Part shown: piece after piece, positions 1-64,000 of the stretch
How the letters are laid out: each line of letters starts with the position of its first letter
Position numbering within the stretch: position 1 is the first letter of the stretch
Assembly (NCBI GenBank): GCA_973895155.1
Contig: OZ316898.1
Coordinates: 12,923,659-12,987,658, forward strand
Length of the DNA stretch: 64,000 nucleotides
Direction of reading: 5' to 3'
DNA from: Marsupella aquatica
Lineage: Eukaryota; Plantae; Marchantiophyta
Translations under genes and position numbers: made by a program
Notes under the pieces: model-generated
Databases searched by the model: none
What the model saw: the letters and a program-made list of their open reading frames with translations, nothing else
Told to the model about the DNA's origin: nothing

Positions 1-96
1 TCTGCAGACCACTGTAGCCACTGTTGCTAGTGTTGATCCTGTCCAGTGATTGTGTCTTGACACTCCTAAATTGGTCAATGTGTCAGGCCCTTTGTG

Positions 97-702
97 ATGG
101 CTCTTCTGAGCGCTCCTTACCCTCTAACTCGCGGCAGTGCTCTTGAGAAAGGCATACACTTCCATTTCGTCACTAATGGTATAGCCTGTGTTGAGTCGTC
201 TCACAAGAAAGGTCTGCCCAATTTAAGTGCATCGGTCCGGGTACCAAGTCAGGCAGGCTTTTGGGTTGGAGATAGACAAACCCATGTAGAAGTCCTATAC
301 AAGTTTAGAACGAAGAGAAGGCTCCAAGGTGATGCGGCTGCTCCAGGATTGAGCCCTAGGGCCCTGCAAGGAGGGGCAAGGGCTCCTCGACGTCTGGTTG
401 ATTTCGTAAGAGCCATTCCTAAAATATCTAGAGTGTACTTTAAAAGTCCTTTTCGGAGGGCTCTTTATGGGGGAATTTCTCTCTTGGGCGGCTTTTATGT
501 TGCACAAACGATTTCACTTTCTTTTGGGGCATTGGGAGTGAACGATGTTATTGCAGCTGCTCTGTGTGTGCTCTTTGCAGAGTATGTCACGAAATACTAT
601 CACACGCGCCCGCAGATGACATTTACCGTAGCCCTAATGAACAATTTTAAGATGGGATTCACATACGGTTTGTTTATTGATGCCTTCAAGCTTGCCAGTT
701 GA
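97..702 (+). CDS. Ycf20-like protein (DUF565 family), probably plastid-targeted, single coding exon
   Basis: ATG at 97 to TGA at 700-702. C-terminal half (SPFRRALYGGISLLGGFYVAQTISLSFGALGVNDVIAA...NNFKMGFTYGLFIDAFKLAS) matches the plant Ycf20-like family. The poorly conserved N-terminus is consistent with a transit peptide. Confidence 0.9.
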   Translation: MALLSAPYPLTRGSALEKGIHFHFVTNGIACVESSHKKGLPNLSASVRVPSQAGFWVGDRQTHVEVLYKFRTKRRLQGDAAAPGLSPRALQGGARAPRRLVDFVRAIPKISRVYFKSPFRRALYGGISLLGGFYVAQTISLSFGALGVNDVIAAALCVLFAEYVTKYYHTRPQMTFTVALMNNFKMGFTYGLFIDAFKLAS

Positions 703-3640
703 GCCATGCATCCTCTCGATAATTTTGAAAGGTTACTCAACGCTCATGGTTACGATTGTGTGAGGAAATTGGGTCATTCATTCTGTCCAGATTGATATTC
801 TAAGTTGAGTGTAGGTAATGGATATAAAATGTTTATATTCTGTGTCTTCGTTACAGACTTGATGGATGAGTTCAGCTTTAAGCTGCTACGTTGTGCTTGC
901 CATGCTTTCGGCTGAGTGACTAAATTTTGTGGCTCCGTGTATGATGATAGAGGTTCACAGTTTCTACGTTGCTAATTACGTGACAGGAATGTGAAGACCC
1001 ATAGCCGGCAGAGAAGTCATTGAAATTGCAGTTGGTTGATACCTTACTTCTAGAAAGCTCTCCTGTTGCTAACCTGATCTTGTGATCGAGCAATTCATCT
1101 GTTTTTCAATTTGCTGAAAATGATGTGAGGGCGGACTTGGGAGCTTGTTCAGATCAAAGAGGCTCGACAATATATTTTGGGGGATTTTGCCTGAATAAGG
1201 TTTACCAAGCAAGGTTTACCAAGCAATTTGTGACCAAAGCACAAAAGTGTTTTGCCATGTCCAGCGGATGAATTCCGACAACCAATAGAGAATTCGATCT
1301 TTCAGTTCAAGAGGGTGGTGCGGGGTTACAACTAAGTCACACTGTAAATTGTGGTCCAAAGAACTCGTATTCTTATTCACTTCAATGCACAGGCTCATTT
1401 TCCTGGGAACATACGATAGATATAAATAAAGAGGGAGAGGAATTTTTACCAAGTTCGAAAGGTAGCCGGACTAACTTTGGTCAGTGTTCGACAGTAGCCC
1501 TACCCTGGAGGCTCTCCCACTCACTTCTCATCTAGGACCCTCATCCCTTACAAACATTTGAAGTGCTTTAAGATGTGGGTTTTTATGAAAGGTGATTTAT
1601 GTGAGAACTACATTTTGAGCTCGAGTCACTCCAGTGACTGAAGGGTTTTTATGGAAGGTGATGTGTGAGAGTTACATTTTGAGCTCTAGATCACTCCTTT
1701 GGTAATCAAAGGAGCTGTAGAGTGTCCCCCACCCCAGGATGGAAGTGATGGACCTTGTCACCAAAACATACTTTACACAGGAAGTGGTGGACCTAGCCAC
1801 CCATTGGCAAAACATACTTTACACAGGCACAACCTTCCAGTTCCGGGCACAACCTTCCAGTTCTCAAGTCATGTCAATAAGATCTTGAACAAGGGTGACA
1901 ACCTTGTAAGGGATGTGAAAGGGACGAGGGAATGATCATATATTCTACTGTAGATAGTCCATGGATGCTCGAGTTCCAAATTCATTGTTGAAAAGGCAAT
2001 GAATTTCAAACTGTATCAAAAGATAGAAATTCAATTGCAAATAGATCAATTTAACAAACTCTTGTTCCACAAGTGCCACTGTTGCAAAGCTACTTAATTT
2101 TAAGTCTACATGATGGAGGTCACTGTCCTTCATAATATTACAAAGGCTGACCCCCATTTACTTGACAATTTTGAGTAGAACTCAACTGGGTAGATAGAAC
2201 TCTTTCATGAACTAAATTTGTCCTCTATATTTGGCTTCCAGTTTGGATTCCAACCTGATCACATGGATACTCAATTGATTTGTTTTTTAATTTGTTATGT
2301 TCATAATTTTCTAATTAGACGTCCTTCAATGAAATATTTTAACCCATTGTGATCAGCCAACATGGTGCTTATGTCTGGGCCCTCAGACCCGTCATCAATT
2401 GAAGGTCCCAAATGGCTACATGGTGCTTATGCCTGGGCCCTCAGAACCCGTCATCAATTGAAGGTCCCAAATGGCTACACCTCCGTAGCATTGTAAACTT
2501 ATGTTACACATGAACTAAACTTCTTTGGTGACTTCTTTTAGTAGTAACCAATTGGGTGATTAATGATGGATTGAAGACTAAATGAAGACTAAATGAAAGG
2601 AGCCTGTTAAACTAATTGGGTTTCCTCCTTGTTGGAGGACTTCTGGGGTCATTGGTAGTAGGATGTGAAGCATTCCCTTATAGATAAAGCTTTCATCCCA
2701 TGAAAGGTGTGAATTTATTACAAGATAGTATTTGTGTAATAAGTATATGGGATAAAGCTCAATTAAGGAGTAATCAACTCAGGAAGGAAGCTGGAAATGG
2801 AACTAGAAAATCTACCACATCCACGAATCATGTGCTATATCCAAATCTGTGGTCACAGCCGGAAAATTGACAGGACTTGAATAGTTGCCTAGGCTTGGAG
2901 GGGAAGCTTGTAAGCACATATGGCTGGGAGCACACCAAGTAAACTCCATGGCAGGAGTTACAAGAGGCCTCACTTGAGCATATCAAGAGACAAAAGCAAG
3001 CCGACATTTGAAGTGATACATGCATCGCTACCAGCGATTGGGGTAATCTATAATTGCAATGCAAGAATCAGAGAGTTCTAGCCACTCCTGCTTAGCCACT
3101 CCTGCTTAGGAATATAGCTCTAGAGACTAGAAACGCGTAGATTATGTCGATCAAAATAAATTCGAGCCTTCAGCAGATAAAGCAGAGTAATTGGAGTTCC
3201 ATCACCAGAGCCAAATCACTCAAGCTAGAACCATGCAGATTGAGATACAGGAGAAAATGTGAAGCCATTATCATAGATAGCTACAAATGAACCCGAATGC
3301 TTACCCTTTCAAGCTCTTCGGATATTGAGAAGGAAGCTCAAAGACCAGCATTCTTGAGCATGACCTTTACATATGGCTGATTCAGCCTGCGCAATCTCAA
3401 AACGTGATCAAAACTTCAATTCAATAGGTCTATAGATCTCCAGGTTGACCTCTGTATCAGAGTATATTCCTAATCGTTACATTTTAATTAAGAATAAAAA
3501 TAAGGAGCCATGAATTGCACAATGATTACGGCGCTTATTGGCTTGCCTTCATATCATATGCGTTTCGGACCCTGTAGATTCAAAATGTAATATCATTGGG
3601 AAGATGTTCGCGTCTCCTCAAGGGAGTCAGCAACAATTTT

Positions 3641-6600
3641 CTACACAGCCTCTACTAACGAGGGCTCATAATCTGCTGGAGCCTCGAAGCCTAACAGGTT
3701 CATTGTTGTGGCAGCAACATTCGCCAGGCCCCCCTCTGGTAAATCCTTGCGGAAATGTACATTTGATGGGAGCCCAGGGCCGCCAATAGCTATCGGTACC
3801 TGCAGTACAATGAAAAGACATTACTCACTTACTATTCAGGACATTATGGACTAATCCAATTTGCCATCTACACCCAGCAAAGCTTGCAGATTATTTCAAT
3901 CACTACAGAAAGTAATGAGATGAATTACAGATGGTCTCCCTGTTTACTAAACTCCAGAGCCCCAAACTTAGAAGGGCCTTACGTAAGAAGAAAGCAGCGT
4001 TGCATGCCCCAAGAACACCATTCCACGTTCGATTGAACAAGCACTGAAGTGGGAAAAGCCAATATACTTACAGGATGCACTGTGTGCGACGTAAGAATTT
4101 GAAGTTGTCCATTTTTGTCCTTGAGAGGGGCATGCGTCTTTGCATTACGCTTCACCATATCTTCGGCATTTCCATGATCAGCAGTGACAAGATAAATGCC
4201 ACCCACTTGTGCTACTGCATCAAGTATAATCTGCACCGACAATGTCAAGCAAGCGTTAGCACAACATGATGTCTGTAGCAGAGCTTCCACTCCTACAGCT
4301 AAAGAAAGCGATGAGGACTATTTTTTGTCAGATGCAATAAGATCAATGAGAGGCATTTTGCCACAGGATACAGGTCCTTAATGGACCTGTATAAGTTAGT
4401 TCCACACTTTCGCAACCTTGGATAATCTTTCAGCGTGAGCTCCTGGCTTCCCATTGATGTCCATTAACAAGAAATGTGATCAAGGCTCATGCTAGCAATG
4501 TAGCCACAACCATCGCACTAAAAGGGTGAACACTGTAAAACTCTCCAAAGCTGTTTACCTTCCTCAAGAATCCATGTTGGATCTAGGTTAGGGTTTACAC
4601 AGGACGAAGGTGGACTACACAGATACACGAAAGACTACATATTGTCAAAATGCGATAGAGACCTTGACAGCTTTGTCAGCTGCTGCGCAAGCAACAACAG
4701 TTGCCTCGAAGTCCCCAGTATGACCAACCATGTCACCATTGGGTAAATTCACTCGGATCTGCAAACCACAAAAACGTGTCACTGACAATCCTTTGACAAT
4801 CATGAAAATAAGAGAAGCCCACCAATCCACGGAGGTAAAAATTGTTCATGCAATTCTGGTTGTTGCAACAGAAGTTGTACTATCCTAATCAAGTATTTGA
4901 CAAAGGCTTGAAGCATGGAGGAAGCACCGTGTCAAACTTGCCGCTCAATAGAGCATCACGGGCCTTCTCTGCGATCTGAATAGCCTTCATTTCAGGGTGT
5001 ACATTGAAGGTAATCCCCTGATCACTGGGGATCTCCACATATTTCTCCAGGGTTTGACTGAATTGACCAGATCTATTTCCGTTCCAAAAGAATGTAACAT
5101 GTCCAAACTTCACAGTTTCACTGTTGCAAACATTCCAATAATCTCAGTGCGAGCTTATGCATTACCAATCAAGATTTCCACGAACATATTCCGAATTCAA
5201 CACCTTCAGAAATTTTCGAAGAAAAAGAGCGCCGATAGGAAATCCAGTAGAGAAGCGAGAAAAGACGAGTTCAACATTGCTCTTCACAGCAAGCTCAGTC
5301 TTGAAAATCCACCCACTTAGTCTCACCTGCAAGCGAATGTACTTATGCCGTTGTGCACCAAATATTCTCCAGATGTCCTGTCAATATCGGGTGGAGATAC
5401 CAGGAAATGGGCTGGAAGCTTGAGCTCACCATCATATTGCAGCATACCCGCATACTTAATTTTAGGGCACCGGACTCGGTCAAAGCTCTTAAAATCTTCA
5501 AATTCCAAGGCTTTGGCAAGCATGATCATACGATCCGCCCGGAAGTTGAATGTCACCACGGCATCTCCATCCACTACTGGCCCAACACTTTTACCTTCCT
5601 CATCCACAATCACGAAGGGGGGGTAATACTGGTCAGTGACCTTTGGATCTTTCTCCTTCAGTTTCGTCAAAGCTTCCGTAGCACTCGTAAATTTGTTAGG
5701 GGCTTCTCCCAGAACATGAGCGTCCCAGCCTCTCTTCACCACATTCCAATCATTCTGCGAGGAAACATTTCCACTGTCACTCCCAACCTGTGCTTTTAGC
5801 TGAAACTTAGCAGTGCTCTAGGGCTGAAAGTCTCAAAACCCCACAGGAGCTGCAAAACTTCACGGCACGGTACTCATGTTGAAAGTCAACAAATACGAAA
5901 AAAAATCACTGGTCGCAACTGGCAAGAGTTGGCTTGTACATCGTATCTGTCCATTGTGACCTCCATGCGTCCACCACCAGAAGCAATCCTTGCATCCACC
6001 CCTGTCTTGCGTACTTCTTCCAAAGTTGCTTCAAGATCGTTAACAAATCCAAAGCTTGACCCATTCAAAACATCCCGACCATCAGTAAGAATATGAACAC
6101 GGATCCTCTTGGCTCCATGTGCGGCAGATCCCTTCAACAAACCCTGGTACACCGCAAGCAACCATCGCAATGATTTGTCAAAGATAGAAAGGGTCACCGT
6201 CATTTAGAGAAGTCTAAGCAGCTACAACATGTGCAACTCTTGCGCATGAGCTTTCCTGCAACGAATTACTCCTCCATGCTCCTCAACTTGCACGAGAGTT
6301 CAGCAGACACATTGTTCCTCCGCATCTTGAAAGCTAATGACTCCCACATGTCGTAAATGACTTTCTATAATCCACCTAGGCCACTTTGAGAACCCAAATT
6401 AACCTGGCCAGTAATAATTTTTCATATTTTCTCTCCAAGTAGATTTCTTTCGCCCACCAACTGCTACACAAAAGCGTCCCGACAACACACTGAACGAGAA
6501 ATGGAAACTGGAAACGCACCTGTAGCTGATCAAGCCGAGAATGTACACCTCCGTCACTCAACAGCCCAATCAAGTGAAGGGTACCCTTCGCGAAGGACTC

Positions 6601-7443
6601 CTGAATGTATTTGAACCCCTCACCCTCAAACAGCTTTCCAGTTTCAAGCGCAGAATCCACCAACCCCGCCCTGCACCATTAACGCAATGCAAACTTACGT
6701 CATGAGAACAAAATTTATATACAACAAGAAAACCTGGTCGGAGAAAAAAAATCTATGCATCTGAAGGATAATTTCTCCTAACGGGTCGCCTACGCCAGCA
6801 GAGAAAATCAGCAAATTCGAAGAGGGAAGAACAGAGGGAAAAAGGAATGTTCTAGTCTCAGGCATTGTGAACCACTCTCCCCCTCTCTTTCAGGCCGTGA
6901 ATGACTATAAGAGTTGGCAAAGGAGATCAACAGGGAGAAATGGAACGCTTTGAAGGTAAACCCACCCTTGTTCGAAAATGCGTCCTGCACCAAGAGCATT
7001 GTGCCCCACTTCACTGTTACCCATGTCATCCTCCTTGGGAAGGCCCACCCAAGGTCCGTGTGCTTTCACTAATCGCCAAGTATCCGGTTTCCCCTAGACC
7101 AACACCAACAAACACATCTTCAATTTTAATCCAAACTGAAATCAAAAGAAACAATTCATTCTCCTCAAGCCACAGCCGCAAAATCCAGCTTCAAACTACA
7201 GATGTAGCTAAGAAGAAGTCAAAGCTAAGAAGTTGAGGGGAGGGGAGTGCAAAGGAAGTGAGGGTAGAGGAGGAGGGAAGACACCTTTTTCAGGGAATCC
7301 ATAGTAGGAGTCTCGGCAGTGTAGATGGCATTATACTCGTCGGGGATCTGCTCGCCCCACCCATCCAACACTATCACAGCCAACTTTTTGCCCTTGGCAA
7401 TCTTTGGGTGGGGTGCTAGGATGAAGTGGTCGTCGATTGCCAT
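3641..7443 (-). CDS. iPGAM: 2,3-bisphosphoglycerate-independent phosphoglycerate mutase (cytosolic iPGAM), 9 coding exons, 558 aa
   Basis: GT-AG exons read by eye: 7443-7285, 7093-6966, 6670-6520, 6143-5940, 5754-5327, 5120-4928, 4758-4663, 4230-4072, 3799-3641. Total 1677 nt, open. Motifs [77 protein letters not shown]. Probable 5'UTR intron 7932-7469. Confidence 0.97.
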
Positions 7444-8546
7444 GGCTATTCAGTAAATCAATCCAACCCTGCAACTCAAAACCAGTTCTTTCAGACTCTT
7501 CTGCTCCCGTCCGCTCTGCGTCTATCTCCTTTGCTGTCCGTGAAGCTTTTCATTCACTCTACTATCAAACGAAAAATCTAGATTCCATCACGTTTCTTTC
7601 CCGTAACTAATTCCCCGTCATACGGTCAGATTCCTGACCTCACAAGCCTCGCTACTTGACGGGACGCTCAACAAGTTGCACCCCAAATTCTTCACCTCGA
7701 ATCCAAACGAACATGACCCAAACCAAAGCCCAAGGACCTGCCTTTTGATGCTAGAACCAGCAAAACAAGAACCCAACAACAATTCTCACCCGCAAATATC
7801 CCGACGAGTTGATTTCTGGCCCTAAATCAAAACCATTCACCCAATAAACTCTTCCAAGAGTCTTATCGTCTCTCGCCCTCTTCTAAAACAGAGACTGAAT
7901 CACAAAACACAAGTGAGAACTGACCCGATTACCTTCCAATCCAAACGCCACTCCACTCCACTCCACTCCACAGCCGATCACCTTTCAATCCAAACTCCGA
8001 TCCACTCCACGGCACTTCACTGAATTGAATTGAACTGAAATAAAATGAAGTGAAGTGAAATGAATGCGCCAATACAAGTCAGCAAAAACTGGTTTCCGCA
8101 AAGCACCGACAGTCAGAGCTCTCCGTGGGAACAAGAGAGCCTTGTGCTGCAGTGCCTCTGGTTCGTTGAGCACGCACCGACAGTCAGAGCTCTCGCTGGA
8201 CCAAGAGACCTTTGTGCTGCAGTGCCTCTGGTCCTTTGAGCACGCTCTTTGGTGCTGCGGAGAGGCAGGCAGGCAGGCAGGGGCAGGCAGGGGCTGAGAT
8301 GCTCCTTTCTTTGGTTGAAATAGGAATCTGAAGATCCCCATATGAAAGGATATACTCTTTCTGGGCTTGAAAGGCCCTCTTGTCTCCATCTTCACACTAC
8401 TCTATACTCTGCTCTCGCATGCTCACGCATTAGGGGCTCTCAATTTGATGGACCTTAACTAAGTACTTAAGGTTGTGGGGTCTCAATTTGATGGACCTTA
8501 AGTAAGTGATTAAGGTTAGGGACAGGAAAAGCTATGGACTACCAAA

Positions 8547-8742
8547 TCATGATCCATAACTTTTTGTCATACAGCTTTTATGTACATAATTGCCACTAAA
8601 GATTTTACAATTGCCAATACTACTATATTCAAAAACCATGACATATTTGTAAAGACAACAAAAACACTGGCAATATTGTAAATTTAAACATCTTTAGTGG
8701 CAATGTGCTTGAAAACTGTTTTGCCATAAATATTGGTCATGG
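8547..8742. repeat. Imperfect foldback (inverted repeat) upstream of iPGAM
   Basis: Perfect 15-bp arms ATTGCCACTAAAGAT (8589-8603) and ATCTTTAGTGGCAAT (8690-8704), an inner TTACAATTGCCA/TGGCAATATTGTAA pair, and weaker outer complementarity. Confidence 0.6.
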
Positions 8743-10458
8743 CATAAGTCATTCTAGAGATGAGTGAAAAATCAAAAGTTATGCCCATTTGTTTATGACC
8801 AAAAGTCATCATCTTTAAGTATGAAGCTTTGAGATACCCTATTGAGCCAAGAGTTAAATGTTCTTTCTTATTCTTCTTAATTTAATGAGTTCAATGCCTG
8901 TCCCTTGCATGACATGGATGGGGAGGCAAGGTGCAGCATACAAGTTTGAAGCACAAAGGGCAAGGGCAAGGCATGAAAGGTGAGGCACAGACAGTAGGGC
9001 AAAAGGGTGGAGGCATTTTTTGCCAAGTGCACCATAACAAAAAAGCAGTTTGCAACCAATGGCCAAGATTTCTTCTGCCGAGATGGCAACTATACCAAAA
9101 ATGGGTGAGGTTGGATATAATAGTGTGTAGATGACATAAATAGTTTCTCTGTATTTCATTTTTTTCTACTTTAAAAACAATGTGAGCACTACAAACATAG
9201 TGTTTTATATGAGAATGTTCTTTTCTTTTCATATTCATTGTAGCCTAGTGCCATAAATAATATCTCTAGATTTCAGGTCTTTACTTTAAAACAATACAGA
9301 CTTACAAATCAGTGATTTACATAATGCTTAGAACATTCCTAGAATGTACATACTATATTTTTATAGGAACACCACCTATAATGTTGTCCTAGTCAACTTT
9401 TCAATCGTGTCTAAGGTACTCTATTCTACAGTGCTGTAATGTGGGTCATAGCGATCACACCTGTTCTACATCAAGAGGGCTGTACTGCCGTTCATTAGTT
9501 GTCACACCTGTCCTACATCAAGAGCTGTCTAACCCCACTTAAAGTGTCAAAATCCTCCAACAGATACAAGCCACATCAATCGGATAAGAAGCATGTACAA
9601 TTCACACCTGTACCTGAACTTGTCATTGCCTTGTGTTTGAAATGATGAAAACATGATATCTATTTAAAAAAGCAAAAGAGGTCCAAATCAAGACAAAAGC
9701 CAAACTCAAAAAAAGGTTGCAAAAGTAAACCCCAGAACCTTGGAAAGAGGAAAAAGGACGGAGACCGTTCTTTTTCCAAGGATGGAGACTGCCATGGCCT
9801 TGAGAAAACATGGTGTCACAACAAAAAAGCATGTTATTCAAATAAAAGTTCCTATGTAACAATCCCGCCCTGGCCTTGTGAAAACATGGCGTCCTGGCAA
9901 AAAAATGGTATCTATCAAGTAGAAAGACCATACGTAATAGAAAGCCTGGGCCTTGTGAGAACAGGGTGTCCTGATTGAAAGTGTATGTTCATGGAATAGA
10001 AGCCCCAGGCTTTGTGTTCAAAAGGTAGCGGGGCCTTTTCGTGAACAAAGTTTAGGGACAAGCCAGGCTTTGACTGAATTGGAAATCCCTGTCTCAAACA
10101 CAAGCCTAAAATGATGTTGTCAAATCTTAGTGCTAGAAACTCCATTAGAAGCCCAGGGCTTGGCACATTGTTTGAATACATACCCTGGGCCTTGTTTCAA
10201 GGGCACACACTAGCGAGTACAATCATATTCTTTTATTGGTCTTAAAAACCTTTTTGTCAGTAATTTACTTCTTTCATGCCAATTAGAGTAATGGGCAAGA
10301 AAATGATAGGGTCAAGGCAAAGTATGCAATTGTGTCATCTATGTTGTACACAAGGATTTTTAAATTATAGTTCTCAAACTGTGAGGGCTCGAGCACAACA
10401 ATATTTTCAGTTGCCCATCCGTTCATTTGCAAGGCAAATGGTGGCCAATAGGGGAAAA

Positions 10459-10856
10459 TGTTAGGTATTTACTCTTAAGCCTAGGGTTATAAATGTAACC
10501 ATAGTTAGGGCTAACAATAGTTAGGGCTAACCATAGTTGCAGACTAGGTTAGGTTAACTAGGTTGCACACTATATCTCAAACGCTATTTTCTTGGATAGA
10601 GGGAATTCAGGCTCAATGTTACGAAGCCAGTTGAGAGATAAAGAGATCTTGTATTGCAAAGACTTGGTTTGGTTGACGGGCCTAGAGTGTTGTAAAGGTC
10701 TTGTGTGTTCCCGTAAACATAAGCTCAACTGAGGTGAATCATGTATCTCTCTTTGTCCATTGCTTGTGCATTAGATGGTTCATGGACTTACCATTGTGAA
10801 TGTTGTCTTTGCTCAACATATCCTTGTATACTAGCGTGACTACAATACTTTGAACA
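10459..10856 (+). mobile_element. Probable degenerate LTR remnant (copia-like)
   Basis: Begins TGTTAGG right after a PPT-like purine run (ATAGGGGAAAA) and ends AACA. The start resembles the sense LTR of copia element 1 (TGTTAAGGATTGCTCTTA...CTAACCACAGTTAGGG). No partner LTR or TSD found. Confidence 0.4.
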
Positions 10857-13800
10857 TTAATCAAAATGAGGATGAAAATGTGTTGACCCTTGATGAGAGT
10901 ACCTGACTACTTTTTCAATTAATTGAAGAAGAGTTGGCAATTTCACCATAACCCTCGACCCTCAATGACATCAGCTGACCTCTTTATAGGCAGCCTCCCT
11001 AATCCATTGACTCTTCACATGCGGCCCCTTCTCCATTGATTGTGTTCACAAACAACCCTATCTTTAGTTGTGTTGCACTACTCCACCCTCATCTTGGTTT
11101 TTCATCCCCACCTCTATTGTAATTAAATTATCACCCTCTAAGTCCTTGAAAGTAAATAGAGATGAAGACAATGAAGATTGAATTTAAAAAGTTATATATT
11201 ATTTCTCATTCATTTTTGCCATATCCCTAATTTTTGTCCACTTTACTTTTTTGTTTTATCTTTATTGAGAGTTATGGTCTAGGGGTTTCATTGGATACCA
11301 TAGGCCCTTAAAAGTAATTTTGTGCCATTGTATTTGATTTGTAAGATTTGGTAATATGGTCATGCTATTTACGGACACCCATGCGAAGTTCCTTCCAAAA
11401 TTTTTGGATGCATGTGCATTCACATAAGCATGATTTGTCACAAACAAGAACAGTTAGTTATGCAAGAAGAACCAAATTTGATTATTTGTGTTTGAGACAA
11501 GGCAAAAAAAAAGAGTTAGACCTTATAAATGTAACAACAATGGAAAATTGAAAAGTAACATTTCAAGTAAACAACGAACATGGATAAAATAGGGGTGAAA
11601 GAATCAAAATAATCTTTGAATGAGTTGTGATTGATATATCAGTGTTTTATGGTAATATGTTTCATTTCTATTTAATTTACACAGTTTTTATATATTGACA
11701 AGTAAAAAGAAACTCTTCTCAACTACTCTAACATTTACCAAGGTAACATAAGAAAATCACATTTAATTTACATAGTTTTTATATATAGAAAAATAAAAAT
11801 AAACTCTTCAACTACTCTAACATTTACCAAGGTAACTTAACCCTTTGGCTACTATGGATAGAATAGTAACAAACAAAGGTTAGAAACACCATAATTATCA
11901 TAGGTAGAGACCTTTCAACTACTATGGACAATGTAATATATTTGTCACACCATTCTAGGTAGTGTTAGAGTGTATCGTACTATCTAGATCCATATGTTTG
12001 GTATGTGTGCTATATGAGCCGATAAGGTTCCGTCAGGTTTGTGTGAGAGGGTACTTCTCACTTGTGAGGTATTGAAAGGTCATCTTTCAATGTTGAGCCT
12101 TAGAGAGAGAGGAGCTTGAGTGTGGCTATGGTGGCTGTGAGCTCCGCTTGTGTAACGTGAATTCCTTGAGTAGTGCAAGGTGCGTTGGCTTGACATACGT
12201 GTGTGATCGGATCGGTGCGAGATTGATGGGGTATTGTTGACCGGGATCGTTGTGCCGATTGATTGTGAAGATTATTGTGGGTTTTGGACATGTGTGGACA
12301 TGAGTTCCACTTGTATTCCATTCTCTTGTGTTGTTGATATGGTAGTGTGACTATGTCTGGATGTATGTGACAAGCGATGTATGTTGTGTAACGATGTGTA
12401 TACGCACGACATATTGCATCGAATATTTTGAATTAATGTTACATGTATGTATAGACATGCAGGTACTAAGGGAAACATTTTGCATGAAAAATTAACCTTG
12501 GTAAGATATTACCATGAATGTACTCTTATTTATCATCAATGAAATTGTCCTAACTACCTTTAAAATACATTTCATTTAGAATCTTCCCTTTAATTTTTGT
12601 CCTATCTATTTCAATGTGCAACTCATCATGGCTCCAAATAGTTCAATAAACAAACTTACATAATCAATGGGTCCTCTAATTAATTGAGATTACCCTACCT
12701 GTCCCAAATAATTCAATAAACAAGCATACATAACCAAGAGGTACTCAAACTAATTTAGACTGCCCTACCTTGGGATGCATTCATGTCCTTATAGTTTTGA
12801 GACTATGGTCATACTATTCAGACCACCCTACCCTGGGATACATACAGGAGCCAGTTTTGGGTTCCACCATTTCTACTTGGCTTAGTTCAAGCAGAAATGT
12901 ACTGGCCCAAATTACGATTTCCCCAATGCCTAAACGTAGACATCCATAAAATTGTAGATGAATGACTAGCTATCATATGTTTTACTGAACAATCAATTAC
13001 TAACAAACTAATGTAATTGATTTCATCCATTCTTCCAAACAACCTGAATTGGTGGGTCTTGGGTCCAACAAGAATGGGGGATATAGTCTTCGCTTATGGC
13101 AAACAAGCGATATCCGAGTAGAGAAAATGACATGTCTCACAAGTCTCCCCTGACTTGTACTGTGATGTCAGTGGACCATCAGTTTCCTGGGAGGATTCGT
13201 AGGCGAGTGTTCCTATATCCGAGTAGAGAAAATGTGGAGAACTGTGGTGATGATCGTGGATGATGACGGCTGTTCTGCTACTGCTCGAAAGCACCAAAGC
13301 ACGCAGTTCAAGTGAACGAAATTTCAATGCCAACCGGTAGGGGAGAAAGGGTATGGCGAAAGGTCAGTCCTAGCCTAAGAGAAATTTGATAGTGATTACT
13401 AATCTGAATTTTGTAAACAAACATCCCTGTCAGATTGAGGCCACAGGCAGACATTGCATTCTGTGTTTGGTACTGTCAAAGATTGGTACAACACTGTTTG
13501 CTGTTAGACAGAACTCCTGGAATCCAGCAAAGAATCCTATTTTCGGTGTTTTGCTGAATCTGCTTTCTTAAATTCCATTCGTGATATTATCCTCGCAGAA
13601 AGTGTCCCAACATTCGGATTTCACTCGCCGCGGAGATATTGTAGTATTGGATTTGACTCCCACAAGTTTCCAGACGTGAGTGCCTACAGGGTTACTGCTC
13701 AACTTTCTAACTGCTTGCTCAGTCCGTCAGCCAGTAGGCTCTGTAAGAGATAATTGCCTCTGACGATTACACAACGTGACAATTGCCCTGCATGAAAAAT

Positions 13801-14046
13801 CAAAATTCTCAGGAGGATGCAGCTTAACACTCTCAAGAGGCAGTGCAAGACTGCAACAGTCATATGAGTACTGAACCGTGTCACCACAAAACTCCTCCCT
13901 CCTTCCGCCCTAACGATTACACTTGCATTGAACATGAAGTTGGAGTCAAAATAGGAAACTACTCCGAAACGTTGCCACCAACAGGACCATCGGTAGTAGT
14001 AAGATATAGGTAACACATACCGAGGCATACACACAGCAGCACGGAG

Positions 14047-15851
14047 TCAACAAAACTCAACTTCCACGAAAGGGTAAAATGTTGGAGCTGTGAGAAAATG
14101 CCACGCTCCCAACGGGATCACCGACGAGGACAAAATGGACGGATGAAATTGATGACAATCAAGTTTCATAATTTGAATGTATACTTTCTACACATCACCT
14201 TTAAGACCAAAACACAGAACTCCCATAGGTGACCGCAAGTATACTAAGAACTGTGTCTTTGTAGCCTATTCGTTGCCGAATTTCACCGTAAAAGAACGAA
14301 CAATTGATGTAACTAGATCTAAATTTTTTGTCGCGCCAAACCAACTATCGTACAATTTGCATAATCTGCTGTATGTACAACTGACAACGAAGCTATTAAG
14401 GCTGTGAAGTCCTCCAGCAGCTACTAGTAATGAGCAACTTACAAACAGCACCACCGTTCCTGTTCCTCTGCAGATTTTGCGTTCCACTTGTGGCTGACAG
14501 TTGGGCCTTTACGGAAACCAGGGCATGAACATGCTAACTTGCTACTCACCTTTAGGGCCAGTATCTGCTTCCTCCAATTCTTCAAGCATTCTGTCTGCAA
14601 CACTTGGCGCTCTGTTGAAAAGATTAGGCTGCATGGAAAATTTTCAACTTCAGCAGAGAAACGAGTTGAGAGGCACTGAGTGTATTATGTCAAATCTAAC
14701 TTTGAGGCGTGCGTAGGTACTATAGAGTTTGATTGAGTGTGCACGTAATTGGGACCACTCCCACCCAAACCTAGAGGAATACTCAAGCAACGACGTCGAG
14801 AACAGTAAATCACATCCACCAGAGACACATGCACGATGTGTTCGAAGAAAAAACAACCAAAGAAAGATTCATATATGCAAACATAAAAATTGATATCTAC
14901 ACGATAGTGGGCAGATGAGAACTTTAGCAAGATCGGGACTAACCCATCGCTCTTGGAATTTATGTAGGTTAGACGATGCCCTCTGAACCCCTTGATCCAG
15001 TACTACGTCTATCTTGTTCTCATGCCTCTTCAACTGTGGATGAAGAAACCTAATATACAGGAATTGGGCACCCTGCAGCATTGCAAAGACAATCCAAGCT
15101 GCAAAGTTAGCCACTTGCATCGATCTTGAAGGACAGAGAACACAAAGGAACGATGTGTTGCATATGTGAGTGGTAGTTAGTAGAGAATAGCCGACCTTGA
15201 ACTGGGGCAGTTGCAACCACATCACAAATCCCAACTTGATCCAGTATATTATCCCATACCTGCGTAAGAAACAACCCCCAAGCACGCCAATCATAAGAAT
15301 GCAGATGACTTTCAAAACCTTCCTACAAAAGCAAAGCAATTATCCTTTCCTAGAAATCTAAACGACATCAACTCCTGATGGTGGAATTGAGGCGAAGTAA
15401 CCTCGTCGGAAATCCACGACCGCAAAATAACAAGAAATTCTGATGACTGCTACAATTTGTGTTGGTCGTCTCATAATCGTTCAACTGGACAAAGTTGGCA
15501 CGACACTTCACTCATATCGCAGACATCTTCGGACCCTTGAACAATAATGTTCCACCTTTCTAAATAACTGCAGAAATGTGTGTAGAACAGAGATTGAGGC
15601 TGGATTCCTTGTCTGTTAAAAAATGGGGACAAATGAGCTAGTCTGACGTGCGCCGAACCTCAAGAATCCAGGGGGGTACATGAACCAAAGTCCGGTCTTA
15701 CCATGAGAGTGGCCAATTGACGACGAATTCCAGCACGTTGAAAAGGCCAAGAACTATCCAGTATGTCAGCCATTGAGCTGGTCCCTCCGGCCCGTTCGAT
15801 TCCAATGCCTTGTAACTTGCATACGCAGGATACACATAGGCTAGTATAACC
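14047..15851 (-). CDS. HVA22-like / TB2-DP1 (REEP) family membrane protein; core exons secure, termini uncertain
   Basis: Core exons 15851-15702 (VILAYVYPAYASYKALE...QWLTYWIVLGLFNVLEF), 15259-15196 (YWIKLGFVMWLQLPQFK) and 15072-14944 (GAQFLYIRFLHPQLKRHENKID) splice in frame with GT-AG and carry the family motifs. Tentative 3' exons at about 14628-14550, 14495-14443 and 14086-14047. First exon unresolved. Confidence 0.8.
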
Positions 15852-16989
15852 CTGCGAGCAAGCGCATATCTGTCAACACATCGTCTCTATGGATAAATCT
15901 ATTGTAATATACCTGATTAAGATCTAAACGAGCTGGAACATGCCATTAACAATGAGGCCAAGTTAATTGCACGAAATCGGCACGGAAAGGTTCTACAAAA
16001 ATTCCAGCAGAGAAACGAACTGGATTTCTGCGCAGAATTTGAGTATGATCACTGGGATTTGGTGAGGATGAGCTCCAGATACCATAGAATCGATCCGTTC
16101 AGTGTCACGCTAAACGCTGATGTCAGATATCGGACTGGCCGACTGGCGAATTAAACAAAAAACCATCAATATCCGACCAAACCAAATTTCTTCATCTTCA
16201 ACAGCAGTAAACCTTCCTAAACTTTTCAGCCGAAGGTAATCTTGGGCACGAGGCGTCAAATCTTGGTTATGAAGTCTAATTATCTGCTCCATAGTACCAC
16301 CCATCATGGAGGAACATCTATCCTATTTGTCTGTCGTTAATTTCTCAGGTAGGCGGAGACGTTATGGTTTAGACACTAAGCGAAAACTGCAGTGTAACTG
16401 CCTTACAAAAAATTGAGGTTGCAGAGTAGTTGAGCGTCAAAGCAGAATTCTTCGACACACGAACCAATGATTTACCGTCGAAAATCATTCATACTGCAAG
16501 CATCTCTCATGATACTTCCAATTACCAACGCCTCCAAAGTCAAATCCTCAGCAAGAAATGGCATCGCCCAACCCTTAAGTTTAGGTTATAGCGACCAGAA
16601 CATAACCGGCCAAGATTCAGGATGAGAAGCCCATGTTCTCCACAAATAGCAAAAGAGAGAGCATCCGAAAATGCCAATTTGAGACCTAACCTGATGATAA
16701 TGCCCAGTTACTGGACGGCAAAACACATCACATTCACCGGGAAAGAAAAAGCTTCGAGAGAAGCGAATAATTGACGCGTGGTCAGCAACGTTCAAGCCAC
16801 TCGAGGCACCAGACGGTGGCAAGCGCAAGTTCAAGTTCAAGTTCAAGCAAGGAGAGGACACAATTGAATGCACCACCATTAAAAAGCAATCACCCCACCG
16901 AAAGAAACAGGTGTACAGAAAAGTAATATACAATCAGAACCGTAACATAGCACCGAAAAACAGCAGGAGAACAATAACAACTAATTGGC

Positions 16990-17240
16990 AGCATAGCAGA
17001 GCAGATTCATAGAAAGAAAGAAAAAAGCGGAATGACATAAAATGGATGAGCTGAGCTGAGCAGAGCAGAAACAGAAACAGAAACAGAGCAGATTCATGAA
17101 AACAAAGCGGAATGAAGTGAAATCGATGCGCCGATAATAACTGATTTGCTGCAGAGCAGAGACCAAGCAGAAACCAAAACCGAAACCGAAACAGAGCAGA
17201 TTCATCAAAAACAAAGCGGAACGAAATGAAATGGATGCGC
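16990..17240. repeat. Three degenerate tandem copies (about 90-115 bp) in the presumed HVA22 5' leader
   Basis: Recurring CAGAGCAGATTCAT...AAAGCGGAA...AAATGGATG(A/C)GC blocks. Confidence 0.6.
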
Positions 17241-17858
17241 AACAATTATCTGACAATTATTGAGAAGGGGCAGGTGGTCGCACGAGAAGGCACGCACGAT
17301 CAAGAGCAGCCCCATCGCCTCTCGCCCTCCTCTCCGCTATCCTCTCCTCTCCTCTTCTTCGATTTTTCTTCGTCGTCGTCGTCGTCGTCTTTTCCTTCCT
17401 TTTCGCTCGAAATTCTTAGGCAAGAGAAGAGAAGAGGAAAGAGAGAGAGAGAGAGATCTGTTTCTCGTCCCAATCTTCAAGAAGGAAAGATGCGGACGGC
17501 GAGAATTGGGTCTCGTACAGAGTACGGGCGACAAGAGCTCCAGCGCAAAAATGCCCCAATAACGTGTATGGCACTTTCATCGTGTTTTCTATTGGAGAGC
17601 GCGATCGAACGGCTCGTGCGAGATATCGAGATCGTTAGGGCGATCTCGACCGTACGTTATTCCGGTTTTAGCAATGATTCCCTGTTTTCGACGAACTTCC
17701 TGTCGGATTGCTTGTTTTCCCCGTTTTCTGATGCTGGTTTTCTCGTGTTATCCGAGGGAAATGCTCTGTTTCCCCGCCAAACTTTTCGAGAGACTTGGAT
17801 TTGAAATTGCTGCAAGGGACAGACATACCCTGGTGTCATATTGAGCTTGGATGGACTG

Positions 17859-18556
17859 GTGGCAATTCTTTGTATAGGATACAGGGTTTGAGGGGGTATG
17901 GTCTGGGGTTACTAGCCTGTAACCCTGTGACCAAAAAATGAGTAAAATCTGGCAATTCTTTGTATAGGATAAAGGGTTTAAGAGGGTATGGTCTGTCTTT
18001 ACTAGCCTGTAATCCTATGACCAAAAAATGAGGAAAATCTGATAGGTGATAGCCGGGAAGCTTTCTGAGCTTCTAGGAATAGGGTTCAGGCTAGAACCCT
18101 TGCCTGAACCCTTGCTCAGACCTCCATTATAGTATCTAATCAGTGTTCAGAAAAAGGTTAATTTTGGGCAAGAAATTATGGGAATAGCAAGTAGTCCCTT
18201 GGGTTGGTCTCTGGTCCAGGCTCAGGGTGTGACCATTATCACAGGTACAGAGATTATGTGGGCAAAGAGTGGTAGATTACTTACCTTAAAGCCCCACTGG
18301 CCTTATGCAAAACCTAATGAATCCAGGTTACTAAAATAAGTTCAAAAATATTCTCAAGAAAGTAAAAATTTACACTATTTGTCCTCCTGGCCAGTAGCGG
18401 GTTGTAGACTGTTTAATGATACTGAGGCTAGAATTCGAAAAAATCTTTGGCCTGCCAGCATTTGTCACCACAGAATAGGGTTGTAGACTGTTTAGTGATA
18501 CTGAGGCTAGAATTTGAAAAAATCTTTGGCCTGCCAGCATTTGTCACCATAGAATA
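17859..18556. repeat. Two local tandem duplications (about 91 bp x2 at 17859-18040; 79 bp x2 at 18399-18556)
   Basis: TGGCAATTCTTTGTATAGGATA...GACCAAAAAATGAG.AAAATCT twice; GGGTTGTAGACTGTTTA.TGATACTGAGGCTAG...TGTCACCA.AGAATA twice. Confidence 0.8.
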
Positions 18557-19518
18557 CATTATGAGGGAGTGTTAACCAGAAAGTACTATACAATCGCCAG
18601 ATAGCATTGTACAATCGACTATCTGTACTGCACAACTAGGTTCATCCACTCATGCCTTGCTTCTAGAGCTAGTTGCCACCTTGGAAAGTTTTTACAACAT
18701 GAAAAAATGCCTGAGTGACCAGCTGGCTGTGATGCCTACATGGACTTGGCATGTCCAAAAAGACTTTGGTAACAACTTTTACAGTTTTAACTAGAATCTG
18801 ACCTGTTAACAGCAAAAAATGTACTTCGTTGCTCAGGCAGTGACTACTCAGGGTGTTCTTCACAAAAGTGAAACCTACTTCCCAAAATTCTATCCTCAAC
18901 TACAGCCGGTCAATTTGACCAAACTTCTTAAAGTGTCTTTACAAAGTGAAGGGTCCTTCCAAAAATTTCATGCAAAATGTAGCTACTTGGATATCCTTCA
19001 CAAAAGCGAACCGTCATTCCCAAAAGTGAACATTAGTTGCTCATACCCAAACTAGTGAGGGCATCCTTCATAAAATTGAAGCACCCTTCCCAAAAATGGT
19101 ACGTAGTTGTTCATGCCCAACCTACTAAGGGCTTCACACAATTGAAGCATCCTTCCCAAAGAGGATAAGTTGTTGTTGAATGGGCATCCTTCACGTTTTC
19201 AGTTGATTTAAACGTTTTCAGTTGATTTGTAATTAACCATCTTGGTGCTTAGTGGAAATATAGCAAATGATTTTTAAAAAAACCTCAAACTCTGTCAAGT
19301 AATAGATTGGATATCCAAGAACATGCTCAAAAAAATGCTGGGAAAAAATGGAAACTAAAGCCCAAATGGACTACTAGGTTGTCTCCAGCTATCCCCATCG
19401 ACTGGGAGAGGGCACAGTTCGAAGTACACCTAATTATGAGACAGCTCAACTACGAATGCATGGAAAAAAATTCATTAATTGTTTACCTCAATTTTTGTCA
19501 CTCTAAGAACATAATGTG

Positions 19519-19850
19519 TGTTGAACTATGACGTCTTGCTTCATGACGATACAATCATTACTCATACCATTCACACGTAGTCGACACAATCTCTACGTGG
19601 TTAATCTCTTCTCCAAGGCTACGTCCACACGAATACTCAAGCTTTACTTCAAGAGTGAACGAACACACATGCTCTCCCTCTTCCTCAAGTTGCTCCGTTA
19701 CAATGAGTAAGCACACCACACCAGCGGCTTACACTAGCCGTGGTATATACAAGGTCACACACGACTAATCTAACCTCAGCTAAGACCCTAACTGTGGTTA
19801 GCCTAAGTGCCATAACCTTTGAGTCACAAGACTAAGACCAATCCTTAACA
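19519..19850 (-). repeat. 3' LTR of copia element 1
   Basis: 332-bp direct repeat of 26080-26411, adjacent to the PPT. Confidence 0.95.
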
Positions 19851-20052
19851 AACTCCCCCTTGACTCTAGTCTTGGGGACTGCAATTTATGCTATCCATAT
19901 GGGATACTCAGCGGGAAATTCTAGACAATCACCTAACCATAGGTGTCCCCCTAAAAACCATTTAAGGTTAACTAAGGGTTAACTAGAATTAAGCCGTAGC
20001 CATAACAGGATTGAGTAACCCATATATAGAAATTATATATTGTTAAGTTACT

Positions 20053-23000
20053 CTACTTGTGCTGCAAATGCAAAACTTGCAAAGTAGCATGGTGTCTTGA
20101 GTAACTCTCCAAAGGAATCACTTTGGTAAAAGCATCAGTTGGGTTGAGCTTTCCATCAATCTTGACTAGCTCAAACATTTTATCAGCTTGCCTAATAAAA
20201 TGGTACCTAATGTCAATGTGTTTCACCCTGCTATCCATAACCTGGTTAGTAGCTAGGTGAAGCGCACTCTGGCTGTCACAATGAAGAGCAATTTTTCCAT
20301 GCTCCAATCCCATCTCAGTGACTAGCTTATCCAACCAAATTGTTTTCTTTGCTGCTTCTGCTGCTGCAATATATTCTGCTTTTGTAGTAGACTGAGATAC
20401 ACACTTCTACAAGGTAGATCTCCAACTTATGCATCCTCCTCCAAGAGTAAACACATACCCAGTTGTTGACCTCCTTGTTTCCAAACAGCCTCCGTAGTCA
20501 GAATCTACATAGTCAACCAAAGATTTGATTTTGTTTGATCTACTATCAAACAACAGACCATAGTCTATTGTGCCCTTAAGATACCTGAGAATCCATTTCA
20601 CAGCCTCCCAATGTACCTTCCCTGGATTTGACATGAATCTACTCACTTTGCCCATTGCTAGGGCTATATCAGGTCTTGTACATCATGTCATTAAATACAT
20701 TAGACTGCTCACTGCCTTCTCATAAGGAACCTTAGTCATCAAGCCTCTCTCCACTGGATCCGTGGGGCAGAAAGCCGATGATAACTTGAAATGTGGAGCC
20801 AAAGGAATACTTACTGGCTTACAATTTTCCATGTTGAATCTTGCAAGTACCTTTTCAACATACTTGCCTTGATTCAACCACAACTGTCCAGTTTCAAAGT
20901 TCCTCGTAATCTCCATACCTAGATCCTCTTGGCTTTCCCAAGATCCTTCATTCGGAATTCAGAAATCAATTTTGCTTTGAGTTTGTCAACCTCAGGTTGA
21001 TCCTTAGCCGCAATCAACATGTCATCCACATAGAGCACTAGAATGAGCAAACCAAACACACCATTCTTGACTGATTTTGTATACACACAAGGGTCATACA
21101 CCATCCTAGTGAATCCTTGTGCAAGCATGAAATCATCAAACTGCTTGTTCCACTGTCGAGGAGCTTGCTTCAATCCATACAAAGACTTAAGTAACCTACA
21201 AACTAAACTCTCTTGACCCTTCTTCACAAAGCCCAATGGTTGTCTCATGAAAATTTGTTCCTCCAAGGTGCCATAGAGAAAAGCAGTAACAACATCCATT
21301 TGATCTAACACCAGATCAAAAAACACAACAAGTTGACACAAAATTCGTATCGTGGAATACTTGGCAACTGGAGAGAAGACCTCATTGTAATCCACTCCCT
21401 TCTCCTGAGTGAATCCCTTGGCAACAAGCCTTGCCTTGTATATCTTGTCTCCTCTGTCTGAAGAGTTGTCCTTTAGCTTGTAAATCCATTTGCTATCCAC
21501 CACTTGTTGATCACTTGGCAACTGCACCAGCTCCCATGTTTTGTTGTCACTTAAAGATTGCAACTCCCTCTGCATTGCTGCATTCCATTCATCTTTCTTG
21601 TCTGAAATGCTTGTCTCATGAAATAAAGACGGTTCTCCTTCTTCCAAGATCAGTGCTCTATCATCATCAAGTGCAATGTCAGCATCATCTAACCTTGATA
21701 AATCTGTCCATTATCCATACCTTGTAGGAGCTCGAGTAATTCGCCTTGATTTTCTAGCTGATGATTCTGGCTGATCTTGCTCTGTTAGTTGATTTTGAGG
21801 TATTCCAACAACAACCTGCTCCTCTTGTTCCATCACCGGAACCAGCTCCATTCTCAGAGCACCTCCTTCAACTATGTCATAAAAACCCTCATGACCAATC
21901 TCCCCCTCAACATGGTCCAGGATAGGAGATTTACCTTTGTCAGTACGGGAAGTCTGAGTATTCTCCCCCTCCTTTGATGATCGAGATTCATTAAAGGATA
22001 CATCTCTATTGACAAGCAACGTGGAAGCTGTTGGATCCCATAGCCTATAACCTTTCACATCCTTTTGATAACTAAGAAAAATATACTTCTTGGAAGTCAG
22101 ATCTAGTTTAGATCGATTTTTCTTAGGTGTGAGAGCATATGCATCACTTCCAAAGACTCTCAAAACGTGATAGTCTGCTTGCCGTCCATACCTCATTTCA
22201 ATCGGCGTCTTGAAATTGATTGCACTTGAAGGAGAAAGATTTACCAAATAAGCTATTGTATTTACAGTTTCAGCCCAAAATTCATGTGGTAAACCTGATT
22301 GACTCAACATACTCCTCGATCGCTCCAATAGTGTTCGGTTCAGCCGCTCAGAAACATCATTCTGTTGAGGAGTATAAACTGTCATGAGATGACGAGTAAT
22401 CCCTTGCTCTGCACAATATTGTTCAAATTTACTTGAACCATACTCCCCGCCGTTATCTGGTCGCAGATATCTCACCTTGGATCCAGTCTGATTCTCAATT
22501 TGGGCTTTCCACTTCATAAAAGTGCCAAAAACCTCAGACTTGGCGTGTAGAAATGTGATCCACACATACCTTGAGTAATCATCAATGAACGTGACATAGT
22601 ACAATTTTCCGGAAAGTGAGGGAATGGGGGCTGGACCCCACACATCACTATGTACATACTCAAGTATAGTTTTGGTATTGTGAGTTCCAACACCAAAGGT
22701 TCTTCTATGTTGCTTCCCAAACACACAATGTTCACAAAAGTCTAACTTAGATGATTCCAAATTAGAAATAAGTTCTTTTCTATAAAGGATCGCCAAACCT
22801 TTTTCACTCATGTGTCCCAATCTACAATGCCACAATCGAGTCATGTCTTCACGAGTTCTGGTTATATTGGCTTCATCCTTGATTACGTTGCCCTCCAATA
22901 AATAAAGATTATTGTGCCGCTTACCCTTCAGGACAACTTTGCCTTTCATTGACAGTTGAAGTACACCATTAGCAGAACTCCACTGATGGCCATTCGCTTC

Positions 23001-24205
23001 CAACATTCCGAGCGAAATCAAGTTCTTTTTCATGTCAGGAATATGTCTGATATCTTTCACTGTTCGCATAGCTCCATCAAACATCCGAATCTTCACAGAT
23101 CCAATTTCAGTAATTTGACACGGGTGATCATTCCCCATCAACACTGAACCGTTTGATACCGAGTAAGAACTGAAAAACTCTAATTTATACGTTATATGAT
23201 ATGTACAGGCACAATCCAAAATCTATTCATCACCACTATTTCTGGATGAACTCCAAAGAGCAACATCTTGTCGTCACAAGATTTCATCATCGAGCAAGTT
23301 GATCATATCAACATCAATGGTTGCGTTTGCTGATGGTTGATTAGTCTGCTTGACTCGAAAATCTCTTTTCATATGGCCGGGTTTGTTATATTTCCAACAT
23401 ATAATCGGTTTCCTTTCTAGAGATTTCTCTCTAGACCTGGATCTAGACTTAGATCGAGCCTTCTCCTTGCCTCTATTTCGCAAGGGGTATGATTATGAAA
23501 ATACCTGTTTTCGCTAGTCATCCGTTGTTGAGTCCTCCCGCGATTCACATTCAATGCACTGCCAGATGAAGATGGTGTCTGGGCATGACCCAGTTTCTTC
23601 TGTGCATCATCTGACAGCAAAGAGCTTACCACGTCATCATATGATATGGTTTTGAGGTCTCAATACAAGAGAACCTGCTTCAAACCTTGATAAGATGGGG
23701 GTAAGGAGCTGAGAAGAAGCAATGCCTTATCTTCATCTTCCACTCCCTTGCCAAGATTTGACAAATCTACAGCTAGGCTGTCGAATTCATCCAAGTGATC
23801 TTGAAGCTTGCCTCCTTCTTTTAGCCTCAAGCTCATCAAGAGAGACTTCTTGTACAACCGATCTGAGGCATCCTCGCGGTAGTACTTCTCTTAGAGGGCC
23901 TTGAATAAGGATACGCAATCCTCGTAATCGTCCAACTTCTTAATGATATGCGGCTTCAGATACAGCATAACGGCATTCACAGCAATCACTTGCTCTTGCC
24001 TCCATTTTCTCAATGTGATCTCCTCCTCACTGCTAGACTCCTCCCGAGGTGATAGTAGATGATCTAGGCCCATAGCACGAAGAATTCTCTTAACCTGCTT
24101 CTCCCGTAGCAAATAATCTGTGCGCCCATCATACTTTTCCACCTCAAACTTGACACCTCCAACTTGGATGCCATCGTTGTCCTCCCAACTTTCTCCACGT
24201 GCTAT
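20053..24205 (-). pseudogene. Disrupted gag-pol polyprotein of copia element 1
   Basis: Gag (KFEVEKYDG, LLLSSLPPSY), decayed zinc knuckle CWKYNKPGHMKRDF, protease E*ILDCACTYH, integrase (LWHCRLGH, HSDVWGP, FIDDYSR, DNGGEY, SERLNRT), RT (KARLVAKG, SLYGLKQAPRQW, LYVDDM) and RNase H (YVDSDY, HCDSQSA, KHIDIRYHF). Stops at 23891, 23660, 23223, 21711, 20683 and 20407, and a frameshift near 20919. Confidence 0.95.
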
Positions 24206-26079
24206 TGTTGTGTTGCTTCCTATATGCTTTGTTGTTTTTTCCTTCCTTCCTTCCTTCCGGTTGACTCAACTCCAAATCACAAAAAAATATTGATTTTCAC
24301 AACTTCCCAAAAATCTTAAAACTTTTCACCGCCACGTAGCCCACCAGCCTAGCAAGCCAACGCTGAAATCCGAAATCGAAACTGAGTTCCGACGAAAAAC
24401 TCTTTCACGTTTTGGTCGGGGTGGGTAAAATTCAAAAACTTCTCCCCCGTTTTGACCACCCCGGGGAATAACAAAAATTCCAAGTATCACCCGTCGTCAG
24501 AAATGCAAATCGATTAGCACACCGCGTTGCTAGCTTCAGTAGCTACGTCCTCGCCAAAAACAATCCAAAAAAAGTTACCGTTCGGACCTTGGAATCTTTG
24601 AGTAAAGGCCGAAAAACAACTCTCTATTTTTTTGGAATATTCCTTGGACTGTGCGGCAGGTCTCATAGGGGGGCCGTTCCCCCTGTTGAAGCAGTTAAAT
24701 TGGCGGGTCACTGGGCCCGGGATGCCACTTAACCAATAGGAGTGGAGGGAAGGAATTTTAAAAATGGGCCTAAAGGGGGTGTTAAGGCCCCTTATTAAAA
24801 AATACTGTCTTAAAAGGGGCACACGCGTATAGGCGACGCGAGACGGGCCAGGCAAGATACGGCCATATACAAGGGGCATACGGCGAGGAATACGTGCAAG
24901 GGTGCAAAAGGGAAGCCGGGAGGGAATGGAGGGCACGAGGCCCTATGGAGGGCATGAGGCCCTATGGAGGGCACGAGGCCCTATGAAGCATTAAAGAGGG
25001 GGGAAGGCAAAGGGCTGCGAGGGGGGGGGGAAGTGAAAAAACGCGCACGAAGGGGGAGGAGGAGCAAAAAACAGCTCGCAAGGGGGGGGGGGGAAATGGT
25101 CACGAGAGGGAGGGGGAAGGTCATCGCGAGAGGGATGGAGGGAGGGGAGGGGGGGTGGCGGGGCCCTATATGCGCCCAATGGCGCCCTATACGCGTGTGA
25201 GGGGCGGGGAAAGGGAGGGGGGAGGGGGCGTGGTATACACGTGAAAATACGGCGCGATACGCGCGCCCGGGGGTTATCGTATGCCTGGGGGGTGCACATG
25301 TATACACATAAGGGATTAAAACCCCTTTAAAACGCACAAATGTTGCCTCCAAAAAATTTGTCGTGTTACTTACTGAAAATGTTGCCGTTTCACACGAGGA
25401 AAGTGCACGTCACCGACGGGAAATGTTTCCGAAATTCACCGGCGGCGTCTGCTACTCCAGTAGAGTATAAACTTCCCGTCATGACTCCTTCACTCCACGT
25501 CAAGTGCCAATCTCAGACTCAAAATGATCACCTCGCCGTGGTCTCTCCGTTAAGCCATAGCACTTTGCGATTCTCCCCCTGATCCGAGCGTGACGTCAAG
25601 AAACCCGCTTCAGCCAAGGGCTATGTCTCCATAGCCATGGAAAAACCAGAAACGACTCCGTCACTCATTGCGTCGCACTCGGTTTACCTCGACAACAAAC
25701 CAGCTACCAAAATGATCACCTTTGCCCGATCTACGATTTGAGCTATAGGTTGTGACGCCTCGCGCACCGCAAAGCTCACACTAACGAGAAAAAGATCTCA
25801 GGTCCCCCCCGAAAGAACCGTCGAAGAAAACCGTCGAACACGAATCACAAAAAATCCAAAACGATGGAAACATAAATTCCTCAGCACCACGAACTCCGTT
25901 TAGAGATTTCTTTGCACCATTAGATAACCCTTGCCCCGATCTATCCAATGAGCCCAATACCTCCAAGTTCCATGCGACGGAACTTCGTGAAATCAACTGA
26001 CACTAACCGCTGGAAAATCCATCACGAAAAAATCTATCGTCACCTTAGCGTCACCTCCCTGGCTTGCTCTGATACCAAT

Positions 26080-26411
26080 TGTTGAACTATGATATCTTGC
26101 TTCATGACGATACAATCATTACTCATACCATTCACACGTAGTCGACACAATCTCTACGTGGTTCACCTCTTCTCCAAGGCTACATCCACACGAATACTCA
26201 AGCTTTACTTCAAGAGTGAACGAACACACATGCTCTCCCTCTTCCTCAAGTTGCTCCGTTACAATGAGTAAGCACACCACACCAGCGGCTTACACTAGCC
26301 CTGGTATATACAAGGTCACACACGACTAATCTAACCTCAGCTAAGACCCTAACTGTGGTTAGCCTAAGTGCCGTAACCTTTGAGTCACAAGACTAAGAGC
26401 AATCCTTAACA
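26080..26411 (-). repeat. 5' LTR of copia element 1
   Basis: 332-bp direct repeat of 19519-19850, followed on the minus strand (after 2 nt) by the Met PBS. Confidence 0.95.
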
Positions 26412-29400
26412 ATGTGCACTTAAAAATCAAATTGATAATGTGAAGGAATAGACTAAAGGTGCACGTTTAAAATCTCATGTAGCCCCACAGTGATAAACTA
26501 CTCGAATCACTCTTTCTAACAAGAGCAACGCTCTCTCTGAAAAATGGGATTCATCAACAATATTCCCCCAAATTAAAATCCTAAGTAAGTAATAAAATTA
26601 GTCAAAACACTCTTTATAACAAGAGTAATGGTCTCTGGAAAAACAAGATTTTGCAACAATGTTCTTGCAAATTCAAATTTCCTTTAGCTATGCAATGGAA
26701 TTCAAAATTTTGGTTGTTTATCATTGAGCAAACTACTTGAGGCATTATGATTAAAATGTGAAGCACTCAATTTACTCAAACTTTTATCTAGTACCATGAA
26801 GACCAAATACAATATTTATATAAAGAACTAAATGTATTTTACATTTTCTCTTTTTTAGTAACTATTTGGAGGGGAAAGACTATTGGGAGAATGGAGTGAA
26901 GTTCTTAATTAAAAGCGTCACTTACAATGTATCTTTAGGATAGAATTGATGACAGAGTTAGTAACAGGGAAACAAATTGGACAGAAGTGATCATGTGGTT
27001 ACTGATAGTGTACTTTTTGGACAGCAATGTATATAACAATATCCAAGCATGGACAGCATGCCGGTCTATTTGGGCTTTAACTCAGGAAAAAGTGTTTGGA
27101 AAATTGCTTTTTAGGACATCCATCCAAAATGCAGGCAATCCTTTTACCTTTTTGGTGTAAATTGGGTGAAGACTTTCATTATGGAGTCCATGGGGATGGG
27201 CGGGTACAACGTTGCAGTCCATCCAGACTTTGATTTCTACCTAAGTGCTTGGGTGGCTCACTCCAAGCAAGACCCCAGATCCCGCGCAAAATTTCCAGGC
27301 AATCAACACCCTAAATATTAAGAAAATTAAGTTTTAAAATTTTTCTCTAGATTTATGGAATATTTTTAGGAATATTCCCAACATTGACAATAAAACCTAT
27401 AACTTTGATAATTTTCAAAACTGGATTAAAACTCTCCTAACGTTTTTCAACAAAACTTTTAAAGTCTTCTACCCAATCAAATTAAACAACATGTTTGAGT
27501 GTGATGGGTCAAAAGAAAAGAGTGAGACTCTGGGCCTAAGTGCTATCTCTAATAGCGCAAACATGTATAATTATTAAAATTTTGGACCTAATTCACTGGA
27601 TATTTTTCAGAAGTGCTTATGAAACCTCAAAAGAATTTTGTGATGTACAGATAAGCAACTTGATGTAAACACTACCTTGTTTTTAAAAATTAAAAACATT
27701 TGCACCTTGTGGCACAACAGTGGCAGAACAAGCACGGAAGGGCTATGAAGGGAAACATGGCCAGCATCCAGACCTTGCCGTACAGACCAGTTGTTTTCCA
27801 GGCAGAAATCAAGCTCTTTGTGGCCCTGAAAATTGTCTGATGTTAATAGCCGGTAAAACTGTCTATTGTAGAACCCATACAAGTCTTCACAAGCCCATGT
27901 GCCCGTGTGATTGTGGTTTTGCCCTGACTGGCAAAAATACTGCTTTCCAGGGCGTGGGGTGTGGGCTCATCACCATGCACAGGTGTGGATGCCTTTTATG
28001 TGGGGCTTGCCTCCACATATCCTTGCCCTTCCTGCTCAAACACCCACAATTTTTTGGCAGGGTGGCAAAGTGTTTCCAAGTGGTAGGGACTTAGCATTCT
28101 CCACTCCAGTTGAGGATTTGTGCAAAGGCCACCTCATGCTTGGAAGACTCAACCCACTGCGTCCTGTCTAGCAAGGAAGGTACCTGCAATCGAGCTATGG
28201 CTGATGGTGGGTGCAAAGCTTATATAACCCATACTGTCTGAAGCTAGCATGCAATGTGGGCTTCTACTGTAGGTAGACGGCAGGGTGGGGACAAACCCTT
28301 ACCAAAATATAAATCGGCCTGCTTTTGCTCTTTCTGTCCCCCCTTTTGTGCACTGCCCGGGCTGTATTTTGTCTCCTTTCAATATTGAATAATACGGAGG
28401 ACTTTCCAAGGCAAACAATCAAATAAAAAATTGTATAGAAATTTGGACTTTAGCCCTTCCCCACATAAAAACAAATCCTGAAAAGTGAAAAAAAAATTAC
28501 TTGATTGAAAGGCAAGTCATGATTATGTGCTCAAGAGGTCTCCCATGCAACTCAATTTTTTTGCTTTCAAATATCCAGTTCATGGCTATCAGATCCTCAC
28601 CCTTTTTTAAAGGATGGTAAGACATTTGCTCAGTTGCCACTTGTGTTCTCTTATCCCAAAGGACAAGAGAGAAACAGTCCACGTGTTATCCTGAGTGACT
28701 CGACCAATCATGCTGCTCGCAATTTTGCTATGAAATTTTCGTCCATTAGAAAACAGGAATTTCAATTATGACTTTAGTCATTTTTCTCATCTTTTCATAT
28801 TGTGGGCCCATAGAGTGGAGGCCTTTGAGATCTTCTCCACCATGTCACCATGTGCATACAGATATCGTAGTATCTAGGATTTGAGTCTGCAGTCTCCACC
28901 TATTTTGTAGCCGACACGATTGGGTATATCCCTTCTCCTACATCTGAGGGGAGGCTTCAGGCCTTTAATCTTGATATTATATTGGGCTCCATAGGCCTTT
29001 TGATCTTGATAACATATGAGGCTCCATAGGTTCCACAAATGCCATTTAGAGGGCCCGCCAGTTTCTAGTCGAGGTCAAAACCAATGGTCGGCCTACCCAA
29101 TAATGTTTTTTTAGTTGGAAAGGAAATTCCATTAAAAACTAAAATCCTCTTGCCAGTTGTGCTACTTGCTCATGGGCGGTTTCTCCTCTACATAAGAATC
29201 CTCGTTCCATATCACATGTAACAATGATAAAGATAAGGATACTCCAGTATTTGGGTAAGCTACCGTGGGAGGTAAGGTGAGGGGTGATCTAGACCTATGG
29301 AAGTTCTGGACTACCCCAAAGTAATAGAATGTGTTCCCTACGTTATCACTTACATCCACCCACTACTTGCATAATGGAAATTTGCCCTTTCTGTGAAAAG

Positions 29401-29868
29401 TTTATTGTTTCCGTAATGAAAAACTTTACGTTTGCCGGCAAAAATAAAAAATAAAAAAAATCGCTAACCTAAGAAAAGGGATATAGTAAACAGTGGGAAC
29501 ATGCATGTTGCCATGTTTCAGTTCTTTTGCCAGTGTTGAGGACTAATTTTTTTTTGGCTCTTTGGTCATCCCAGGTCCCCCCCCCCTCCCCTTTGTGGGT
29601 CCTTGCCTTTGGGATCCTGTATAATAAGTGCAACGGAATTTGCTGAGAGAGCATGGCTTCCAAACACAGAGTTTTGTTTTATAAGTAAATGGAGGGACCC
29701 AACCCTGGAAGCTCACCCCATGAACAAGGGTTAGGCAATAGGAAGGAAAAGCCTCATTTATTATCACAGTAAACTAAGGTGTTGGTTTTGACTCCTTCTG
29801 TATTGTACAAGGGTAGAATTTAGGTGTACATTATAGTATGTGAGGCCTTGCACTAGCCTTTTATTTAT

Positions 29869-30200
29869 AATTAGCCCAATGAAAATGCAAAAAGATGTTG
29901 AGATTAGAAAAGATACCAAGGAGAGAAAAAAGAGTGACGGTGAGAAAAGTATCAAAGTGAAAAATATACCAAAGAGAGAGGAAAGGAGAAAATATGTTGA
30001 GGTGAGAAAAGATGCCAAGGATAGAAGTGATGTAAAGGTCAGAAAAAAATATTGTGGTGAGAAAGCAGTGTCAAGGTGAGAAAAGATATCCAAGTGAGAA
30101 AACAATGTTGAGGAGAAAGAATGTCAAGATGAGAAAAATAAGTCAACCAAGCAAAATGTCATGGTGAGGTGACGATGTCAAGGCAAAACATGTCTCAAGT
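29869..30200 (-). mobile_element. Non-autonomous Helitron-like fragment with minisatellite (reverse orientation)
   Basis: Purine-rich GAGAAAAGATGT(T/C)(G/A)AG units are the reverse complement of the CTCACCTCAACATCTTTT units at 33.8-35.4 kb. On the minus strand it ends in CATTGGGCTAA, like those copies. Confidence 0.55.
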
Positions 30201-33200
30201 TGTTGGTGTTAAAGTTGAATTCTCTCCATGAATGAGAGTCAATTTTGCCAAGAATTCTGAATGCATGTATATTGACGTTGACCATTATACTTGCTTTGAT
30301 TGAAACACATTTAGTAGATCTAGCAAGTACCCCCCTTATCCAGGGAGGTATTTCGTGGTTTTCTGGCTTTTCCTTTCTTCTGGTTGGTGTTGCAAACGCT
30401 GGGACGTAACAGTTTGGCAGTTTTCACCAACATTGAAAAGGCTGCCTTTACATAGCAGATGCACACAAAAATTATGGGGATGGGATTGAGAGTCAAAGTC
30501 TGAGTGGCACCATGGGATCAGAATCAGATTCAGGGTGGCTTTACAGAAACCAGCAAGAGGACATTAGAACTTTTCCCATACCAAATCTAGTGGACAGCTT
30601 TCAGCCTAGAATTTAGCTCCCACGCTTGTGACAAACAGAGGGGCCAGGGTGGGGACTGCAAGCAATGTATTCTAATAGATTGCGAGGACAACAGCTTAGA
30701 CTACGTCTTGGTCACAAAAACAATGTACAGGTCACCATTTTGCTATTAGACCCACCTACTGCTATGTAGGTTGGGGCGTACCAGTGCTGAAATGACAACC
30801 AAACGTCTCCTACTGACAATCAAGAATCACCATCCACATAAAATTAAATAGTTAGAATGACATCCCAATCTAGAAAAGAGAGACTTGCCCGTCCTCTCAT
30901 TCTTGTGAAGCCAGTCTCAAGAGCACTTGTAATGTTGTGGGCCAATAGGTGCTACTTGCATAGCCGACATACAGTCATCTCAACACGATTATTTGCATTA
31001 TTAATTTAATGACTTGGCTCCTCATGCCAACCTTGGTGTGATCTTTCCTGCCCTCGTGCCATGCTCCAAAAGTGCACAATGATCACTCACTAGGAATCTC
31101 ACCAGTAGTATCTTACAAGACTTGTTGGTTAAAGCTTTTAAAAGTGTTTCTGGGTTCATATCCCCTCACAAGTGTAAACTCCTTGAAAGAAATGAAGGTG
31201 ACGTATCAAGTTGACACACTATGAAGCATATGATGATTTTTCACATCATCAACCACTATAATATCCAATCCCACCAAAAAGAGGCATATGTTTACAAATG
31301 AACTTTTGGAGTGAATCAATGACATCCTTTAGATACATTCTGTCAGATGTTTGGGAACATGACATTATCTGAAAATGGGACAAGTTATAAACTTAAAACA
31401 AATGTATAGACATACCAGTCCAAAGAATGTAAATGCAGATAATAGAATTCACATGAATGTGCAAGCTGTGCAAGGTACACTCAATTAGTAGTGGATCTTA
31501 GGGGCCCTTTCCCAAGGTACACTCAATTAGTAGTGGATGTTAGGGCCCCTTTTCCCCGACTTTTTCCCTCCCTTTGTTGGGTTGCTTTGCCAAGAGGACC
31601 CTGTCTCCTGTTTGGCTTTTTCAAGCCCTGGCACCTGGGGTTTCACTATCTAGAGCCCCCCACAAAATTATTTGCTAAACCCTAAACCCCTGCAATGTTT
31701 TTAGGTCAGGTACATACTAAAACTTAGTAGATTTGGTTTTTAATTATTTATTAATTTAGAATATTCTTTTAATATTCCAAAATTTGGTTTGGAAACCCTA
31801 TCTTTCTTTGCAAGTCTCAAAATTGGATTAAATTTTTTTTATAGCTCATACACAAGTATCCAATTAGAACCAACGAAATGACCCTATGCTACATCACACA
31901 TGATATGTCACTTTTGCAAAAGCGACACCCCCAAGTATGGCATTGTGATACATATGACCAGTACGGAGAGAGAGAGAGAGAAAGAAGGAAACTAAGGAAA
32001 TAAATAAATAATTTAAAATAGTTTTCATCCTGTTTTCAAAGATTTGACCTATTCTTTATTTTTATTTTTTAGGGGGTGGTGAGCCAGCTTTAGAGGGATT
32101 TGTTTATTTATTTATTTTAAGAGGCCATTTTTTTGGTTGGTTGCTGTGTGGTGGGGCTTTCGCCTTGGGGAAGATAGCAGCAACTTCTTTAAGGTGCCAA
32201 TATTCCTTGGTTGGTTGTTGCATGCATGGAGGTGAGGGCAAGGATTGAGGAGGACCATTCCTCTTCAATCCTAGCCCCTCCCCTCCCCACCCCAATGATA
32301 CTTGCCCCTCCCACTTCCCATACTAGTACTCAAAAGAACCGCATTGGAGGCAAAGACAACATGGGCCCGAGATGACTGCATGACAGCAATGATAAATAAG
32401 ATGGCTCAAATTTTTGTTGCCTTGCCACTGCATCTTGTATGCGACATGATATTATAGTGAAAACCCCTTGCACATGTGAAAGTTTGCATCTTGAAGGTGC
32501 AGAATAACATCTACTTACTATAATATACAATCCCGCCTTTTTGTGCTCATGGTCAGTTTACAAAATTCACTTTTGGAGGGAACTCATTATGACCATTGGA
32601 TTTAAAACTTAAATTTTCCTGCCCATCAGATCTATGTAAGGAAGAATAAAGAGTTGAATAAAGTGTTTGTCCTAGCCTGAGGCACGGATCCATGGGCTTC
32701 CACCCACACCTAGACTCATTACAAACATCTAGAAAAAGGTCATTGGGAATTGAGTTGACATGTGGCTATCATGGGTAGATGGGTCTGACAAGAAAATCTA
32801 AGTAGACCCCACATGATTGCCCCATTCACGTAAAGTAAGAAGTATAGACAACCTACAATACAAATTAAGTTGTGAGTTCAAAAGGGATGATTTATAGGAA
32901 AGTGGAAAAAATTAAGTCTACTAGGAGTAGTGAAAACATTGTTTTTTTCTAATCTCTATAAAGTACTTTTTCCAGGTTACATTAACATTCAATCCTATAT
33001 TCTTTATTGCAATAACCTTATTGACCAAAGACACAATGGCCCCAAGAATACAATGGCCCAACAACGAAATGGCGGGAGTGATAAATGATTGTAACAATAA
33101 AATGGTTATAAGGACAAATGTGCAATGCAAGTTAGGGCACTGGGTTTCTATATATGTCATATTTTCAAATCACATTATAAAAAACTATCACATCTCAAAG

Positions 33201-33616
33201 AGTTAGTGCAATCTACAAAAGTGGAAAAGGAAGGAACAAACCAATACCATCAATATATTTCAATGATTTTGACACCCTTGGATTGAGTGAAAGGGATCAC
33301 CTATGGAAGTGAATACCATGGATATTTTTGCTCTTAAAGTAGGTGTTTACAAAATACATGTGCTGGCTAACTACTTTCAAAAATGACATGTGCATAACAT
33401 TGGTATCAGATTTGTTTTGTTTTTTTGCTAAGGAGAAGAGAAATTTTCATTTTTCTGAGAGATCATTTATCTTTTGCTCCATGTTGATTCTTCTTCTCTT
33501 TCTTAATCATGTTGGAAAGGGAGGGGGGTGCCAAAGAGCCAGGATGGGAGACTGGAAGGAGAGAAAGGAACGGCACACAAGAGGAGACTGAAGAAAAAAG
33601 GAAAAATGTGAATTTA

Positions 33617-35389
33617 TCTCCCTCCATATAGCTAAGGGCGACCACACTTGACCCTGTAACACCCCAGCCGCCCCCTGTCTTGCGTTCCCTCCCATGCTCT
33701 CACCCTTGCCACAATACATTGCCACAATAGCACCTTGGGACATACATTGCCCTTGGGACATACATTACCACAATAGCACCTTGGGACATACATTGCCTTA
33801 ATATCTTTGCCTCAACTTGACAATTTTTCTCGCCTTGACATCTTTTTATCTCCTCAACTACTTTTTATCATATTGACATGTTTTCTCTCCTTGAGATATT
33901 TTCCTCACCCCAATGTTCTTTTCAATCTCACATTGATATATTTTTCTCACCTTGCCATCTTTCCTCTAGCTATGCACCTTTTTTCTCCTCAACATCTTTT
34001 ATCACATCAGCATTTTCTCATGCACCTTGATATATTTTCTCTTCTTGGCATCTCTACTCATCTCAGCATCATATTTCATAATTTTCACATTTTTTTCTCT
34101 CATGTACATGATTTCCTCACCTTAATATCATTTTCTCACCTTGACATTTTTTTTTCTCTCATTTAACATTTTTCTCACCTCAACATCTTTTTCTCTCCTC
34201 GACATATTTTTCTCATCTCAGCATCTTTTTATCTCCTCGATATCTTTTCCTCACCTCAATGTTTTTTTCTCACCTCAACATCTTCTGGGCAACGCATGGG
34301 CATTGGGCTATTTGTATATATATATTGTGCCAAAATAATGAGACTTCACACCCATAAACTATGACAAATATTTCTATGGTTTTTCATCACAATTGTCTCA
34401 CAAAATTTGACTCCCAAAGAAAGCCTTGGAAGCAAAGCAAAGAGGGGGAGAGGCAAGGAGAAAGGGGAAGGGGGGGGGGGCACATGGATGAGAAACGAGG
34501 GAGGGAGAGGCTTCATCTTGCCCCATCTGGTCACAGGTAAGGGGTGGAAAAGGTGTCAAGTTTATTTTCTCACCTCAAAATTTGTTGCTCTACTTTACAT
34601 CTTTTTATGCTCAAAATCTTTTTCTCTCCTTTGCACACGTTTCTCTCCTCAACATCTTTTGTTCACCTAGACATATTTTCTCTCCTCAATTTTTTTCTCA
34701 TCTCAACATCTATTTCTCTCCTCAATATCTTTTCTCTCCTGGACATATGTTTATCATTTGGACATCTTTTCTCTCTTTGACATCTTTCTCTCCTCTACTT
34801 CTTTTATCACCTCAACATCTTTTCCTCACCTCGACATTATTCTCACCTCGATATCTTTTCTCTCCTCAACATCTTTTCGCTCCTTGACATCTTTTATCGT
34901 CTCGATATCTTTTCTCTCCTCGACATCTTCTATCACCTCGATATCTTTTGCTCACCTCAACATCTTTTCTCTCCTTGACATCTTTCGTGCAATGCATGGG
35001 CATTGGGCTAGTGCCTATATATATTTGTATTTAAGCATTTTGTGTTTTTTGTTTTCATTGTGATAATCTACTTATAACCCTCAACTCATTCCTGCACACT
35101 CACCTTGCACACTGAACTACACAGCGGCAACGACAACATGCATGATTGCAACCACTGAATGACCTTGATGACACATAACATGCCTCAACAATTGCCTTAC
35201 CTCGACATTTTTGCCTCACCTCGATAGCTTTGTCTTAACTCAGCATTTTTTGCCATGCCTTGACAACTTTGACTCACCTCAATAGCTCTGCGTAACTCAA
35301 CATCTTTGCCTCACTTCAATGTCTTTGCCTCACCACTACATCTTTCCCTCTCCTTTACATCTTTTGTCACCTCACAAGCACTGGGCTAG
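33617..35389 (+). mobile_element. Cluster of non-autonomous Helitron-like elements with a CT-rich minisatellite (about 18-20 bp unit)
   Basis: Degenerate units (CTCACCTC(A/G)ACATCTTTT) end in Helitron-type 3' termini: GGGCAACGCATGGGCATTGGGCTAT (34311), CGTGCAATGCATGGGCATTGGGCTAG-T (35011) and AAGCACTGGGCTAG (35389). Candidate A/TC 5' ends at 33617 and 35067. Confidence 0.65.
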
Positions 35390-36686
35390 GTTATTCATCA
35401 AAATAATGAATGATATTCATCAAAATCATGCCCTCCACTCATGAACCCCAAGACCAAAAACCACCCTCACTTGATATCCCAAACAAAAGTAATCCTCCCT
35501 AGGAACGAGTCGGATCTAGTGGCAGAGGATGACATGCTAGAGCATGGCATGGAATGGGTATGGGATTGTACTGGCATGGATAGGGAGGTGAGCCATCAGC
35601 CCATTGGCACGTGGACCCTATCCACCCTCTCACCACATATTCGTGATGTGAAACCCCATCTTTTCTCTACTCGTCTTTTCTCTCCTCTTCTCTCCCTCCT
35701 CTCCTCTCCTCTTCTCATCCTCTCTTCCTCTCTCTCTCTCTGTGGCCCGGTTTTTCGCCTCGCCTTGGATTTGGAGTGCGGAGCGGACTGACGGAAGGAG
35801 GGGGGAATCATCGGGGCGGTGAGTGCAAGTTTAGTTGTTGTGGAGAAGACGGTGGAATGGTGGAATTGTTTTCATTTTGTGGGTTGAAATCTTTGCATTG
35901 GGACTGCAATTGAATGCTGTGCATTTTTTTAGTTAAGTGATGTTGCCTGTCTCTCTTTGATTATTCACTGTACTTGCGGAAAGGAATGTTGCTTTCTTGC
36001 TGGAAATCTCCGTGTCTCTCGTGCCTGTTTTGGGTTGAATTCTCTATGTCGCAACGTAGGAAACACTTGTTTCTCCTTTCCTAGTGGGAACTTTCTGCCG
36101 GTTCTCTTTTCACCTCTCTCTGAGCTACCGTACTTGATGTTATCCTCGTTCTGTCCCTCAGCTCTCTGTCTTAGCGATATTGCTGACTGTTAGATTCGAG
36201 CAGTCCCAGAGGAAGAAACTCTCTCACACTGTCGGCTGAAAAGTGATTCGTGATGTACTGAGAATTGCAGAGAAGACGAGAATTGGGCAAGCTGGGAGTT
36301 CATTTTGTCAACATCGACGACTACAGCACACAAGCAGCACACAGGCAGTGCTACTGCCTTACCCGGGACGCAACGTGCAGATTCCCCACAGACGAGGCCG
36401 AAAGGAATCTGTCTCGCCATAGAACAGAGGAAGGGGGAATCAGTTCCTGATAAGAATTTACGTGTAGGTCTCTGACAATTGTCTCCCAACCGCACTTGGA
36501 GGAGTACTATTGCAGGAGGATCATTCTCTTTGACGAGGAACGAAGGTAGCTGTTAGCAGTGAGGCTTGTTGTATTAGAACAACAGCAGAAATAATATCCG
36601 CGGGAGGGAGCTGCAGCTCATAAGGAATTAGAGGTCGGGGGTGTGGTCTGTTCAGTATTCGATCTTAACGACATTGTCAGCTAGAA

Positions 36687-39399
36687 ATGGCAGACTTCTT
36701 CCCTGCGCCGGGAAGAAACCATGTCTTCGTTCCTGGCCCGGTCAACATTCCCGAATCTGTAATGCGGGCCATGAACAGGAACAATGAAGATCACCGGTCT
36801 CCCGCCTTCCCCAAGCTCTCTAAGAGTGTCATAGACGACGTGAAGCAGATTTTTAAAAGCACCAAAGGCACCAGCTTCATTTTCCCCACCACAGGTTGGA
36901 TTATCATTTCCCCATCACCTTTTAAAGTCTGACCTTTTGGCTCTCTCGTGGTGGTGGTTGCTACCAAAAGTGAGCTGGACGTCTGTCGCTTCACTGAATT
37001 TGCATACGTTTTCATGTCTCTCTGAACAAGCGTTCCGATGGGTTCGTCTAGTAATCTCTGTCTTGTTGATGTTCGCTTATTGTCGATTGTCCTACTTCTG
37101 ATGGAGGTCACTTAGCACTCACGTGTAGCTGATGTTTCCTGAATTTCTTTCTTGAACTATACTGTTGTAAATGGGATTCTCATGGGGTTGATGTGACTCT
37201 CTCTCCCTCTAGTCTACCTGTGGGTAATTGCGGATCCATTGTAGGTCCAATGCAGCTTCGATTCTTCTGGTATCTATTTTCAGCTCGATGTGCCTCTTGC
37301 CGTATGGGGCTGGTTTATTTCGAACATCATTTCATTGCATGACATTGATTATCGGTTATCGGTGGTTAATAGATTAGGAGGTGAGATGGGTAGTAATAGC
37401 CTGTACGAAGAATGGGTTTGTGAAATTGTTGCTGACTTTGTCGGCGTGTAGGAACCGGCGCATGGGAGAGCGCTCTGACGAACACGCTGTCGCCAGGCGA
37501 CAAAGTTATCTCGTTCCGGCTTGGTCAATTCAGTCTGTTGTGGATAGATCAACAACAGCGCCTAGGATTTGACGTGGATGTGGTGGACATCGAATGGGGA
37601 GCTGGCATTGACCTCGATATGCTCAAATCCAAGTTAGTTGCAGATAAATCCCATTCAGTCAAAGCCTTGGCTGTCGTCCATAACGAGACGTCCACAGGTG
37701 TCACCAACGACATCGCAGGCGTTCGAAGAGTCTTAAGTAAGCTTACACGTCCTTCCTACTTCCCCAAATATGTTATAGTAAAGTTGTTTTGGCTCCTTTA
37801 AGACCCAGAGGCAGTCTCTATATGTCGCAACCATGTTGTACGCAAGTTAATTCGCTGCCTGAATTAGAGAATTGTCGCCGAAAGGAGGCCCAAACACTTT
37901 CCTGAGACCATTTAGTCAAAGTACTACCAGGTATGTTTCAGATACAGAAGAAGTCCATAACAGTTCGCTGTGACGATGTCAGTTAGAGAAGTACATGGCG
38001 AATTGCAGATTGAGATGGGGCCCAATGTACTTCTCTGAGACTCTTTTTAGATAGAGACCAGAGGAGAATTTCAGGTTGAGATGAGGCGCAGAGAAGGTTT
38101 TCGACGCCATTTTGAATAGACAACCAGCTGTAGATGAGGCTTAGGGCTTCTTTCTAAGCCATGTCTAGTCAGAGAATTACTGCCTGACAGTTGAATGCAG
38201 GCAGATCATTTTATTCATAGTTTGATTCGCATTTTGTTCTGGCAGATGAAGCGGGTCACCCGGCTTTGCTTCTTGTGGATGGAGTATCTTCAATAGGGGC
38301 CATCGAGTTCAAAATGGACGAGTGGGGAGTGGACGTCGCTCTTACTGGGTCTCAAAAGGCTCTGTCTTTGCCGACTGGTCTTGGTATTGTTTGCGCTGGC
38401 CCGAAAGCGCTGGAAGCCGCCAAGACTGCCAAGTCAACTAGGGTGTTCTTCGATTGGGCGGATTACATCAAGTTTTACGCTGCCGGGTCGTACTGGCCCT
38501 ACACTCCATCCATCCAACTCCTCTATGGTCTCCGCGCAGCTCTCGACCTCCTCTTCCAGGAAGGCCTTGACAACGTGATTAAAAGGCACCATCGGCTTGC
38601 AGAATCAACAAGGTATAGATTTGGTGCATCTCTTTTCTAGCACATTCAATGACTTTATGCGTCTGAATATGTGATAGCAGATGGACAGGAATGTCTGACA
38701 ACCTTGGTTAAAGGTGTTGGATAATCTTGCTCGTAAGGTAGCTCCTTGTACGGGCAGAGCATTGGAATCAAAAAGCAATTCTGTGCTGTGAACTGGAGCT
38801 GGGGGAAGACTCTCTCTCACGTCTGATTCCAGGTTTTTCTTAGATCTTTGATATCGATGGATGCTGTTGTTGTATGAAGGCAAGCGGTGAAGGCTTGGGG
38901 ACTCAAAATTGCCACACAAAAGGAGGTATGGCACAGTGACACGGTAACAGCAGTCCTAGTCCCCTCCCACGTTGACAGTGCCAACATTGTCAAGTTAGCA
39001 TGGTCGAAATACAATCTCAGCTTGGGAGTCGGCCTGAACAAAGTTGCTGGCAAGGTGTTCCGAATTGGTCACCTGGGAAGCTTGAACGAGGTAAAATTAA
39101 AATTCAATGGATCTTGGTTTCTTGACCTTGTTCTCCAGTTGGGTCTGTTGGACGATTACTGTCTGCTGGATTGGCAATTTTGGATTCTATTCTACGCATC
39201 TAAATAGACCAGGCCCCTGTGGTTACTATGGAACTAATCATCGTTATTCATACTCATGCAGTTGCAACTGCTGGGAGCTCTCGCTGGCGTGGAAATGGTG
39301 TTAGTGGAGTGTGGGGTGAACATAAAATTGGGCAGCGGGGTCGCAGCAGCGTCAGCTTATTTGTTGAAATCAACCCCTTTGATTTCCTCCAGAATCTGA
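36687..39399 (+). CDS. AGT1: Serine:glyoxylate / alanine:glyoxylate aminotransferase (peroxisomal, photorespiratory), 5 exons, 402 aa
   Basis: Exons 36687-36894, 37452-37736, 38246-38612, 38880-39090, 39262-39399 (1209 nt, open). Motifs PGRNHVFVPGPVNIP, VHNETSTGV, LVDGVSSI, TGSQKALSLP (PLP lysine) and FRIGHLG; C-terminal PTS1-type SRI. Probable 5'UTR intron at about 35819-36680. Confidence 0.97.
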
Positions 39400-40220
39400 G
39401 GCCGGCCAACCCGTCTATCACAAGCAGGAGCCGTCAAGTTTACCGCCTATGGCCCTCGTTTCCGCGAGAAAGGAATTGTACTTTGGCTAATATTTTGTAG
39501 GTGATAAATTGCATTCCTCGTATGAAGAACTAACTTCTGACCCAGTAGCAAGGAATCCTTCCCCCGAGCTGGGATTCTCTCAGCTCACCCATGCGCAAGC
39601 TGGGGTGTTGTAACTTAGTCTTCTCAATGGAGAGACGTGGTAGTCTTTCTATCAACCAAGATTGAGCTCAATTTCGGTTGATACTGTACATAACAAGCTG
39701 TAAGTTTACCTGAGGTGTGGCCTGCTGGGAGACTGACTGCCGTTACTGTGTCTATTTCAAGGTGGATTGCGGTCTGTCTTGGACAACACGTAGACTGTCA
39801 TCCCCGTGCTCCATCTGAGGATAAAGGTGACAGAAGGTCACTTTGCTGAAATTGATTATTACGTCCGAATTTATTCATCTTCAATCAGTGGGCACATTCA
39901 ATGCGTCCTAAACTGTGTAACTATCTTCCTTACGTTTCATGAAACTGTACCGTATTCAGAGTGGAAGCACACACGGCTCCATTAACTATTATGAAAGAAG
40001 TAAAGTTTCTTCATGTGTTTGTTTTCTCTCCCGTTGGGTTCGAGCACGAACACTCTGGAGTGGCGGAGGATGGGCTTGCCGAGACTGGCCCTTCTACCCT
40101 AAACCAAGCTCTCTAGTGATAAGGCATTTGTGGTGAAATAACCCTTGCACCCTGGCATCATAGGAAAGTTCCAGTTGTCTATATAGCTATAGAGCTATAG
40201 AGCTATAGAGCTATGGATGG

Positions 40221-40540
40221 TTGTGAGCCATATTGCCCCTGCCAGTCTGCCCTAGGGGTTATGAGAATTCTATCCCCCTGGCCAGCCCACCAGGAGGGTC
40301 ATCCAGAGCAAACCATGTTTAGGCAAAAATAGAGCAAACCCACCCTTGAGGGTTTGGCTCCAGGAGGGTTATCCAGAGTCAGCCGCCAGTTTTAGGAAAA
40401 AAGTAGAGCATGCCCAAACTGGAGGGTTAGGCTGGTTAAGAGCCCATTTTAGGAGCAAACCATGACTGCCCGCCAAGAGGGTTATCCAATTGCGGCCAGT
40501 ATTTAGGCAAAACACACAGCAAACCCACAAAATTATGCTA
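40221..40540 (+). repeat. Dispersed repeat family, copy 1 (with internal sub-repeats)
   Basis: TGAGCCATA..CCCCTGCCAG.CTG.CCTAGGGGTTA...GGTTAT...AAAATAGAGC is shared with 54131-54270 and, more diverged, with 60651-60870. Confidence 0.65.
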
Positions 40541-41428
40541 TTTTGGAAAGAGGAACACTATTTATTTCCAGGCTTTCACATTCAGTTCCCCCTAAAACGC
40601 CATCTATCAAGGTATAAAATTCAGATTTTCCCCAAATCACTGTATCTCCCTAGAATAGGACTTCTTAACCAATTTCAACAATTTAGAGGGTTATCACACT
40701 ATGAATCAAAGTTGCACCTCCTTACCCAAAAGATGTTTTCATACATAGAATCTCAAATAGTATCTTTGGTATGGAGCACATTGTTTGACAGACAACTCAG
40801 ATCGACCATTTTTAGCCATAACTATAATCTCAAATAGTATCTTTCCTTTGGATACATGATAACTCCTTTGGCTGTGAAAGAGCTGCTCGGTCCATCGGAC
40901 TTGCCAGCTCAAAGATTTGACCCATCCGTGTATCACCTCCGGGGCTGTAATGCACATTACCTCAACAATAGGGCCTTTAGAAAAATTCCATTTCATGGCC
41001 CTCGTTTACTCAGGAATTCTGCATGACCCTCCTGTGGGGGTTCACTCAAGGACTTTGCGAGGTTTTCAGTTAGTAGCTTCAGTGCCTTAGGCAGGTGTTG
41101 GGGACTATGCCTTTCTATTTTATGGTCTTCCTGAGAATTATCCTTTGTGTTGTCCCATCTCCTGCTTTTCAGATCTTTCTACCAAAATTGTGTTTGTTGT
41201 TCTTTGGTAGAGCATATCTTTACCTGATGATTCTAAATGGGGAAGATTGGTGGCTACAGGTATGAGTGTGTCCGTGCCACCTCCTGTCATCAGTCTATCA
41301 ACTCTGTGGGTGGAAAATCCTGGCTCTAGTCATAATCATTTCTTATCGTCAGTCTGAAGTCTGTATGGACGAACAGCAGCTGTGGCATCCTGTCTGCAGT
41401 CAGTACCACATTCTGTGTAGGTCTTCTG

Positions 41429-41637
41429 TGTTGTAAAACACTTGCTCGTAAGTCACTTAGCAGATTAAGCTTTTCTCTTAGCTTAACCTGCGCCTCCATT
41501 CTTACTTCCGGCCGCTCTCTTCCCTACTGTCGATCCTAGGTTACTACCTTTCCTCCATTGATTCCCCTTTCCCTAATTCCTACTTATAGTGAGTCCTGCG
41601 CTCAGTCCTATGTAGCAATAGATTAGTGTTACCAACA
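41429..41637 (+). repeat. 5' LTR of copia element 2
   Basis: 209-bp direct repeat, immediately followed by the Met PBS. Confidence 0.95.
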
Positions 41638-41958
41638 TGGTATCAGAGCCATGCTCTGATTAGTGTCCTCAGATCAGCGACCTCAGGTATCATGCGTGTT
41701 CAGGTAGAAAGTTCCCTGACACTTAGTACCAGCAGCATTCTAGATTTACTCGCTGTGTACTCAGGTTGAAAGTTCCCTGACTAACACGAGCACTGCTTAG
41801 AACATTCCTTGCTTGATTAGAGCAACTACTGACATTCATAAGATTAGATTTGACTCGATCGACTCATTGCTTTGCTCAGGTTGAAAGGTTCCCTGACACA
41901 TCACTATTCTGCATTTTTTACCATTCTTCTCATTCGTGAATCAATCATTTTTTTTACC

Positions 41959-44900
41959 ATGGAACTACTGAGGATATTCTTCGACACCGATAAGCTAGAT
42001 GGCACCAGTAACCACATGGCCTGGACCATTGTGGTTAAGAACCTTCTGAAAAAGGAAGACGTGTTTCATGAACTCAACTTCAACGCCAAGCTTGACGCCA
42101 ACGGCAACTTCATAGATGGCGGAGCCCATCTGACCGCCAAGGAGAAACAGAAGAAGAAGGACAAAGCTGTCGCCATCCTTGCATCTATAGTGAAGTCCAA
42201 ATTTCTGTCCACAGTGGACAAGTTCTCCGACGATCCAGCCAAGTGTTGGGAGCATTTTCATCAACGCTTTGGTGGAGATCTACTACAACGCCAGATGTTC
42301 CTGATGCAAAAGCTTCAGACTACACACATGGTCGAGGGGAGCTCTGTGGAACTCTACATCAACCGGATCAACAAGATGGCCGGACAGCTTTCCAGCATCA
42401 ACGCCGAAGTGGACGAAACACGTCTCATGCATATCGTACTACAAGGCCTTCCGCTCAGCTGGAATGCATTTGTTTCTATTTTCAGTGCTGATCTCTCTCG
42501 TACTCCTAAACCAAATTTTTCTAACCTTCTTGAACGTTTGCAATCTGATGAATACTGGAGGAAGGCCAAACAGGCTCAGGCTGAGTCTCACGAAGAAGCT
42601 ATGGCTGTTACACGTTCATTCACTCGCAGCCGGGGACGACCTTTTCATCGCCCGGATTCTTATCCACCTCGCAACAACTTCCGCAACCCTCCGCCTCAAT
42701 CTCAATCTCGGCCCAATCCTGCTCTCTCAGCTGGACGTGGGCGGCGAATCGGCACCTGCAACTACTATGGAAAGACCGGTCACTGGGAACCAGAATGTGA
42801 TCTAAAAAAACCAGATTCTCAAATCGCTGATCTTCAACTCAAAGCTGCTGGGATACGCAGGTACCAACCTCAAGCCAACAGTGTTGAGACCTCTCCTGAC
42901 TACTACGATGGATCTGAGGACACCACAGAAGTCTACAACAACAATGAGCACGGTGAGTATTTTGAAGCAAACTACTCTGAGCTTGACACAACTAGCCATA
43001 GTCCTAGTGAGTGGATACTCGACTCCGGCGCAAGCACTCACGTTACAGGAGACAATTCTGTCTTCCGCACTATCAACGCCGGCTCTCACTCCAAATCAGT
43101 GACTACTGCTAGCGGTACTCGGCTGCCTGTAGCTGGACATGGTACCATTTCTATTGATCGCAATAAAGAGATCAACAAAGTTTTGTACGTGCCTGGTCTT
43201 CAACGAAATCTTCTCTCCATTGGGTCCCTCACCGACGCAGGCCATCTCATTCTTTTCAATTCAAAATCCTGCTTTGTTTTTGACAAGGACAATCCATCTA
43301 ACATCTTCCTCAGAGGAGCTCGCGATCCTCGCAACCGCCTCTACAAACTGCGTCAACCACTGCCGTTAGTTGCTTCACACTCATGTCATTCCGGCTTACT
43401 TCAGCAGTCCCCTATTTTGCTCACAGAAGTCTCTCACACCGACACTGTCGACCTCTGGCATCGTCGCCTCAATCACGTGAATTACCAGATGGTACATCAC
43501 ATGTCCATGGGGTCCTTAGTCACTGGGATACCACCCCTTCCTCGGGTAAAACGGGTTTGTGACACCTGTGTTCTAGGCAAACACCATCGGGACAAAGCTC
43601 CCAAATATTCTCGCTCTCGATCTTCTCGACCTCTGGAACTCATTCACTCTGACCTCTGCGGACCAGTTCATGGGCCCGGTCCCACCAAGTATATTCTCAC
43701 TCTTATCGATGATTTTTCACGCTTGGGTTTACTTCCTCGCTTACAAAAGTGATACGTTCGCAAAATTCAAGGACTTCAAGATTCTTGTTGAAAACCAATT
43801 CAACCACAAAGTTGGCTGTCTTCGCTCAAATCGCGATGGGGAATACATGTCTACAGAATTTCTATCCTTTTGCAGGCTCCACGGCATTCGACGTCAACTA
43901 ACCGTTGCTGACTCTCCACACCAAAATGGCATTGCAGAATGCAAAAACCGCACCCTACTTGAAGCTGCCCGGACCATACTAATTGATTCTGGTTTTCCAC
44001 TGTCTCTCTGGACTGAAAGTATCCGTGCAGCTAATTACGTCCAAAATCGATCCGGCACACGCGCCCTTCATCAGACTACTCCATTTCAGGCTCTACATGG
44101 CTCCAAGCCCGACCTCAGCCACCTCCGTGTTCTTGGTTCAACTGCATACGTTCTTATACCGGCCTCTCATCAGACCAAGCTCGGCATCAAAGCCATCCGC
44201 ACCACCCTTCTCGGCTATGACGATCAATCTAAGGCCTATCGTTGTTTTGATGCTACACGCCAACGCATTCTCATATCCAAAGATGTTACATTCGACGAGA
44301 ATATCATGGGCATTCACGTCACCAATCCTACTGCCGCCCAACTAGTATTTCAATCTCTCCTCACTAATGATATTCCTGCAGCTTCGATCGCTCCAGCAAT
44401 TCTTGCTCCAGAGGGGGAACCAGTGCCCGATCAAGCACCTGATCAAGAGCCTCCAGTTCCAAAAGAGGAGCTTGTCTGCGAACCTCTGGAACCAGTATGT
44501 GAACCAATTACGCCTGGGCCACTTGTTATTAATCCTGTCCCACCAACACCTCAACCAGCGCTACGACACTCTCTTCGGACCCGACAACCACCACCTTGGC
44601 ACAACGACTACAAAATGAGCAGCAATCTTGTCGAGGCAACTAGATCCGAATGTGGAAATCTATCTGTCAAAGAGGCTCTCAAACACCCAAGATGGAAGAA
44701 GGCCATGGAAGATGAAATCAAATCTCTCCTTGACATGGGCACCTGGGAGCTAGTCTACCTCCCTGCTGGACGACGCGCCCTCACAGCAAAATGGGTCTTT
44801 CGTGTCAAGCCCGACTCAACCAGATTTCAATTGAAAGCTAGGCTCGTTGCACGTGGTTTTGAACAAAAGTTTGGCATCGACTACAATGAAACCTTCGCCC

Positions 44901-46261
44901 CTGTAGTCAAATGGTCCACTCTGCGTGCTGTCATCGCCCTCGCCGTAGCCAACGGATGGGAGCTACACCATATGGACGTCATCATTGCTTTCCTCAATGG
45001 CACCCTCACAGAAGAACTCTACATGCAGCAACCTCAAGGTTTTGAGACTCCTGGAAAGGAAACAATGGTCTGCCGCCTACGACGATCACTCTATGGTCTC
45101 AAACAATCTCCCCGGGCCTGGTACAGTGAAATCGACTCTCACCTTCGAGTAACTGGATGGACCCATAGCACTGCAGATCCGAATCTCTACTTCTATCACT
45201 CTGATGGGGCGCTCCTTATTCTCATGCTCTATGTTGACGATCTCCTCATCACCGACAGCGATTCTGGCAAAATTGCTGACATCAAATCCCATCTCCAACA
45301 CAAGTACCAGATGAAGGACCTCGGCTTGGCCCAGAAATATCTTGGCATTGAGTTCCTCCGAACACCTACTGGCCTCATTTTACACCAAGCTACCTACTGC
45401 CAGGAGCTCATCAACGAATTTGCCGTCAACACATCAACGTCAATTCCACTCCCTGAAGGCCACATCCTCACAACTGATACTAACACCCCGCCATTCGACA
45501 CAAGTGCTTATTGCCATGCTGTTGGCAAACTTATTTTTTAAACTCATACTCGACCTGACATCTCCTACGCCGTCGGCATCGTCAGCCGCTACATGAGCAC
45601 TCCACAACAACGACACTGGGATTCTGTTCAAAACATTCTCAAGTACCTACACGGCACTTCTGACTATGGGATTACTTTTGTCAATACATCTACGACCTCC
45701 CTTCAAGGATTCACCGACGCTGATTTTCTTGGATGCCCGGAAACTCGTCGCTCCCGTGGTGCTTATTTGATTCAACTAGCGAATGGTCCCATCTCATGGT
45801 CCAACAAGCTTCAAAGTACCGTCTCTGACAGCACCACTGAGGCAGAATACAAGGCACTTTCCGAAGGGGCTAAGGAAGCTGTCCATATTCGCAGACTACT
45901 TGCCGAACTTGATCCTCACTCCAAACTTACCGTTCCTCTCACTTCTTCAAACTCATCCATTCATCACAATCTCTCCCATGCACACATTCCTACCTCTGCT
46001 GACATCCACTTACACTGTGACAACCAGGGATCTATCAAGCTCGCCAACAATCCCGTTTTCCATGCACGCACCAAACACATCGAAGGCAAACACCATTTCA
46101 TCCACGAAAGGGTGCTAGAGGGGGAAATCTCATTATCTTACATCAACACAAATGAAAATCCCGCCGACATCTTCACCAAGCCTCTCTCAAAACTCAAGTT
46201 TGAGAAACATTGCAATTTTATTGGAGTGAAATCTATTTCAGGAGCACAGAAACACTCCTGA
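41959..46261 (+). pseudogene. gag-pol polyprotein of copia element 2 (one frameshift, one premature stop)
   Basis: ATG 41959; gag (VLQGLPLSW), knuckle CNYYGKTGHWEPEC, protease WILDSGASTH, integrase LWHRRLNH / HSDLCGP / LIDDFSR. Frameshift near 43720 (resumes WVYFL). RT KARLVARG, SLYGLKQSPRAW, LYVDDL. TAA at 45539-45541 in LIF*THTRPD. RNase H FTDADF, STTEAEY, CDNQG, KHIEGKHHF, ADIFTKPL, stop at 46261. Confidence 0.96.
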
Positions 46262-46275
46262 AAAACACCTTCTTT

Positions 46276-46740
46276 CTACATTCCATATTTCGACAAGAAA
46301 TACTCTGCCTCCCGCAATGTACAAAAACTCTGATGACAATTCCCTGAATAACCATTGACCTCCTTACTTGCTTCTGCCCAATTTAGGTAGATTCCTGGCC
46401 TACGCCCGACTGCCACTGCATAATAACAACGTCTATACAGCATCGGCATTCTATCAGCCTGACCTTCTTGGGAGACCTAAGCTTCAGAGGGGGCACTCGG
46501 CTCATGCACTTTAGCTCTCCTCAATGACACTAACATTTGGCTCTCCTGCTGCTCACCAATCGGCACCTGAGGATCCTTCCTCTCCTCCTCTGTCTTCGGC
46601 ATTCTGATCAGCTCCTCGACATCCTGCAAACGAATCCATCGGGAGACTCCCCTACATCCCTTTGACAGCAATTGCAGCAATCGCGCCACCACTTCCAAAA
46701 CACCACATATACTCACCACTAGCACATGACGGAACGACAT
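46276..46740 (-). pseudogene. Antisense accessory ORF of copia element 2 ending in an RNase H1 hybrid-binding (Cauli_VI / viroplasmin) domain; 155 codons with one internal TAG
   Basis: Manual translation: MSFRHVLVVSICGVLEVVARLLQLL...EPSAPSEA*VSQEGQADRMPMLYRRCYYAVAVGRRPGIYLNWAEASKEVNGYSGNCHQSFCTLREAEYFLSKYGM*. Matches the YYAVxxGRxPGIYxxWxExxxxVxGYxGxxxxxFxTxxEAxxF signature. The ATG at 46449 gives an intact 57-aa ORF, below the ORF-track cutoff. Confidence 0.85.
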
Positions 46741-46829
46741 TCTTGCCTTTCCTTCCTCTCTCTTCTCCTAAGTTATTTTGTGGACATCACCGTCCTCCTT
46801 TCTCTCCCCAAAACTTACTCGAGAGGGGG

Positions 46830-47038
46830 TGTTGTAAAACACTTGCTCGTAAGTCACTTAGGAGATTAAGCTTTTCTCTTAGCTTAACCTGCGCCTCCAT
46901 TCTTACTTCCGGCCGCTCTCTTCCCTACTGTCGATCCTAGGTTACTACCTTTCCTCCGTTGATTCCCCTTTCCCTAATTCCTACTTATAGTGAGTCCTGC
47001 GCTCAGTCCTATGTAGCAATAGATTAGTGTTACCAACA
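46830..47038 (+). repeat. 3' LTR of copia element 2
   Basis: 209-bp direct repeat, preceded by the PPT and followed by the TSD. Confidence 0.95.
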
Positions 47039-47722
47039 TTCTGCAGCAAAGTTAGTACATGTAATGAACTCTTGGACCCATCTTTTGCTTATTAATCATT
47101 CTGCAGATTTTTTTCTCTTTCTCTGTCGGTGTTCTGTCTGCTGCAGTTGACGCCAACAAATTTTCTACAATCTTGTTGGAAACAGTTCTGAGACCTCTTC
47201 TTAGTTTTCGTTAGTTTGGTCCTTGATCAAGTGTACTTGCACGCACCGCAAGTCCTTGACAATCTTGTTGAAAACAGCTTGGAGACTTCTTAACTTTTAT
47301 TTATTTACTCCTCCGCCAAATTGTACGTGTATTGTCTGCCTTCGAGATCTTCAATTTCATTCTCTTGATTTCTTCATGGGTTAAGGAGGACTGACTTTCC
47401 TAGCTTGCCTTTAAATTGGTATTGATTAAAAGTCCCGTGTATGCTTGTAATGCGAATTAGTGGCCCATTTGCTAACATACTCAACTGTATTCCGATTGTT
47501 TTCATTGACGATCGAACCTATACTCAAGTCTTAGATTCTAAAGCGGGCTTGGTTCGAGTTGGATGCATCTTTGTTGAAGAAATGTCATAGGAAGAAAATT
47601 TTGTTTCGCAGCATCATGCATATTCATGCATGTAGTTTGTTACCGAGGTCTATGAGGTGGAGATTCTGTTTATTGTTGTGTGATTCGATATTTCTAAATT
47701 TCTGTGCAGTTACATATTTCAA

Positions 47723-48833
47723 ATGGATTCTCAAGACAACTTTTCTTTGTGGGGGGAACTACTTCCAGTGATCCCCAATGACGTTGTTTTGGACGAGATT
47801 GCCACAAAACTGTCAGGGACAGATGTTTCTCGCATGTCTTCACTAAGTAAATGTTGGTAACAAGTAATTCAAGGTCCAGTTGTCTATGATGCCAGAGTTT
47901 GCTGCCATTCAACAGAGACTTTACTAGCGCTCAGGAGTTTTGTTGGAAGTTCTGAAAAATTTGAAGAAATTTCTCTTTACTCCCCCAGAGAAAAAACTCT
48001 GTACCGACTTCCTCCAATTCCAGATCTTCCCAAGCTGTTCAAATTAATTGCACTCGATGGGAAATTATATGCAGTAGGAGGAATCGGCACTTGTGGAGCG
48101 CGTTACCAAAATGTGTATGTGTTGGATCTGGCTGGACAAAGGCAGTGGAAGAAGTGTGCAAGCATGCTAAAACCAAGAGTTTACTTTGGGTGTGGTGTCT
48201 TGTGTGGAAAGATTTATATTTGTGGTGGTTGGAATATGCATGGAATCACGGTGGAAAATATGCGTGGAGCAGAGGTGTATGATCCGAAGGTGAACGCCTG
48301 GTTTCGCTTAAAAGCCATGATATCAGGGCAAGTGTTACCTAAGGTTTCATATGTGGGCGAGGAGCTCTTTGTGCAAGGTGGGATGCGAGGAGGATTTTGG
48401 GCTGGCATCCTCATTGGCAGGCGTATCATCCACTCAGGGATCAGTGGAGCATGCTGGAACCATTAGGATGGGTCCTCGGGACAGAATCACAGAAAGAGTG
48501 TTCATGGGGCAAGGAAAGTTCTATTCAATGAGCTCAGATGGCATTCATGTCCACAATACTGAACAGAATTTAAGGGCACATCGGTGTGCAATAGCATGTG
48601 ATGGACTTGGACCCATAGACTCTATTAGGATTGAGCCACATTACATTCTTCTTGTGGATAATGAACTGTTAGCAATGGTGTAGTGGACGAGGGCAGACAA
48701 TGGAACAGGAGGAAGGTCTCCTTCAAAGCCTGGGATTCCATACCAACAAAGGAAAGGTTGTGTGGTCAAAAGCACCCCACCCTTTCACACTTGTAAGCAA
48801 GTTGGATTTTTCAATGTGTACTGTTAGGCTTTG
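47723..48833 (+). pseudogene. F-box/kelch-repeat protein pseudogene
   Basis: ATG 47723; F-box LLPVIPNDVVLDEIATKL...SSLSKCW*(47858-47860). Kelch repeats LPPIP..ALDGKLYAVGG, VYVLDLAGQRQWKKCASM, GKIYICGG, AEVYDPKVNAW. Frameshift near 48.4 kb, further stop at 48681, probable original end CTVRL* at 48833. Confidence 0.85.
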
Positions 48834-49106
48834 AAGAGACACATGACTCCGAAGTATAGGTATAGTACTCGACAACAAACCAATGATATGTCACAATGAT
48901 ATGCTGCAATTTTCCAATGTCACAATGATATTCTACTAGTGAGCAAATCTCTGATGGGGAATTGAACCCCAAAGTGCAGGTGCAGCCTTTCAAATAGAGA
49001 CCCCCCCTAAACTACCCACTATTCCTACACCCAGCCCCCCATTCCAATGCTCCCATCCACTCCAAGCACACAAATAAAAAATTGAAAGAGAACTGAAAAA
49101 ACTTAC

Positions 49107-50399
49107 CAATTCCTTTGAAAGGGCTCCTTAGCAGACCCATCCACTCTGATGTGTCCTAGGAGATCTGGGCTCAGTCTTCACCCTTAAAAGAGATTTCTTA
49201 TTAAGGTAGTTTTTCCTTTTTTCCATTCACTGGATGGCCCTTGTCCTCGAAAACAGCAACGGGAAGTACTTGCTCATCATCAGAGGACAACAATACCACC
49301 TCTGCCACATCTTCCATCTTTACATCTTCTCCTTCCCCTTTCTCACACCTACAACATTCTTCTTCTCCAACAAGTTAATAGTTTCAAGATAATCATGTTT
49401 TGAAATCCTTTGCCTATCCTTCAAAGGTACATACTCACCAAGGGGATCACCAAATGTTACTCTTGTGTCAGGAATGATAGACTCTGTGAAAATGTCATCA
49501 AAACAAACTCTTCTATCACATTCTGTCTTCACTTTCAACCTCTTCGAAGAGCTCCTTTGGGGCGAGAGCTCTGTCTCTGTACTCCTAGGGGTCAATTCTT
49601 GGTCGTCTACAAGTTCAAAATCACTATGATATCTTCCCAAACTACGAGTCCTAGGTTTTCTGACAAAAACTTCTTCAATCTCACATTTAGTCACATTACA
49701 AGGATTAACAATGCATTTCCAAAGACATGTCATTTGCAATTTTTCCATGTTCAATCCATTCAATGGTATTATCCAACTAGAAGCAAGTATAAAACTACCA
49801 GATTTAACCATTTCAGTCAATGTAGAGACAAAAGTAGCATGCAAATTAAGGTCTTTAAGTTCTATATTTATACCAAACATACATTCTCTTTGTAATATTT
49901 TTGTTAGTCAATGTCACTCTAGATTTTAGATCTGCACGTGGAGTTGTTTCCTTGCAATCACATCTTCATAAGAGATATTAAACATTGCATGTTGGAAGTG
50001 AGCCATGCCCATGTCTTTCAAACATTAACCAATCATTACTTTGAAAGTGTGCAACTGCCTATTAGTAAGATTTTTACACATAACTTTCCCTGCAAGATTC
50101 ATATTATTCACCCCCTACTACCCTATTTATTTTTGTACAAGCACACCAAATGATCTAGCAGATTTTGTTTTGGCCTCCACAACCATTTGCATGTGCAAAT
50201 GACTCTCTAGTTCTCCTCTCTGTAATGCTACAAGCCCGGATATGCAATGGTCTCTTATCAATCCATTCATAAGATTCAGCTCTTCAACATGAACATCTGC
50301 ACCAAGGTACACTACCGTAATGCTCAGTTCCATGACATTGTCCATCAAAGAGACGTCATTCTCTTGCACAACACGAGCTTTACGGTTCAAAGAAGCCAT
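49107..50399 (-). mobile_element. Decayed Replitron transposase (HUH/Y1 Rep endonuclease plus C-terminal domain)
   Basis: Translation through stops: LSITVVYLGADV...HCISGLVALQRGELESHLHMQMVV...K*IG*...VMCKNLTNRQLHTFKVMIG*CLKDMGMAHF...NIS, then (after frameshifts) ADLKSRVTLTNKNI and EMVKSGSFILASSWII...LWKCIVNP...EIEEVF. HUH motif HLH at 50201-50193; the catalytic-Tyr position (GYCLKD) is TAA at 50027-50025. Termini not identified. Confidence 0.8.
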
Positions 50400-50769
50400 G
50401 TAAGATAGACACACAGCTCATGAGAAGTTGCACAAATACAGTCACAAAACTCAAACAAAAACACAGCATAGATATCGTCAGCCTTCACAATAAGATACAC
50501 CTTCCCTAAGTTAGACTCAACAACAACTTCATCCTTCCGTGTCTACTCTATTTGTTCTAGTATTTTAAATGGACCTGCCAAAACTCTCTCTTTTCCTTGG
50601 CGACAAACTACCAACAGAACTTGACGTCTCTAACACAATGAGAGGTTGTTGCCTCAATGTTCTTTAAAATAAAATTACCAACGTCCGATGTTGTGTAAGG
50701 CAGAATATCAGAGTCATCCTCTGGGAGTTGTGACTCGACAAAGAACATTAGAGCTATAAACTGAGCCAA

Positions 50770-52900
50770 AGGCCACAGTGATAGAACACTGGTTAGCACA
50801 ACACAGGTTAGAATGACAAGCAATCTGTCAATGATCATAGTAAACAGAGCACTGGTTAGCACAACACTAGTTAGCACAAGATCTCAACTAAACAGAGCAC
50901 TGGTGAAAGGTCACTGATACAGAGCACTTGTAAGCATAGCACTAGTTAGAATGACAAGCAAAAGGTCACTAAGACTTGAGAGCCAAGCACTAGGATAGCC
51001 CACTCGAGCATAACACTGAACGAAAACCCACTGAAGCAATGGCAGAGTTGAGCACTAAGACTTGAGAGCAATGGGAAGCGATGACAGAGCTGAGCACTGA
51101 GAAGTAAGAGCAGATTCACTGAAGAAGAAGTGAATAAACTCAGGTCGAGGCTCAACTTAAGTAGCTGTCAAGCAAGTCTGGTTGCCCCCCCAAACTAAAT
51201 GCTAAGGTTAGTCACTTGTCCAAAACATTTAGCCTAGCTAGAGAACAGATTATACAATGTTCACTTTTCAAACTCCAAGATACATGGAAAGATTAGATAG
51301 AGAATTGGCAAAAAGAAGACCCTAAACCTCCACAATACATGGAAGTAGGTTCCATGCACAGGGGCTAGGACCAGGGTCACCACCACTGTTTGCTCAACTC
51401 AGCAACAATCACTCACACTTAGACAACAACGATCACTCAGACTCAGACAACAACAATCACTCAAACCTCCAGGCTAGCGATCACCATTAGGCAGTAGTGA
51501 TCACTCAAACATCAGCAAGAGCAGCTACTGAGACATCTCACTCAGACTCAGCCAAGCTAAGCCGGGCCAAAATGTGGCTATGGAGGGTTTGGACCCAGCA
51601 ACGACCAGCGATGGCCTGGACCTAGCAGAAGCGCGCGATACAACAATGATGATATAGCAAGCAACGGATCATAATTCAATGAGGGGGCTATAGTCACCAG
51701 CTTCAGAGCTGTAAAACTATGGGGCTATGGAGGGCCTGGACCCAACAACGACTAGAGATGGCCTTGACCCAGTAACAGCATGTAATATAGAGCATCAACA
51801 ATGATGATTGCAACAACGATCGATCAACAACATCAGCAGCTCAATATCAGCAACGATGATGGTAGCAACAATCAAGAGCATCAAGAGGTAGCAATGACAT
51901 TGAGAGCATCAACAGCAACGATCACGAAGCAAGAGTGAGACAAGAGCATCAATAGAGCAACATTGAGAGCATCAACAGCAACAATCACGAAGCAAGAGTG
52001 AGACGAGAGCATCAATAGAGCAACATTGAGAGCATCAACATCTGGAGCAACATCGGTAAGTGAGAGCACAGCAAATTCCAGCAACATCGAGTCCAGCAGC
52101 CACCAAGCAAGCCATAGAGTGAGACGAAAGCATCGAGAGCAGCATCGATTGAGAGTGACATCAAGAGCAACAACATCAGCAAGAGTGAGACAAGAGCATG
52201 AGCAGTGTCGAGAGCAAGCTGTGAGTGAGAGCACAACAAAGTCCAGCAACATCGAGTCCGGTAGCTAGCCATCAAGAGCAAGAGTGAGACCAAGTGAGCC
52301 TCTATTGATCAAGACAGTCCAATAGCCACCAAGCCACCAGCAGCCACAACAGCTTGAGCTTTCAAAGGAGGGACATTGAATGAGTTCAGCAACCGCAGCC
52401 GCATCATGAGAGCCACAACCCTTGCCCTTTGCAAGCCAGCCCGTCGCGAGCCCTTGCCCTTTGCCAGCCAATTAGAGCTTTGGAAAAATGTGGCTATGGA
52501 GGGCCCGGACCTAGAGCTCAGGGATGGCAGCAACTCAAGCATCCCAAGCCCAACTTGCATCCAACAGCTCAATCCCAAGCAGCGGAGGCAAAGGCAGCAA
52601 CATCAATCAGGAGAGCTTTGAAGGCAACAACATCAATCAATATCAGATTGAGGGCGAAGCTAGGCAGCAGCATGAGCGGAGGGAAAGGAGCAGCCCGAGG
52701 AACAGCCCGAGGAGCACAGCCGATCAAGTCCAGCAACATGGCATGTGATCGAGTCCAGCAGCATCGAGAGGCAGGATGAGATCGAGTCCAGCATCGAGAG
52801 CAGTAGCATCGAGTAGCAAGCATCCAGAGCAAGAGCACCGAGCAACGACCCCAGAGTTCCCCGACCATCACCATTGCTCCATCACAACAAGAGTAGGAGC
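50770..52900. repeat. Low-complexity tandem/degenerate repeat array upstream of the Replitron ORF
   Basis: About 63-bp units (ACATTGAGAGCATCAACAGCAAC.ATCACGAAGCAAGAGTGAGAC.AGAGCATCAATAGAGCA) at 51897-52040; GGCTATGGAGGG..(T/C)GGACC three times (about 51575, 51722, 52490); many CATCGAGTCCAGC and AGCACTGG units. Confidence 0.7.
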
Positions 52901-54130
52901 ATCAGAGCTACTCAGACATCATCTCCTACTAAGAGAGCAAAATGAGATCGTTGTTGCTCTCGGGGGTCTCACTATATGGGACCTCCCCATCACCTACGTT
53001 TTTAGGCCTCGGATCCCCTAAAATGTAAGAATTTTTAAAATCTCTTAACCCCTATAAAGTTGGAAATTCCAAAAATTGGATTAAAAAGACCCTAATGTTC
53101 TTCTAAGTCTCAAAATTGAATTTAAAAGACCCTATTATTCTTCTACAAAAATTCTTAAGTCTTCCCTTAGAACCAATAAAACGACCCTATCTTTCATTGC
53201 ACGTGATATGCCATTTCTGAGGAAGTGAAACCCCTGAGCTGCTGCTGCTCGATGATACTGCCAGTCTCCAAGTAGCGAGCCTCCAAGCATCGTTGAACCC
53301 CACCACCTGATCGATCCAGCTCTTCCAATCCTCACCACCGGATGATCAAGATCCATTGCGCTGGCCCTTGCCCTATACGCTTTCAAAATTGTATGCCTTA
53401 CACCTAGTGCCTTAGATACCCCTTGGATATCCCTTACACCTAGTGCCTTGGATACCCCTGACACCTAGTGCCTTCCGAGGTGCCTTCATGGGATACTTTT
53501 CACTTTCCCTGATGCCCCCACCATTTTTTTTATGCATGGACTTTTTGATGGAGGGAAAATTAAGTTTGTATGTTCCAGGTTGAGTATGCTATATAGGCAC
53601 TGTTAAGGTCAACGTGGAACTGGAAATGGGCACAAGTGTACTCCTCATCTATTTATACCCAAATATCAGGCACTTAGGCTAGTCTAGTTAAAACCACACC
53701 TGCCACTATAAAAGCCCCATTCCATGTCTCACTACTCACCATAAAAGGTGGAACACTACCTTTAGTGGAGCACTTGCCAAATAAATGTTTTACACTCACC
53801 ACCTTTTGTGAAGCTCAAAGCCCATTCCCTAACACTTTACAATGAGAGTTAGGGGTAAACCGTAGTCCGTTATAGGGGCAGTTGTGGTTTAAGAGAAATC
53901 TTACTTTTTTAGATTACACCCTTGCTTACGTAGCTTTCTAGTGTCTACTATAGGTTTTGCTCCCAAGAGTCACGCATGTAGGAATTCACTCTACTAATAC
54001 ATATGAAGCATAGCTTTGCTTTTTTGCTTTACATAATAGATAGGTGCAACATGAATGATACTTGGGGTTTACCCTTTTCCTAGCTTTTACCGGTTCATAG
54101 ACCCTTCCTGTAGTTTTCTCTTTCTATGTG

Positions 54131-54270
54131 TTATGAGCCATAACCCCCCTGCCAGCCTGGCCTAGGGGTTACAAGATTCCCGTGGCTAGCCCGCCCCGAA
54201 GGTTATGTAATTTCAAGCCAAATTTTTAACTCAAAATAGAGCTAAACTACACGAGGGGTTTACGCTCTTC
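54131..54270 (+). repeat. Dispersed repeat family, copy 2
   Basis: TGAGCCATAACCCCCCTGCCAGCCTGGCCTAGGGGTTA...AAAATAGAGC, similar to 40221-40340. Confidence 0.6.
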
Positions 54271-54666
54271 AACTCAGGGCAACTCTGGGGCCATGGGCTA
54301 CCCTACACAGAGCACACTGCATGCAACCCTATGTCAATGGGGACGTCCGCAACCCTCGCTCTTGAGAGATTGAGGGTGCGAGTCAGAGTCGCCGCCCTCA
54401 CTTGCGCATGAAATCCGCACTGCGAGAAGGACCTCGGTGTACTCAGATCAGCCGATCTTGGCCCTAGGAATTAGGGCTCGATGAGGGTCGTGGCTGTCGA
54501 CGAGTTTTTGGGTGATATGCTCTCATTCTCAACATTGCGCTTCTCTTCGCCGAAGCTCTGTGAGAAAGAGACTCGCGCAGCTGTTTTCTTCGTTCGATCG
54601 GCGATCGATTCCTTGGGTTTCAGTCTCTCATTTCCGCGGGTCCTTTCGGTCTGAGCGCGAGGAACC

Positions 54667-55695
54667 ATGGTGCAATCGAAGGGAGAGCGCGTCCGGTACT
54701 ATGAATTTCATTCCACTTTTTTCTCTGTAATGATGCACCAGCTTTGTCTCGAGGCGCTCTGTTCGGTAAGACCTCGTTGTTGGTGTTGCTCGCTTCGGAG
54801 TTCCTGAAATTGACTTTGTTGAGCACATGTCTGATTGTTTTGCAGGCTGTATGTCCGGGGCATTGTTCTCGGGTACAAGAGGTATGGGTGACAACTCTCG
54901 TTTGCCTCTGTTAGTTCTGTGACTCGTTTGAGTTTCTGTGCCGGTCCTCAAGTTAGTCTTTTCTTGCCGGCTGCCAACTACTTGAGTTGAGACTCATCAA
55001 GGTCGCTCATCAGGAAATCATGACAGACTCGTGTAGCTTTCAAGACTGCTGATAGTAGTATTCCCTTAATTGGTCATTGTTCTTTGGCCTTCACTTAGCT
55101 GAACTCATTAAGCATAACTTGTCGAAACTTGCACTTGTTCTGTGGCCTTGGTGATGAGTGTATTCTCGGTTCGATGCAGATCGAAGTCGAACCAGTACCC
55201 CAGCACATCACTCGTTCAAATTGAAGGGGTGAACACCAAGGAGGAAGTCAATTGGTACTTGGGAAAGAAACTCGCTTATGTTTACAAGGCGAAGACTAAG
55301 AAGAACGGCAGCCATTTCCGTGTTATATGGGGAAAGGTAGCCCGACCTCACGGTCACAGCGGAATCGTAAGAGGGAAGTTTAGAAAGAATCTTCCTCCCT
55401 CAGCTCTGGTACGACCTTTGTCCTGCTATCCTTTTTTCAGCCAATTTTCCATCATGCTTTGCAATTTACAGCTTGGAACTATATGTGGTATACATATGTG
55501 GAAAATGTGGATTCGCGCTTCTCGGCTAACCTGGGTTAGGGTTTTTACAAGGGATTTTTCTAAAGTTGCATGTCGGCAGAATTAGGGCTTCAGTTTTGCC
55601 ACATATTCTGGAGCATCGTTCATCTCTTGACGAGGTCGTTTTACTTGTGACAGGGAGCCAAATTGAGGGTTTTCCTCTTTCCCAGCAGCATATGA
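54667..55695 (+). CDS. RPL35A: 60S ribosomal protein L35a (eL33), 4 exons, 111 aa
   Basis: Exons 54667-54695, 54846-54881, 55180-55408, 55654-55695 (336 nt, GT-AG). Protein [45 protein letters not shown]...[41 protein letters not shown]. Confidence 0.97.
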
Positions 55696-58600
55696 AGGAT
55701 GTCGCAGTGATCTACGAAGTAGCAAGATAGAGGACCTATTGTAGGTGGTCATGTTTAGTAGTTGTGGCTGGCATTAAATTCAACTGTTGCTATCAGCATC
55801 CCAGTAGCTCCTCAACGTAAAATATCTCGCCTCAATTTTTTGACCGGATACATTGAGCTTTGTGAATGTATGCTATCAAGTGACTGGCTTTCAATCATAA
55901 TCGACGATGACATTACCTGATCTCACGCTTCACTGGGAATAAACGACAGGAGATGTATATCCGACTGTCTGCTCGTCTTCAAAAGCAGGCAGAAGATTTA
56001 GTGATGCGAATCCTTCCCTGAATATGCAACCTCGTTGGAGCTTCTGTCAAGCCTAGAGTTTGGTATTCTCTACTGTATTTTGATTTGACGGTAGCCAGGA
56101 TTCTGCTGGAAAATGGGGTCCTCTGCGGTGACCGAAGACTCGTTTGCGGAACCCTAAATTTGTGAGAATTCTACTATATGTTGCCACGCAAAGCTTCATT
56201 TGCACTAAACCAGTAGACTACTGTCTTGGTTAGTCTCCCGATTTAAATCTTGGCACGACGGAAAGGAGTAGCATATATTCCCGCAGAAGCCGAATGAAAA
56301 TGATCTTTGCGGTGAGGGGAATCGTTTTACTTTGCATGTGAATGTAATCTCTGCCTCTGCCTCGTTTGGTTTGAATGACGTTGCATTTTCTCATGCTCTT
56401 TGGTCAAGTCGCCTCATCAAGATCTGTTTCTCGTGGGTCCAAGCGAGGACGTAATGGAACGATATTTTCGAAATTTAGTGTCGGACATTTGTCTAGCACG
56501 ATGGTCGGTGAAAGTTCCAAAGTCCTCAGCTGGAATCATAAAATATCCTTGTAGATGGACTACTCTTGCTGCCTGAGGAACATATACGGAGAAATTGAGG
56601 AGGAAAGAATGGCTCTCTGTTTTCGCTTTCGGTTCGACTATGTTCTGCTTTCAGTTGGGCGTCTGGCTGGTGCAGTTCTATGTGTTTTACCAGATTCAAT
56701 AGGGTTTTCCCCTCCCCGAACTTCCGATCTGGTTCGCTCTCCTCTGATTTTCAGTTGGTCTTTACAGCCGGGTCTTTGTGGCTGGTTTCAAGTTGTGCGT
56801 TTCACAAGATAATTGTGGGTACGATATCCGATGAGCTCTCTACTCTGATTTCAGCTGGAGTTTTCGGTGTTTAAACAAAATTGGATGTGTTTCCCCAGCC
56901 GAAGACTAATGGCGGATTGGAGAGCTGGGGCTGAGTTTCGCTTCTGCTACCCAGCAGCCCTAAAACGATGACTTGTCCTGCTTTTTAAAGGTTGGGTTTC
57001 TCTCCTGTTCCTGGAAATCAAACATGTGCCTGCCTGAGATATGCAGAAATGCATAAGTAATAGATCCTGGATCTTAGTTGAGTGCCACCTTGGAACCAGA
57101 TGCAAACAGAACTCATGGAACAATAATCTTTGTAATTGAATTTTTTTATAGAACCTCTTATCAAGAAAATAATTACTAAATTATAGAACCTCTCGGCAGA
57201 TATGAGGGACGTGAGGCCTGGTTTTTTCAATCTCCGGACTTTCGTCACATCGGTGTCATCATGAATTGCTGTAGGATGACATGAACTGACTCGACTTGGA
57301 ACCAGGACTGTGGCCTTTCCTGTCAGTGTTATCTCTTCATAGATTGGATTGTTTTCATGCCGGATGCATATACTTACTAAGGAAGGGAAACGAGCATTTT
57401 CTTCTTGTCTTTGCGAAAAAAAGGCATAACAAGAGTATATTTTGTCTTCGTGAAAAATAGAGGATATGCCTTTTTTTCAGACTCAGCTTAATTGTCAAAG
57501 TAAGAATCCTAGTTGCAAGCCAAAACCCACTGATTTTCTTCTAAAAATGATCCATTGGCTTGCAAACCATCTTCCACCAAAAGAAGACCAAAGTGTTTTG
57601 TTTTTGAAACACTTGCTCAACTCATACCATGACAAAAATTTATCCTGACCTCCACAAGCTAGCGGTGTTGATGATGTGAAGCACACTGGTAGTTTGATTT
57701 CCTGTTCACAGCAATAGTGTTATTCACGCTCGTATTCACACACTTTCTCCATCCTGTTGCAGGTTCTTTCTTTAATCCATGATCGTGGTTTTTGACTTTT
57801 TTCTTGGATGAGAAGTGGACCGATGCTGGAGTAAATCTACAATGCACTTGTGAGAGAGTAAATTTAACAATGGACCTGTGCTTTACCACATTGCCATGCA
57901 TACATTCTAGCTAGTTAACATAGGTGAACATTCATATATTTTTAGCATTGGATCCGTGCTTTGCGACTTAAAGGAGAGACACAATACTAAAATGGATACA
58001 TGCTCAACCAATTTAGAATGGGTCCATGCCATGGCCGGAGATCAAAGAGATCTTGACCAAGTTGAGCCAGGATTGGCATTTATTTGAGATCACCCCTCAG
58101 TGAGGAAGAAGGTCAGCTAAGTTAGGCATGATTGAAGATAATATTGTTGATCTAGACAGCAGATTTCTTTTAAACACTAGCGGTTCTTTTTAAATTTAGG
58201 AAGGAGGTCAGGTGGCTTTTTTGACACATTGTGAGACATTGGGTTGAAGCTATATACTGGGCTACAGTTTGTTATGTACCATTTAAAGGATTTGAGTGTA
58301 GTTAGTAAGGAAAATTGGTCTACCATGTTTTTAGGATTCGCGATGTGGTGTAATGATGTGTCTTGTTTTGGGGTTTGTAAACAACAAGACCTCTGCACCC
58401 ATCAACATGACTGCATAGATGACAGATTCGGAAAACCATTATTTCATTGCCTCGCTTACAAATTTTGACGTCACCTCAACATATTATAATGATTCCATTG
58501 CCGCAACAAACACATGTCATGACAACATGGCCACAACGATTGCATGGTGGCAACAACAATTTTAGTGAAACATTTTACAGCTTTGAATTGTTATTTTGGA

Positions 58601-58789
58601 TTGAAGATTTTAAATTCCTTTTTATTTGTTAAACGGGCAAAATTGCAACTACTCAATTGCCTTGTTGACTTTATAATGCAAATTTTACTTAATATATTCC
58701 GATGCTGTGAAATATGAGTCATAATGATTATGCTTAAATGAATTTAAAAACACCTTCCCTTGGTTACTTGAGGTGGGGCCCCAGGGATT

Positions 58790-59080
58790 GGGATGACACT
58801 AAAGGGGAGGGAGAGGAGGGGAGGCCAAGATAGGGGGATGTCACCCTCAACCCAGGGTTGCGTGATTGTGCCTGCCTTGCGCTCCCATGACCATGCAGTC
58901 ATTGTAGGCATGGTTTCTTTATGGCCATGCTGTCAATGTTACTTTGTTGCATGGACCGCATGGCTACAACAAGAACACGAGTGCAATTACACATAAGACA
59001 CCTCAACAACTTCCTTGCCTCACCTGCATTTATTTGCCTCACCTAGACATCCTTTGTGCAACGCTTGAGTATTGGGCTAT
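58790..59080 (+). mobile_element. Helitron-like fragment of the same family as the 33.6-35.4 kb cluster
   Basis: ACACATAAGACACCTCAACAACTTCCTTGCCTCACC resembles about 35170-35220. Ends GTGCAACGCTTGAGTATTGGGCTAT. Left boundary approximate. Confidence 0.5.
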
Positions 59081-59446
59081 TCTTAAGAAATAACCAGAAG
59101 TGACATATAGAGCGTTGAGAGGGAGAGGAGACCGTACTCCCTTTAGTGTGCATGAGGGTAAGGTGTTTTGTAGTAAATATAAAGAAATACCTGAAAATAA
59201 AGGTATTGAAAACACAAAAGTACCCAAAAAAGTAATATGGAAGGGAAATACACATTGGAGCAAAGATTTTTGGGTGTTACTGGTACTAACATGGAAGGAG
59301 ATTCTGGTAGACTATTGACCTTGGTAAATATTTGATCCTCCTTGAAGATTTATTACATATGGAGTCATTTGTCTGTTGGGTTTTTACATATGTAGGAGTA
59401 GATGTCTTTTGCTTGATTGGCAGATGGTTAATCCTCCTGGATTTCA

Positions 59447-60272
59447 ACCCTGCGTTAAATCTACAACAAGTTAATGCTCCCCCATTTTTGTGGGGATCTG
59501 TACACTGCCTGTCCCAGTCCCTAATGTTGCTGCCCTGCTCCTGTCCAAGTTTGCCAGAACATAAACCAAGACTCTTCTTTGTCACCCGCTCCGGCCCGAT
59601 CAACTTTGTGCCATCGACTTCGGGTTTATGCTTTGGCACCTTTCATTTGTTGTTGCCTGCTCCGGCCCAATAGACTTTCATTGTGTCATCAACTTCTTCC
59701 TGGTGGAGTCTTGGTTTATGTTCTGACAACACTTCTCCAATTGAGTCAAGTTTGTTTTGTAATAGAGTCTAAGTGTTGCAGAGCCTAGTACTTTGGTAAG
59801 AGTCAAGATTGATAGAGTCTTGGTTAATGTTTTGCCAAAATGCTTCTTTTCTATGGAGTAGTAATATATGTTTTGGCGACACTTCTTTCCCAATGGATTC
59901 ATGCCTGTTTAGTAATAGAGTCTAAGTGTTAAGGCAAAGCCAAGTACTTTGGATAAGAGTCAATCATGATTAATGATAGAATCTTGATTTATGTTCTAGC
60001 AAACTTGGGCCGGAGTGGGCAGGGGGAGTGGGTAGCAGCATTGGGGACTTGGGCCGAAGGGGGTGACAACAAGTGATGGGTGCCAGAACATAAACCTGAA
60101 GTTGATGACACAAAATTGATCGGGCCGGAGCGGATGACAAATGGTAGAGTATTGGTTTATGTTTTGGCAACTCCGGCCGTAGCGGGCAACAGCATCGGGG
60201 ACCGGGACGGGCAATGTATGGGGCCCCAAGAAAAGTGGGGAGCATTAACTTGTTGTAGATTTAACGTGCGGT
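59447..60272. mobile_element. Non-autonomous long-TIR foldback DNA transposon (MULE-like)
   Basis: Arms of more than 200 bp in inverted orientation, both starting ACC...CGTTAAATCTACAACAAGTTAATGCTCCCC, flanked by an exact 9-bp direct repeat TGGATTTCA (59438-59446 and 60273-60281). No transposase inside. Confidence 0.8.
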
Positions 60273-60650
60273 TGGATTTCACGCTTTGATCAGTAGCTCA
60301 GTTCTCTGAGTTGGCTGGTTCCCTCGCTGGGGTTAAGTTGACCCTGATATTGTGGCTCTTTTCTTTTTCTTTTTCCCATTTTTACCCTTGTCCTTGGGGC
60401 TGAATGTGTTTCGCCTCTGGGTGAATTTTGGTCATTGGTTGCATGTGCTCTGGCCGTTTTACTCCCATTTTTACTTGGTTTCACTTTTTCTCTAAGTAAA
60501 GTGCTGCTTTCAAAAAAGAAAGAAGGGCGTATCACTATAATCTCTATCAAACCCTAAATTCAAATACAGAGCTACTGCATTGCGCTACAGTAACTGTCCC
60601 TGATTACCTAAACCCCTTGTGTACATTTCTCTTTGCATTTCTATTGATGG

Positions 60651-60870
60651 TCATGACCCACAACACTCCCACCCGGTCTGGAGGTTATGAGATTTAGGTC
60701 GCATGGCTAGTCCCACTCAAGGGTTATCCAATTCAGGCACATACAATAAAAAATAGAGCAAATGCACAATCAGACTTTTGCTTGATTACCTATGGCCACT
60801 CTGGGGCGCCCTTGGGGATTACATTCCATAACCCCCTTGGCACCATGGATTACCCTACACTAAAACATAC
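60651..60870 (+). repeat. Dispersed repeat family, copy 3 (diverged)
   Basis: GGTTATGAGA...TGGCTAG.CC...GGGTTATCCAATT...AAAATAGAGCAAA...CCATGG.TTACCCTACAC, shared with the 40.2 kb and 54.1 kb copies. Confidence 0.5.
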
Positions 60871-63800
60871 GCTAACCCAAACATCCATATCCGTTCACCC
60901 TTTACGAGGTCCCGTGCTCTTTGCCAAGCCCTGTGGCCCCAATCTGTACCTTTTAAAAAAATTTCAAAGAAAGGGGGGGGGGGGGAGGCGCGGCAAATGC
61001 CCCAAACTGCAGCCACCCTGGCGAAAACGGACCGTGGCCAGCGGCAGCCATGGCCAAACTAAACACCAAACTAATCCGGCCAAGGATATGGAGGCCCTGT
61101 GGCCCCAATCTGTACCTTAGCTCATGCCTGTCTGCCATCCCTAATTTGCAGGGTTGGTAGGCAGACATTGAATTAGCTGTGACTTGTACCATAGGTCTGT
61201 CCCCTACGGTACCAGCCCCTCCTGCCCTCACCGTGGCTTCAATGGCTTGCCATGGCTTGCCATCTAGCTAAGGTAACAAGGTACAGTCAATGTATAGGGA
61301 CTGTACCTTGAGCTCATATCATATTTTGTGGTTCTGTACTTTGGATCCGGACCTCCTGAAGCGCTGCCAGTCTGCTCATCAGCTGCTGACGCCTGTCCTC
61401 TTTGGCTCCTTCCTTGGGCTTGCCCTCGGAATGTTTAAAGGACACTGTCCTCACAAAGTCACAAGTTCCTCAAATACTCGTCTGAAGTACGATACTGTAA
61501 TAAAGGCTCACTCTCTGTTTCTCACCCATGGCGTCTTTAAAAAAATGATATTTAGGGGAGACCGAACATACTTGTTCGGCTTGGGTAAGGTTGGATTACC
61601 TTACCCATTTTCCCTAATGGTCAGATGACCTCACTTTGCCCCCCTGTCCAGTTGCTCTCGGTTACTTGTCAAAGAAATCACCCTGCCAAATGGACTGCCC
61701 ATCCAAGGAATGGCTGTAAACGCTGTGCTGATCCACCTTAGTTTCTTCTCATTTCTGTTTCAACCCACTTTTCTCTATACAATACCTTTAGGCAATAACA
61801 GATTAACACACTTCTATTTACACAAATTTGCATTACAGCATTAACATATTTATGTTTACACAATATTTTAGGGCAGCTCATCTTTACATAATATTTTAAG
61901 GCATCGACCAAATGACCACAAGAGCGGTTGTGCAATCACAAGCATTGGACTAGGGTACAATTACTGTAAAATTTTAAGAAATAATGTTTCAATTTGATGA
62001 TGATGATCAACTAGATTTGTGTACTAGATTTGTGTTGTAAAGTTTTTCATGTTTTGTGAAAGCTATTTCATTCAAAGACAATCCAGGGATTTGCGTATAG
62101 ATTTTCAAACCCAGATCCCTCTCTTAAAAGGATCTCACGTTCTGCTCTTCAAACCCGTTCTGAATTGTTCTGATCGAACTTCGATGCAACATACTAATAT
62201 TAATTACTCCGAGAGTATGTTGGCTTCTCAACATGATAATTGTGACTATTAGTAATCGAGTGATCATCCAGTCCCAAGACTTGATTCTGATCTGGATAAT
62301 ACCACTGTCTCTGAAAAAACGGTTTTGATGTCATGTGCAATCTATGTAAGTAGCTTTCCTCAGTCGGAATTTCATTAGCACAATGGATCTCCGGTATGAA
62401 AAAATGTGCGAGGTGGAATAATTTACGTACAAAACTTTCACGTCTGAATTTCGTTAATTAACTGCACGATTTCATGGATTTTGGTTATGGAAACTTGTTG
62501 TTGATCGAAGCGAATTATACACTGAAGTTAATGGGAGGATCGAGAGGACATCGACATATACTAGGACGTACAGGTTTAATCGATCGAGCACATAAGCTAT
62601 TATAGAGAGCGTAGGGAAGTAAGTAAGATGGGAGCTATGTCCTGCAGATCGCATCTGTAATAAGAATCTTTGAAAATGTGGTTACTAGTCTAACTTATTT
62701 GGTTGTCTTGAACTCTTGTCTTGAAGATTTGGTTCTGGCCTCCAAGATAGTCGTAAGATAGGATATTCCAGATAGGGAATTTCATTTATAGCATCAAACT
62801 ATAAATTTACGTTGTAGTGTTCTGATCATCAATCAATCAATGAGAGACCCAGAACTCACACACAATACAAAGCCCGGGGGTACGTACCTAGTCAAGAATG
62901 AATCGATGATCCCAAGGGTAGTCCCAGAAGATGAACCGTGATGAGATGTGCGTACCACTAATGAACTAGGTAATTACAGTGGATACATGGAGAGAGTGGC
63001 TCCCGTAATTCAAGGAGGAAGTGGAGAATATCTGAATATCTAATAATGAGAAACACTTGGTAGCGCAATACACAGGTATCAAGGCTGCAATGAAATTGAT
63101 GACACATAAAGAGAGGGACTCCCGTAAATCAATGAAGAAGTGGTGCATATCTCAAGATAGTACAGCTTAACTTTGTAGCGCAATTACTACACAAGGTAAT
63201 TCCAGTACTTTATACACAAACTTACAGTCTGTCAAGGCTTTAGAAACCAAAATTAATGGCCATATTGAGGCCGATCGTCGCCAATCAATACCGTAGTACA
63301 GTGATTTGTTTTCTTGTTGGAATATTTAGCTCAGGGAATGATCATAGGTCGGTTGCTCTCAAATGACTTAAATAGTTGAATTGCTCGATCAACTCGCAGT
63401 ACTACTTTTATGGTCTGTAGTTGCCTTCTCGTCAAAATCACTTAGATGTAATCGCACATAAAAGTAGCACACTCATCAGAGAATGGATGTACGAAAATCA
63501 GAGTGAATATATGAAATCACACAATGGACGTACCTCCTTCCCGTCCTTCTAGGTGCACTTACTGGAAGGCATTCAATTTGATGTACAGTACGGGTACCTG
63601 CCCGGCGATACTTGCTATACATGCATGCATGGTCCGGTCGAGCTCGATCGAAGGTTTGAGCTCAATTGACATTCAAGCTGACGGATTCCAACCTGCAATG
63701 CACGTAGCAGAAGTGAGGGTTCGGATCGAGAGCTCCTAAGCTCTGCATGGCCGATCGACGATCGAGAATGCTCCAGGGTACGTACAAGGTCTTCAACGTT

Positions 63801-64000
63801 CCTTATAAAAGACCAGTTCCCGAGGCGATTCTTTCCATTGAGAATTGAGTACATTCAGGATCTTTGTTTGTGAAGCTACAGTTGTGGCAACCTCTGAAGT
63901 CTTCCCATTCAACATTTGTTTACTAGAAATTGCTTTGGTTCGAAAGTGCCAAGTGGTCCTCTATTTCTGCGGTTTGTGAGAGAAGATGGCGACGAAGGTG

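Follow-up and report, generated by a model that had tools for sequence, protein, structure and literature searches.

For decades, extra genes in antisense orientation have been recorded in plant LTR retrotransposons with no function known for them (PMC7264820). Closest to the gene analysed here are the aORF-3R genes of Ty3/gypsy elements (Retand/TRP28, Grande gene23, RIRE2 and PvRetro13), which are antisense and of unknown function (PMC7264820, PMC11963269, PMC6317226). For copia elements the REXdb survey, in its accessible sections, gives almost no 3' reverse ORFs (1% in SIRE) at a cut-off of 250 codons, and PF01693 is absent from its table of eORF domains (PMC6317226); a copia ORF of 155 codons would escape that survey because of the cut-off. 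PF01693 is matched by caulimovirus P6/TAV (PMC7102451) and by capE, a captured gene of the Pleurotus ostreatus Helitron HELPO1.3 that was found in one long copy (PMC4289320), and orchid Ty3/gypsy elements carry an additional ORF for an AlkB m6A demethylase of demonstrated activity (PMC9289625, PMC12786077). Our search of the open PubMed Central and bioRxiv literature found no report of PF01693 in copia elements or in extra ORFs of LTR elements, and the conserved antisense accessory gene of a copia clade that we present here, which encodes an RNase H1 hybrid-binding domain, is apparently undescribed.

The gene was found in a 64,000-nt stretch of Marsupella aquatica contig OZ316898.1 (positions 12,923,659 to 12,987,658), all of which we call the window. 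Its host is a young Ty1/copia LTR retrotransposon of 5.6 kb, assigned by domain order, LTR pair, 5-nt target-site duplication (TSD), primer-binding site (PBS) and polypurine tract (PPT), with the following features:

41424-41428, plus strand: 5' TSD, TTCTG, identical to 47039-47043
41429-41637, plus strand: 5' LTR, 209 nt, TG..CA, two differences from the 3' LTR
41638-41649, plus strand: PBS read from the sequence, which we take to be of the initiator-Met tRNA type
41959-46261, plus strand: copia gag-pol (gag, protease, integrase region, RT, RNase H), from Pfam matches and the ORF list
46821-46829, plus strand: PPT, read from the sequence
46830-47038, plus strand: 3' LTR, also 209 nt and TG..CA, paired with the 5' LTR with two differences
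47039-47043, plus strand: 3' TSD, TTCTG, identical to 41424-41428

Along gag-pol, Pfam matched PF14223 (gag), PF22936 (protease), PF13976 (GAG-pre-integrase), PF25597 (SH3-like) and PF07727 (RVT_2), downstream of which the RNase H motifs close the copia-order series; the integrase core, split by a frameshift, gave no Pfam match in this element. The copy is dead: its gag-pol is shifted out of frame near 43720 and interrupted by a stop in frame at 45539-45541. The RNase H keeps its catalytic motifs. One X2 contig (side 30, depth 44.7) joins both flanks of the element and omits the whole of 41429-47045, which makes it a likely empty site, so that the insertion may be polymorphic. By eye, the sequence just 5' of the PPT (46812-46855) is nearly complementary to the LTR at ~46847-46855, a pairing that could leave the PPT in the loop of a hairpin; read on the minus strand, the same stretch also has the consensus of a splice donor.

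Elsewhere in the window, a second, unrelated copia at 19519-26379 (minus strand; LTR copies at 19519 and 26080, 98% alike; broken by stops) has Pfam matches to integrase and RT, and between its pol and 3' LTR holds no antisense frame longer than 73 codons and no PF01693 match; it is an in-window negative control for the antisense gene. Degenerate arrays of an 18-19-nt pyrimidine-rich unit, in both orientations and with up to 21 copies (29986-30137, 33800-35370 and 58447-59073), are possibly subterminal repeats of a DNA transposon, and a long imperfect inverted repeat at 59438-60281 (arms of 93 and 98 nt, 79-84%) is MITE- or foldback-like. A Kelch-repeat (F-box/Kelch-like) gene with in-frame stops at 47700-48700 (plus strand) is probably a pseudogene. 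Of 34 frames, 6 gave a match and one more a weak match; the window is gene-rich, and the host-gene pieces, which fit a plant genome, are:

70-702: DUF565 gene piece
3979-5817: cofactor-independent phosphoglycerate mutase gene piece
14869-15339: HVA22-like gene piece (weak)
37436-38640: class-V aminotransferase gene piece
55118-55585: ribosomal protein L35Ae gene piece

An earlier sequence-only reading had placed, between pol and the PPT, a minus-strand frame of 155 codons that opens with the ATG at 46740 and is broken by one TAG. Its coordinates and peptide were as that reading gave them, the single internal TAG (46479-46477) is codon 88 of the frame, and 14 nt separate the antisense stop (46278-46276) from the pol stop (46259-46261), so that the two genes lie tail-to-tail. 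On the minus strand we distinguish:

46276-46740, minus strand: very probable antisense accessory gene, 154 residues plus stop, with one premature stop here; relatives P0128, P0131, P0281-P0287 and L001 are intact
46297-46425, minus strand: RNase H1 hybrid-binding domain (PF01693), residues 106-148, from Pfam, PDB sequence search and alignment
46477-46479, minus strand: premature stop, codon 88, different in all covering contigs of X1, X2 and X4
46630-46740, minus strand: hydrophobic then basic predicted helix, residues 1-37, from hydropathy and from helix 2-60 in the P0128 model

Over all six frames from the pol stop to the PPT, the longest open stretch is that of the antisense frame (96 codons, compared to 44-71 in the others), and the gene, though short, occupies the whole pol-PPT gap. 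A host RNase H1 gene interrupted by the element was ruled out, the frame lying wholly between the LTRs.

Sister copies were compared by aligning to the element the contigs of four out of six runs, X1, X2, X4 and X5, one of which may be the window's own source. X1, X2 and X4 contigs cover 29-30 of the 30 element bins with many variants, and the family is hence multi-copy in these three runs; X5, with a small share, barely covers the antisense gene and leaves 46479 uncovered. At 46479 all 11 covering contigs (three from X1, four each from X2 and X4) differ from the window, at whole depth. The codon-88 stop is missing from every one of them and is private to the window copy; the sequence-only reading had described it as a single C>T from CAG. 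X1, X2 and X4 also contain contigs whose match to the window breaks off between 46126 and 46433 and resumes close to the PPT. A further contig, in X1 and X4, has a match confined to 46334-46380 (window 46304-46402); in the unlike letters that follow, the antisense frame, read by eye, is open and domain residues are kept. It appears to represent a third family of these organisms, more distant than the others.

A Pfam scan of the part of the frame after the internal stop matched PF01693 with E 3.7e-17 (62.7 bits, cut-off 21), and the part before the stop matched no Pfam family. The domain ends six residues short of the antisense stop. In a PDB sequence search, yeast and human RNase H1 entries alone were returned (three sequences, E 5e-10 to 9e-8). 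The assignment of the domain to the RNase H1 hybrid-binding type stands; 'caulimovirus viroplasmin-like' goes no further than the name of the Pfam family. All 12 aligned members match PF01693, with no other Pfam family at E 0.01, and a catalytic RNase H domain is accordingly absent from the antisense protein. The structure model of P0128 (mean pLDDT 72) predicts a helix at 2-60 (pLDDT 83-98), followed by a disordered stretch (65-107) and the domain (111-161, pLDDT 78-85), the last with three strands and two helices like 1QHK and 3BSU; in Foldseek the top six rows for this model were 1QHK and 3BSU (probability 0.77-0.98, E 0.08-1.2, none at E 0.001). Profile and predicted structure, the two checks that had been proposed for the domain, thus gave a strong Pfam match and a fold that ranks the RNase H1 structures first. 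The P0284 model (pLDDT 37) was unusable for the fold, and a modelled two-copy P0131 complex scored 0.00, which counts neither for nor against.

The hydrophobic N-terminus that had been read from the sequence was borne out, with a best 19-residue Kyte-Doolittle mean (KD19) of 2.12 in the window, and is present in four of the six proteins scored (window, P0128, P0131 and P0284; KD19 1.56-2.79) and not seen in P0281 or P0302 (0.75 and 0.74). In its N-terminal segment P0284 resembles the window (2 of 5000 shuffles as good) but neither P0128 nor P0131 (1019 and 4460 of 5000 shuffles). In L001 (region 1086-1254) the antisense gene starts 80 nt from the PPT-like contig end without the hydrophobic segment of P0284, and the P0281 cluster (15 members) begins at the same Met as L001, which suggests that the N-terminal helix was lost in the L001/P0281 subfamily. 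Where it is present, this hydrophobic helix may direct the protein to a membrane or to bodies.

Relatives were sought with several methods. A word-based search for homologues of the read-through protein gave 39 candidates, none at E 0.001, a blank that reflects the sensitivity limit of that search since HMMER and profile searches did find relatives. The full HMMER scan matched 1718 proteins at E 0.001, and among the 150 matches listed two align over the whole length, both free of stops: P0128 (163 aa, 44% identity, E 1e-25) and P0131 (156 aa, 42% identity, E 5e-24). A profile search over 4838 candidates retrieved 10 proteins at E 1e-8, namely three already known and seven L001-like, one L001-like cluster having 15 members, nine of them of 211-213 aa. 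Antisense-type frames are open over 156-259 codons, share 27-45% identity with one another and align without gaps in the conserved domain. Stand-alone PF01693 is common, since 18 of 20 chosen relatives (tree neighbours or top matches among the 150 listed) have no RNase H domain.

We also scanned metagenomes with the RNase H of the clade and obtained 39 loci, one of which, L001, answers the proposal that the same cassette be looked for elsewhere: it is a diverged copia locus (RNase H 62% identical over 165 residues) with an open antisense frame of 213 residues whose stop lies 18 nt past the pol stop, tail-to-tail as in the window, on a contig that ends at a PPT-like motif. The remaining 38 loci (30-57% in their best segments, with many near-duplicates among them), 31 of which have at least 600 nt of downstream sequence, gave no PF01693, and scans of viral contigs and prokaryote genomes yielded no loci. 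The layout is thus seen directly in two elements, the window and L001. Further linkage comes from contig sizes and sources shared between antisense proteins and RNase H clusters: P0131 with P0009 (1843/1845), P0284 with P0073 (6943, three contigs each) and P0287 with P0006 (3268). Such size-matched linkage, in which orientation is not visible, was found for 3 of 11 clade RNase H clusters compared to 0 of 92 outgroup lengths; the remaining 8 of 11 have no size-matched partner, and no copia element could be tied to P0128 or P0227. One check of the size-matching is P0302, which by eye is identical to the L001 frame and matches L001's length (1254).

In a FastTree phylogeny of RNase H (122 rows) the window, L001, P0009, P0006 and P0073 fall in a 13-member clade (support 0.993) made up entirely of unnamed proteins, which splits into two subclades that mirror the two types of antisense domain, each type being one side of a branch in the domain tree (93/93, 100/99); a single origin of both types was not rejected, at a p-AU of 0.187 (47 columns, 54 of 364 domains). 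Clade RNase H sequences have ~15-20 extra residues before the CDN motif (window 45900-46020, P0003-P0023), a segment that recurs in relatives lying outside the clade in which the antisense gene is known.

Between the window and L001, the 46 domain codons differ at 21 first, 18 second and 34 third positions (p = 5.6e-4), and 16 of the 21 identical domain residues use different codons. The corresponding pN and pS were 0.41 and 0.91 (0.25 and 0.84 for the RNase H control), pS values at which synonymous sites are saturated. Eleven stops interrupt the sense frame that shares those third positions, which rules out a sense-strand cause of the conservation; a chance match to PF01693 was likewise rejected. 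Compared to P0131, the window is identical at 32 of 46 domain positions and 19 of 68 linker positions (p = 1.8e-5), and in subfamily-II pairs the domain was significantly more conserved than the linker in two of five (p 0.045 and 0.0016; 0.35, 0.053 and 0.12 in the others). Third-position bias, a second copia in L001, intact relatives and the private nature of the stop argue for a selected gene of the clade instead of a one-off capture. Altogether, with a significant Pfam match and sister copies that do not carry the stop, we regard the antisense frame as very probably a selected protein-coding accessory gene of this copia clade. Neither the Pfam result nor the sister copies gave the outcome that the sequence-only reading had named as refuting it.

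With RNase H1 numbering assigned, as we assume, to the aligned columns, W43 is invariant among the aligned members, and Y29, G34 and G38 are conserved beside it. The patch equivalent to human F58-K59-K60 reads H-Q-K in 8 of the 12 members and H-Q-S/A/G in the other four, H-Q-S being that of the window; at the K59 position all 12 have Q, a residue found there in 32 of 352 other domains taken from the full HMMER scan, 293 of which have K or R. F58-K59 presumably belongs to the DNA-facing side of the domain, judging from the 3BSU contact map. In human RNase H1, W43A or deletion of F-K-K abolishes hybrid binding, and K59A/K60A lowers hybrid affinity ~10-fold (PMC6846478). As the patch reads H-Q-x in 12 of 12 members, hybrid binding by the antisense domain is probably weaker or retuned; the domain might bind weakly or bind something else, and the H-Q variant might differ in duplex specificity. 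On structural grounds, H-Q might favour dsRNA.

Signals for expression are weak leads. Just one TATAA occurs in the LTR, in minus-strand orientation (46989-46985, in the 3' LTR copy), weakly indicating a candidate antisense promoter, and the antisense mRNA would start from a promoter in or near the 3' LTR, apart from gag-pol. Two upstream ATGs (46900 and 46787) lie between this TATAA and the antisense start, and one AATAAA (46222, minus strand) lies 54 nt past the antisense stop.

For the role of the protein we lean, at somewhat below an even chance, towards shielding in trans of the element's dsRNA or RNA:DNA hybrids from silencing enzymes or RNase H1. A non-catalytic hybrid-binding domain on a flexible linker would bind the element's own dsRNA or RNA:DNA hybrids, its binding perhaps shifted from strict hybrid recognition given the H-Q in place of F58-K59 in all members; bound duplexes would be protected from host silencing enzymes or host RNase H1, and this protection would be the selected benefit. 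Shielding is favoured because the protein cannot cut, is untethered to an intact RNase H and has an altered patch; binding without cutting fits a protein that lacks a catalytic domain in an element with an intact set of RNase H motifs, and the invariant W43 also speaks for it. The product of a separate antisense gene would not have to be released from the Pol polyprotein, in keeping with action in trans. Caulimovirus P6, which uses the same domain, is a silencing suppressor. Counting against shielding are the two upstream ATGs on an LTR-driven transcript, the change in F-K-K itself (K59 to Q in 12 of 12), which may weaken or redirect binding, and the domain-over-linker constraint that is significant in just two of five subfamily-II pairs. 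Present evidence does not tell shielding from a cofactor or tether role. The idea that catalytic and hybrid-binding moieties form two halves of one RNase H1 is borne out as to the tail-to-tail layout and otherwise weakened, the RNase H motifs of the element being intact, the gene separate and F58-K59-K60 changed.

A rather unlikely alternative is a cofactor of reverse transcription that enters the virus-like particle and lends RT/RNase H a hybrid-binding arm, aiding RNA removal, PPT selection or strand transfer like the arm that cellular RNase H1 has in cis. The hybrid of reverse transcription is the obvious substrate, but the RNase H1 domain works by tethering to its enzyme and a separate gene would need its own packaging signal. 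RNase H of LTR elements is described as having lost a subdomain and to be perhaps weaker (PMC5603734), yet the motifs of this element's RNase H are intact. The extra ~15-20-residue segment before the CDN motif could be a docking site, although it also occurs outside the 0.993 clade in relatives with unreadable 3' regions, and the mirroring of two RNase H subclades by two antisense subfamilies, as inheritance with pol predicts, follows from physical linkage alone. Unlikely too is self-restraint, in which antisense RNA and a protein sequestering genomic RNA limit copy number, or a scaffold that gathers element RNA at assembly sites, membrane-bound or condensed. LTR elements can be silenced in trans by their antisense transcripts (PMC12786077, PMC7264820), and the antisense unit would overlap the pol end (AATAAA at 46222, minus strand), but in this host the family is young and has many copies; the long N-terminal helix and disordered linker of the P0128 model would suit a scaffold, but the helix is apparently gone from the L001/P0281 subfamily, which keeps the domain.

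An integration tether, binding both host R-loops and the integration complex and so steering insertions to transcribed, gene-rich DNA, seems to us quite improbable: the domain family binds hybrids, the window copy lies in gene-rich DNA ~0.7 kb from the Kelch-repeat gene fragment and some gypsy antisense proteins are nuclear (PMC7264820), but a strongly hydrophobic N-terminus in four of six proteins (KD19 1.56-2.79) is odd for a nuclear tether, the patch that selects hybrids is altered, and a single insertion site says nothing on preference. Very improbable, and already largely refuted, is a captured fragment without function hitch-hiking in the 3' region of the element. The broken window copy, the missing link of P0128 and P0227 to copia, the lack of a size-matched partner for 8 of the 11 RNase H clusters of the clade and the X1, X2 and X4 contigs whose match to the window is interrupted from 46126-46433 to near the PPT would agree with it; against these stand frames that are 27-45% identical to one another, stay open over 156-259 codons and align without gaps in the conserved domain, a third-position bias on the antisense strand while the matching sense frame has 11 stops, and sister copies without the codon-88 stop. 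Returning to shielding, we propose more tentatively that an undescribed copia clade has kept an antisense, retooled hybrid-binding gene as a duplex shield or counter-defence since before its two subfamilies split, in which case its function would converge on the use that caulimovirus P6 makes of the same domain.

Antisense genes have resisted functional study mostly because their proteins resemble nothing tractable, and this one has a domain of solved structure with known binding residues, as well as intact natural versions (P0131, P0284 and P0302) that make the role of such genes testable. Copia elements, thought to be nearly free of antisense extra genes, carry short ones that surveys at 250 codons would miss, and shielding, if true, would be a new means of retrotransposon resistance to the host.

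Compared to the N-terminal domain of RNase H1 (1QHK from yeast, 3BSU from human), the antisense domain is alike in profile, predicted fold, Y29, G34, G38 and W43, and differs in lacking a catalytic domain in the same chain, in lying C-terminal to a helix and linker, and in F58-K59, which is H-Q in 12 of 12 members, with K60 varying (K in 8, S, A or G in 4). With caulimovirus P6/TAV it has PF01693 in common, both being accessory proteins of reverse-transcribing elements with an N-terminal helix before the domain; P6 is a much larger, sense-strand viral protein, no likeness beyond the 44-residue domain was found by Pfam in the 12 members, and the matches included no sequence named as P6. The capE gene of HELPO1.3 is transposon-borne PF01693 too, but in a fungal rolling-circle DNA transposon, which involves no reverse transcription. 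As with the orchid AlkB ORF, a host-type nucleic-acid domain has been fixed in a plant LTR lineage, there a gypsy one with an enzyme and another domain. The TRP28-type domain of Retand (PF04195) was not found in the 12 members, and the host is copia-ordered, not gypsy. With the gypsy aORF-3R genes our gene nevertheless shares its position between pol and the 3' LTR, its antisense direction and its presence across copies and related families (here contigs and predicted proteins), and it differs in that its host is Ty1/copia, its domain is PF01693 and the gene is short.
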